Assembly: GCF_963921235.1 (NCBI RefSeq)
Contig: NC_086097.1
Coordinates: 108,874,001-108,938,000, forward strand
Source of the DNA: Mobula hypostoma
Lineage: Eukaryota
Length of the DNA: 64,000 nt
Reading direction: 5' to 3'
Below, piece after piece: positions 1 to 64,000 of this stretch (within the stretch, counting starts at the first letter, position 1; each line of letters starts with the position of its first letter). The notes under the pieces are model-generated. The model ran no database searches. It saw only the letters and a list, made by a program, of their open reading frames with translations, and was not told where the DNA came from. Position numbers and translations under genes: made by a program.

Positions 1-989
1 AAGGCTGTATTAGTAACCAGAAATACCTGAAATGGTCCTTCAAGTAAAGGTTTCAAACAATTCTTTCTTTTAAATATCTGCACCACAATGTAATCTTTGG
101 GCTTGATGTCATATAGAGCATAAAAAGAAGTGGTCCCAACACTAACTCCTGTGGAACACCTCTAATCACTGGCCGCCAATCACCAATGGATCCTTTTACT
201 TCCATTCACTGCCTCCTACTAACCAGCCAAGCATACCACGCTAGTAACTTTCCTGTAATACCAAGGGCTCTTAACTTAGTAAGCAGCCTCGTGTGACACC
301 TTGTCAAAGGCCTTCTGAAAGTCCAAATATACAACATCCACTGCATCCCCTTTATGAATCCTACTTGTAATCTCCTTAACAAATTCCAACAAGTTCATCA
401 GGCAAGATTTTCCCTTAAGGAAACCATGCTGACTTTTTCCTATCTTGCCCTGTGTCACCAAGTACTCCATAACCTCATCCTGAACAATTCACTCCAAGCT
501 AACTAGTCTATAATTTTCTGCCTTCCTCCTTTCTTAAAGAGTGGGGTGGCATTTGCAATTTTCCAGTCCTCTGGCACGATGCCAGGGTCCAATGGTTTTT
601 GAAAGATCATTACTAATGCCTCCAGAATTTCAGAACCCTAGGACGCAGTTTATCTGGTCCAGGTGACTTATGTACCCTTAAGACTTTCGGATTTTTGAGC
701 ACCTTCTCCCTTGTAATAGTAACTGCACTCAATTCTATTCCTTCACACACTATAACATCTGGCACACTGCTAATATCTTCCACAGTGAAGACTGATGCAA
801 AATACTCATTTGGTTTATCTGCCATCTCCTTGTCCCCCATTAATATTTCTCTGGCCTCATTTTCTAGCAGCCCTATATCTACTCTTATCTCTCTTTTACT
901 TTTTACATACAGTACTTGAAAAAGTTTTTACTATCCACTTTGATATTGTTTGTTAGCTTGCTTTCATATTTCATCTTTTCTCTCCTAAT

Positions 990-3812
990 AGAAACATAGA
1001 AAATAGGTTCAGGAGTAGGCCATTCGGCCCTTCGAGCCTGCACCGCCATTTATTATGATCATGGTTGATCATCCAACTCAGAACCCCGCCCCAGCCTTCC
1101 CTCCATACCCCCGACCCCCGTAGCCACAAGGGCCATATCTAACTCCCTCTTAAATATAGCCAATGAACTGGCCTCAACTGTTTCCTGTGGCAGAGAATTC
1201 CACAGATTCACCACTCTCTGTGTGAAGAAGTTTTTCCTAATCTCGGTCCTAAAAGGCTTCCCCTCTATCCTCAAACTGTGGCCCCTTGTTCTGGACTTCC
1301 CCAACATCGGATACAATCTTCCTGCATCTAGCCTGTCCAATCCCTTTAGGATTTTATACGTTTCAATCAGATCCCCCCTCAATCTTCTAAATTCCAACGA
1401 GTACAAGCCCAGTTCATCCAGTCTTTCTTCATATGAAAGTCCTGCCATCCCAGGAATCAATCTGGTGAACCTTTTTTGTACTCCCTCTATGGCAAGGATA
1501 TCTTTCCTCAGATTAGGGGACCAAAACTGCACACAATACTCCAGGTGTGGTCTCACCAAGGCCTTGTACAACTGCAGTAGTACCTCCCTGCTCCTGTACT
1601 CGAATCCTCTCGCTATAAATGCCAGCACACCATTCGCCTTTTTCACCGCCTGCTGTACCTGCATGCCCACTTTCAATGACTGGTGTATAATGACACCCAG
1701 GTCTCGTTGCACCTTCCCTTTTCCTAATCGGCCACCATTCAGATAATAATCTGTTTTCCTATTTTTACCACCAAAGTGGATAACTTCACATTTATCCACA
1801 TTAAATTGCATCTGCCATGAATTTGCCCACTCACCCAACCTATTCAAGTCACCCTGCATCCTCTTACCATCCTCCTCACAGCTAACACTGCCACCCAGCT
1901 TCGTGTCATCTGCAAACTTGGAGATGCTGCATTTAATTCCCTCATCCAAGTCATTAATATATATTGTAAACAACTGGGGTCCCAGCACTGAGCCTTGCGG
2001 TACCCCAATAGTCACCGCCTGCCATTCTGAAAAGGTCCTGTTTATTTCCACTCTCTGCTTCCTGTCTGCTAACCAATTCTCCACCCACATCAATACCTTA
2101 CCCCCAATACTGTGTGCTTTAAGTTTGCACACTAATCTCCTGTGTGGGACCTTGTCAAAAGCCTTTTGAAAATCCAAATATACCACATCCACTGGTTCTC
2201 CCCTATCCACTCTACTAGTTACATCCTCAAAAAATTCTATGAGATTCGTCAGACATGATTTTCCTTTCACAAATCCATGCTGACTTTGTCCGATGATTTC
2301 ACCGCTTTCCAAATGCGCTGTTATGACATCCTTGATAACTGACTCCAGTATTTTCCCCACCACCGACGTTAGGCTAATCGGTCTATAATTCCCCGGTTTC
2401 TCTCTCCCTCCTTTTTTAAAAAGTGAGGTTACATTAGCCACCCTCCAATCCTCAGGAACTAGTCCAGAATCTAACGAGTTTTGAAAAATTATCACTAATG
2501 CATCCACTATTTCTTGGGCTACTTCCTTAAGCACTCTAGGATGCAGACCATCTGGCCCTGGGGATTTATCTGCCTTCAATCCCTTCAATTTACCTAACAC
2601 CACTTCCCTACGAACATGTATTTCGCTCAGTTCCTCCATCTCACTGGACCCTCTGTCCCCTACTATTTCTGGAAGATTATTTATGTCCTCCTTAGTGAAG
2701 ACAGAACCAAAGTAATTATTCAATCGGTCTGCCATGTCCTTGCTCCCCATAATCAATTCACCTGTTTCTGTCTGTAGGGAACCTACATTTGTCTTTACCA
2801 GTCTTTTCCTTTTTACATATCTATAAAAGCTTTTACAGTCCGTTTTTATATTCCCTGCCAGTTTTCTCTCATAATCTTTTTTCCCCTTCCTAATTAAGCC
2901 CTTTGTCCTCCTCTGCTGAACTCTGAATTTCTCCCAGTCCTCAGGTGAGCCACTTTCTCTGGCTAATTTGTATGCTTCTTCTTTGGAATTGATACTATCC
3001 CTAATTTCTCTTGTCAGCCACGGGTGCACTACCTTCCTTGATTTATTCTTTTGCCAAACTGGGATGAACAATTGTTGTAGTTCATCCATGCAACCTTTAA
3101 ATGCTTGCCATTGCATATCCACCGTCAATCCTTTAAGTGTCATTTGCCAGTCTATCTTAGCTAATTCATGTCTCATACCTTCAAAGTTACCCCTCTTTAA
3201 GTTCAGAACCTTTGTTTCTGAATTAACTATGTCACTCTCCATCTTAATGAAGAATTCCACCATATTATGGTCACTCTTACCCAAGGGGCCTCTCACGACA
3301 AGATTGCTAATTAACCCTTCCTCATTGCTCAAAACCCAGTCCAGAATAGCCTGCTCTCTAGTTGGTTCCTCGACATGTTGGTTCAAAAAACCATCCCGCA
3401 TACATTCCAAGAAATCCTCTTCCTCAGCACCTTTACCAATTTGGTTCACCCAATCTACATGTAGATTGAAGTCACCTATTATAACTGCTGTTCCTTTATT
3501 GTACACATTTCTAATTTCCTGTTTAATACCATCTCCGACCTCACTACTACTGTTAGGTGGCCTGTACACAACTCCCACCAGCGTCTTCTGCTCCTTAGTG
3601 TTACGCAGCTCTACCCATATCGATTCCACATCTTCCCGGCTTATGTTCTTCCTTTCTATTGCGTTAATCTCTTCTTTAACCAGCAACGCCACCCCACCTC
3701 CCCTTCCTTCATGTCTATCCCTCCTGAATATTGAATATCCCTGAACGTTGAGCTCCCATCCCTGGTCACCCTGGAGCCATGTCTCTGTGATCCCAACTAT
3801 ATCATAATCATA
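990..3812 (-). mobile_element. Young 5'-truncated CR1 LINE (family A)
   Basis: (tttctatg)n-type tail at 990-1005. One open APE+RT frame. Flanked by 'taat' (986-989 and 3811-3814; TSD or microhomology) inside the older CR1. Confidence 0.95.
1059..3810 (-). CDS. CR1 ORF2 (APE endonuclease + reverse transcriptase), lacking its N-terminus
   Basis: The 877-aa tracked ORF stays open upstream (YDIVGITETWLQGDQGWEL). Motifs YRPP, GDFN, LDWVL, SDHN, DFQKAFDKV, GVPQGSVLGP and FADD are all intact. The last ~20 aa are frameshifted relative to sister copies (GIRGYGGKAG). Confidence 0.9.
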
Positions 3813-4128
3813 ATGATTCTTTTAGTTGATCTCTGTAGGTTTTTAAAACTTCCCAATCCTCTATCTTCCTGCTGGTTTTTGCTTTGTTGTATGTCTATCC
3901 TGCACCTTCCTCATTTTCCCCAAAAGCTCATGCCATTGCTGCTCTGCTGTCATCCCTGCCAGCAGCTCCTTCCAATTTATGTTGGCCAGCTCCTCTCTCA
4001 TACCACTGTAATTTCCTTTACACTACTGTCAAAGTCTGCCACATCAGACTTTATTTTCTCCCTATCAAATTTCAAGTTGAACTCATATTGTGATCACTGC
4101 CTCCAAGGGTTCTTTCACCTTTAGCTCC

Positions 4129-4768
4129 TGGCATTTATAGCGAGAGGATTCGAGTACAGGAGCAGGGAGGTACTACTGCAGTTGTACAAGGCCTTGGTGA
4201 GACCACACCTGGAGTATTGTGTGCAGTTTTGGTCTCCTAATCTGAGGAAAGACATCTTTGCCATAGAGGGAGTACAAAGAAGGTTCACCAGATTGATTCC
4301 TGGGATGGCAGGTCTTTCATATGAAGAAAGACTGGATGAACTGGGCTTGTACTCGTTGGAATTTAGAAGATTGAGGGGGGATCTGATTGAAACGTATAAG
4401 ATCCTAAAGGGATTGGACAGGCTAGATGCGGGAAGATTGTTCCCGATGTTGGGGAGGTCCAGAACGAGGGGTCACAGTTTGAGGATAGAGGGGAAGCCTT
4501 TTAGGACCGAGATTAGGAAAAACTTCTTCACACAGAGAGTGGTGAATCTGTGGAATTCTCTGCCACAGCAAACTGTTGAGGCCAGTTCATTAGCTATGTT
4601 TAAAAGGAAGTTAGATATGGCCCTTGTGGCTGCAGGGGTCAGGGGGTATGGAGGGAAGGCTGGGTTCTGAGTTGGATGATCAGCCATGATCATAATAAAT
4701 GGCGGTGCAGGCTCGAGGGGCCGAATGGCCTACTCCTGCACCTATTTTCTATGTTTCTATGTTTCTAT
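4129..4768 (+). mobile_element. CR1 family A 3' fragment (~640 bp)
   Basis: ORF 4182-4670 (LVRPHLEYCVQFWSP..FFTQRVVNLWNSLP) followed by a (tttctatg)n tail at 4746-4768. Confidence 0.93.
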
Positions 4769-5756
4769 AACACCCAATCCAGTGTAGCTGATCCCTAAGT
4801 AGCCTCAAAGACAAACTGCTCTAAAAAGCTATCTCATAGGTATTCAACAAATTCACTCTCTTGAGATCCATTACCAACCTGATTTTCCCAATTGACCTGC
4901 ATGTTGACTATCATAACATTGCCCTTTTGACACACCTTTTGTATTTCCTATTGCAATCTATGGTCCACATCCCAACTACTGTTGAGAGGCCTGTATATAA
5001 CTGCCTTCAGGGTCCTTTTACTCTTCCAGTTTTGTAACTCAACCCACAAGGATTCAACATCTTCTGATCCTATGTCACTTCTTTCTACCGATTTAATGCC
5101 AGCAGAGCCACGGCACCCCCTTTGCCTACCTTCCCATCCCTCCAATACAATGTGTAACCTTGGACATTCAGCTCCCAACTATAACCATCCTTCAGTCATG
5201 ATTCATCATACCTGACAATTTGTAATAGTGCAACGAGATCATCTGCATTATTTCTTATACTCTGTGCATTGAGTACTGTATTTGCTACCCTTTTTGATTC
5301 TGCATCTCTAGTGTACTGGTGCTCACTTTGCTGGCTACAATTTTGTCCTATCATCTGCCTGCCCTTCCTGACAATCTGACTGCATGCTAGCTGTGCTTTT
5401 TTACCATCCATCCTAACCTGAATCCCTTCACTCTGGTTCCCACCCTCCCGCCAAATTAGTTTAAACCCTCCCTACCAGACTTGTCTAGGAGAATATTGGT
5501 CCCCCTCGAGTTTAGGTGCAACCTGTCCCTTTTGTACAGGTCATACCTCCACCAGAAGAGATCGCAATGATCCAAGAACCTGAAGCCCTGCCCCTTGCAC
5601 CAGCTTCTCAGCCAGGCGTTAATCTGTCAAATCGCCCTTTTTCTGCCATCATTGGCGCATGGCACAGACAGCAATCCAGAAATTAATACCCTCGAGGTCC
5701 TGCTTCTCAGCGTACTGCCTAGCTCCCTAAATTTTCTTTTCAGAACCTGAGAAATG

Positions 5757-6830
5757 GGTACCCTTGTGTCCAGATAGCTTCCAGGGGATCCCAAAATGTG
5801 GGATTATTTAAGAAACATTCCACTACTGTAACTGCATCATTTTTTCTAGAAGGAAATGCTTCAACCCATCATGAGAACACATCAATAATAAGTAATACAT
5901 ACTTATACCCTTCACATGGAAGTGCACAAAAGAGCCATCTGATGGTGGGGTATGAGCCCTTGTTACTTGTTCCAATTTTCCCAGGTTCTGTAAGACACAT
6001 AGCATACATTGTCTACAGACATGTTCTGCAACTTGAGATACTTCAGGGGCATGCCAAGTTTGGTTTATTTGATCAATCATTCCACTTTTGTCTGCATGTG
6101 TAAACTTGTGAACACATCGGGGAATCTACGGTACCAATTTTTCTGGGGCCACAATGAGTATATTGGGGTGAAGCCATATACCATAGTGCTGCTTGCAGTC
6201 CAGCTTTTCCCACTTTGCCCTTTTGTCCCATGGAGCAGCAGGCTGGTATGCTCATATGGTCTCCACAGTGAGGGTGTCTTCAGGGTGCTTGTTTCTGGAA
6301 CAACAAGGGCAGGCCAATTGCTGCCTCTTTTGCAGTACAATCTGCCACTTTATTGCCCTGAGAGACCTCATCCATTTGTCTGGTATGTACTGCACATTTA
6401 ATAATCACATCCTGTCTTTTACATGTTCAAATGCTTCCTTAGTTTCTAGGGTAATATGGGTCTGGTTGATTGGGAATTGATATTTTCTGGAGGAGCCGAA
6501 CAATACCAGCATAATCTAAAATCCACTGTATACAATATGCAGTCATCCCCAGGAAATGCTTAATTTCCCTATGAATCATTGGCTGCTTAGCTTGAACTAC
6601 TGTTTTAATCTGGGTTTTAATCAATGACCTTGCATTGGCAATTGGGTATGTCCCAGATATATAAACTTATGGTTGTACAAACTGTAGCTTCTGCTTTGAT
6701 ACTTTATGACCTTTCTTAGCTAGTTTATGTAAAAGGCAGAGGGAGCCCTGCTCACAAGTTTCCTTGTTTGGGAAGGCCAACAGGAGGTCGCCCATGTACT
6801 ATATTAGAGAAGAGCCCCCCCTCCTCCTTC
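5757..6830 (-). pseudogene. pol: Endogenous retrovirus pol remnant (RT C-terminal half, RNase H end, integrase N-half), class I-like
   Basis: Manual translation gives GGSSLI*YMGDLLLA..LLHKLAKKGHKVSKQKLQFVQ (degenerate YxDD region), FLGMTAYCIQWI, IKCAVHT..EVSQGNKVADCTAKEAA (RNase H), VCRQCMLC (integrase zinc finger) and GYKYVLLIIDVFS*WVEAFPSRKNDA (integrase core). Order RT-RH-IN, with large deletions. Confidence 0.85.
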
Positions 6831-7896
6831 CTGGGGAAACTCCTGACCTTTCTTCTTTTTGCAATTACATGTCAAAATATTGATTGCATCAAAATTATTT
6901 TCCAAAGAATTTCAAACTCAAAATCAATACATCAAAGGTCTTGGACAATATCTTTCACATTCTGTAAAAGAAAGCAGTCTCATTAGTAAAGCAACTTTTA
7001 GAATTGCTCCCACAATGATGCAACATCTTAAGGGCACGATCTCTTAAAAACAGCCTTTGCACGCTCCCGCTCTCTCTCAAACACTCCTTCAAACGAACTC
7101 AGTGTGATTCAATGCACTTTACATAATTGAAGCATGCAAACCATTCATACCTTAAACCATTTCAGAAAAACTTTTGCTCCTATTGGTTAAACCATTGCCA
7201 CTATATTCAGTTACAATGAACAAGATTGAGGAAACCTGTTACTCTAAGACTTTAAAATAAAGAAATGTTGAAGTTATTCATTATGCACAAATAAATGACA
7301 TTCAACATTTAAAGCATGAAATTCTCATATTAATCAAAATTTCAACATATTCTGACCCTTTAGAACTCCATTTTGTGATTTTTGTTATAATTTAAATTGT
7401 ATGAAGAGTTTGCTGTACAGTTCCAGACATAATGACCCACATTACCACAGCTGAAACAGCATATTTGACACTGTACTGCTCTTGACAGCAGCTTCCCTGA
7501 TTAGGTGAAGACACACTTCAGTGCTGTTTAGTGTGCCTTCTACAATCTCTGTTGGCTTCTCCACTGACCTGCATTGCTCCACACAATATCCTGTGTATTT
7601 TCTCAAAGGGAAAACACTTGAGCTGCCTCTGGTATTCCTAAAGTTAGAATCAAACTCCTGCACTTCGTTCTCCTCTGCTCTAATCATTTTCCTAAGTACC
7701 ACGTGTAGGGTACTGGGATCAAAAAATGTCAACATCTTTCTAGATTCATCAGTGCTATGAAACCCTAATTTTCTTAACCATCTATTTGGGGGTTCTGGCT
7801 CTAAATGATCTTGATCTAATGTTGATCCATACACCCCTTGGAACACCATCCACAAACAGGACACAAATGCAGTGGGGTGTTCTCCTAGCATTTATG

Positions 7897-8003
7897 CAGA
7901 CATCCCACCTCTCCTGGAACTTCCGGGAATCTCCCGTACATGAATAGTGGCTCCCTGATGCCCGCAAATTATATACAATATCACGGAAATCAGTTTTTTT
8001 GAG

Positions 8004-8042
<39 letters not shown>

Positions 8043-8608
8043 AAGCGAGAGAGAAAGCAAAAGAGAAAGCGCGAGAGCGACCACGAGAGAGAGCGAGAGC
8101 AACAGCGCGCGAGTGAGAGAGAAAGCGAGAGAAAAAGCAAGCAAGAGCATGAGCGAGAGGGAGAGAGAGCGCAAGCAAGTGAGAGAGAAAACAAGCGAGA
8201 GCAAGAGAGAAAGCAAGCGAGAGTGACCACGAGAGAGAGAGAGAGAGAGAGAGCAAGCAAGAGTGCGCCATGGGAGAGTGTCCCAAAAAAAATATAAAAC
8301 GTATGTCACCCCAGGCTACCCTAAGGTGTAGTCCTGCCTAATAGGGGTCAAAAATAATGACAGTGTTGCTCGCTGTACTGTTTGCAACAGTGACTTTTCT
8401 ATTGCCCATGGTGGGTTAAAATGTAAAAGACATGTTGAGGTGAGTTTAATAGGTGTTATTCCTTCATTAGCATAGCTAATGTTATTTAAACTAGCTGGCA
8501 AGCTGCTAAGGAGCTATGCTATTGTACACATCCCACTTCTCCCGGAAGTCTTCCGCAAATTGATGGTGCTACCTCCCTGAAATGAGTTTTTGCAGGGTGG
8601 GATATCTG
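7897..8608 (+). mobile_element. Non-autonomous hAT-type DNA transposon
   Basis: TIRs cagacatcccacc (7897-7909) and ggtgggatatctg (8596-8608) match 12/13. Direct repeat tttatg on both sides (7891-7896, 8609-8614). Internal remnant ARCTVCNSDFSIAHGG..KRH (8368-8439) resembles a hAT transposase N-terminal zinc finger and ends at a gtgag donor-like site. Confidence 0.85.
8001..8260. repeat. Degenerate (GA)n microsatellite inside the hAT element
   Basis: Purine-rich gagaga/gcaa tract. It explains the SL- and RE-repeat ORFs in the track. Confidence 0.95.
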
Positions 8609-8895
8609 TTTATGTAACTCATCTATTGGGTCCCTGTTGTATTGCCATAACAGTCAGTATCACATTCTTTAATTCCCCATTTATTCCTGAGCATGTTGCT
8701 GTGCTTCTGGTAAAATGGAGTGTGAGTTCTGATGCAAGCACATTGTACTCAATCTCCTTTCTTCCTGTATCACCTAGAATGTGTATTGCTCTCTGGCAAC
8801 TAGTTACTCTTGAGAATCATCCCTGGGTAAGGCTATGTCCCGTTATCCTAGGCAATATTCCTCAGCTGCTGTACCCCAAACAGGGTAATGTGTGT

Positions 8896-8959
8896 AGCAA
8901 CACCAGCAACTTTGATATGTGTTGCTTGAATTTCCAGCATCTGCAGAATTCCTGTTGTT
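8896..8959 (+). mobile_element. 64-bp Penelope-type terminal fragment
   Basis: Matches 9893-9950. Flanked by the exact 14-bp TSD agggtaatgtgtgt (8882-8895, 8960-8973). Confidence 0.8.
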
Positions 8960-9735
8960 AGGGTAATGTGTGTTATATTTTGGTTTAGATTTCTTGCTCC
9001 AGCTCCTCCCTCTTGGATAGTAAGTCGGGGGCCCAATTGTGCAGCCCATAGCACCGGCACCTTTTGGTTGTACATCTGAGGAGGGGATCCTTGGGAGGAG
9101 GCTCCTTAGCACCTGCATATCCAGTCACTATCTGCTAAATGGTTCCAATCCACATTTCCATGTCTGTGCTCTTCACCTCTTTCAGGTCCAAAAGCATATA
9201 TTATTCCTCTCAAGTTGACTCTGCAGCTTTAAGCACTCTGTAAGATTTCCAATGTTACTTTTTCTTTTTAGGTGCTGATTTCTCTTTCTGGATCAGGGAA
9301 AGACTCATCCTGTCTATTCTTTTATTTTATCCTTATTGTTTTCCATTTATGTTTACCAATATTAATATCAACTTACCTGTTTTCACTATAGCATCCTGTG
9401 GGTTTTAATAAATTTCAGTATTTAGTTCCAACGCCTGGTGTCCCGGACACCCTTTCATTATTGGATGGTCTACTAATTTCCTTTCTCATATTACCGCAGA
9501 AAAGTTTCATGCATTCCTGATGCTATGGCGCTAAAACCATCCAATACATTTCTGCATATCTCTTTCACGCATCCCGAATGCTAAGTCAGCCTGTATAAGT
9601 GTTCACCTCTTTTCTTACTGAAAATTTGTGTTGTCATGCTGAATGTGTCGGAATCAAGATGAGGAAGCAAGTCCACTCAGGACCATACCACTGATTACGA
9701 TGTATAGGGTGAAAGCGAGACAAAACTCAAGTCTA

Positions 9736-9956
9736 TAGGCCAAGCAGCATCTATAGGAAGTGGCGCAGTCGACGTTTCAGGCCGAGACCCTTCGTCAGGA
9801 CTAACTCTTCCTTCAGTTAGTCCTGACGAAGGGTCTCGGCCTGAAACGTCGACTGCGCCTCTTCCTATAGATGCTGCTTGGCCTGCTGCGTTCACCAGCA
9901 ACTTTGATGTATGTTGCTTGAATTTCCAGCATCTGCAGTATTCCTGTTGTTTGCGT
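9736..9956 (+). mobile_element. Foldback Penelope pLTR-derived insertion
   Basis: 70-bp inverted arms 9737-9806 and 9815-9884 with one mismatch. Exact 15-bp TSD caaaactcaagtcta (9721-9735, 9957-9971). Confidence 0.85.
9819..9854 (+). ncRNA. Minimal type I hammerhead ribozyme motif (mirror copy on the minus strand at 9767-9802)
   Basis: agtc-CTGACGA-agg[gtctcgg]cct-GAAA-cGTC-gact. Conserved core, short helix II, palindromic helix III remnant (acgt) and helix I agtc/gact, as is typical of Penelope pLTRs. Confidence 0.75.
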
Positions 9957-10105
9957 CAAAACTCAAGTCTAACTGCTAAGGGTAAAAAAAATCAACGTAA
10001 GTGGAATACACTCACCTTCCTTCAGCAACTGCTGCTTCTGAGAAGTTTCCCCTCAGCAGTTCTGTCCTTGGAACTTACTGTGTCGCTGTCACGCTTAGGC
10101 AGCAA

Positions 10106-10123
10106 ATCTTGATGGAGCCTCCA
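10106..10123 (-). promoter_or_regulatory. Degenerate primer-binding site (tRNA-Gln-like)
   Basis: The minus strand reads tggaggctccatcaagat, a 15/18 match to TGGAGGTTCCACCGAGAT. It starts 5 nt after an LTR-like ...aaca end (10129). Confidence 0.55.
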
Positions 10124-10128
10124 AATTC

Positions 10129-10565
10129 TGTTATGTACCATTCAGCTAGGTCTTCTAATATAAAGTAACAAACTTAAACAAATTCAGAGTGGATCAAATT
10201 ATAGTGCATTTTAAAAATTTTACTTGCAAGGGATTATCTAGAAAAATAGCTTCTATCTTATGTCTCAAACAAAGCACTTTTATATTTTTTACAGAGAACA
10301 CCAATTAGGTTGCTCCATTCCATAACATTCCTCTGTTATCTTCATTCTTATCTGCTTCTGACATTTGTTCTTTAGAAGCACTGTCCTCTTTATCTCTGTT
10401 ATCAAAACATCCCCTGGTCATAAAACAAATCTGTGATATAAAAAAAGAACACACAGCATCCCATCATAAAACACACACAGACGTGTACGCCTCCATCCTA
10501 AGTAACAAAGTACCTTGAGATTTCATGAGTTCCATTTTGTTACATTACACTTTACAAAAGTTACA
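10129..10565 (-). mobile_element. Putative 5' LTR of the ERV-like element
   Basis: Ends in CA next to the PBS. TATA-like tataaaa at about 10279-10285 on the minus strand. The outer boundary is uncertain and no partner LTR was found. Confidence 0.45.
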
Positions 10566-10859
10566 AAATCATAAAGACTTCAGGGTTACAGATATACTTC
10601 CACACTCTTAGATAGGCACATGGATTATAGAAAAGTGGAGGGCTGTGTAGGAGGGAAGGGTTAGATTGATCTTGCAGGAGGGTAAAAGGTTTGTGCATCA
10701 TTGTGCAAAGGGGCTGTACTGTGTTATAATGTTCTATTTTCCAAGGTGGGGGTGATTCTGCCACATGGTGTACCAGAAGTGCACCAACTCATTGCAAGTT
10801 ATGAGGTAAATTTTGATTGTGATCAAAGGCTGAATTTGGTCACCATTGTGCTGTTTTAC

Positions 10860-12465
10860 ACAGAGGGATAATCTGATTAGGGATAGTCAGCATGCCTTTG
10901 TCAAGGGCAGGTCATACCCTATGAATCTGATTGAATTCTCTGAGGATGTAGCAAAACACATTGTTGAAGGTAGAGCAGTGGATGTAGTTATATGGATTTC
11001 AGTAAGGCATTTGGTAAGGGTCTCCATGCAAGGCTCATTCAGAAAGTAATGAGGCATGGGATTCAAGAAGACCTTGCATTGTGGACCCAGAATTGGCTTG
11101 CCAACAGAGACAAAGGGTGGTTGTAGATGGTTTGTATTCTGCATGAAGGATGGTGACCAGTGGTGTTCTGTGGGGATCTGTTCTGGGACGCCTCCTCTTT
11201 GTGATTTTTATCAATGACCTGAGTGTGGAAGTAGATGGTGGGTTAGTAAGATTGCTGATGACACAAAGGTTGGGAGTGTTGTGGATAGTCTGGAGGATTG
11301 TCAGAGTTTACCCTGGGACATCGATAGGATGCAGAACTGGGCTGAGAAGTGGCAGATGGAGTTCAACACAGATGAGTGTGAAGTGGTTTATTTTGGTAGG
11401 TCAAATTTGAAGACAGTATATAATATTAATAGTAAGACTCTTGGCAGTGTGGAGGATCAGTGAGATCTTTAGGTCCATGTCCATAGGACACTCAAAGTTG
11501 TTGCGCAAGTTGGCAGTACTGTTAAGAAGCCTTATGGTGTGTTGGCCTTCATCAACCATCGGATTGAGTTCAAGAACTATGAGATAATGTTACAGCTATA
11601 TAAGGCATTGGACTAGCGACCTGCAGGTCGTGAGTTCGAGCCCCAGCCGAGGCAACGTGTTGGGTCCTTGAGCAAGGCACTTAATCACACATTGCTCTGC
11701 GACGACACCAGTGCCAAGCTGTATGGGTCCTAATGCCCTTCCCTTGGACAACATTGGTTTCATGGAGAGGGGAGACTTGCAGCATAGGCAACTGCTGGTC
11801 TTCCATACAACCTTGCCCAGGCCTGCGCTCTGGAGAGTGAAGACTTTCCAGGCGCAGATCCATGGTCTCGCAAGACTAACAAATGCTCTTTTTTTGATAA
11901 GACCTTAGTTAGACCCCACTTGAGTACTGAGTTCAGTTCTGGTCACCTCACTACAGAAAGAATGTGGATACTATAGAGAGAGTGCAGAGGAAATTTACAA
12001 GGCTGTTGCCTGGATTAGACAGCATGCCTTATGAGAATAGGTTAAGCGAACTTTGCCTTTTCTCCTTGGAGTGATGGAGGATGAGAGGTGACCTGATGGA
12101 GGTGTATAAGATGATGAGAGGCATTGATCATGTGAATAGCCAGAGGCTTTTTCCCAGGCTGAAATGGCTAACACGAGGGGCATAGTTTTAAGGTGCTTAG
12201 GAGTAGGTACAAGGGGGATGTCAGGGGTAAGATTTTTACACAGAGAGTGGTAGGTGCGTGGAATAGACTGCTGGTGATGGTAATGGATTCGGATACAATA
12301 GGGTCTTTTAAGAGACTCTTAGATAGATACATGGAGCTTAGAAAAATAGAGGCCTATGCGGTAGGGTAATTCTAGGCAGTTTCTAGAGTAGGTTACATGG
12401 TTGGCACAACATTGTGGGCCGAAGGGCCTGTAATGTGCTGTAGGTTTCTATGTTCTATGTTTTAT
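10860..12465 (+). mobile_element. Degenerate CR1 3' half
   Basis: SQHAFVKGRSY, GSVLGRLLFVIFINDL and DRMQNWAEKWQMEFN, with a ttctatg tail at about 12445-12465. Confidence 0.88.
11605..11896 (+). mobile_element. tRNA-derived SINE with CORE-like domain, inserted in the CR1
   Basis: B-box gttcgagcc and CORE-like ccttgagcaaggcacttaa. The host CR1 resumes exactly, and ataag is duplicated (11600-11604, 11897-11901). Confidence 0.7.
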
Positions 12466-12950
12466 GTAAATTATGACCTGCGTTTACAGTGCTGTAAAAA
12501 TGGATGGGATTGATTCTGCCCCATTTATTACTTGAAGCATAATTCATTCTATCCAGTATACACCAATTTGGTGACAACTGCAAGCTTATTAACAGTACCA
12601 CCTCCATTCTTATCCAAATCATTTATTGATGACAAACAATGAGGAACTCAGTATCACCTTTGTGATGCAATACAAAGACAATACAATGCAATACACAGGC
12701 CTCCATTCGGAGAGTAACTCCCCAGTAATCCCTTACTTCTTAATACCAAGTCAATTTGGTATACAATTGACTATCTCACCCAGAAAATATGTATTCTAAC
12801 CTCACAGACAACCCAGCAATTGGGGACATTGTCAGAGTCTACACTCCTGTCCTTAAGTCTCTTGACAAAATTCATGAGGCGTGATGTGCAATACTCAAAA
12901 CTATGCTGACTAACCCAAACCAGTCCTCTTCTTTCCAAATGCAAATAAAT

Positions 12951-15900
12951 CATAGAAACATAGAAAATAGGTGCAGGAGTAGGTTTGAGCCTGCACTGCC
13001 ATTCAGTATGATCATGACTGATCATCCAATTCAGAAGCCTGCACCAGCCTTCCCTCCATACCCCCTGATCCCTTTAGCCACAAGGGCCATATCTAACTCC
13101 CTCTTAAGTATAGCCAATGAACTGGCCTCAACTGTTTCCTGTGGCAGAGAATTCCACAGATTCACCACTCTCTGTGTGAAGAAGTTTTTCCTAATCTCGG
13201 TCCTAAAAGGCTTCCCCTTTATCCTCAAACTGTGACCCCTTGTTCTGGACTTCCCCAACATCGGGAACAATCTTCCTGCATCTAGCCTGTCCAATCCCTT
13301 TAGGATTTTATACGTTTCAACAAGATCCCCCCTCAATCTTCTGAATTTCAGCGAGTATAAGCCTAGTCGATCCAGTCTTTCTTCATACGAATGTCCTGCC
13401 ATCCCAGGAATCAATCTGGTGAACCTTCTTTGTACTCCCTCTATGGCAAGAATGTCTTTCCTCAGATTAGGGGACAAAAACTGGACACAATACTCCGGGT
13501 GTGGTCTCCCCAAGGCCTTGTACAACTGCAGTAGTACCTCCCTGCTACTGTACTCGAATCCTCTTGCTACGAATGCCAGCATACCATTCGCCTTTTTCAC
13601 CGCCTGCTGTACCTGCATGCCCACTTTCAATGACTGGTGTACAATGACACCCAGGTATCGTTGCACCTCCCCTTTTCCTACTCAGCCCCCATTCAGATAA
13701 TAATCTGTTTTCCTGTTCTTGCCACCAAAGTGGATAACCTCACATTTATTCAAATTAAATTGCATCTACCATGAATTTGCCCACTCACCTAACCTATCCA
13801 AGTCACCCTGCATCCTCTTAGCATCCTCCTCACAGCTAACAAAGCCGCCCAGCTTCATAGCATCCCCCAAACTTGGAGGTGCTGCATTTAATTTCCTCAT
13901 CTAAGTCATTAATATATATTATAAACAACTGGGGTCCCAGCACTGAGCCTTGCAGTACCCCACTAGTCACTGCCTGCCATTCTGAAAAGGTTCCGTTTAA
14001 TCCCACTCTTTGCTTCCTGTCTGCCAATCAATTCTCTATCCACATCAATACCATACCCCCAATACCGTGTGCTTTAAGTTTGCACACTAATCTCCTGTGT
14101 GGGACTTTGTCAAAAGCCTTTTGAAAATCCAAATATACCACATCCACTGGTTCTCCTCTATCCACTCTACTAGTTATATCCTCAAAAAATTCTATAAGAT
14201 TCGTCAGACATGATTTTCCTTTCACAAATCCATGCTGACTTTGTCCGATGATTTCACAGCTTTCCAAATGTGCTGTTATCACATCTTCGATAACTGACTC
14301 TAGCATTTTCCCCACCACCGATGTTAGGCTAACAGGTCTATAATTCCCCTGTTTCTCTCTCCCTCCTTTTTTAAAAAGCGGGGTTACATTAGCCACCCTC
14401 CAATCCTCAGGAGCTAATCCAGAATCTAAAGAGTTTTGAAAAATTATCACTAAAGCATCCACTATTTCTTGGGCTACTTCCTTAAGCACTCTGGGATGCA
14501 GACCATCTGGCCCTGGGGATTTATCTGCCTTTAATCCCTTCAATCTACCTAACACCACTTCCCTACTAAAATGGGCTAAAAAATGGCAGATGGAGTTTAA
14601 TACTGACAAGTGTGAGGTATTGCACGTTGGAAGGACAAACCAACATAGAACATACAGGGTTAATGGTAAGGCACTGAGGAGTGCAGTGGAACAGAGGGAT
14701 CTGGGAATACAGATACAAAATTCCCTAAAAGTGGCGTCACAGGTAGATAGGGTCATAAAGAGAGCTTTTGGTACATTGGCCTTTATTAATCAAAGTATTG
14801 AGTATAAGAGCTGGTATGTTATGATGAGGTTGTATAAGGCATTGGTGAGGCCGAATCTGGAGTATTGTGTTCAGTTTTGGTCACCAAATTACAGGAAGGA
14901 TATTAATAAGATTGAAAGAGTGCAGAGAAGGTTTACAAGGATGTTGCCGGGACTTGAGAAACTCAGTTACAGAGAAAGGTTGAATAGGTTGGGACCTTAT
15001 TCCCTGGAGCGTAGAAGAATGAGGGGAGATTTGATAGAGGTATATAAAATTATGATGGGTATAGATAGAGTGAATGCAAGCAGGCTTTTTCCACTGAGGC
15101 AAGGAGAGAAAAAAACCAGAGGACATGGGTTTAGGGTGAGGGGGGAAAAGTTTAAAGGGAACATTAGGGGGGGCTTCTTCACACAGGAGTGGTGGGAGTA
15201 TGGAATGAGCTGCCAGACAAGGTGGTAAATGCGGGTTCTTTTTTAACATTTAAGAATAAATTGGACAGATACATGGATAGGAGGTGTATGGAGGGATATG
15301 GTCCGTGTGCAGGTCAGTGGGACTAGGCAGAAAATGGTTCGGCACAGCCAAGAAGGGCCAAAGGGCCTGTTTCTGTGCTGTAGTTTCTATGGTTTCTATG
15401 GTTTCTATGTATTTCTCTCAGTTCCTCCATCTCACTAGACCCTCGGTCCCCTACTATTTCCGGAAGATTATTTATGTCCTCCTTAATGAAGACAGAACCA
15501 AAGTAGATGTTGAATTGGTCTGCCACATCCTTATTCCCCATGATGGATTCACCTGTTTCTGACCGTAAGGGACCGACATTGGTCTTAACCAATCTTTTTC
15601 TTTTCAGATATCTATAAAAGCTTTTACAGTCAGTTTTTATGTTCCCTGCCAGCTTTCTCTCATAATCTTTTTTCCCTTTCCTAATTAAGCCCTTTGTCCC
15701 TCTGCTGGACGCTGAATTTCTCCCAGTCCTCAGGTGTGCCGCTTTTTCTGGCTAATTTGTATGTTTCTTCTTTGGAATTGATACTATCCCTAATTTCCCT
15801 TGTCAGCCATGGGTAGACTACCTTCCCTGGTTTATTATTTTGCCAAACTGGGATGAACAATTGTTGTAGTTTATCCATGCGATCTTTAAATGCTTGCCAT

Positions 15901-16565
15901 TGCATATCCACCGTCAACCCTTTAAGTATCATTTGCCAGTCTATCTGAGCTAATTCACGTCTCATACCTTCAAAGTTACCCTTCTTTAAGTTCAGAACCT
16001 TTGTTACTGAATTAACTATGTCACCCTCCACCTTAATGAAGAATTCCACCATATTATGGTCACTTTTACCCAAGGGGCCTCGCATGACAAGATTGCTAAC
16101 TAATCCTTCCTCATTGCTCAATACCCAGTCTAGAATAGCCTGCTCTCTAGTTGGTTCCTCGACATGTTGGTTCAAAAAACTATCCCGCATACATTCCAAG
16201 ATATCCTCTTCCTCAGCACCCTTACCAATTTGGTTCACCCAATCTATAAGTAGATTGAAGCCACCCATTATAACTGCTGTTCTTTTGTTGAACGCATTTC
16301 TGATTTCCTGTTTAATGCCATCCCCAACCTCACTACTACCGTTAGGTGGTCTGTACACAACTCCCACCAGCGTTTTCTGCCCCTTAGTGTTATGCAGCTC
16401 TACCCATATCGATTCCACATCCTCCTGGCTAATGCCCTTCCTTTCTATTGTGTTAATCTCCTTCCTAACCAGCAACACTACCCCACCTCCTTTTTTTCAT
16501 GTCTATCCCTCCTGAATATTGAATATCCCTGAATGTTGAGCTCCCATCCTTGGTCACCCTGGAGC
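12951..16565 (-). mobile_element. CR1 family A copy, 5'-truncated and frameshifted, inserted in an older CR1
   Basis: ORF pieces 13031-13666, 14028-14567, 15410-15592 and 15681-16478 are collinear with 1059-3810. Older CR1 sequence flanks both ends. Confidence 0.93.
14570..15408 (+). mobile_element. CR1 family B 3' fragment nested antisense in the family A copy
   Basis: ORF 14590-15228 and a (gtttctatg)3 tail. The host sequence ccctactaa|atgtatttc rejoins across it. Confidence 0.93.
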
Positions 16566-16859
16566 CTCTCAGAATCCCTTCCAACAACTTTCCCAGCAAT
16601 GTTAATCTCACTGCCCTGTGGTTTCTTGACTTGTCCTTGCAGCCTTTCACAACAATCAAAGGACTATCAAAGGATAGATACAGATCAGTTATAGATATGG
16701 GTGGAGAATTAGATGGAGTTTATCTACCACCACATCCTGCCTTCTGTGGGCAAGCCAATTCAGAATCTATGCAGCTAAGCCTCTAAGGATCCCATGCTTA
16801 ATGACTTTCTGGACAAGCCTACCATGAAGAACATTGTCAAATGTCTTACTAAAATCCTG

Positions 16860-17400
16860 CCTTCCCTTCTGAGCCACAGAGCCAGGCTCAGTGCTACGGA
16901 CCAGAGGTCATCCTCCCAGCAGTATCCAAAGCAGTATACTTGTTATTGAGGAGAATAGATACAAGGGTACCTTACACTAAGTGCTTATTCCTTCTTCAGG
17001 CAGTCACCTGGCTACCTGCACCTTGAAAACTGCACAGGCGTGACTGCCTTCCTGTAAGTCCTCTCTATTGACGGCTCAGCCTTCCGAATGATCTTGAGTT
17101 AATCCAGTTCCCTAATGAGGACTGTAAGGAGCGGTAGCTGGATGCAGTTCTTGCAGATGTAGTTATCAGGGAGACTGGCTGTCTCCTTGATTTCCCACAA
17201 ACTGCAAGAGGAGAACACCAATGCCTTTACTGTCATTGCCACTGCTCTAACTGTGCAACAACAAAGAAAGAGATCTTACTAGAACATCACCCTAACTTCT
17301 GCTCACTCACTCCTACTCTTTATGCCAAAGCCTCAAGGTCCCACTCTTACACTGGGCCACTCATACAGTGGCCCCTCCACCTGAGCTGACCTTTTTATTG
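16860..17400 (-). mobile_element. Old CR1 ORF1/5' region remnant
   Basis: The minus strand gives PDNYICKNCIQL.., similar to the CR1 ORF1 zinc finger/leucine zipper. Heavily decayed. Confidence 0.55.
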
Positions 17401-17885
17401 TCCAGTTACCTAATCAATGAGACTTACTCTTTTAAATCCTTCCCACTCTCTCTCACATTCCTGTAAAGCGAATAGCCTCAAAGGAGGTAGGCAAATTTAG
17501 TTTTCTTTTGGAATTAATTAAAATAGATTTAATTGTAGTTTGGTGTATAGTGTAACACATTTTAATCTTAATGTTTTAAGAAATAAATATTAATAGCTTG
17601 TAGCGGTGTGCTACACACAGCGCTAGAATAACCACACGGAGTCGGTGAGTTAGAGTTGCGATGAAAGAGATTTATTCAAACTTCGCGGCCTGCTTTAAAG
17701 CCTTCCCGTTCCCGCCCTCCCTGGGCGGGATTGCTGTGGGGAATGCATATTCCCAGACCCTTTCTGCACGCGGGATTTTCCCCCGCTGGTGAAGATGGCC
17801 TGGCGCCCTTTTTGGGGGCGGCCTTCTGCCTGCGCGCGCTGTTGTGAGCCGGTTCGTGTGTGCCAGAAAGTGGGTCGCCACATAA

Positions 17886-20800
17886 CCTCCCCCCCCAGAA
17901 CCGGCGATACCTCCCCCAATGTCCACAGTCTGGATCAGCCTCTGTTTGGGAGGTCTGCCCCTGCGCCGCGGTGCCTGAGCCTGGACCGGTTGCGCCAAGT
18001 CCCCATGGGCCAGTTTGAGTCGGTCCACCGTGAAAACCTCCTCTCTCCCCCCAATGTCCAGCACGAACGTGGACTCGTTGTTCCTGATCACCTTAAAACG
18101 GTCCCTCATAGGGCCGCTGTAGCGGTGCCCGGTGTCCGCCCCGTCGTACAAAAAGAAACTTACAGTTCTGCAGGTCTTTGGGTACGCAGGTCGGGCTCTG
18201 TCCGTGCTGTGAAGTGGGTATGGGGGCCAGGTTACCAAGCCTCTCCCGTAGTCTGTCCAGGACTGCTGTGGGTTCTTCCTCTTGCCCCCTTGGGGCTGGT
18301 ATGAACTCTCCTGGGATGACCAGGGGCGCGCCGTACACCAACTCGGCCGACGAGGTGTGCAGATCCTCCTTGGGCGCCGTGCGGATTCCGAGCAGGACCC
18401 AGGGAAGCTCATCCACCCAGTTAGGCCCCTCCAGGCCGGCCATGAGAGCCGATTTCTGGTGACGGTGGAAGCGCTCCACTAGTCTGTTCGACTGTGGGTG
18501 GTAGACAGTTGTGTGGTGTAGCTGTGATCCTAAAAGGCTGGCCATAGCCAACCACAGGCTGGAGGTGAACTGGGCGCCCCTGTCGGAGGTAATGTGGGCC
18601 GGTACCCCGAAGCGGGCTACCCAGGTTGCGATCAGTGCTCGGGCACAGGATTCGGAGGTGGTGTCGGTGAGCGGGACTGCCTCTGGCCATCTGGTGAACC
18701 GGTCTATCATAGTTAGGAGGTACTGCGCTCCTCGCGACACTGGCAGGGGCCCCACGATATCCACATGAGTGTGGTCGAACCTCCGGCGGGTGGGTTCGAA
18801 CTGCTGCGGCGGAGCCTTGGTGTGCCGCTGCACCTTGGCCGTTTGGCACTGCATGCACTTTTTGACCCATTCACTGACCTGTTTTGACCTGTTTACGCAG
18901 CCCACGCCACACGAACCTGTTGGCGATCAGCCGGACGGTTGTCCTGATGGAGGGGTGCGCTAAGTTGTGAATGGACTCGAAAACCCGTCGGCGCCAGGCT
19001 GCTGGGATGACGGGGCGGGGTTGGCCGGTAGCTACGTCACATAGTAGGCTCCTCTCACCTGGGCCTACGGGGAGGTCTTGAAGCTGTAAACCGGAGAATG
19101 CAGTCCTGTAACTAGGGATCTCAGCGTCTGCCTGCTGTGCCTCTGCCAGCGCTGCATAGTCCACCCCCTGGGACAGGGCCTGTATGGTAGGTCTGGATAG
19201 TGCGTCCGCCACGACGTTGTTCTTTCCAGAGACATGCCGGATGTCCATCGTGTACTCGGAGATGTAGGACAGATGTCGCTGCTGGCGGGACGACCAGGGG
19301 TCGGACACCTTAGTGAATGCAAAGGTCAGTGGTTTGTGGTTGTGAACGCGGTGAAGGGCCTACCTTCTAAGAAGTACCTGAAATGCCGGATTGCCAGGTA
19401 TAATGCCAATAGCTCCCGGTCGAAAGCACTGTATTTGAGTTCGGGTGGTCGTAGGTGTTTGCTGAAGAACGCCAGGGGTTGCCAGCGACCCTCGATGAGT
19501 TGTTCCAGCACTCCACCACCGCTGTGTTGGATGCGTCCACCGTGAGGGCAATAGGAACGTCCGTTCTGGGGTGCACTAGCATCGCGGCGTTTGCTAAGGC
19601 TTCTTTGGTTTTAACGAAAGCGGTTGCGGCCTCTTCGTCCCAGGTAATGTCCTTGACCTTACCCGACATCAGGGTGAACAGGGGGCGCATGGTTCGGGCT
19701 GCTGAGGGGAGGAAACGTGGTAAAAATTCACCATACCCACGAATTCCTGCAAGCCTTTGATTGTGTTGGATCGGGGGAAGTGGCGGACCGCGTCTACCTT
19801 GGTGGGCAGTGGGGTTGCCCCGTCTTTAGTAATCCTGTGGCCCAGGAAGTCGATGGTGTCGAGTCCAAACTGGCATTTGGCTGGATTGATTGTAAGGCCG
19901 AATTCGCTCAGGCGGGAGTAGAGCTGGTGGAGGTGGGACAGATGCTCCTGCCGACTACTACTGGCTATGAGGATGTCGTCCAAGTAGATGAATGCAAAGT
20001 CCAGGTCGCGTCCCACCGCGTCCATTAGCCCCTGGAAAGTCTGTGCGGCATTCTTTAGACCAAACGGCATTCGGAGGAATTCGAAAAGTCCGAACGGGGT
20101 GATAAGTGCTGTTTTGGGGATGTCGTCCGGATATACAGGGATTTGATGGTATCCCCGGATCCCTTGGAAAAGATCCTTGCGCCGTGTAGGTTTGCTGCGA
20201 AGTCTTGAATGTGCGGCACAGGGTAGCGGTCTGGCGTTGTAGCCTCGTTCAGTCTGCGGTAGTCACCGCATGGTCTCCAGCCCCCCGTTGCCTTGGGCAC
20301 CATGTGAAGTGGGGAGGCCCATGGGCTGTCGGACCGTCGTATGATCCCTAATTCCTCCATCTTCTTGAACTCCTCCTTCGCCAGTCGGAGCTTGTCCGGG
20401 GGAAGCCTTCGAGCACGGGCGTGGAGGGGTGGTCCCTGGGTCGTGATGTGGTGCTGTACTCCGTGTCTGGGCATGGCTGCCGTGAACTGCGGTGTCAGTA
20501 CTGATGGGAAATCCGCCAGGACCCTGGTGAATTCATCGTCAGACAGCGTGATGGAGTCCAGGTGTGGGGCTGGCAACTGTGCTTCACCCAGGGAGAACGT
20601 TTGAAAAGTCTTGGCATGGACTAATCGCTTACCTTGCAGGTCGACCAGCAGGCTGTGGGCTCGTAGAAAATCTGCCCCCAGCAGTGGTTGGGCCACGGCG
20701 GCCAGTGTGAAGTCCCACGTGAACCGGCTGGAGCTGAACTGTAACCGCACCGTGCGGGTGCCGTAGGTTCATATTGTGCTGCCATTTGCGGCCCTCAGGG

Positions 20801-20972
20801 TGGGTCCCGGTTCTCTGTTGCAGGTGTCGTAACTCGTTGGAGGTAAGACGCTGATCTCCGCTCCGGTGTCGACCAAAAAGCGGCGTCCCGACTGCTTGTC
20901 CCAGACGTACAGGAGGCTGTCCTGATGGCCAGCTGCCGTAGTCATCAGCGGCGGCTGGCCCTGGCGTTTCCC
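17886..20972 (-). pseudogene. pol: Gypsy pol (PR-RT-RNase H-integrase) in multiple frameshifted pieces
   Basis: [77 protein letters not shown]. Confidence 0.93.
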
Positions 20973-21648
20973 GGGAATTTGCAGGGTGGTCTGCAGCGGC
21001 GGGCCTCTGTGCCCCACCGCTGGTGGTAGAAACACCATTGTTCATTGGGCTCCTCACTCCCGTCGCCGGGTTTTGTAGGTTCTGCTGCCGGGCCTGGTCT
21101 GGTCTGTTGTTGGGCACGCAGCTTGGTGATCTGTGCGACGGATGCCCCCTTTCTTTCCTGGCATTCCACAGCACATCTGCTCGGGCCGCCACCTCCCGGA
21201 GGTTGCTGAAATCTGCGTCGGACAGCAGAAGGCATACGTCCTCGGGCAGTTGCTCTAGGAACGCCTGCTCAAACATGAGGCAGGGTTTGTGTCCTTCAGC
21301 CAGGGCCAGCATCTCGTTCATTAATGCTGACGGCGGCCTGTCTCCCAAACCATCCAGGTGCATTAAGCGGCGTGCTCGTTCGCGCCGTGAGAGTCCGAAA
21401 GTCCTTATGAACAGGGCTTTGAATGCTGTGTATTTGCCGTCCTCCGGGGGCGACTGTATAAACTCCTCTACTTGTGCAGCAGTCTCCTGGTCGAGTGAGC
21501 TCAGCACGTAGTAGTAGTGAGTGGACTCCGCGGTTATCTGCCGAATGTGGAATTGTGCTTCTGCTTGTTCGAACCATAAATGGGGTCGCAGCGTCCAGAA
21601 GCTTGGCAGTTTTAACGAAACTGCGTGAACAGATGCAGCGTCGGTCAT
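20945..21648 (-). pseudogene. gag: Gypsy gag with CHCC nucleocapsid motif (one frameshift)
   Basis: KLPSFWTLRPHLWFEQAEAQF.. followed, in another frame, by WCFYHQRWGTEARRCRPPC. Confidence 0.9.
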
Positions 21649-22719
21649 CTCTGGTCCAAATATCGTTTGGGCCGTCGGGGTCACCAATTGTAGTGGTGTG
21701 CTACACACAGCGCTAGAATAACCACACGGAGTCGGTGAGTTAGAGTTGCGATGAAAGAGATTTATTCAAACTTCGCGGCCTACTTTAAAGCCTTCCCGTT
21801 CCCACCCTCCCTGGGCGGGATTGCTGTGGGGAATGCATATTCCCAGACCCTTTCTGCGCGCGGGATTTTCCCCCTGCTGGTGAAGATGGCCTTCCGCCCT
21901 TTTTGGGGCCGGCCCTCTGCCTGCGTGCGTTGTTGTGAGCTGGTTTGTGTGTGCCAGAAAGTGGGTCGCCACAAGCTTAAACAAATGGCATGGCATTCTC
22001 TCTGGGCAAGGGCTTACATTTGCAGTGTGGAGGCCCTGTGTATCACGTGACCGTGCTCATCTCAACCAAGTTACCTCCTTGAGTTGGGCTATGGCAAATG
22101 TAGGCAGTTTCCCACTCTACAAATGACTGGGCTACTCTATAATAAGTCATCTGGGGCCACATGCATTACATTTCTTACACAAGAGGGCAGCAAAATTCCA
22201 TGAACGCTGAAAATATTCCAGATTTTGCTGGGTTTTACCAACAGTTCCTGAAATCTCCAACATTCACAGTAGGAATTGCAATATATTTTATTATTGATGT
22301 CTTTTTAATGTTTTAAGATGTTTTTTAATTTTAAAAATTGATTTTGAATACTTAGACGTTTCTCCAGCCATCTTGAAGGCAGTGTCTGAGCAGGTACTTC
22401 ACCTGGCCTGACTGCATCGCATGAGGATCTGTTGCTGCTGTTTCTGTGGAATTAATACGTTCTTCCTATGACCATCTGGGTTTCCTGTGATTGCTCCAGT
22501 ACCCTACCACTTCTCAAAGACTCAGGCTTATAATTGATGATAGCATACAATCCCCTTCCAAATAGCTTGACTAACTACATGCTCTCTTCCTGTGATTGCA
22601 CAAAGATTTCCAAATTCCTCTGATTAACATTAATTACAACTAATGATCTTTAATTTTCTAAAACAAATATTCGGCTTTTCAATTTGTTTTTGTAATTCTA
22701 CTAAGTGGACTAATTCACC

Positions 22720-23165
22720 TGTTTGGATGAGTGCAGCCTTAACAACACTCAGGAAACTTGCCACAACATCGGACTCAATAGCCCACTGAACATTTGCAGC
22801 TATTCTTTCACTTTGACCACCAGTGTAGAGCAGTAGCAGTTTGTACCTTCTACAGGATGCACTGCAGCAACTCATAAAGACTCCTTAGACTCGCAACAGC
22901 CATAAAGACCAACGCAGCACAAACATGGGAACACAGTGGTCTGGAAGTTGCCCTCAAAGGCACACACCATGTTGACTTGGAGGTATAACGCTATTGCATC
23001 ACCATCACCGGGTTAGGTTCCTGGAACTAGCTGTCTAACAGCATTCTGATCAAGCACTCTGCAGCAGTTCAAGAAGACAGCTCACTACCACTTTCTCAAG
23101 GGCATCTTCTGATGGGCATTAAATACTGGTTCAGCCTATGAAGACTACATTCCTTGAATGAATTA
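22720..23165 (+). mobile_element. Old LINE 3' end (CR1/L2-group)
   Basis: Decayed LINE C-terminal-like sequence (..tcctggaac.., cagcagttcaagaag..cactaccactttctcaagggc) ending in tgaatgaat. Pattern recognition only. Confidence 0.45.
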
Positions 23166-23383
23166 CAAACTTCTTTTAATTAGCAATTCTACTTTCCTCC
23201 ACAGACTCTTATGCAGTTACTTGCACAATAATTCACTTGTAATTTTCTTTGCAAATCAGGAAGCATAGTTTTCTGCCCAAGCTGGCAAATTGACTACTGC
23301 ACAGCCATATGGATCAAACATGCAATAATCAGAATCAGAATCAGAATCACTTCATTACCCAGATGTGAAACATACTAGAATTG

Positions 23384-23574
23384 TTTTGTCACAAAGGTGA
23401 GAAAATTTGCAGATTCTGAAAATCCGAGCAACATACACAAAATGCTACAGGTTAGGCAACATCTGTGGAAACGAGTGAACAGTCGATGTTTTGGGCTGAG
23501 ACCCTTCATCAATTTTTACTTTTTTCCATAGATGCTGCCTGACCTGCTGAGTTCCTCCAGCATTTTGTATGTTG
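23384..23574. mobile_element. Penelope-derived inverted insertion
   Basis: A minus-strand pLTR piece with a decayed hammerhead, followed by a plus-strand piece. ctagaattg is repeated at 23375-23383 and 23575-23583. Confidence 0.65.
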
Positions 23575-24149
23575 CTAGAATTGATTGTGGTTCAGTGCCA
23601 AGCAGAAACCACAGGACAATACAACAGCAGGCAACACAACAGCAACCAGCAATTTTTAAGACGATAGTGCAAACAGCCATGAGCCATGTAGGATTAGCAG
23701 AGTGTTCACGTGCGCAAACATCAATCGTCAAACTTAAATGTGAATGCATGAACAGAATAAATAACTAACAGCAGAACAGAAGAGCAGGAAAGATGATTTA
23801 ACAAATGTTGTGCTGGGACAGTAGGGTATTATTACACCTGAGTGAGTTTTGTTGAGAAGCTGGATAGCTACAGGAAAGAAACTTCGGAGATGACATGTAG
23901 TCCTGGTGGTGTTGGACTTGTGGCATCTCAATTTGGTGAATAGGTGACTGCTAGGTTGGGTAGAGTCAGCAGTAATATTTTCAGCTCTTTTCATTGCTCG
24001 GGTGATGAGCAGGTCTTTTCATGTCATTAGCTGATAGCCAATGATCTCTGCTGAGTGGGCCACTCACCACAACCTGGACTTGGAGAGTGAGGAGGCAGTG
24101 GGAAATCAAACGACAATAGAAGTAGTCACAACACTCTCAATGATGGCTG

Positions 24150-25629
24150 TCTACAATGTCACTGTCTACAGGTGAGGTACCGGAGGATTGGAGAGTGGCT
24201 CATGTTGTTCGGTTGTTTAAAAAAGGATCAAAAAGTAATCCTGGAAATTGTAGGCCAGTAAGTTTAACGTTGGTAGTGGGTAAGTTATTGGAGGGAGTAC
24301 TAAGAGACAGAATCTACAAGCATTTGGATAGACAGGGACTTATTACGGAGAGTCAACAAGGCTTTGTGCGTGGTAGGTCATGTTTGACCAATCTATTGGA
24401 GTTTTTTGAGGAGGTTACCAGGAAAGTGGATGAAGGGAAGGCAGTGGATGTTGTCTACATGGACTTCAGTAAGGCCTTTGACAAGGTCCCGCATGGGAGG
24501 TTAGTTAGGAAAATTCAGTCACTAGGTATACATGGAGAGGTGGTAAATTGGATTAGACATTGGCTCAATGGAAGAAGCCAAAGAGTGGTAGTAGAGAATT
24601 GCTTCTCCGAGTGGAGGCCTGTGACTAGTGGTGTGCCACAGGGATCAGTGCTGGGTCCATTGTCATTTGTCATCTATATCAATGATCTGGATGATAATGT
24701 GGTAAATTGGATCAGCAAATTTGCTGATGATACAAAGAATGGAGGTGTAGTAGACAGTGAGGAAGATTTTCAGAGCCTGCAGAGGGACTTGGACCAGCTG
24801 GAAAAACGGGCTGAAAATTGGCAGATGGAGTTTAATACAGACAAGTGTGAGGTATTGCACGTTGGAAGGACAAACCAAGGTAGAACAAACAGGGTTAATG
24901 GTAAGGCACTGAGGAGTGCAGTGGAACAGAGGAATCTGGGAATACAGATACAAAATTCCCTAAAAGTAGCATCACAGGTACATAGGGTCGTAAAGAGAGC
25001 TTTTGGTATATTGGCCTTTATTAATCAATTGAGTATAAGATATGGAAGGTTATGATGAGGTTGTATAAGGCATTGGTGAGGCCGAATCTGGAGTATTGTG
25101 TTCAGTTTTGGTCACCAAATTACAGGAAGGATATTAATAAGGTTGAAAGAGTGCAGAGAAGGTTTACAAGGATGTTGCCGGGACTTGAGAAACTCAGTTA
25201 CAGAGAAAGGTTGAATAGGTTGGGACTATATTCCCTGGAGTGTAGAAGAATGAGGGGAGATTTGATAGAGGTATATAAAATTATGATGGATATAGATAGA
25301 GTGAATGCAAGCAGGCTTTTTCCACTGAGGCAAGGGGAGAAAAAAACCAGAGGACATGGGTTAAGGTTGAGGGGGGAAAAGTTTAAAGGGAACACTAGGG
25401 GGGGCTTCTTCACACGGAGAGTGGTGGGAGTATGGAATGAGCTGCCAGACAAGGTGGTAAATGCGGGTTCTTTTTTAACATTTAAGAATAAATTGGACAG
25501 ATACATGGATGGGAGGTGTATGGAGGGATATGGTCCGTGTGCAGGTCAGTGGGACCAGGCAGAAAATGGTTCAGCACAGCCAAGAAGGGCCAAAGGGCCT
25601 GTTTCTGTGCTGTAGTTTCTATGGCTTCT
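24150..25629 (+). mobile_element. CR1 family B, 5'-truncated (RT domain, one frameshift)
   Basis: ORFs 24156-25055 (DFSKAFDKV, GVPQGS, FADD) and 25052-25615. atggctg is duplicated (24143-24149, 25630-25636). Confidence 0.95.
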
Positions 25630-26171
25630 ATGGCTGAGTGAAAATTAATCAGCATAGACCCTGAGATGGTATGTTTCCTAAGATGGCGTAGGAAGAACAG
25701 TTTCTGCTGGGCTTTTCTAGTGAGAAGCGTAATGTGCTTGTCCCATTTCAATGTTTTGGTAATGTTAGACCCCAGGAATTGGAATGACTCAACTACAGAC
25801 ACAGCCTTACCATTAATTTCCAAGTGGGGCAGATAGAGGATTGTCAGTGGAAATCAAGACACTGTCTTAATCGCATTAAGCTCCAAGTTGTTATGAATAT
25901 GCCATGCTGCATGATGGTCTACCTCTCTCTGATAGCAGGTCACATCGTTATGAGAGATGAGATCAAATACAGTCACGTCATCTGTGAACTTTAGGATTTT
26001 CATGGATATGTCTGTGGAAGTGCAGTCATTTGTATAGGAGGGGTGAATGAACACAGCCCTGGGGAGATCCTGTGCTTATAGACATTGAATCAGACAAGTA
26101 GGAGCCCAGTCTTACATACTGCTTCCTTCCTGTTGGAAGGAAATTGGTAATTAGTAATTGTAATTGATAAT

Positions 26172-26800
26172 TAATGCATGCATTAAGAAAGGATACAATG
26201 TTCCTCCAGAATGATATCACAGAAACACAAGACAAACCAAGACTGAAAAACTGACAAAAACCATAGAATTATAACATAGTTACAACAGTGCAAAGCAATA
26301 CCGTAATTTGATAAAGAACAGACCATGGGCACAGTAAAAAAAGTCTCAAGTTCTCTCGAAAGTCCCATCATCTCATGCAGACGGTAGAAGGAAGAAAAAC
26401 TCTCCCCGCCATGAGCTTCCAGTGCCGCAAACTTGCCAATGCAGCATCCTGGAAGCACCCGACCACAGCCGACTCTTGAGTCCGTCCGAAAACTTTGAGC
26501 CTCCGACCAGCCCTCTGACACCAAGCACCGAGCACCATCTCTGCTGAGCACTTCGACCCTGGCCCCGGCAACAGGCAATAGGTAAAGCCGAGGATTTGGG
26601 GCCTTCCCCTCCGGAGATTCTTGATTGCACAGTAGCAGCGACAGCGAAGCAGGCATTTCAGAAGTTTCTCCAGATGTTCCTCCGTGCTTCTCACATCCGT
26701 CTCCATCAAATCAGGATTGTGCATGGTATCTACTTACAAATACAATATCATTTTGGAGCGGCTGTGCGCGCTGCATCGCGCCGCCATCTTTTCCTCCCCT
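26172..26800 (-). mobile_element. Short non-autonomous LINE-derived element (second copy at 54297-54905)
   Basis: Collinear with 54345-54905. The 5' end carries aagatggcg (YY1-like motif). No conserved ORF. Confidence 0.7.
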
Positions 26801-26897
26801 CCTAATCCACTGACAGATACTGTAGGGTACAGCTTGCTGGGTTAACTTGCTGTGGAGCAACTCCAGAACAATAGTGTTGAATGCAGAGCTGGAGCCC

Positions 26898-27107
26898 ACA
26901 AACAAGAGAAAATCTGCAGATGCTGGAAATCCAAGGAATACACGTGAAATGCTAGAGGAACTCAGCAGGCCAGGTAGTATCTATGGAAAAGAGTGCAGTC
27001 GACATTTCGGGCCTGCTGAAAGGTCATGGCCCGAAATGTTGACTGTACTCTTTTCCATAGATGCTGCCTGGCCTGCTCAGTTCCTCCAGCAATTTGTGTG
27101 TGTTCCT
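26898..27107. mobile_element. Foldback Penelope pLTR-derived insertion
   Basis: Imperfect inverted arms at about 26936-27013 and 27028-27107 around a decayed hammerhead core. Confidence 0.75.
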
Positions 27108-28289
27108 CACATAGGTGATGAGGGTGTTCAAGTGTTGAAGAATGTAATGAAGCCACAAGTTAACTGCATCCTCAGATGAAAATTTTGCTCTATAAGCAAA
27201 CTGTAACAGGTCAAGAAGATCAGTAATGGATTTAAGGTAGATCAATATCAGATGTTCAAAGGTTTTCATAACTACTGATCTAAGGCCTATGATCATCAAG
27301 TCTAATGACCCTGTCTTTTTTGAGAAATGGAACAAGTGTAGCAACTTTAAAGTAGTCTGGAGCACTACATAATTGCAGGGAGGTGTTAAGTATCTCAGTA
27401 AAAGCAAGTGCTAGCTGATCTGCACAGTGCCTTAGAGTAGCAGGTGAGACACCATCAGGGTCTGCAGCTTTCCTAATGTTTTACAAATAGTTTGCAAACA
27501 TCTTCTTGGTTCACAGGAAGTACAGGGTGGGATGGAGGGTGGGAGCAAGAAGTAGGGAGGCTGAAGAAGGTAAATGGGGCTGGGGTGAAGGGGGTTGGTG
27601 ACATTGGAGTGTTTGTGAAAGGGACAGGGGTAGGGACTCAGCATATCAGAGCAAGAGAGAAGAGATAGATATTGATTATACTTTTCAGACCAGCATTAAA
27701 GCTGATTGAGCTGATTGGCCAGAGTAGGGGAGGGGGAGACTTGGGAGCACCTCTATTTGAAGTTGGTAAAACTTTGCAGGAAACTCCAGTCTGCCCCGCT
27801 ATTTTTGATTAAGTCTCTCTCTAGCCGATCCTTGTGTGGCTTTTTCCACTTTCATAGCTTTATTAAATGGCTGTTTCCAGACCTGAAGGTATGATCCTTT
27901 GTACAGTCCTCTTCTGAGAGTCCTCAACACCTTGGTAAACCACGACTTGCTGTTGTTATATCTCACAATTATCTTTTAAGAAAGACACACATCTTCACAG
28001 AAGGGCATGTAGGATGTTACAGTGTCAGCATATTCATCTATACTGCTACACCAATCTTCCATGGCTTTCCAATCTGTGGAGACAAAGCCGTCTCTCAGCC
28101 TTCCTACAGCCTCAGGAATCCATTGCTACCTGATGGTCCTGGTTGGTTTAGTCTGTTCCAATTTTTGTTTATAGCTCGGAACAAGCATGATCATGGCATG
28201 GTCAGAGTTGCCAAGATGTCCTCGGGGAAAATGGTGGACTGTCTCTTTAATGTTGGTATAGAAGTGATCCAAGTTCTGTCCTCACATAT

Positions 28290-28552
28290 GGGGCAACATG
28301 GTAGTGCAGTGGTTAGTACAGCACTTTAGAGTACAGGTGACCTGGGTTCAATTCCTGCTGCTGACTGCTAGGAGCTTGTACATTTGTGATTGCATGGTTT
28401 CCTCCCAGTGCTCTGCTTTCCTCTCACAGTCCAAAGGCATACCTGTTGGTAGGTTAATGTCATTGTAAATTGTCCCATGTTGGGCTAAAATTGCTGGGTG
28501 GTGTTCTCAAAGGGCCAGAAGGGCCTATTCCACACTATATCTCAATAAATAT
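28290..28552 (+). mobile_element. tRNA-derived V-SINE-like element
   Basis: A-box-like tagtgcagtggtt and B-box ggttcaattcc, central ggtttcctcccagtgctctgctttcctctcacagtccaaag, and a CR1-like tail gggccagaagggcct. Confidence 0.75.
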
Positions 28553-29306
28553 ATAGATAATCATCTGATGGTATTTAGGCAGGTTATTTTTCATGTTGTA
28601 ATGGTTAAAATGCCCCATAATACAAATGACAGAATTGGGAAATTTATTTTCCAAGTCATAAATGTTATCAGTCAAAGGCCATTGTGCAGATTGAGTGTCG
28701 GCATGAGGGGAATGTAAACACCAGCCAGGGTTACTTACTGCCCATTACACCATTGGCACTTATACCAGTAATGATGTCTTTGGCCATCTTCTCTATTGTG
28801 CTTCAGGAGTGGTTCAGGGTTCTCAGTCGCATGCAGACATAGAAGGATTCTTCCTTGCTGTTTCCATATATATCTTTTGGCCTCAACTTAACCCCCAAAC
28901 CTGGAGAATCGGTGGACCACTTTTAGACTGGCCTCTACCCAGAGGCATGGGTGACCCTACCAAGAGCCTAAGCACAAGGCTCTGGCTCCAGCCAACATAG
29001 TGTCAAAAGGGCATGGCACTAACAGACCCAAGTGCAAGATATAGACACTGAAGTACTAGGGACAGGACTAGGATACAGGGAGATGGCAAGGACATGGACA
29101 GGAAAACCAGGAACCTGGAACAGGACTGGACAAGAGAGCTAGGAGCCTGGGCTTGGACTCCGAGCCAGAGACTGGACAAGGACCCAGTACCTGAGTCTTG
29201 CCTCTGGCTCGGACCCCAGAACTCGGCAAGGACGAGGCTGGAATCTTCAGGCTAGAGACTAGAGATTTGGCTTGGCAAGAGGCTAGAGGCTAAAGGCTAG
29301 AGGCTA

Positions 29307-29471
29307 GAGGCGGCAGTCGTCAGGCTCGCGGCTCGGCAGGAGGCGGCAGTCGTCAGGCTCGCGGCTCGGCAGGAGGCGGCAGTCGTCAGGCTCGCGGCTC
29401 GGCAGGAGGCGGCAGTCGTCAGGCTCGCGGCTCGGCAGGAGGCGGCAGTCGTCAGGCTCGCGGCTCGGCAG
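29307..29471. repeat. 33-bp minisatellite, 5 perfect copies
   Basis: Unit gaggcggcagtcgtcaggctcgcggctcggcag. Confidence 0.97.
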
Positions 29472-29500
29472 GAGGCAAGGCGAGGGTTGGCAGGAGGCCG

Positions 29501-30292
29501 GAGACTTGAGACTTGAGGCGAGGCTGGAGGCTGGAGGCAGGAGACTTGAGGCGAGGCTGGAGGCTGGAGGCAGGAGACTTGAGGCGAGGCTGGAGGCAGG
29601 AGACTTGAGGCGAGGCTGGAGGCAGGAGACTTGAGGCGAGGCTGGAGGCTGGAGGCAGGAGACTTGAGGCGAGGCTGGAGGCAGGAGGCAGGAGACTTGA
29701 GGCGAGGCTGGAGGCAAGAGACTTGAGGCGAGGCTGGAGGCAGGAGACTTGAAGGCGAGGCTGGAGGCAGGAGGCAGGAGACTTGAGGCGAGGCTGGAGG
29801 CAGGAGGCAGGAGACTTGAGGCGAGGCTGGAGGCAGGAGACTTGAGGCGAGGCTGGAGGCAGGAGACTTGAAGGCGAGGCTGGAGGCAGGAGGCAGGAGA
29901 CTTGAGGCGAGGCTGGAGGCAGGAGGCAGGAGACGAGGCGAGGCTGGAGGCTGGAGGCAGGAGACTTGAGGCGAGGCTGGAGGAAGGAGACTTGAGGCGA
30001 GGCTGGAGGCAGGAGACTTGAAGGCGAGGCTGGAGGCAGGAGGCAGGAGACTTGAGGCGAGGCTGGAGGCTGGAGGCAGGAGACTTGAGGCGAGGCTGGA
30101 GGCTGGAGGCAGGAGACTTGTGGCGAGGCTGGAGGCTGGCGGCAGGATACTTGAGGCGAAGCTGGAGGGTGGAGGCAGGAGACTTGAGGCGAGACTGGAG
30201 GCTGGAGGCAGGAGACTTGAGGTGAGGCTGGAGGCAGGAGACTTGAGGCGAGGCTGGAGGCAGGAGGCAGGAGACGAGGCGAGGCGAGGCAG
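29501..30292. repeat. Modular minisatellite (26-34-bp units)
   Basis: Core gagacttgaggcgaggctggaggcag with optional 7-bp modules gaggctg or gaggcag and a +a variant. Confidence 0.95.
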
Positions 30293-30807
30293 GCTCCTCC
30301 TGGGCAGGGCGTGGACCACCACCCGACAGAGGCAAGGGACAGGAAGGGACAGAACCAACCCCAGGTAACAGCAAGACGGCCTGGCTTACCTGGATGGAGG
30401 CAAGGGACAGCAAGGGAGCTGGGTACGGGGTGGCTCCAGGACAAGACTGCAGGCGAGACAAGGTGACAGTTACCAGCAAGACAAGGCAAGGCTTCTGGCA
30501 AAGCAAGGCGAGACGAGAACCTCAGGCGAGGCGAGAGTTACCGGCAAGACAAGGCAGGGCTTCAGGCGAAGAAACAGAAGGCAGAGGAAGGCAAACAAGG
30601 AGTAAGAACAATCCAGCAGTCACACCTGTCTGTCTGTATCTTGTTTTACAGCGGTTGGCCTCCAGCTTAATGGTGCATTACCGCCACCCTCTGCTCCAGA
30701 ATGTGCACTAGACATACATTCTAAATCCCTTCACCCAATCTCTCTCACACACACACACTTCACCCTCCCATCTTTGACCATCCTAGTATCCTATTCCTGT
30801 TTATTCG

Positions 30808-33800
30808 TCATATTCTATAAAAAACCCCTGTACCTCTTAAAAACGCTAAAAATACCCGGACTTGTGCTCTCTCACCCATGCCCAGCAACCCTTTTAATGT
30901 GAATTCCTGCATCCCCAACTCCCTTAATTTATTTCTCATCATCTCTCTCTGTATCCCATACTTCCTGCAACTCAGAACTACATGTTCTACTGACTCCTCT
31001 TCCTGACATTCCTCACACAATCCTGTCTGGTGTTTCCCTATCATTTTCAATGTTTTGTTTAATGCACAGTGCCCCAGCCTTAACCTAGTCCACACAGTTT
31101 CCTCTCTTCTGTTTCCATTACCTACCCTAGTACCTGCAACACTCTTTTGTATTTGATATAAATGCCTCCCTTTCCCCTCCCTGTCCCATCTTTCTTGCCA
31201 CATTCAGTTGACCTTTTCCCAGATTACACACTTAACCTCTGCTTTACTGACACTAATGTGCATTTCCACATTTTCTTTCTTTAACGCCCTCTTTGCCAAC
31301 TCATCCACCCTCTCATTGCCCTTCACCCCTACATGTGCTGGAACCCATAGAAATTTTACCTGACCTCCCTGATTTGCAATTCTTGTAACTAACTGAAGGA
31401 CTTCATAAAGTACATCTTGCCAACTGTTTGTGTGAAAAGACCTTAAACTTGCTAGAACTGAGGATGAATCTGAACATATCAATGCTTTGGCTTGTCTGGC
31501 TTTCTGCACCCATTGCAACGCAACCAACACTGCCAGCATCTCCACTGTAAACACCCCTAACTTATTAGATGTTCTTCTGCTGATTCCAATTTCTTTTGCT
31601 GGTATTACCACCCCAAACCCTGTCACTCCTGTTTCAGGTTCCTTCGCAGCATCCGTATAAATGTGAGTATAATCACTATACTTTTCCATCACATGACAGT
31701 TAAATGCATTTACCAAATCTGTTTTATATCTTTCTTTCCTTTTTACCTCCAACAAATGCCAGTCTATGTCAGGCCATACAAGCTTCCATGGAGCTACAAC
31801 TGGATAAACTACTGAAGGACTTATCCTCAGATCAAATACTCCACATTCTTTCACGGTATCATTCCCTACCCAACTAAAGGTATCCCTCTGAAACCTCCCA
31901 TTTTCCCAGCACTCCTGCAACACTCCTTTAGTAGGGTGAGAATCATTGTGCCCCTGCAAGTTAGCCCAGTAGTTTGCCATCAGGTGCATCCTTCTTAGTT
32001 CCAAAGGCATTATTCCCATTTCTACCTGTAGGGCTGACACTGGTGACGTTTTAAAAGCCCCACTGCACACTCTCAAGGCCTGAGCCTGAATCACATCCAG
32101 TTTCCTTATAGAGATCTAGCTGCTGATCCATATACTATATTTCCATAATCCAATACAGATCTTACTAAAACCACATACATTCTCTTCAAAGCTGAACAAC
32201 TTGCTCCCCATTCCCTACCAGTCAAACATCTCATCACATTTATTATTTTTTTACATTTCTCCTCAACTTTCCTGATGTGGTCTACCCATGTTAATCGTGA
32301 ATCAAATATAACTCCCAGAAATTTAAATGATGTAACCCTTTCTAATTCAACCCCATACATCCTTAATTTCTTCCCTACCTCAACCTTTTTCCTGGTAAAA
32401 AATACAGTTTGAGTTTTATCTACTGAAAATCTACATCCCCAGTCATAACCCCACTCCACCACTTCATCAATTGCTTCTTGTAGTTTCCTGATTATATGGT
32501 CCATGTTCCTACCTCTTTTCCACAAGGCCCCATCATCCGCAAACAGTGACCTACCGATATCCACTGGTACCTTTGTGAAGACATCATTGATCATAATGAT
32601 GAAAAGTAACGGGCTAATCACACTACCTTGAGGTGTGCCATTTTCCACTATGTACTGTTTTGATAATTCTGATCCAATCCGAACTTGAATTTTTCTACCA
32701 AACAAAAAATCTTTAATCCAATTAAAACTCTTCCACCAACCCCCATCTTGTGCAGTTTAATTAATAATCCTTCCTTCCACATCATATCATAGGCTTTTTC
32801 AATGTCAAAGAACATTGCCACTACTGACTCTCTATTTGCCTGGGCCTTCCTTACTTCAGTCTCTAACATAATCACTGAGTCCATGGAATTCCTTCCCTTT
32901 CTAAAACCACTCTGATAACTTGCCAGCATTCCCCTTTTCTCAAGCTCATATGATAACCTTTCTGTTATCATCCTTTCCATTATCTTACATATACTTGATG
33001 TTAATGCAATTGGTCTGTAGCTAGTGGGTTTTGACAGATCCTTGCCAAGCTTCCTTATTGGAATTACTACTGCTTCTTTCCAGGCACTTGGTAATCTTCT
33101 CTCCTCCCACACTCTTATAAAAAATGCAGCAACTTCAAGAGCGCTCCTTCTCCTAGATTTTTTAGCATCACAGAGCATATCAGATCTTTCCTTGGGGAGG
33201 CTGGTCTCGATCTCTTTACTGCTCTCACCATTTCTGCTAATGTAAATGGATCATCAATTATATCATCTGTTCCTTCCCTCCTGCTTAACACACCTGGGTG
33301 TTGGCTCATTATTCTTTCCCTTCTTCTTCTCCCTTCTTCAGACAAATTTTCTGAACTGTGTATCAGTACAAATGACTTGGCCATGACCTCAGCCTTATCC
33401 CTACTGGAGACTGCAGTTTCCTCCTCAGATATCATTACTGGATATTCCCATTCCCTTCTATCTCCTTCCATCCTCTTAATCATTCCCCATATCTCTCCCA
33501 CAGGTGTTGTTCTTCCTACCTTGTCGCAAAAACTCCTCCAACTTGCCCTTTTAGCTTGATGTATAGTTCTTCTCACCACTGCCTGTGCTTTCTTATATTG
33601 AACCAAATGCTGCATATTATGGGTTCTTTTAACTAGCCTGAATGCTCTATTTCTGTTTTTTTACAGCCTGACAACATTCCTCTGTCCACCATGGTACCAG
33701 TTTTCTATTCATCCTATTTTTACTCCTAGGTATAGATCCTTCTGCTGCCATGATAATTGCTGAAGTCACCTGACTGTTTAATTCATCTACATTTCCAGAA

Positions 33801-34582
33801 ATATCAATCTTTGTCAACCCTTCTTCACTCAACTTCTGGAACTTACCCCAATCAGCTTTTTCAAACACCCACTTTGGGGTTCCGCCACCTGGTCTTACTT
33901 CAACTCTTTCACTCACTGAACACAAAACTGGGTAGTGATCACTGCCTACTGTTGAAGCAGTCCAAACTCCCCAGTTACTAATGCCAGCCAAGGTATTAGA
34001 CACTAACGTAATATCTAACACTGACTCAGTTCCTGTTGTTATATCTATCCTTGTGCCGCTACCATCATTCATACACACCAAATCCCTTTCTTCCATCAAA
34101 TCTTCAATTACCTTTCCATTTGGATCTGTAATCTGATCCCCCCATATTGTGCTATGAGCATTGAAATCTGCACACCACACTACTTTATGTCTGTTTTGTC
34201 CTTGTATCTTTAATAGGCTGTCCAAATCCAACCTTTTACATGGATTGTAGTAGTTAATTATAACCACTCCCTCCCCTCTCTCCCACACTTCCACCACTAT
34301 GTATTCCTGATCATCTCCTTTTTCCAGTACCCTATGTGGTATACCTTGCTTGATTAACATAGCACAACCCCCTCCTCCCGCTAGATTTCTATCTTTCCTT
34401 ATCATTGTATACCCATATACCACAAAGTCTAAAGTTGGTTTCAACCAAGTTTCCTGAATACACACTACATCTGGTTTTACAACCATTTCTTTAATAAAGT
34501 GCTTGAATTCCTGGCTATTGGCCAGTAAGCTCCTTGCATTCCATTGTAAAAGAATCACCATAATTAGTATTAACCAACACAT
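30808..34582 (-). pseudogene. Nimb/I ORF2 (APE-RT-RNase H-CCHC) with several frameshifts and one in-frame stop
   Basis: LQWNARSL, IQETWL, DFNAH, GSDHYP, YRPIALTS, DIEKAYD, GTPQGSVISP, LFADD, IYTD..E..SDS..WVPAHVGVKGNERVD and CEEC..H..C. Stop codon at 31204-31206. Confidence 0.92.
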
Positions 34583-35896
34583 GACACTTCCTGGCTTGAC
34601 TGATTACTGAGGTTCTCCCTCACTTCCTCCCATGTCAGTCCTACTAACCCTAAATGGTTTACTGCTGCTTTTACCACCAGCTGAATTTTGTCACTTTTTG
34701 ACTTTACCTCAGCCGTACTATTAATCACTCCTGCAATGAATGTTACTAGAGCCTTTTTGTCTACATAATCCTGTCATTTGTTCTTTGTTGCATCTCTCGT
34801 ATCCCTATTGCTCCCTGTTCATTACGAGCATTATTCTGTTCTCTTGACATTCTTACAGCTTCTGCATAAGTGATCTTTTCACTCTTATTTCTTGAATTTT
34901 AGTCTCCCGTCTGACAACCTCACACCCATTATATGCAACATTATGAGCTCCTCCACAATTGCAGCATTTTGGTTGAACTCCTGTTCCGCACTTTCCATAT
35001 TCATGATCACCCCCACATCTAGCATATCTCCTCTGCTTTTTACAGTTTTTAGCCACGTGTCCAAACCTTTGACAATTATAGCACCTCAGTGGCTTTGGCA
35101 CATACACCCTCACTGGGTAACTCATGAAACCCAGGAACACCTTCCTTGGCACTCTTTCTTCTTCAAATTCAATCAATACAGATTCACTTTCCTTTTTCAC
35201 TCCCTCCTTTGTTGTTTTCAGTCTTTGAACATTCATTACTTTCCCTCCTTTGATATTCCTCTTTATCTCCTCCATATTTATACTCATTGGTATCCCCGTG
35301 ATCACTCCTTTACAACCATTGTTTTGTGTTCCCACCCTCCCAGTGTATTCCACCTTGCATTTTCCTATCTCTTTTAGCTTGAGTGCTTTCTCAAGTCGTT
35401 CCTCATTCGCACATCTTACCAATAAGTTGCCATCATTAAGGACTTTTGCAAATACTATTTCCCCTATCTTATTTGTCAGAGTTGTTGTTAGCACAAATGG
35501 GTTAATTTTCTACATATGTCCCTGAGCCTTCTCATTAAACCTAATTATGACAACACCTCCTCTCTGAGCTTGTTCATCTTCCTCACTTTCAGAGCTTTCT
35601 CCACAATCATTTCTTATTCTTTTATTCCCTTTGTCTTGGTTTTTATTCATCCGACCCCTCACTACCTCCTCATTCCCTTTATTTCTCCCTTCACAATAAT
35701 CCACCTCTCCCCAGCTGCCTACCTCTGGTCCCAAGTCTCTAACCCTCTCCTTCTCCACTTTCTTTCCCTCAACCCCGCCTCTTATCTTGTCCACCATTAC
35801 CGGACCCACACGACCCCCTCCCAGCAATTTCCATTCCTTCCCCACTCTCTTTCCCTCAACAGGTTCCAAACCACATTCACGCATCAAGCAAAACAC
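34570..35896 (-). pseudogene. Nimb/I ORF1 (gag-like, three CCHC knuckles), frameshifted
   Basis: CYNCQRFGHVAKNC, YARCGGDHEYGKC (first Cys lost) and CCNCGGAHNVAYNGC in ORF 34853-35494. The N-terminal part is in 35510-35896. Confidence 0.88.
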
Positions 35897-36898
35897 AGCC
35901 AGCTTCCAGTCAAGCCAACTCAGCCAAAGCCTCAGTCTTTCATTACTGTCTCACAGCTCCACAAGTAAACAATCCAAGATCCAAATCCAGCAGTCACACC
36001 CTGGTCTCTGAAGGTATTTATGCAGCCCGCCCCAACGAGCATCAGCTGCCTCAATTAGCTCAACAAGAATAGAGACAGGGTAGATAGGAAAACCTGGAGC
36101 AAGGGTCGATGGGCCGGACTGTGAACTGGAATATGGACTTCACGGACTGGACTATGACATACAGGTCTTCGAGTCATTGAGGCAAGCAAGCCTCCAAACC
36201 ACAACAAGGCTGTGATCCTCTTGGAAGACTGGCTAGGATAACAACGTGAAATTCCCTGGGTAGGTAGAATGGGTTACAATGAATGAGAAGAGCCTCCAAG
36301 TTAGCAGAGGAAAAAGAAAGAATGATGGACATGTCCCTGCACCATCTGTTATTTATAAACACGCACAAGCCAACACCACTTGACTTGCCACGTTACGCGC
36401 TATTACAATCCAATCTAAATAGCTGGTATCCTAGCATTTGAACAAGGTTGTCTGGTATGTCCCAGTTAAGACACAGTTTAACAAAGCAAAAGGCAGAAGT
36501 GCAGGCATAATCCTTGTTAGTCCTGATGAGTATCACTAACTCAACCATCTTATTTGTAAGAGAGTGGACATTTAAAAGGCAGATTGCCTGGAGGGCTGTA
36601 TGGAACCCTTTGCATCTCCAGTATACCAGAGTGCCCACTCGTTTACCTATATACCTCCTGGAGATGTACATTTACCAGCTGGCCTCATTGCTCTGACTTG
36701 GAAGAAACTTTACTGGTAAATCCTCTATACATGTGTAGGTTGAATACTTAGTGATGTTATAGCTCATGTAACACTAATTTGACACTTGCTCTGTCAAACT
36801 GAGCCACTGATGCATTGTGTAAACCACAAATTGGAAACCTGACACAGATTCATCCTGTCAAGAGTTTTTTTGAGAGGGATTCTCATTGATTACTGTTT

Positions 36899-38989
36899 GA
36901 AACATAGAGAACATAGAACATAGGTGCAGAACTAGGCCATTCGGCCCTTCGAGCCTGCACCACCATTCAGTATAATCATGGATGATCATCCAACTCAGAA
37001 CCCTGTACCAGCCTTCCCTCCATACCCCCTGATCCCTTTAGCCACAAGGGCCATATCTAACTCCCTCTTAAATATAGCCAATGAACTGGCCTCAACTGTT
37101 TCCTGTGGCAGAGAATTCCACAGATTCACCACTCTCTGTGTGAAGAAGTGAAGAAGTTTTTCCTCATCTCGGTCCTAAAAGGCTTCCCCTTTATCCTCAA
37201 ACTGTGACCCCTCATTCTGGACTTCCCCAACATCGGGAACAATCTTCCTACATCTAGCCTGTCCAATCCCTTTAGGATTTTATACATTTCAAACAGATCC
37301 CCCCTCAATCTTCTCAATTCCAACGAGTACAAGCCCAGTTCATCCAGTCTTTCTTCATATGAAAGTCCTGCCATCCCAGGAATCAATCTAGTGAACCTTC
37401 TTTGTACTCCCTCTATGGCAAGGGTGTCTTTCCTCAGATTAGGGGACCAAAACTGCACACAATACTCCAGGTGTGGTCTCACCAATGCCTTGTACAACTG
37501 CAATAGTACCTCCCTGCTCCTGTACTCGAATCCTCTCGCTATAAATGCCAGCATACCATTCGCCTTTTTCACCGCCTGCTGTACCTGCATGCCCACTTTC
37601 AATGACTGGTGTATAAAGACACCCAGGTCTCGTTGCACCTCCCCTTTTCCTAATCGGCCACCATTCAGATAATAATCTGCTTTCCTGTTTTTGCCACCAA
37701 AGTGGATAACTTCACATTTATCCACATTAAATTGCATCTGCCATGAATTTGCCCACTCACCTAACCTATCCAAGTAACCCTGCATCCTCTTACCATCCTC
37801 CTCACAGCTAACACTGCCGCCCAGCTTCGTGTCATCCGCAAACTTGGAGATGCTGCATTTAATTCCCTCATCCAAGTCATTAATATATATTGTAAACAAC
37901 TGGGGTCCCAGCACTGAGCCTTGCAGTACCCTACTAGTCACTGCCTGCCATTCTGAAAAGGTCCCGTTAATTCCCACTCTTTGCTTCCTGTCTGCCAACC
38001 AATTCTCCATCCACATCAATACCCTACCCCCAATACCGTGTGCTTTAAGTTTGCACACTAATCTCCTGTGTGGGACCTTGTCAAAAGCCTTTTGAAAATC
38101 CAAATATACCACATCCACTGGTTCTCCCCTATCCACTCTACTAGTTACATCCTCAAAAGATTCTATGAGATTCGTCAGACATGATTTTCCTTTCACAAAT
38201 CCATGCTGACTTCGTCCGATGATTTCACCGCTTTCCAAATGTGCTGTTATCACATCTTTGATAACTGACTCTAGCAGTTTCTCCATCACTGATGTTAGGC
38301 TAACCGGTCTATAATTCCCTGGTTTCTCTCTCCCTCCTTTTTTAAAAAGTGGGGTTACATTAGCCACCCTCCAATCCTCAGGAACTAGTCCAGAATCTAA
38401 AGAGTTTTGAAAAATTATCACTAAAGCATCCATTATTTCTTGGGCTACTTCCTTAAGCACTCTGGGATGCAGACCATCTGGCCCTGGGGATTTATCTGCC
38501 TTTAATCCCTTCAATTTACCTAACACCACTTCCCTACTAACATGTATTTCCCTCAGTTCCTCCATCTTACTGGATCCTCTGTCCCCTACTATTTCCGGAA
38601 GATTATTTATGTCCTCCTTAGTGAAGACAGAACCAAAGTAATTATTCAATCGGTCTGCCATGTCCTTGCTCCCCATAATCAATTCACCTGTTTCTGTCTG
38701 TAGGGGACCTACATTTGTCTTAACCAATCTTTTTCTTTTCACATATCTATAAAAGCTTTTACAGTCAGTTCTTATGTTCCCCGCCAGTTTTCTCTCATAA
38801 TCTTTTTTCCCCTTCCTAATTAAGCCCTTTGTCCTCCTCTGCTGAACTCTGAATTTCTCCCAGTCCTCAGGTGAGCCACTTTTTCTGGCTAATTTGTATG
38901 CTTCTTCTTTGGAATTGATACTCTCCCTAATTTCCCTTGTCAGCCACGGGTGCACTATTTTCCTTAATTTATTCTTTTACCAAACTGGG
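36899..38989 (-). mobile_element. CR1 family A copy, 5'-truncated (RT only)
   Basis: 609-aa ORF 37126-38955 with FADD. An 8-bp tandem duplication gtgaagaa (37140-37155) frameshifts the C-terminus. Confidence 0.95.
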
Positions 38990-40109
38990 TCAGAATCTTT
39001 TGAGAGAACTGTGCTAATATTATGCCTGATATTGAAGTGCAAGGATTTCTCCATTTGAAATTAAATGGGCCTCCAGTATGATAATGAGGAGGAAGGCTTG
39101 AAGACCTGGCCTGTTAGCAAAAGAGATAGGAAGAGGGGAAGAAAAGTTCTGCTCAGGTTGTCCTATCCCCCAAAATCACAGATCTACAGGCTCTTCAGAG
39201 ATCAACTGAGATCATCCATCTCCCACAGCAAATTCAAGCTATAGGGTGTGACGAGAATACACATAAAATTAAGATGTTTGCTGGCCTGGGTTAGCATCAG
39301 TGACATTAGCAAGTGGTCTGCCACCTGCCCTCAGGGGAAGGAGAGATAAGGAACAATGGAGCAGCGTCTGGAGATGTGTAATGAAGGGACGTGGGAGAGA
39401 GAGCTGTCTGGAGCGGCTCCCCCTTTGAGCTCTGAACTGTTTGAAGTGGTGGACAGGCGATACCCCAGCAGGGGGATAAAAAGGGACCGGTTCGCTAAGG
39501 ACAGACACACACGCCACCCGAGGTAACGAGACCCTGGAAGCGGTACGCTTCTCACGAGTCGGTGAGAGGTACCGGACAACGGCCAGGGTAGAAAGGTACG
39601 ATCAGCGGGAACCCGGTGTGTGTCCGCCCTTGCCTGGGTGCCGGGTTCACTGCAGAGGATTGACCGCATCTGGAGGAGGGGTCACAGTCGGTGACCTCAG
39701 GTGACATCACCAAGGACCCGCCCAAAAGTTGCTTGTGAGCAATCTCGCCGGTCTGTGAGTGAAGCCGTTTGAATGATCAGTTGTTCCTGTTCTATCTCTC
39801 TCTTCCCCAACGTTGTCCATCGCCATGGCAACGATTACTGCGAACTGAACTACTAACTGGACTGAACTTTGAGTCACTTTGAAATTTGGTCATTTACCCC
39901 TAGACAATGATAGAGCTTGATTGATGCTGTTATCTTAATTCTGTGCACATGTGTGTTTATCATCGCTGAACTGTTGCATTTATTATCCTTTCGATTACTG
40001 TGTTGCTTATTTCTTTAATAAAACTTTCTTAGTTCTAGTACTCCAGACTCCAACTGAGTGATCCATTTCTGCTGGTTTGGCAACCCAGTTATGGGGTACG
40101 TAACATAAG

Positions 40110-40127
40110 TGGGGGCTCGTCCGGGAT
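40110..40127 (+). promoter_or_regulatory. Primer-binding site, tRNA-Pro
   Basis: tgggggctcgtccgggat, a perfect 18-nt match to the canonical tRNA-Pro PBS, 4 nt after the LTR. Confidence 0.95.
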
Positions 40128-40203
40128 TTTGAACGCTAAATTTGGGACGGAGTAAATTGATTGGGTTAAAATTCCCGAAAGAAAGAAAAGACAAACAGCA
40201 GAA

Positions 40204-43080
40204 ATGGAGGCTGAGGAATTTATAAAGGCGCCAACCTTGGAGGCATTAGAGGATGCCAGGAAATCGGAATTGATAGCTGTGGCCAAACGGTTGAATCTTG
40301 CTAAGGTGAAGTCGACAATGAGGAGAGAGGAGATACACAGAGCTATTGTAGAGCACTATGTATTTAAAGGTGTGTTTCCCCAAGGCGAGCTGGGGGTGGT
40401 GTCTATTGAAAAACCTGCTGGAGACGCGGTACAGGTACAGCTTGAAAAACCGAGACTCGAGCACGAGTTCCGGGTACGACAGTTGGAAAGAGAAGAGAAA
40501 GAGAGAGAGAGACAGTTAGAGAGAGAAGAGAAAGAGAGGGACAGACAGTTAGAGAGAGAGGAGAAAGAGAGGCAATGGGAGCGAGAAGAGAGAGGGAAAC
40601 AGAGGGAAAGGGAATTTGAGCTGGAGAAGTTAAAGATAAGGGCTGAGCAGGGGCTCGTGCCGAACCAAGGTGGAGGGTTCCAGGCGACCCAGGAGGTTAG
40701 GCTGGTTCCCCCATTTGACGATACCGACGTGGATCGGTACTTTCTCCACTTCGAAAAAGTGGCTATAAGTCAGGACTGGCAGAGGGATAAGTGGGTTGTT
40801 TTACTTCAGAGTGTACTGAAAGGGAAGCCCCAAGAAGCTTACTCAGCTTTGTCCGTGGAAGATGCCCAGAGGTATGAGGTGGTGAAAGAGGCCATCCTCA
40901 GGATTTATGAGTTGGTCCCGGAGGCATACTGGCAGAGGTTCCGGAATGCGAGGAAGCAGTGGGACCGCACGTATTTGGAGTTTGCTCGTGAGATGCAAAC
41001 ATATTGTGAGCGTTGGTGCGCCTCAAAAGGGGTAGAGGGGGATTATGACAGACTGCTGCAGCTGATTCTGATTGAGCAGTTTAAAGGTTGTGTCCCTGAG
41101 GGTATGAGACCCTACCTCGATGAGAAAGAGGCAGCCACGTTAGCCGCAACTGCTAAGTTAGCGGATGAGTATGCGTTAACGCATAAAATGAAGTTTGCCC
41201 CGAGTAAAGGCTACCAGAAGGGTAGTCAGGACGGCGGGGAGAGTCCGCCGGAAAAGTCAGAAAGTAAGCCGGGGACTAGTGAAAAGGATAAGGTAGACCG
41301 GGAGCAGTCTGGTAGGAAGTCTCCTGGGGTCGTCTGTTATAATTGTGGGAAAGCCGGACACTTTGCGTCCAGGTGCTTTGTCCCAAGGAAGGAGACGGGG
41401 AAAGGAAAAGCGGAAATTTGGAATGGCTGTATCGAGCTGTTAAGCCAACCGCTAGGGAAGGACAGGTCTGAAAAAGTCCAGGAAGGGCGCGAGAGGTTTA
41501 TCTCGGCCGGACTGGTGTCAGTGAAGGAGAGGTTAAAACCAGTTCCAGTGCGGATCTGGAGAGACACGGGAGCGTGTCAGTCACTAATACTGAAGAGTGT
41601 ATTAGAGTTTAGCTCAGAGACCCAGACTGGGGAGGTAGAGGTCAAAGGTGTTGGGGAAGGGACAGAGTCAGTCCCTTTGCACCAGATACACTTACAGAGC
41701 AACCTGGTCTCTGGACTAGTCACGATCGGGGTGAGGTCTGAATTACCGATGAAAGACGTGGAAGTCTTGCTCGGTAATGACATCGCCAGAGGAATCGTGT
41801 TCCCAGTCGTGAGATTGACAGGTCAGCCTGCCAACAGTGAGGCCCCGCCCATGGACTCACAGGTTCATCACCGGCCCGCGATAGTGAATTTAGCTGAAAC
41901 ATTTCTGCCAACCTTGTATGAGACAGGGTGTAGTGAGATAAGAGGTCGTGAGGGAGCTAGGACAGACGTAGCAGTAGCCAGGAAAGAATTTGTGCAGACG
42001 CAGGAGCGAGACGAGGGGCTGATGGTTTTGGCAGAGACCGCTCTCTCTGACACAGCCTTGACAAGCTATTGTGTGGAGGAGGAAGTGCTCAGGAAGAAAG
42101 GGAAATCAAGTACAGTATCCGCAGATGAGGAGTGGGGGGTGGTGCAAAAGAGCTATGGGGATGAGGTTTTTAACATGGCCCACGAGGTACCCCCCAGTGG
42201 ACATTTTGCGGTGCTGGAGGAAACAGTTGGTGGAATCATGAAAGAGATTTACCGGCTGCCCAGGGGGAAGAATGTTATTGATCATGACCGACGCGAACTG
42301 AGACGGTCACCAGCTTTTGATATGCTAACAAACCTAGTCGGTGTTAGCGTGGAAATCAATGAAGCTAGGGGCCCCCTGATAAGAGGAAAAAAACATTTTG
42401 AAAAGATTAGTATGGGATCGATCAGATGGGAGAAGGCTATTGTTTTGGCCAGGTCTACTGATAAGGTCTCTCCCTTAATCCCCGAACAAAGCGAATCTTT
42501 AGCAGAAGTAATTAAACGACTCGCACCTGTGTGTTTGATTGCTCCGAGGAAATGCAAAGAACTGGGACGTTGGGTGATGTCTGTTACAATAGGGCGGCCT
42601 AGTAAACAACACCCATATTTTTTGAGTAATTCAGTGACTAAAGGGCTGATGAACACAGAGGTGTGTATTGGCAATTTAATACGGCTGTCTGAAGCCAGCT
42701 TGATAGTGAACCTTGAAAAAAATGAATTCGGCCACACGAAGGTCACTTACCTGGGAATTGAGGTGACACAGGGGCAGCTGGCAGTGATGCAAGCTACAGT
42801 GCAGGCTATCGCTGACCTCCCAACCCCGACAGACAAGAGGGCCCTCAGAAGGCTCTTGGAGATGGTGGGGTACTGCAGGAAGTTTTGCAATAACTCTGCG
42901 GTCAATACCCGTCCCCCTCCTACTAAGCCCTTGCGAGAGAAAACTGAGTCGGAATGGGACGACCCTTGTTATTGTGGTCCGGGACAAAACCAAATGAGAG
43001 GCTACATTGGTCACAATTCATCAGTGTTTTTGGCCACTATGAAGTTTGCTGAGTTGGAGCCTGGTCTAAGGGATTATTAA
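40204..43080 (+). CDS. Gag (coiled coil, SCAN-like capsid, CCHC) - aspartic protease - vestigial IN/RT polyprotein, 958 aa
   Basis: YELVPEAYWQRFR..LILIEQF..LADEY (SCAN-like), CYNCGKAGHFASRC, RDTGACQS and LLGND. Then AHEVPPSGH (integrase zinc-finger remnant) before QHPY, LIVNLEKNEFG..VTYLG and VGYCRKFC (RT remnants). No YxDD, RNase H or DDE core. Confidence 0.9.
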   Translation: MEAEEFIKAPTLEALEDARKSELIAVAKRLNLAKVKSTMRREEIHRAIVEHYVFKGVFPQGELGVVSIEKPAGDAVQVQLEKPRLEHEFRVRQLEREEKERERQLEREEKERDRQLEREEKERQWEREERGKQREREFELEKLKIRAEQGLVPNQGGGFQATQEVRLVPPFDDTDVDRYFLHFEKVAISQDWQRDKWVVLLQSVLKGKPQEAYSALSVEDAQRYEVVKEAILRIYELVPEAYWQRFRNARKQWDRTYLEFAREMQTYCERWCASKGVEGDYDRLLQLILIEQFKGCVPEGMRPYLDEKEAATLAATAKLADEYALTHKMKFAPSKGYQKGSQDGGESPPEKSESKPGTSEKDKVDREQSGRKSPGVVCYNCGKAGHFASRCFVPRKETGKGKAEIWNGCIELLSQPLGKDRSEKVQEGRERFISAGLVSVKERLKPVPVRIWRDTGACQSLILKSVLEFSSETQTGEVEVKGVGEGTESVPLHQIHLQSNLVSGLVTIGVRSELPMKDVEVLLGNDIARGIVFPVVRLTGQPANSEAPPMDSQVHHRPAIVNLAETFLPTLYETGCSEIRGREGARTDVAVARKEFVQTQERDEGLMVLAETALSDTALTSYCVEEEVLRKKGKSSTVSADEEWGVVQKSYGDEVFNMAHEVPPSGHFAVLEETVGGIMKEIYRLPRGKNVIDHDRRELRRSPAFDMLTNLVGVSVEINEARGPLIRGKKHFEKISMGSIRWEKAIVLARSTDKVSPLIPEQSESLAEVIKRLAPVCLIAPRKCKELGRWVMSVTIGRPSKQHPYFLSNSVTKGLMNTEVCIGNLIRLSEASLIVNLEKNEFGHTKVTYLGIEVTQGQLAVMQATVQAIADLPTPTDKRALRRLLEMVGYCRKFCNNSAVNTRPPPTKPLREKTESEWDDPCYCGPGQNQMRGYIGHNSSVFLATMKFAELEPGLRDY

Positions 43081-44880
43081 TAACACGTGTAAAAGGAACA
43101 GAAAATGCGATGACTGTCTGTCAAGGTGTTGACAAGCTTCAAACTCTCTGTATTAGCCAAATAACTGATAAAGATGCATATTTGTGTGTGTATCAAATAA
43201 TGTAGTCATGTTTGTAATTTTTACCTCCCGGTAAAAATCCTTTAAAAGGGGGGAAGTGTGACGAGAATACACATAAAATTAAGATGTTTGCTGGCCTGGG
43301 TTAGCATCAGTGACATTAGCAAGTGGTCTGCCACCTGCCCTCAGGGGAAAGAGAGATAAGGAACAATGGAGCAGCGTCTGGAGATGTGTAATGAAGGGAC
43401 GTGGGGGAGAGAGAGCTGTCTGGACCGGCTCCCCCCTTTGAACCTTGAACTGTTTGAAGTGATGGACAGGCGATACCCCAGCAGGGGCATAAAAAGGGAC
43501 CAGTTCGCTAAGGCGACACACACGCCACCCGAGGTAACGAGACCCTGGAAGCGGTGCGCCTCTCACGAGTCGGTGAGAGGTATCGGACAACGGCCAGGGT
43601 GGAAAGGTACGATCAGCGGGAACCCGGTGTGTGTCCGCCCTTGCCTGGGTGCCGGGTTCACTGCAGAGGATCGACCGCAATTGGAGGAGGGGTCACAGTC
43701 GGTGACCTCAGGTGACATCACCAAGGACCCACCCAAAAGTTGCTTGTGAGCAATCTCGCCGGTCTGTGAGTGAAGCCGTTCTGAATGATCAGTTGTTCCT
43801 GTTCTATCTCTCTCTTCCCCATTGTTGTCCATCGCCATGGCAACGATTACTGCGAACTGAACTACTAACTGGACTGAACTTTGAGTCACTTTGAAATTTG
43901 GTCATTTACCCCTAGACAACGATAGAGCTTGATTGATGCTGGTATCTTAATTCTGTGCACATGTGTGTTTATCATCGCTGAACTGTTGCATTTATTATCC
44001 TTTCGATTACTGTGTTGCTTATTTCTTTAATAAAACTTTCTTAGTTCTAGTACTCCAGACTCCAACTGAGTGATCCATTTCTGCTGGTTTGGCAACCCAG
44101 TTACGGGGTACGCAACAAGGGCCTTTCATTATCAGCCATATTGTTCAAAGAAGATATTATTTGGTGAAAGCACCATAGTGCCTGAACTCACCAGTGAAAC
44201 TGTGAACCCAAGATTTAAGGCCCAAGAGTTGAATTGGTAATCTGGTAGTTGAGGCCTGTTGGCTGGAGCCCCAGATCTGCAAATCCACTGAGCTAGTTGA
44301 AGGCCAATGTCTGTGTGTCCACATCTGAATCCAAGTCTAAATCTGGGTCCACAAGAGACTGGAGGCTGATGACTACTGTTAGGTGTTGTAACTTCAAAAC
44401 ATTAAACAAATTCAAAGGAGGACACTGGAGTCTGAAATGTGAGTTTAACTTTGTGTTTACTTTAAACGAGGTGCATTCGTATCACATGTCAGCTTGATGA
44501 CATATGCAATTTATGTATTTATACACATAGCCCGTATTGAATTATTTAAATGAACAAGAATGCTTATTCAAACAATATACAGTGTATAAGATGACTCCAA
44601 TATCACTGAAATATTAAATGCACAACACTCCTCTCTGCTTTGCTATAAACTCCAACTCAATAGAGAATGCATCTCAACTATACACCCAGTGTACTCTGTA
44701 ATACAACTACTATACAGACATCCACAGCATAGTAAATTTTAAATTGTCCCAATTCAGGACCAAAGATTTAATCACTGCGGAGGCTTTCTTACATCTTTCC
44801 TGACAAGGGAGATCACTCTGTTTGGCAGGTGAGACTTGTGGCTGTGAAAACAATCTCAGGTTCTGGGGCCTCTGGCCACC

Positions 44881-45375
44881 TTACTTCTTCCATTTTCTTC
44901 TTTTAGTTTGTGCATCTTAATCTTTGGAATGTGAATTTAGTTCACCGGAGCATTCTCTTATTAATTCTTTTATTGCTCCCTTAACAATGTGATCCCTCTT
45001 CTTGGTTTCTTCATCCACATCACCTGACAAATCCTCTGTTTTTGTATCTCCATTGACTCCTTTCTTTTTGGCCTTCCATTCATCCAGTTGGGCTTTGGGC
45101 TTTGCATCTACTTTTACCAGCAGCTTTATGTCTCCCACATGAAGTTCATGCAATAACCTTTATAGCACAGAGAGTTCTTTATATTTACAAAAGCCGAATG
45201 CTTGCAACTTTCCTGAAGCTCCTTACTATATCAGAGGCATTCTCAGATATATTGCCTATAAAAGCAGTTGTAGTCAGACCGCTGCTTTGTCACTTTCATG
45301 ATTCCTCTGAGCAGAATGGTCCTTCCTTGAGTCAATATGCTTTCGAACCAGAGGCACAGAGGTTGGCACCAACAT
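44881..45375 (-). pseudogene. RBM25: Intronless RBM25 fragment (RRM region) inside the LTR element
   Basis: Manual translation: MLVPTSVPLVRKHIDSRKDH, GLTTTAFIGNISENASD, GASGKLQAFGFCKYKE, RLLHELHVGDIKLLVKVDAKPKAQLDEWKAKKK..DEETKKRDHIVKGAIKELIRECSGELN. This matches recalled vertebrate RBM25 (VLVPTVSMVGKHLGARKDH..TTTVFVGNISEKASD..GASGKLQAFGFCEYKE..LLVKVDAKTKAQLDEWKAKKK). Frameshifts, stops and small deletions are present. Confidence 0.92.
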
Positions 45376-45903
45376 CTCTTTGTCCTCTGTTAGACAACTG
45401 TGGATGGATCTCCAATCAAGCTGTAGTTGTCTTAGCTAATCATGTCCCCACAATGCTGGCCTTACTGTTTTTAACACATACAAACCCAATGTGGTTTGTT
45501 GGTTGCACCCTTTATTTCACTATTACAAATGTTATTCCCACAGGACCTATTTTTCTCCAGTATAACTTCTTAGTTGGATAGTTTCAGGGTTCAGTTTTGT
45601 ATCTTTGAAATGTTGTTCAAACTGTACTTGTGGAATGACTGAAACAGCCGAGATAGTGTCCAATTCCATTTTAATTTATTTTCCAGTCTCTTCTGGTGTA
45701 AGCCATATTGCTTGTCTCCTGTTAGTTTTCACAATACAAATCTCAAAACTAGCCAGTCCTGTGTCACTCTCATCATTTTCAGATTTTTCATTAACAGCTT
45801 GCAGAGTAGTGCTCTTTTTGAAATTGCAACTGGACTTTATAGTTTATACTTTATACTTTTCTCTTCCCTGTGCAGTCCTTTTATTTTTGTCTGCCCGACA
45901 TAA

Positions 45904-46543
45904 GTAGGTCAAATATGACAGCAGAATATAGCATTAATGGTAAGACTCTTGGCAGTTTAAGAGCTGAGAGATAATGTTACAGCTTTATAAGGCCCTGGTC
46001 AGACCCCACTTGGAGTACTGTGCTCAATTCTGGTTGCCTCACTACAGGAAGGACGTGGAAACCATAGAAAGGGTGCAGAGGAGATTTACAAGGTTGTTGC
46101 CTGGATTGAGGAGCATGACTTATGAGAATAGGTTGAGTGGACTCAGCCTTTTCTCCTTGGAGCGACAGAGGATGAGAGGTGACCTGATAGAGGTGTATAA
46201 GATGATGAGAGGCATTGATTGTGTGGATAGTCAGAGGCTTTTCCCCAGGGCTGAAATGGCTAGCACAAGAGGGCATAGTTTTAAGGTGCTTGGAGGTAGG
46301 TACAGAGGAGGTGTTGGGGGTAAGTTTTTTACGCAGAGAGTGGTAAGTGTGTGGAATGGGCTGCTGGCAACGGTGGTGGAGGTGGAAACGATAGGGTCTT
46401 AAGAGACTCCTGGATAAGTACTTGGAGCTTAGTAAAATAGAGGGCTAGGGGTAAGCCTAGGTAATTTCTAAGGTAAGGACATGTTCAGCACAGCTTTGTG
46501 GGCCAAAGGGCCTGTATTGTGCTGTAGGTTTTCTATGTTTCGA
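45904..46543 (+). mobile_element. CR1 3' fragment inserted in the Mag-like gag
   Basis: ORF 45974-46402 (LVRPHLEYCAQFW..) with a ttctatg tail. Confidence 0.9.
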
Positions 46544-48049
46544 TACTCTTCACATGTGTCCTGCTTTGTTGCATTTGTTTTGTCTTTAAATCTGCATTGG
46601 TCTGGTGTATGTGGCCCCCTGCCACAATGGTAACACAATTTGTTTGACCAAGTTGGTTTCTGTTTAGACTCTGCAGTTTTGTTCACGGTCACTTTCATTG
46701 CTGACTGCAACTCAATTGCATCTCTGTTTTGCTGTTTCCATTGATACAGTAAATTCAACTACTCTCTTAAATGTGTCTTGTACTTCAGTTAGGAACTGTT
46801 GGAATACTTTTTGTAAGATTCCATAAACTAAATGATTTCTCAGTGCATCATTATGCCCATCATTGAACTGTAAGTGCTCAGACAATCTCTTCAATTCAGC
46901 CACACATGCTAAAATGGACTTTCCTTCCTTTTGATTCTGCTTATGAAACCTAAAGCATCGTGCAATCAACAATGATTTTTGTTCTAAGTATTCCTGCATT
47001 ACTTTCACAATATCAGCAAAGCTCATTTCTTCTGGTTTGGTTGGAGCAGTTAGATATTGAAGTACACTGTATGTATTAAACACAATGCACTCAGGAAAAA
47101 TGGTTTCTCATTGGCTGTATTATCTGTTTTTGCAATACTGTTCAATTAGCTCAGTATACATGAGGCAGTTACCCAATGAACAATCAAATGCATCTATCTT
47201 TCTAAAGTAGCCAGCCAGCTCCAATTTTTTGATGATTATCACCTGTTTATGAGCCCTGAATTCTTCTATATTCTGCCTTTTCATAAAACTCTATGGTTTC
47301 TGTACATACTATGCTGTTTTTCACTTCCCTGTTCTCACTGCGCTTTAAAAAAAAATTGAACGTCTCGCTGCAGGTTGGTATCCATCTCGGGTTACTTTTA
47401 GGAATACCACATCGCCACTGTTATGTCTTGTAACTTCAAAACATTAAACTAGTTCAAAGGAAGACACGGGAGTCAAAACTGAGAGTCTAACTACAGGTTA
47501 CTTTAAGTGAGGCATGCGCGGATCACCTGATAGTATGATGACGTATGTAATTCATGTATTTATAAATATAACCATAATGAATTATTTAACTACCAGGAAT
47601 GTTTAATCAAACAATATATACATGAGATTACTCAAATATTATTGAATCATTAAATACACAACAAATACAAAATGTCCTGGGGTTGTTATTTTGATGCTTA
47701 TTGTGTTCTGTTTTGCTCTGCTGAGCATTGTGGACATTCTATGTAGCCAATGGAATGTGTGGTGACCCTTGGGTGTGTTGGTTGGTAACACAAATGACAT
47801 ACTTCACTGTATATTTCAATATGCAGATGACAAATAAACTTGAATCTGCAAGGTTCTTGAATTTTCTCCTGAAGGCTGAGATTTCTGGATAAGTGTATCC
47901 AGTACCCATTCAGCAATCCCCTGTGTGTCAGCATATAGGTAGGATAGAGCAAGATAAACACAATATAGCCAAGTTTGTCTTTTATGTTTTACTTGGAGAT
48001 ACACTGCTTTCTAGCCACACCACACAGCACCCACCGATTGAACCCTAAC

Positions 48050-48220
48050 CTTTATTCCCCTCTGTGATCTAGCATCTTTCCCCTTCCTTCTCAGTCCTGA
48101 AGAAGGGTCTCAGCCTGAAATGTCGATTGTTTATTCACTTCCATGGATGTTGTCTGACCTGCTGAGTTCCTCAGGCATGTTGATCTGGATTTCCAGCATC
48201 TGCAGACTTTCTCGTGTTTA
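48050..48220 (+). mobile_element. Penelope pLTR fragment with hammerhead-like core, within a decayed SINE
   Basis: agtc-CTGAAGA-agggtctcagcct-GAAA-tGTC-gatt at 48093-48128, followed by gacctgctgagttcctc. Confidence 0.7.
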
Positions 48221-49026
48221 CAATTTACAATGACCAATTAACCAGAGGAAATCCCCACACTCATGAGAAGAACGTACAATCTTCCTAACAGAGGATGCTG
48301 CAGTTGAATTTTGAACTTCGACCCCCTGAGCTGTAATATCATTGTGCTAACCACAACACTACCTTTGTCGTCTGTCAAACCCATCAAATTTGTTTGAATG
48401 ATTCTGAAATTCCTGAATGTTGAGAAGATTTCAGGGCTTATTAAAAATGAAAAATCCCAGATTCATGGAAATTTATTGGGCAGGAGGCAGACATTTGGCA
48501 TAGTGAGTCCTTGCTGAATAAAAAATTAACTTTATATATTAACACCTCACAACACATAATCTATAATCCTGTGTTTTATGACTCTTCAAGTGTCTTTCAG
48601 GTAAAACTTTAAAAGTACCAAAAATATAAATTAATAGATTGTCAGTTAAAATGTTTTAAATAAACAATTTATTTAATAATAATAATAATTATTATAATAA
48701 TATGTACTTTATTGATACATAACCTTATTGATAATAATTGTTATAATAATATGTACTGACTGTGAAATTACTTGGTTACAGCAGCAGTATTTAAAAACAC
48801 ACTTAGCAACAATAATAAATAAAAATAATAAATATAATAACATTAACTAATAATAAAGTACAGAATAATAATGTACACAATGATAATTTATCAATATAAT
48901 AATATTGCCATAATTTCTTAAATTGTAGCTTGCCTTATTTTATTGCTTTTCACGCAGGAATTTGTGTCCTTCCAAACAAGTGGGCTTGCACATTTTGTGG
49001 TCAGTCTATTCTAGTGCTGGATTACT

Positions 49027-52000
49027 TAGAAACATATTAACATAGAAAACCTACAGAACGATACAGGCCCTTCAGCCCACAAAGCTGTGCCGAACATGTC
49101 CTTACCTTAGAAATCACCTAGGGTTACCCATAGCCCTCTATTTTTCTAAGCTCTATGTACCTATCCTGGAGTCTCTTAAAAGACACTATCGTACCCGCCT
49201 CCACCACTGTCACTGGCAGCCCATTCCACGCACTCACCACTCTCTACGTAAAAAACTTACCCCGACATCTCCTCTGTACTTACTTCCAAGCACCTTAAAA
49301 CTGTGCCCTCTTGTGGCAACCATTTCAGCCCTGGGAAAAAACCTCTGAATATCCACGTGATCAATGAATCTCATCATCTTATACATCTCTATCAGGTCAC
49401 CTCTAATCCTCTGTCGCTCCAAGGAGAAAAGGCCGAGTTCACTCAACCTCTTTTCATAAAGCATGCTCCCTAATCCAGGCAACATCCTTGTAAATCTCCT
49501 CTGCAACCTTTCTATCATTTCCACATCCTTCCTGTAGTGAGGCAACCAGAACTGAGCATAGTACTCCAAGTGGGGTCTAACAAGGGTCCTATATACCTGC
49601 AACATTACCCCTTGGCTCCTAAACTCAATCCCATGATTGATGAAAGCCAATGCACCATATGCCTTCTTAACCACAGAGTCAATCTGCGTAACATCTTTGA
49701 GTGTCGTATGGACTCAGACCCCAAGATCCCTCTGATCCTCCACACTGTCAAGAGTCTTACCATTAATACTATATTCTGCCATCATATTTGACCTACCAAA
49801 ATGAACCACTTCACACTTGTCTGGGTTGAACTCCATCTGCCACTTCTCAGCCCAGTTTTGCATCCTATCTATGTCTTGCTGTAACCCCTGACAGCCCTCC
49901 ACACTATCCACAACACCCCCAACCTTTGTGTCATCAGTAAATTTATGAACGCATCCCTCCACTTCCTCATCCAGGTCATTTATCAAATCATGAATAGTAG
50001 GGATCCCTGAGGCGCACCACTGGTGACCAACCTCCATGCAGAATATGATTCATCTACAACCATTCTTTGCCTTCCGTGGGCAAGCCATTTCTGGATTCAC
50101 AAAGCAATGTCCCCTTGCATATCATGCCTCCTTACTTTCTCAATAAGCCATGCACGGGGTAGCTTATCAAATGCCTTGCTGAAATCCATATACGCTACAT
50201 CTACTGCTCTTCCTTCACCAATGTGATTAGTCACCTCCTCAAAAAACTCAATAAGGCTCGTAAGGCATGACCTGCCTTTAACAAAGCCATGCTGACTGTT
50301 CGTAATCATATTATGCCTCTCCAATCCTGTCTCTCGGGATCTTCTCCATCAACTTACCAACCACTGAAGTAAGACTCACTGGTTTATAATTTCCTGGGCT
50401 ATCTCCACTCTCTTTCTTGAATAACGGAACAATATCCGCAACCCGCCAATCCTCCGGAACCTCTCCTGTCCCCATTGATGATGCAAAGTTCATAAACCAG
50501 AGGCTCAGCAATCTCCTCCCTCAGTTCCCATGGTAGCCTGGGGTACATCCCATCGGGTTCCAGCGACTTATCTAACTTGATGCTTTCCAAAAGTGCCAGC
50601 ACATCCTCTTCCTTAATATCTACATGCCCAAGCTTTTCAGTCCACTGTAAGTCATCCCTATAATCGCCAAGTTCCTTTTCCATAGTGAATACTGAAGCAA
50701 AGTATTCGTTAAGTACCTCTGCTATCTCCTCCAGTTCCATACACACTTTTCCACTGTCACACTTGATTGGTCCTATTCTCTCACATCTTATCCTCTTGCT
50801 CTTCACATACTTGTAGAATGCCTTGGGGTTTTCCTTAATCCTGTCCGATCTCTATCATTAACTAGTTTTTTGAACCTTTTGTAAGCTCTTCGTTTCTCTT
50901 GAAAAGATTTTCAACAACCTTTGTACACCACGGTTCTTGTACCCTACTATCCTTTCCCTGTCTCATTGGAACGTACCTATGCAGAACTCCATGCAAATAT
51001 CCTTTGAACATTTGCCACATTTCTTCTGTACATTTCCCTGAGAACATCTGTTCCCAATTTATGCTTTGAAGTTCCTCCCTAATAGCCTCATATAGCCCCT
51101 TATTCCAATTAAACGCTTTCCTAACTTGTCTGTTCCAACCCCTCTCCAAAGCTATGGTAAAGGAGATAGAATTGTGATCACTATCCCCAAAATGGTTTCC
51201 CACTGAGAGACCTGACACCTGACCAGGTTCATTTCCCAATACCAGATCAAGTACAGCCTCTCCTCTTGTCGGCTTATCTACATATTGTGTCAAGAAACCT
51301 TCCTGAACACACCTAACAAACTCCACTCCATCTAAACCGCTCGCTCTAGGGAGACGACAATTGATATTTGGAAATTAAAATCTCCCACCACAACAACTCT
51401 TATTATTACACCTTTCCAGGGTCTGTTTCCCTATCTGCTCCTCGATGTCCCTGTTATTATTGGGTGGTCTATAAAAAACACCCAGTAGAGTTATTGACCC
51501 CTTCCTGTTCCTAACTTACACCCACAGAGACTCCGTAGACAATCCCTCCATGACTTCCTCCTTTTCTGCAGCTGTGACACAGTCTCCGATCAACAGTGCC
51601 ATGCCCCCACCTCTTTTGCCTCCCTCCCTGTCCTTTCTGAAACATCTAAAGCCTGGCACTTGAAGTAACTATTCCTGCCCCTGAGCCATCCAAGTCTCCG
51701 TGACGGCCACAACATCATAGTTCCAAGTACTGATGCATACTCTAAGCTCATCTGCTTTGTTCATTAAAATAGACACATCTCAAACCATCCTTGCATTAAA
51801 ATAGACACATCTCAAACCATCTGAATGAGCGTGTCCCTTCTCTATCACTTGCCTATCCTCCCTCTCACACTGTCTCCAAGCTTTCACTATTTGTGAGCCA
51901 ACCGCCTCTTCCTCTGTCTCTTCAGTTTGGTTCCCACCCCCCAGCAATTCTAGTTTAAACTCTCCCCAACGGCCTTAGCAAACCTCCCCACCAGGATATT

Positions 52001-52480
52001 GGTCCCCCTGGGACTCAAGTGCAGCCCGTCCTTTTTGTACAGGTCACACCTGCCCCAAAAGAGGTCCCAATGTTGCAGAAATCTAAATCCCTGCCCCCTG
52101 CCCTAATCCCTCAGCTACCCATTTATCCTCCACCTCATTCTATTCCTATACTCACTGTCATGTGGCACAGGCAGTAATCCTGAGATTACTACCCTTGTGG
52201 TCCTGCTTCTCAACTTCCTTCCTATCTCCCTGTAGTCTGTTTTCAGGACCTCCTCCCTTTTCCTACCTATGTTGTTGGTAAAATATGTACCACGACCTCT
52301 GGCTGTCCTCCTTCCCACTTCAGGATATCGTGGATGCGATCAGAAACATCCCAGACTCTGACACCTGGGAGGCAAACTACCATCTGTGTTTCTTTCCTGT
52401 GCCCACAGAAGCACCTGTCTGACCCCCTTTCTATAGAGTTCCCTATCACTGCTGCCATCCTCTTCCTTTCCCTACCCTTT
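49027..52480 (-). mobile_element. CR1 (third family), decayed ORF2 plus ORF1 SGNH-esterase domain
   Basis: RT/EN pieces 49234-51326 (KFTDD, DFSKAFDK, GDSDHN). ORF1 VIGNSI..CLPGVRV..VVVHI/TNNI..VVISGLLPVP (52115-52458). Confidence 0.92.
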
Positions 52481-53574
52481 GTTGATACTTAGTTGATATC
52501 TGAACAAAAATCCCAAGAAATGGATGAGAGGGGTTTGGAGATCAGTGGTCCAGGTGCAGATCAATGGGACTAGGTTTGGCATGGACTAGATGGGCAGATG
52601 GGCCTGCTCCTGTGTTCAAAAGGTTTCAAAGATACATTTAATGTCAGAGAAATGTATACAATATACATCCTGAAATTCATTTTCTTTGCAAACATCCACC
52701 AAGACAGAGTAGTGCCCCACATATTGAATGACAGTTAAATGTTAGAACCCGAAAGACCCCCCCCCACCTAGCTCTGCCTCTCTCACGCACAAGCATCAAC
52801 AAGATAACAACCCCCCCCCACCCTCCACCGGCAAAAAGCATTGGCACCCCCCCACCGAGCACTGAAGTGTGCAGCAAAGCATCAAATAAGACACAGACTT
52901 GCAGTACCCCAAAGACTACTCTTTCACCTGGTAATTTGACATACCACAGGCTCTCTCTCTCCCAAATAAGGGAAACAGGGATGACCCATTACACAGCACT
53001 ACACAGTTGTAGTGCTTTATGACTCTCTACGCAGCAAACTTGTGGTCCTCTGGATTCCACTTTGAGACAAGAAGAGGACACGGCTAGCAAATCATCATTC
53101 AATACCTGTCCAATATGTTCAGGCCTTTTGCATTTGCTGATTGTCTTCCAATTTGCATCCCACCATTGTGCAAGAGAGATGAAACAGGTGCTCTACTCCA
53201 AAAAGGGAATTAAGTGATTTCTCATGCTGAATGTTACAAGCATGTAGTGCATGCAACTGTGCCAGCCACTAAGCAACTTTCCTTTTCTTAACATTATATA
53301 CTGTAACTTTGTGTGACACCTGCCAGAGAAGGCAGATGTAGATGATGACATCTTATCTCTGCCCCTTCATTGCACAGCCCGTGGATGATTGAGAAAGGAT
53401 GTGTGAAGAGTCAGAGCGACTCAATCTTCTCTTTGTGTTTACAAAAAAAGAGAAAGTTTCCTCAAATCCCCCTTAAAACTCCATTCTCTTTTATTCAGCT
53501 GATACCATCTTTTTCTGATACCCCTAACAAAGGGAAAATTGTTCATGACTATTGTCTCTATCTCATCTTTTTCA

Positions 53575-53982
53575 GAAGGATGAAGGGGAATCTCATTGAA
53601 ATCTTTCAAATGTTGAAAGGCTGAGACAGAGTAGAAGTGGAAAGGATGTTTCCCATCGTGGGAGTGTCTAGGACAAGAGGGCATAGCCTCAAGATAGAGG
53701 GGTGCCCTTTTAAAACAGAGATGTGGAGAAATTTCTTTAGCCAAAGGGTGGTGAATTCGTGGAATTTGTTGCCACATGCAGCTGTGGAAGCCAGGTTATT
53801 GGGCGCATTTAAGGCAGAAATTGATAGGTTCTTGATTGGACATGGCATCAAAGGTTATATGGAGAAGGCTGGGAACTGAGGTTGAGGAGGAGAAGAAAAA
53901 AAGGATCAGCCATGATTGAATGATGAAGAAAACTTGATGGGCCAGATGGCCTAATTCTGCTCCTATGTCTTATGGTCTTATG
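53575..53982 (+). mobile_element. CR1 3' fragment
   Basis: RTRGHSLKI..FFSQRVVNSWNLLP with a cttatggt tail. Confidence 0.88.
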
Positions 53983-54296
53983 TATCTCCATCAGGTCACG
54001 TCTCAGACTCCTTTACTCCAGGGAAAACAAGTCCACCTATCCAGTCATTCCTCATAACCTAAGTGGTATGCCAATCTCCTCAGCACTCTCTCTACCATAA
54101 ACACATCCTTTCTTAGACTGCAAGATGAAATGGACTGAGAAGAGCAAATTGAACTTAAAATAGATGTGTTGAATCACTTTGGAAGGGCTAAAAAGGTTAC
54201 TGCTTACACCATGATTAGTAAGTTCCTTTGAAATAATGAGGAACAGCCGAACTTTAGCATGCATGTCCAAAGGTACTTGAGGTAGCAGTGCAGTTA

Positions 54297-54905
54297 GATT
54301 TTTTAGATTATGAAGACACGTAGTCTTCTTTTATTGTCATTTAGTAATGCGTGCATTAAGAAATTATACATTATTTCCTCCTGTGTGATATCACAAAACA
54401 CAGGACAGACCAAGACTGAAAAAACTGACAAAACCACATAATTATAACATATAGTTACAACAGTGCAACAATACCATAACTTGATGAAGAAGTCCATGAG
54501 CACAGTAAAGTTCAAAGTTTCTCAAATGTCCCACATCTCATGCAGACGGGAGAAGGCCATGCTGACCACAATCCGTCTCTGAATCATCCGAAAACTTCGA
54601 GCTCTGATCAGCTTTCTGACACCGAGTACTGAGCGCCATCTCTATCCGAACGATTCGACCTCCTTCTCGGTCGCCAAAAGCAGGCAAGGCCGGGGATTTT
54701 GAGGCCTACCCTCCGAAAGATTCCTGACCACACAGTAACAACAGCAGCGAACGGGCGTTTCAGAGATTTCTCCAGATGTTCCTCTGTGCTTTCACGTCCA
54801 TTCTCCATCAAATCAGAATTGTCCACGGCCCCTATTTAACAGATACAATATCATTTTTCACCTGAAGGCTGCGCACACGCAGGCGTGTCGCCATCTTCTC
54901 CTCCC
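54297..54905 (-). mobile_element. Short non-autonomous LINE-derived element (homolog of 26172-26800)
   Basis: 5' ggaggagaagatggcg, 3' caataaaa plus a short tail. Collinear with the first copy. Confidence 0.7.
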
Positions 54906-55879
54906 ATTATGTCATGTGATTAAGAAGATGTAGAGTTGTGGCCTTCATTGGTCAGGGCATGGAATACAGAAGTAGGGAGGATATTCTCCAACTTTATAAA
55001 ACTTTGGTCAAACCTCTGATGGAGTACTGTCACCACACCCTAGGAAGGATGCAATAGTGTTGGAGAGGGTGCAGAGGAGATTCACCAGATTGTGGCCAGA
55101 GAGGGAGCATGATAGTTGTGAGGAGAGATGGAGAGGCTAGGTCTGTTTTCTGTGGCCTGGAGGAGGTTCAGTGAGGATATGACGATGATATATAAAATTA
55201 TGAGGGCTATAATAGGGTAGACTGCAGGAATCTTTTTCCATTATCAGAGGTGAAAAAACTAGATTTAGGGTAAGGGGGAAAGAGATTTGAAGGGGGTTTG
55301 AGAGGAAACTTTCATCCAGAAAGAGGTATCTATGTGGAATGACTGAGGAGAGAGTAATGGAAACAGTGTGTATTTAAGCAGTTTATATGCGAGCACCTGA
55401 ATCATACAGGTATTGAAACTACAGACAAAATACTGGAAGATGGGATCAAGGCAGATGGGTGCCGACAGGTTTTTGTGGATGTGGTGGGCTGGTGGACATT
55501 TGCAACTTGCTAAAAGCCCTCATCTACAAAGGGGTATAAACAGCCATGAGTTTTATTAAATGGTGATGAAAGCTTAAGAGAGCTTACAGAAATGTGATAG
55601 ATCGGCTGGTTGAGTGGTGTTGCAACAACAGCAATCTTGCACTTAACATCAGTAGGACCCAAGAATTGATTGTGGACTTAAAGAAGGAGAAGTCAGGAGA
55701 ATACACAACACCACCAATGAACAGGATTGTAAAAAGCTCCAGACGGTTGTAAACTCAACCAGCTTCATCATAGGCTCTAGCCTTCCTGCCATTCTGGACA
55801 TCTTCAGAAGGCAATGCCTCAAGAAGGTGGCATCCATCGTTAAGGAGCCTCATCATCCAGGGCATGCCCTCTTCTCATT

Positions 55880-56468
55880 CCCAATTCTCATTTTGGGAAA
55901 AACTCATAATTTCCACACCCTGCACTGCTCGCTTTTACCTCCTCTAAAAGACACTGGCCTTATCAACTCCGGAGACCTTCCATCCTCAGCCACAAAACTC
56001 GTAATTCCCACACCCCACACTGCTTGGTTTTACCTCCTCTAAAAGATGAACATTGAATTCTCCAGCTTCCGGTAATTCCCTCCCCCTCCCTTCCTCTATC
56101 CTTATGTCACTCTGCCCCTCCCCCGAGCTGCCCATCACCTCCCTCATGGTTCTGCCTCCTTCTACTACCCATTGTGTTTTCCCCTATTCCTTCTTCACCT
56201 TTCCTGCCTATCACCTCCCTGCTTCCCCTCCCCCACCCCTTTATCTTTCCCCTTACTGGTTTTTCACCTGGAACCTACCAGCCTTCTCCTTCCCACCCTC
56301 CCCCACCTTCTTTATATGGCCTCTGCCCTTTCCCTCTACAGTCCTGACGAAGGGTTCCGGCCCGGAACGTCGACTCATCTTTTCCACGGATGCTGTCCGA
56401 CCTGCTGAGTTCCTCCAGCGTGTTGTGAGTGTTGCCTTGACCCCAGCGTCTGCAGAGTATTTTGTGTT
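55880..56468 (+). mobile_element. Penelope insertion (short RT-region pieces + pLTR) in a Rex1-type fragment
   Basis: Exact 13-bp TSD ccctcttctcatt (55867-55879, 56469-56481). Hammerhead motif at 56340-56375 with GGAA in place of GAAA. Confidence 0.8.
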
Positions 56469-57059
56469 CCCTCTTCTCATTACTACCATCGGGGAGAAAG
56501 TGTTGGATTCTGAAGACACACACTCAGTACTTTCAGATTTAACGTATGAACACCACCTCACTACTTTTCTCTCTTTTTCACCACTCTTAAGTATATTTTT
56601 TCTTGTAACTTATAGTAAATTTTAAATGTTTTGCGCTGTACTGCTGTCATAAATCAACAAATTTCACAACACACATCAGTGGCGAGAAACACGATTCTGA
56701 GGGGCCACTTACTTTACCCATGTTTCATAAACTCTTACATCAGCTAACTCTAATCTACAATCAGCAGAGATTAACGTCATGAACATTCTGCACCCCTAAT
56801 CTAGCAATCATCAAATGTATTGGCTCCAGTCCTGCTCCTGCCTTATGTTAATAAGCTGTGCACAGACTAGAAATTGAAATGGGACTGTTGATTCATTACA
56901 ATATACATTGCATTTGGACTGAGATTATGGATGAGCTAGAGTTATGATGAGAGCTTGTCAAGAAGAAGATTGCTTGATCCATTGATAGAGCAATGAATTC
57001 ACGTCAGTGTTTCTAACACTGAGATTGCTTTTATATTGGTCTTCGTCAGCTTGGGAAAG

Positions 57060-58655
57060 TAAAGAGCTGGGAAGTTGATTGATGAAGGAGAGAAAGAAAA
57101 GGGGGAATCTGATAGGAGAGGGTAGAAGGCCATGGAAGAAAGGGAGGGGGAAGATGAAGGGCAGTAAGGAGATAAGGTGAAAGGGAGAAATGAGAATGGG
57201 GAATGGTGAAGGAGAGGTGGGGCAATTACCAGATTTTCAAGAAATTGATATTTGTGCCATCAGGTTGGAGACTACCCAGATAGAATATAAGGTGTGGCCT
57301 CATTGCGACAATATGGACTGATATGTTGGAATGGGAATGGGAAGTAGAATTGAACTAGGTGGTCACCAGGACTGATGGACTGAGTGTAGGTGTTTGGTGA
57401 ACCAGTCTCCCAATCTACATCGGGTCTCACCGATAGGGCCACACTGGGAGCACTGGATACAGTAGGTGAGCCCAACAGACTCTTAGGAATGACTGTTTAG
57501 GGCCCTGAATGGTAGTGAGGGAGGAGGTGTAGGGGAAGATGTAGCACTTGTTCTGTATTCAAGGATAAGTACCAGGAGGGAGATCGGTGGGGAAGGACAA
57601 ATGGACAAAGGCGTTGCATAGGGAGCAATCCCTGCGGAAAGCAGAAAGTGGGGGGAGGGAAAAATGTAGTGGGATCCTGTTGGAGATGGTGGAGGTTACG
57701 GAGAATTATGTACTGGACGCGGAGGCTGGTGGGGTGGTAGATGAGGACAGGAGGAGGACAAGTGGGGTGACGGGAGGATGGGGTGAGGGCAAACATGTGT
57801 AAAATGCGGTTGAGGGCTGCATTGATGGTGGAAGAAGGAAACACCTTTCTTTGAAGAAGGAGGAAATCTTATTAATTCTGGAATGAAAAGCCTTATCCTG
57901 AAAGTAGATGCAGTGGAGACAGAGGAACTCAGATAAGGGGATGGGATTTTTAGAAATGACAGAGTGGGAAGATGTATAGTCCAGGTAGCTGTGAGAATCT
58001 GGGTTTATAAAAGATATTAGTCGATGTTAGTAGATAAACTGTCTCAGAGATAAAAGACAGAGAGATCAAGAAAGGGGAGGGAGTTGTCGGAAATTGTCTA
58101 GGTAAATTTGAGGGCAGGGTGGAAATTGGAGGCAAAGTTGATGAAGTAGATGAGATCAGCATGAGTGCAAGAAGCAGCCCCAATGCAGTCACCGATGTAG
58201 AGTAGGAAAATTTGGGGAGTGATACCGGTGTAGGTTTGGAACATGGACTGTTCCACATAGCTCACAAAAGGCAGGCATAGCTGGGACCCATGTGAGTGCC
58301 CATGGCTACCCCGTTGGTTTAATGGAAGTCAGAGGAGCTGAAGGACAAATTATTGATAGTGAGGAAGGGTTCCACCAGACAGGGGAGAGTAGTGGTGGAG
58401 GGGAACAGGTTGGGTCTGTTATCTAGAACGAAACAGAGAGCTGTAAAACCCTCCTGATGAGGGATAGAGGTGAATAGGTACTGGACATCCACAGTGAAAA
58501 TGAGACTTTTGGGGCCGGGGAACTTCAAGTCATTGAAAAGATCCAGAGTATGTGAAGTGTCATGGATGTAGGTAGGAAGGGACTGAACTGGGACAGGTAA
58601 AATGGAGTCAAGGTATGCAGATGTAAGTGCAGGAGCAGATATAAGTTCAGTGGGG
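57060..58655 (-). mobile_element. Penelope-like element, decayed RT + GIY-YIG region
   Basis: VQSLPTYIHDTSH..IFTVDVQYLFTSIPH..TINNLSF (58319-58705), a GVAM..MGPSYA region and YIGD (degenerate YIDD). Confidence 0.88.
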
Positions 58656-61092
58656 CTCTCCCTCCTGGCACTTATCCTTGCAAGTGAACTGCCCCTGCAC
58701 TTCACTACCTTTCAGGGCCCCAAACAGCCTTTCCAGGTGAGGCGACACTTCACCTGTGAGTTTGTTGGGGCTGTACAACTGTGTCCAATTCTCATGGTGT
58801 GGCCTCCTGTATATAGATGAGACCTGACATAGATTGGGAGGTCGCTTTGCCAAACAACTATGCTCTGTCCAACAAAAAAACTGGGACTTCCCAGAGGCCA
58901 CCCATTTCAATTCTACTTCCCAATCCCATTCCGATATGTCACTCCATGGCTTCCTCTACTGCTGTGATGAGGCCACACTGCTGTGATGAGCAACACATTA
59001 TATTCCATCTGGGTAGCCTCCAACCTGATGGCATGAACATCGATTTATCGATTTCTCAAACTTATGGTAATTGCCCCCCCCTTTCACCATTCCCCATTTC
59101 CATTTCGCTCTCTCACCTTATATCCTTACCAGCCAATTACCTCTTTCTGGTGCTCCTCCCCCTTTTCTTTCTCCCATGACATTCTGTCCTCTACTATAAG
59201 ATTCTCCCTTCTCCAGCCCTTTATCTCTTTCATCAATCAACCTCGCCACTCCCCTATCACTTACCACCTGGTACTTCTTCTGCCCCTCACTCCATCTTTT
59301 CTGAATTTGTATAATTTTTTTCCAGTTCTGAAGAAGGGTCTCAGCTTAAAATGTCGACTGTTAACACTTTTCCATAGATGCTGGCTAACTTGCTCCAGCA
59401 TCTTGTGTGTGTTGCTTTGACTTCAGGCATCTGCAGATTTTCTTTGCTTCCCCCCAACTTTCTGCTTTCCGCAGGGATCACTCCCTACGCTACTCCCTTG
59501 TCCATTCGTTCCCCCCCACTGATCTCCCTCCTGACCCTTATCCTTGCAAGTGGAACAAGCGCCCCTACACCTCCTACCATGCAGGGTCCTAAACAGCCCT
59601 TCCAGGTGAGGCAACACTTCCCATTCCCACTTGGGATCATATACTGTGTCCGGTCCTCATGGTGAGGCCTCCTGCATATGAGTGAGACCTGACATGGACT
59701 GGGAGACTGCTTTGCCGAGCAACTATGCTCTGTTCACCAGAAAAACTGGGACTCCCAGAGGCCACCCATTTCAATTTCACTTCACATTCCCATTCCGATA
59801 TGTCTTTCCATGGCCTCCTCCACTTTTGTGATGAGTCTATACTTGGGCTGGAGGAACACCACCTTATATTCTGTTTGGGTTGCTGTTACATACCTCACGG
59901 AGATCTTGTGACTGTCTTATGACCATAGTGTAATGCTTTTTTTTTGTTGGAGGTCATCTAATGTGATTTTCCCGCTGTTGGGAGGTCACATGATGATCTG
60001 TTCTCCACAGGTATATAAAAGTGAGACCCCTTGAGTGAGGCAGTTAGTTTTCCAGTTAGAACGTTAGCCAGAGACTCCGCTCTGTTGTGTGTGTTTTTTT
60101 TATGACGCAGTTTCAATTTAAAACGGAGTTCTACATTCTATTGTAAGGTACAACAGTGCTGGACTGGCAATTTCTGCCAGATTTGTTGATGTACCTTTTC
60201 AGCAGTATTGGAGAGTGAAGACTTTATTGAAGTACAGGATCTGAAAGATTAAGAGAAGTTGGTAATGTTCGGCAGTTTAATAAAAGATCGACTTTATTGA
60301 GTCTTCGTCGAAGAAGTAGTGACCTGCATCGAAGATAACTCCTGCCAAAAGAGAAAGGAAGTTCATGCAAGGTTTGCTCTCTAGAAATAATGGTCAGTTG
60401 TTTTTAAGCCGTTTATTTCCTTCATCGTGAATCCTTTGGATAGAACCAGCAGGAAAGTCACATCTATGAAGAAATCCTTCTCCAGAGAAGTCTCTCCCAA
60501 TTGAATGTGTAAACTTTGAACTTACCATTTTAAGAACTGTATTTGACTTTACCACTTTAAGAACTGTTTTCTCATTTATCGCTTTAAGAACCAGTATCGA
60601 GTGGCGATTTGTTGAATGGCCACATAGCGGTTAACTTCCGGTTAGGTTTTCATTTGTTTTTTTTTATTGTTTATCCATGTTTAATAAATATTTGGTTGTT
60701 TTTATATAACCTGACTCGATTGATATTCATTGTTGCCGGTTACGTAATAGTAGCCTCCAACCTGATGGCATGAACATCGATTTCTCAAACTTCCAGTAAT
60801 GCCCCCCACCCTCCTCCTTCACCATTTCCCACTCCTTTTCCCTCTCTCACCTTATCTACTTGCCCACCCATCACATCCCTCTGGTGCTCTTCCCCCCTTT
60901 TCTTTCTTCCATGGCCTTCTGTCTCTTTCACCAATCAACTTCCTTCCCCCTCCAGGTTTCATCTATCACCTTGTGTTTCTCTCTCCCATCTCCCCACCTT
61001 TTAAATCTACTCCCTAGCTCTTTTCTCCAGTCCTGCTGAAGGGTTTCGGCCTGATACATCAACTGTACTCTTTTCTAGATGCTGCCTGGCCT
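58656..61092 (+). mobile_element. Two tandem Penelope 3' segments (GIY-YIG + pLTR), the second split by a solo LTR
   Basis: QGPKQPFQVR.HF occurs twice (about 58713 and 59582). pLTRs with decayed hammerheads at about 59323-59360 and 61028-61066. Confidence 0.8.
59884..60749 (+). mobile_element. Solo LTR
   Basis: Termini tgttac..gtaata (CA decayed), tatataaaa at 60012-60020, aataaa at 60683-60688 and TSD-like gttgc/gtagc. The Penelope host rejoins across it. Confidence 0.75.
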
Positions 61093-61498
61093 ATACCCCT
61101 CATAATTTTGAATACCTCTATCAAATCTCCTCTCAGTCTTCTACATTGCAAGGAATAAAGTCCTAACCTATTCAATCTTTCCTTATAGCTCTGGTCTTCC
61201 AGACCTAACAACATCCTTGTAAATTTTCTCTCTACTCTTTCAACCTAATTTACATCTTTCCTGTAGGTAGGTAACCAAAACGGAACAGAATACTCCAAAT
61301 TAGGCCTCACAAATGTCTTACACAACTTCACATAACATTCCTTTTCCTGTACTCAATACTTTGATTTATGAAGTTCAATATGCCAAAAGCTTTCTTTATG
61401 ACCCTATCTACCTGTGACACCACTTCCAATGAAATATGGACCTGTATTCCTATATCCCTTTGTTCTACCACACTCCTCAGTGCCCTACCATTCACTTT
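61093..61498 (-). mobile_element. Decayed CR1 fragment
   Basis: Antisense of a VRPNLEY.V.FW / GDLIEVFKIM-type CR1 region. Confidence 0.75.
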
Positions 61499-63335
61499 GA
61501 AAGGACCAAATTGTGGTGAGGATTAGGTCTAGACTGAGGCACTGGGGCTACCTGTTGCAGTCACCCAGGGGAGGAGACACTGAGGCAGTACTGCCCTCTG
61601 GTGTTCACTTGGTACAGCTCTCCAGTGTCTGTCAGTGGAAGAACAAGCTGAACCAGGATAATTTACCAACAATTTAATGATCCCATACAGGAACTTGGCT
61701 AAGTTATTTTTATGTCTCTTTGTGACTGCATGTTTTTTTTTCTGAAATTGTAACCATGCATGCTATTTGTGTTAAGTGCTATGTGTAGTGTGCTGTGTGC
61801 TGTTGGTAATATGCTTTGCACCTTGGTCCCAGTGGAACTTTGTTTCGTTTGGCTATGCTCATGTATGGCTGAATGATAATTAAACTTGAACTTAGTAAGA
61901 ATTTTATATGTTTCAGTGGCATCTCCTCTCATTCTTCTAAATTCTGGAGAATACAGGTCAAGTCTGCCACTCTGTCATTGTTCAGCAAACCAGTATACAG
62001 AGTCTCCATTGCATCACTTTTATGCTAAGTATTTTATTAGGTAACACTGAAACCATACACAACCTCCAGGTGCAGAATCCCCAAAGTTGTACGTAATTAG
62101 AGTAAGACATTCTTACTCAGACCTCTGATACATATTATTTGTTTTCATTATTGCTTGTGCATTGGCTTTTAGTAAGTTGCATACAGGGTCACCTAAGTCA
62201 CTTTAAACATCAACATTTTAACATTTATAAAAGAGTTCAGTTTTCCATTTTATGCATCATTTTGGGTGACTTCAGCTATTTTCCCTATTATATTTGATAT
62301 AATATTCTGTCTTACCCATTGATGCAGTTTCTCTATATCACCTTGAAACCTCTTTATATCAGCCTTCCTACCCAGAGCAGCATCTTATTTTGCACTAAGG
62401 TTGTGAATCTTCAGAATTCTTTGTCCAAGAGCACTACTGAGGTTCAGTTGCTGAAGGTATTCAAGGTTGAGTTAATCTTGGATATCAAAGTGATATTGAG
62501 TGTGTGGAGCAATCTCCTGCCAAGGTCAAAAATGAGACTTAACCTTATTTATGTGCTCTGGATGATTGTAACATATAAAAAGCTGGAGGAACTCAATGGG
62601 TCAGGTTACATTCATGGAAGGAAAGACAGAGATGACATTTCATATTTCATTTGGCCTGATGGAGATTGCAGTGGAGGGAAGGGGTGGGGCAATAGCCTGG
62701 AGGTGATAGGTGGATCCAGGTGAGTGGAATGATAGGCAGGTGGAGGAGGGGAGAGTGGGAGTCTGTTGCTCCAAATTCCAGTATATGCAGTTTCTTTTGA
62801 GTCTCTTGGATCTGGTACCCTACTAAACACTCAGAGAATACTGATGGAAATACACAATATGCTACTTAACTTCTGGTTTCCTAACATCCATTTGAATGCA
62901 GTAATTTCAAAATACCTTTAAAATGGATGTAAAATTGGAATTGTGAATTCTGGGATGTTTGAGAGCCAGGTTTTGTCTTTCTGGTACAAATGTTACTCAT
63001 TTTTTTTCAATATTTCCATGATTTCAAACCTGATGTAGAGCAGATGTAGAATAATATCGGGTAAAGCCGCGTTCACAGTTGCCAGTCTGAGAAGAGAAAT
63101 TAAAGAAAAGTACAACTATTAGCAATAATAATTCACGTTGTTCGCCTGCAAATTTTCACCGCAGCCCACCCAGAACAGCTGAAAAATTGGATGAAAATGC
63201 AACCCAGCAGTGAATTGTTGAAGAATTTAAAACTAATAACAAATTGCAGGTAAGTGTTTAAGTAGACTACACCACTTCATTGTGGATTTTTTTTTCCACG
63301 ATCAAACACATCGTTACCCCGGTGGGGCATGTAAG

Positions 63336-63338
<3 letters not shown>

Positions 63339-63369
<31 letters not shown>
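63339..63369. repeat. (GT)n microsatellite
   Basis: About 15 GT units, adjoining the 63370-63850 element. Confidence 0.95.
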
Positions 63370-63370
<1 letters not shown>

Positions 63371-63850
63371 CGATGGTTGTTCGTCGTAGCCGAAGATGAT
63401 TGAAATCTGTGCGGGAGAGTTTTTAAAGTGGAAAAGCCATTTCACTGGAGCAGTTCCACTCTCTCGGCCTCAGGAGTCCGGGTTCAGTGGTACGACTGGT
63501 CGCCACCACTGGGGTTCTTCCTTGGTCGTAGTGGATGATTTTGATTTCATTTGTGCCTTGTCATGCTCCTCGCTCTCCACGGAGCGTTGCAATGCCGCCT
63601 TCCTGGGCTTTGGATCTCACTGTAGATCTCATCCGCCCAGTCTGCTGGAGTTGGCTTTACCGGGGTGTGAAACCCACCAGCTACCCTCACCTGGTTCAGT
63701 GCACCTGTCGAAGCGGTGTATCGGAGTGTGGCCGCTGTCGCTAATTGGAGCCGTAGGTGAGAGCTGAGTGGCCGGCGGGAACCAAAGGCGAGTGAGCTGC
63801 CCCAAATTGGACACGGCAAGCTACCCCTCCCTGGACACCCCATATGCCCC
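63370..63850 (-). mobile_element. Short CpG-rich non-autonomous retroelement (RTE-type 5' UTR-like)
   Basis: GC/CpG-rich island with a sharp edge at 63850, a ribozyme-like fold at its 5' end and no recognisable ORF. Confidence 0.55.
63684..63841 (-). ncRNA. HDV-like (nested double pseudoknot) ribozyme fold
   Basis: Minus strand: P1 ggggugu/acacucc (63841-35, 63729-23), P2 cucucaccu/aggugaggg (63763-55, 63692-84), P3 ggc/gcc, L3 starting ucc, P4 uacacc/ggugca, and J4/2 cugaa with candidate catalytic C at 63699. Confidence 0.65.
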
Positions 63851-64000
63851 TATTATATTCAATAAAATAGGAACGGACGTGTGAATGTAGCCTTTACAGC
63901 TTCTGTGGTATGAAGTCCACGAATCAAAATCACATCGGTTTAGGTTCAGTACTGCCACCTGCTGCTGGCAAGAATAGTTGTCCGCTGTTCATACTTTCTC

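Follow-up and report, generated by a model that had tools for sequence, protein, structure and literature searches.

The closest described systems are the LTR-mediated retrocopies of Tan et al. 2016 (PMC5131818), in which, according to the available sections of that paper, an internal, doubly truncated and intron-free piece of mRNA replaces part of an open reading frame between two LTRs. Such retrocopies carry neither poly(A) nor a target-site duplication (TSD) at the level of the insert, are often sense and in frame with the element, and can be re-copied as non-autonomous elements; in one family, the return to the element took place close to exon-exon junctions. Each is present at a single site or a few sites (18 for nine fly retrocopies), and no cartilaginous fish is among the cases in those sections. 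Maize Bs1, also treated there (PMC5131818), is likewise an LTR element that took up spliced host sequence, with switch points common to all copies and with secondary retroposition, but is found in a plant, derives from three parental genes and reaches 1-5 copies. In vertebrates, CrocERV31-nectin3 and CrocERV29-KIT-ligand (PMC4299795) are LTR elements that carry host mRNA, have multiplied and are shared across species, nectin3 taking the place of a viral gene in CrocERV31. In the available text, these are true ERVs with near-complete cargo ORFs under purifying selection and 6-9 reported copies, in which env was replaced or nothing was lost. Koala recKoRV1 (PMC6112702) combines the 5' part and the 3' end of an LTR element around a swapped middle and was spread again in trans to numerous loci, where it has target duplications, but its insert is the retroelement PhER rather than host mRNA, and the sections available describe it as very young, with 12-14 copies per animal.

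The locus described here lies in a window of 64,000 nucleotides from Mobula hypostoma (the whole stretch of DNA analyzed). It is a decayed minus-strand Ty3/gypsy-type LTR retrotransposon (44377..47663) in which 515 nt of spliced RBM25 take the place of about 2,780 nt of pol (RT, RNase H and integrase). It differs from the retrocopies of Tan et al. in the accessible sections (PMC5131818) by a cargo amplified 10^2-10^3-fold and common to three organisms, and from the crocodilian captures (PMC4299795) by the loss of RT, RNase H and integrase. We regard it as probable that the swap occurred by template switching, likely once, that the hybrid likely spread as a non-autonomous element, and that its cargo is most likely a passenger. 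The earlier note on this sequence, which had proposed a transduced host gene yielding a Gag-protease-RRM fusion, was thus partly supported.

All parts of the element were on the minus strand. As displayed by LTR alignment, the 5' LTR (245 nt, 47419..47663) and the 3' LTR (251 nt, 44377..44627) were both bounded by TG...CA, and the end at 44377 was further marked by a depth step and varied flanks. The flanking letters (47664..47668 on the 5' side, 44372..44376 on the 3' side) formed a 5-bp duplication agreeing at four of five positions (GTATT / GTAGT). A decayed motif at 47407..47418, with TGG one base past the 5' LTR, is presumably the primer-binding site (PBS), given established LTR-element anatomy, and a 14-nt polypurine tract (PPT, 44628..44641) preceded the 3' LTR. 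The paired TG...CA LTRs, decayed PBS, PPT and duplication within the 4-6 bp range, together with a gag-protease homologous to elements ordered PR-RT-RH-IN, placed the element in Ty3/gypsy. The ends of the element were exactly those given in the earlier note, and the order it gave (gag, protease, RBM25, a pol-tail-like stretch, PPT, LTR) was confirmed by alignments. No second copy of the element was found within the 64-kb window.

The LTRs were identical at 198 of 245 alignment columns, with a K2P distance of 0.226 (242 ungapped columns; 24 transitions, 23 transversions). With the rate of 7e-10 per generation from an epaulette-shark pedigree, as given in the available part of its source (PMC10587355), this distance would correspond to 1.6e8 generations, which is implausibly old; an absolute age is therefore withheld and the copy is simply called old.

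The 5' part of gag (46545..47218), ending at the first zinc knuckle, contained stops and a frameshift; residues 1-218 of P0152, a full-length gypsy polyprotein, matched 47218-46579 (tblastn, E 4e-38). The end of gag and the aspartic protease (45400..45903) followed, interrupted by stops and a frameshift and with a substitution in the active-site motif (P0152 residues 201-383 on 45933-45397, tblastn E 5e-21; best phmmer matches E 5e-29 and 2e-28). Pfam on the window's own pieces found no RRM or gag family, and protease (RVP) at E 0.14 only; a word-indexed search with the read-through protease returned none of 117 candidates, and the exact 24-nt protease-end pattern had no match in metagenome contigs. 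Between the two parts of gag lay a 640-nt piece of a LINE, presumably CR1 (45904..46544, plus strand), 88% identical to 49039-49625 and resembling other LINE pieces in the window. This LINE 3' piece, opposite in orientation, was inserted into gag later and is separate from the RBM25 capture.

According to its Pfam domains, P0152 is a single-ORF gag-PR-RT-RH-IN protein, and its residues 384-1322 had no tblastn match inside the element. RT is absent from this copy, and the pol core was missing at exactly the insert site, as the earlier note had claimed; the RBM25 segment stands in for part of the ORF and is not an insertion into an otherwise continuous element. Downstream, a stretch at 44642..44884 was assigned to a remnant of the integrase C-terminal tail and the 3' UTR. 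Its local similarity to gypsy C-termini is weak; of 18 comparisons, the three best had shuffle counts of 0, 2 and 3 out of 500.

The captured segment was identified as RBM25, in agreement with the earlier proposal, by 81% identity of 44917-45156 to the sevengill shark RBM25-like protein XP_067833824 (E 4.7e-28). The protein search passed 155 of 210 candidates, and the named proteins among the 120 matches listed were RBM25, RRM-domain or hypothetical proteins; a metagenome-contig search covering 2 of 64 parts gave one RBM25 locus from 576 candidates. The RBM25 match ended at about residue 202 of 216 in P0122 (about 270 of 836 in P0006). The segment at 44885..45375 comprised coding exons, which we take to be exons 4-7 in human numbering, encoding the RRM and a basic tract. 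Although the whole RRM (P0122 residues 52-120) falls within the captured span, Pfam recognized it in the shark protein and not in the read-through of this copy; here 51 nt of the RRM near 45225 were absent, which other copies retain.

The host segment was intron-free. The genomic RBM25 locus (L001) showed an acceptor directly before the exon starting N-S-R-P and a GT donor directly after K-K-E-D, and the exon 6/7 junction, whose acceptor is equivalent to window position 45049/45048, was passed without an intron, as the earlier note had suggested checking. Further junctions were probably crossed too, judging from isoform ends. The acceptor point was bridged by 10 of the 24 DNA contigs listed, which extend at least 31 letters to either side of it and show 32-45 differences each from the window. 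Capture of spliced host mRNA in place of pol was thus supported.

The capture extended from 45399 to 44885, in sense orientation. Its first 24 nt (45376..45399) encode an eight-residue linker, SCLTEDKE, which comes from a host RBM25 exon extension seen only in shark-type isoforms and is joined without an intron to the exon that follows. The ungapped BLOSUM62 score of the linker was 21 against the eight residues before VLVPT in P0122, and from -5 to +2 against the equivalents in four gypsy sequences and in four bony-vertebrate RBM25 sequences, and only one of 126,542 8-mers in the other proteins retrieved matched as highly. The linker was therefore rejected as element sequence, which sets the start of the capture at 45399 and its length at 515 nt instead of the previously estimated 495 bp or so. 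The single reading frame announced at the 5' junction was real, with the junction itself having been placed 24 nt too far downstream.

This extension was found in all three chondrichthyan-type sequences (P0002, P0122, P0123) and was absent from 147 of the 150 RBM25-like proteins examined. In P0123 it follows the usual exon end and begins with Val-Ser, so that the 5' end of the capture falls in sequence that is apparently intronic in the usual isoform. The main rival reading, which we hold to be unlikely, is that a copy of the element became joined in the genomic DNA to the beginning of RBM25 intron 3, in the manner of retroviral oncogenes, its read-through transcript using the donor at the extension end, splicing into exons 4-7 and switching template once, at the end of exon 7, back to the element, with later spread as in our preferred reading. 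A start inside a Val-Ser-initial segment is compatible with a GT-AAGT donor that was read through; the joining of that segment to the following exon, which isoform X2 shares, and the rarity of the segment among RBM25-like proteins also fit. However, its presence in every chondrichthyan-type sequence, and in a contig of organism A guessed to be RNA (record 19) that tracks the window into the extension as far as 45391 before diverging, indicates that the extension may be a common host isoform, for which no special route is needed. The GTAAGG after the last exon could include three intron bases, as from a partly spliced template, but only GT(A) is common to the intron starts seen (L001; the Val-Phe read-through in P0002).

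At the 3' side, the last captured base coincided with the end of the exon as L001 defines it, and GTAAGG follows (about 5% by chance of position). Host sequence gives way to element sequence between 44885 and about 44872, the latter a position with loose ends. That the match should stop so exactly could be expected of splicing, in cis or in trans, that joined the donor of RBM25 exon 7 to an acceptor in the element RNA, with no polymerase jump. Such a junction is very improbable, however: the GAA-rich exon end is an easy site for chance microhomology, the bases that follow are donor-like, unlike those after an acceptor, and an apparent private deletion in the tail of this copy, 12 nt downstream, blurs the junction. 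An exon end on one side and intronic-looking sequence on the other nevertheless both fit the splicing-based alternatives, and template switching is the likeliest route of capture, not the sole one. The position of the 5' end inside the extension led to the rejection of a circRNA or exon-block origin, in which both insert ends would be exon boundaries.

No poly(A) or AATAAA followed the insert and no TSD surrounded it, and both LTRs were kept; the earlier description of the insert as sense, without poly(A) or TSD, held at the locus. The longest word common to the surroundings of both junctions was 4 nt. LINEs are abundant here, and one did enter the gag of this copy, so that a LINE-made RBM25 retrocopy in pol, followed by deletion of pol, of the 3' part of the retrocopy and of its poly(A), and then by spread, was considered. 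It is hardly credible, as the insert has neither an mRNA 3' end with poly(A) nor a duplication of its own, and deletions would have had to remove about 570 RBM25 codons, the UTR and about 2.8 kb of pol precisely up to the borders of the insert, yet preserve its sense orientation and the frame at both junctions.

Under the preferred template-switching reading, an RBM25 transcript would have been co-packaged with element RNA, and reverse transcription would have switched onto it inside the shark-type extension and back to the element at the RBM25 exon end. The product would have been inserted by the element's integrase, with target duplication at the LTR ends. Later copies, presumably of a single origin, were probably mobilised in trans by the enzymes of intact relatives, possibly aided by Gag made in cis, and their cargo would be without function.

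On a 1.7-kb stretch of the element, DNA runs of three organisms placed 25,208 of 29.7 M contigs (X1), 23,498 of 34.2 M (X5) and 19,892 of 21.3 M (X15). Variant rows within RBM25 reached 120-126 contigs, the maximum countable being 128. Peak summed depth of RBM25 was 0.90-1.13x that of the protease, and its median depth 0.33-0.68 of the protease median; in X1, RBM25 bins had 97-3,381x (median 961) the depth of 15.4 of the contig matching this locus's own flank, summed contig depth not being equal to copy number. Being intron-free and covered about as deeply as the protease, at 10^2-10^3 times single-locus depth, the RBM25 piece is amplified in many dispersed copies, and the RBM25-carrying hybrid likely reached hundreds or thousands of copies.

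The non-autonomous family proposed earlier thus stood as regards a massively multi-copy cargo in three organisms; the varied flanks at 44377 and a shared missing codon accompany it, while no contig among the matches listed (31 of about 71,800 pieces) bridged either host/element junction. In one contig of 1,262 nt (record 12), the sequence flanking the RBM25 piece to the left and to the right was unaligned. In X15, 131 contigs followed the protease to 45400, where the capture starts, and then continued into one common non-window sequence (agreement 0.75); these are likely helper elements. The codon missing here at 45016, present in the shark protein, was carried by 491 of 652 depth units in X18, a run only guessed to be RNA, and by 95 of 1,599 (X1), 269 of 7,917 (X5) and 142 of 1,488 (X15) in DNA. 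Such a low DNA share would follow if most copies go back to a single capture and could partly reflect gap placement at adjacent positions. X18 placed 956 contigs on the stretch, protease included, with DNA carry-over possible. No look-alike of the element was found in the other genomes compared.

Selection of the cargo is a question of function and would be possible whichever way the RBM25 segment was captured. A Gag-PR-RRM-tail polyprotein with an RRM that aided packaging, export or splicing control of element RNA or interfered with host RBM25 would accord with this copy keeping the frame across both junctions (by chance, 1 in 9), with capture of the whole RRM and its retention in other copies, and with the purifying selection reported in the available text for crocodilian ERV cargoes (PMC4299795). 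We consider it quite unlikely: none of about 300 retrieved proteins joined protease and RBM25 motifs, decay was even across gag, protease and cargo, and short non-autonomous derivatives can outgrow their parents without useful cargo, as the accessible sections of PMC5131818 indicate. With 12 in-frame stops summed over five segments, frameshifts, the LINE insertion and the RRM deletion, this copy is decayed, as previously described, and is no functional Gag-fusion retrogene; a Gag-PR-RRM product remains a proposal. A bolder reading, in which a cartilaginous-fish gypsy lineage serially transduces RNA-processing or silencing genes, here through intron-3 read-through, and the in-frame RRM boosts RNA handling or blunts host control up to thousands of copies, is decidedly doubtful.

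No RBM25-carrying element was described in the titles and abstract openings listed on RBM25 with retrotransposons, RBM25 in sharks or LTR retrocopies in cartilaginous fishes. The main text of a 2026 preprint on cartilaginous-fish retrocopies, whose supplements may list RBM25, names it 0 times and, in the part available, places SUDS3 among the top retrocopy parents. The family may already be in repeat libraries (Repbase, Dfam), unnamed. The mechanism is already published, and the new aspect is scale, a known kind of gene capture being unusually large: documented animal and plant captures, in the sources available, have a handful to about a dozen copies, against an apparent hundred- to thousand-fold here.

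Part of the gene for a conserved splicing factor was thus apparently amplified inside a non-autonomous gypsy family common to several related species. For annotation, such families would inflate the counts of 'processed pseudogenes' credited to LINEs. Hundreds to thousands of copies would be enough to date the burst, to build a tree and to examine head-on the question of cargo selection by LTR elements, a test normally impossible with few copies.

The RBM25 element (44377-47663, minus strand) was bounded by two LTRs at 47419-47663 and 44377-44627, both TG...CA on the minus strand, and the ends of the element lay exactly where the earlier note had placed them. The pair aligned at 198 of 245 columns (K2P 0.226), with a 5-bp duplication at the element flanks (4 of 5 bases matching), a PBS-like motif following the first LTR and a purine tract preceding the second. 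In the DNA-type run X1 the bin that begins at 44371 marked a rise in summed depth from 62 to 81,478, consistent with the LTR end, and contigs of X18, a run guessed to be RNA, departed from it at 44376-44377 and continued in sequences that varied among them (agreement 0.43-0.58). One X1 contig spanned the LTR end at the window locus with 0 differences over 213 nt.

Gag and protease were matched on the minus strand by P0152, a full-length gypsy polyprotein of 1,322 residues in a single ORF with the Ty3/gypsy order PR-RT-RH-IN (residues 1-218 at 47218-46579 and 201-383 at 45933-45397), while P0152 beyond residue 383 had no match inside the element. About 2,780 nt of pol were replaced by 515 nt. 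Before the PPT the pol C-terminus survived as a weak remnant: of 18 comparisons, the top three were equalled by 0, 2 and 3 of 500 shuffles. A 640-nt CR1-like LINE piece lay antisense within gag (45904-46544; 88% identical to a copy at 49039-49625) and was missing from the earlier description of the element. The window copy is dead, and its reported decay was borne out by 12 stops in the five segments counted, by frameshifts and by substitution in the active-site motif of the protease.

Several other repeats occupied the window. A much younger LTR element occupied 39246-44081 (plus strand), its LTR blocks separated by about 4.0 kb and sharing 90-99% identity; about 300 nt lay between its end and the neighbouring 3' LTR of the RBM25 element. 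A single open frame of 974 codons (40156-43080) encoded SCAN-like and zinc-knuckle domains; the RT-like match was only short, so the pol of this element looks internally deleted. A GC-rich gypsy-type element (17672-21765, minus strand) held pieces of gag, protease, RT, RNase H and integrase, spread over several frames. The LINE at 31204-35509 (minus strand) combined an ORF1 bearing a zinc knuckle with an endonuclease, an RT-like part and RNase H, and was unlike the CR1-like LINEs dominating the window. A compound GC-rich tandem array (29274-30555) combined a 33-nt unit repeated five times (100% identical) with a different 33-nt unit repeated 26 times. Outside the window, the fish gypsy protein P0155 (Metynnis hypsauchen, 652 aa) kept gag, protease and integrase tail with most of RT and RNase H gone, an internal deletion as in the RBM25 element but without cargo, or a gene-model artefact.

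The identification of the insert as RBM25 held, with sevengill shark as the best match (81%, E 4.7e-28) and bony-vertebrate RBM25 at 55-66% among the matches listed, a contrast that suggests a cartilaginous fish as host. The insert corresponded to about residues 7-202 of P0122, a shark isoform, and spanned the RRM interval (52-120) in full; it lacked the proline-rich start, RE-rich middle and PWI domain. In the window copy 51 nt of the RRM were absent; contigs carrying 118 letters in place of the window's 67 (one in X1, two in X5, one in X18) and the many DNA contigs ending at 45223-45225 indicate that other copies retain this stretch.

The RBM25 piece was derived from spliced RNA, as had been claimed. 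In L001, a genomic RBM25 locus from another vertebrate, an acceptor precedes N-S-R-P and a GT donor follows K-K-E-D; the window passed the equivalent acceptor at 45049/45048 without an intron. Partial and alternative proteins in the annotation suggest that other junctions are crossed as well: 13 end at G-K-L-Q and 13 insert residues after it. The exon numbers used here (3-7) follow the human gene.

The 5' junction had been misplaced, the eight codons between protease and VLVPT being host RBM25. Aligned with the eight residues that precede VLVPT in shark isoform X2 they scored 21, a score matched by 1 of 126,542 other 8-mers; the equivalents of four gypsy and four bony-vertebrate sequences gave -5 to +2. 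A four-residue difference between isoforms X1 and X2 at exactly this join points to an intron with two acceptors, and the window join was of the X2 type. This puts the start of the capture at 45399, within an extension specific to the lineage, and adds one more crossed splice junction. The extension, found in 3 of 150 RBM25-like proteins, all within the shark cluster, comes in P0123 after the usual exon end and begins Val-Ser, as a read-through donor would. The shark-type proteins P0002, P0122 and P0123 carried an in-frame insertion of 16-20 residues before the RRM-containing exon, absent from the other 147, which may reflect alternative splicing specific to the lineage. In organism A, an RNA-guess contig (record 19) tracked the window to 45391 and then diverged, a weak hint that the host makes the extended isoform.

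The capture is probably LTR-mediated, by template switching under the model of Tan et al. 2016 (PMC5131818). An RBM25 transcript would have been co-packaged, and reverse transcriptase would have moved onto it after the protease and returned to the element where exon 7 ends. Shortened but with its LTRs, PBS, PPT and gag, the element would then have integrated and subsequently been copied in trans. Read-through transduction is a minor possibility, favoured by a capture that begins in sequence seemingly intronic in the usual isoform. The RBM25 match ended at 44885, exactly at the L001 donor point, followed by GTAAGG; a stop on an exon end (about 5% coincidence by position) would suit splicing at the 3' junction, which we nevertheless regard as very unlikely. 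Slightly less credible still is a LINE retrocopy trimmed by deletions. By all tests applied, the element behaves as an LTR-mediated retrocopy, and its insert is not a LINE-type processed pseudogene.

The in-frame 5' junction reported earlier kept its frame, shared by protease, extension and exon 4, and lost its location, now 45399; the last RBM25 codons were also in frame with the tail-remnant codons (both junctions in frame, 1 in 9 by chance). These joins and the complete RRM interval slightly favour a cargo useful to the element, but decay was even across the copy and no fused protein appeared among about 300 retrieved, making such a use doubtful. The window copy does not qualify as a functional fusion gene.

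The intron-free RBM25 piece is amplified. Over the 1.7-kb stretch, 19,892-25,208 contigs were found in three DNA-type runs (organisms A, B and G), with up to 120-126 distinct contigs at RBM25 positions (countable maximum 128). Among the matches listed, 10 of 24 DNA contigs ran across the junction of exons 6 and 7, with 32-45 differences from the window in each. Peak depth on RBM25 was 0.90-1.13 times the protease peak and median depth 0.33-0.68 times the protease median, and X1 RBM25 bins stood at 97-3,381 times single-locus depth; as summed contig depth is no copy number, only an order of hundreds to thousands is claimed. No contig bridged a host/element junction among 31 listed of about 71,800 pieces. 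The window lacks, and DNA contigs largely lack, a codon present in the shark protein and in most X18 depth, which suggests one origin for the copies. In X15, 131 contigs followed the protease as far as 45400 and then continued in a shared non-window sequence; they may represent uninterrupted relatives able to supply enzymes.

None of the literature listed, judged by title and start of abstract, dealt with an RBM25-carrying gypsy family. Among the known cases compared here, Bs1 has 1-5 copies (PMC5131818), crocodilian ERV captures 6-9 (PMC4299795) and recKoRV1 12-14 per animal (PMC6112702), far fewer than the hundreds to thousands, as an order only, of the RBM25 family. This scale of amplification is the new aspect of the RBM25 capture. 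A 2026 pseudogene preprint (bioRxiv 10.64898/2026.06.26.734816) gives MIPOL1, SUDS3, SDF2L1, SLU7 and ZNF276 as top cartilaginous-fish retrocopy parents, and MIPOL1, SDF2L1, SLU7 and ZNF276 may be LTR cargo.
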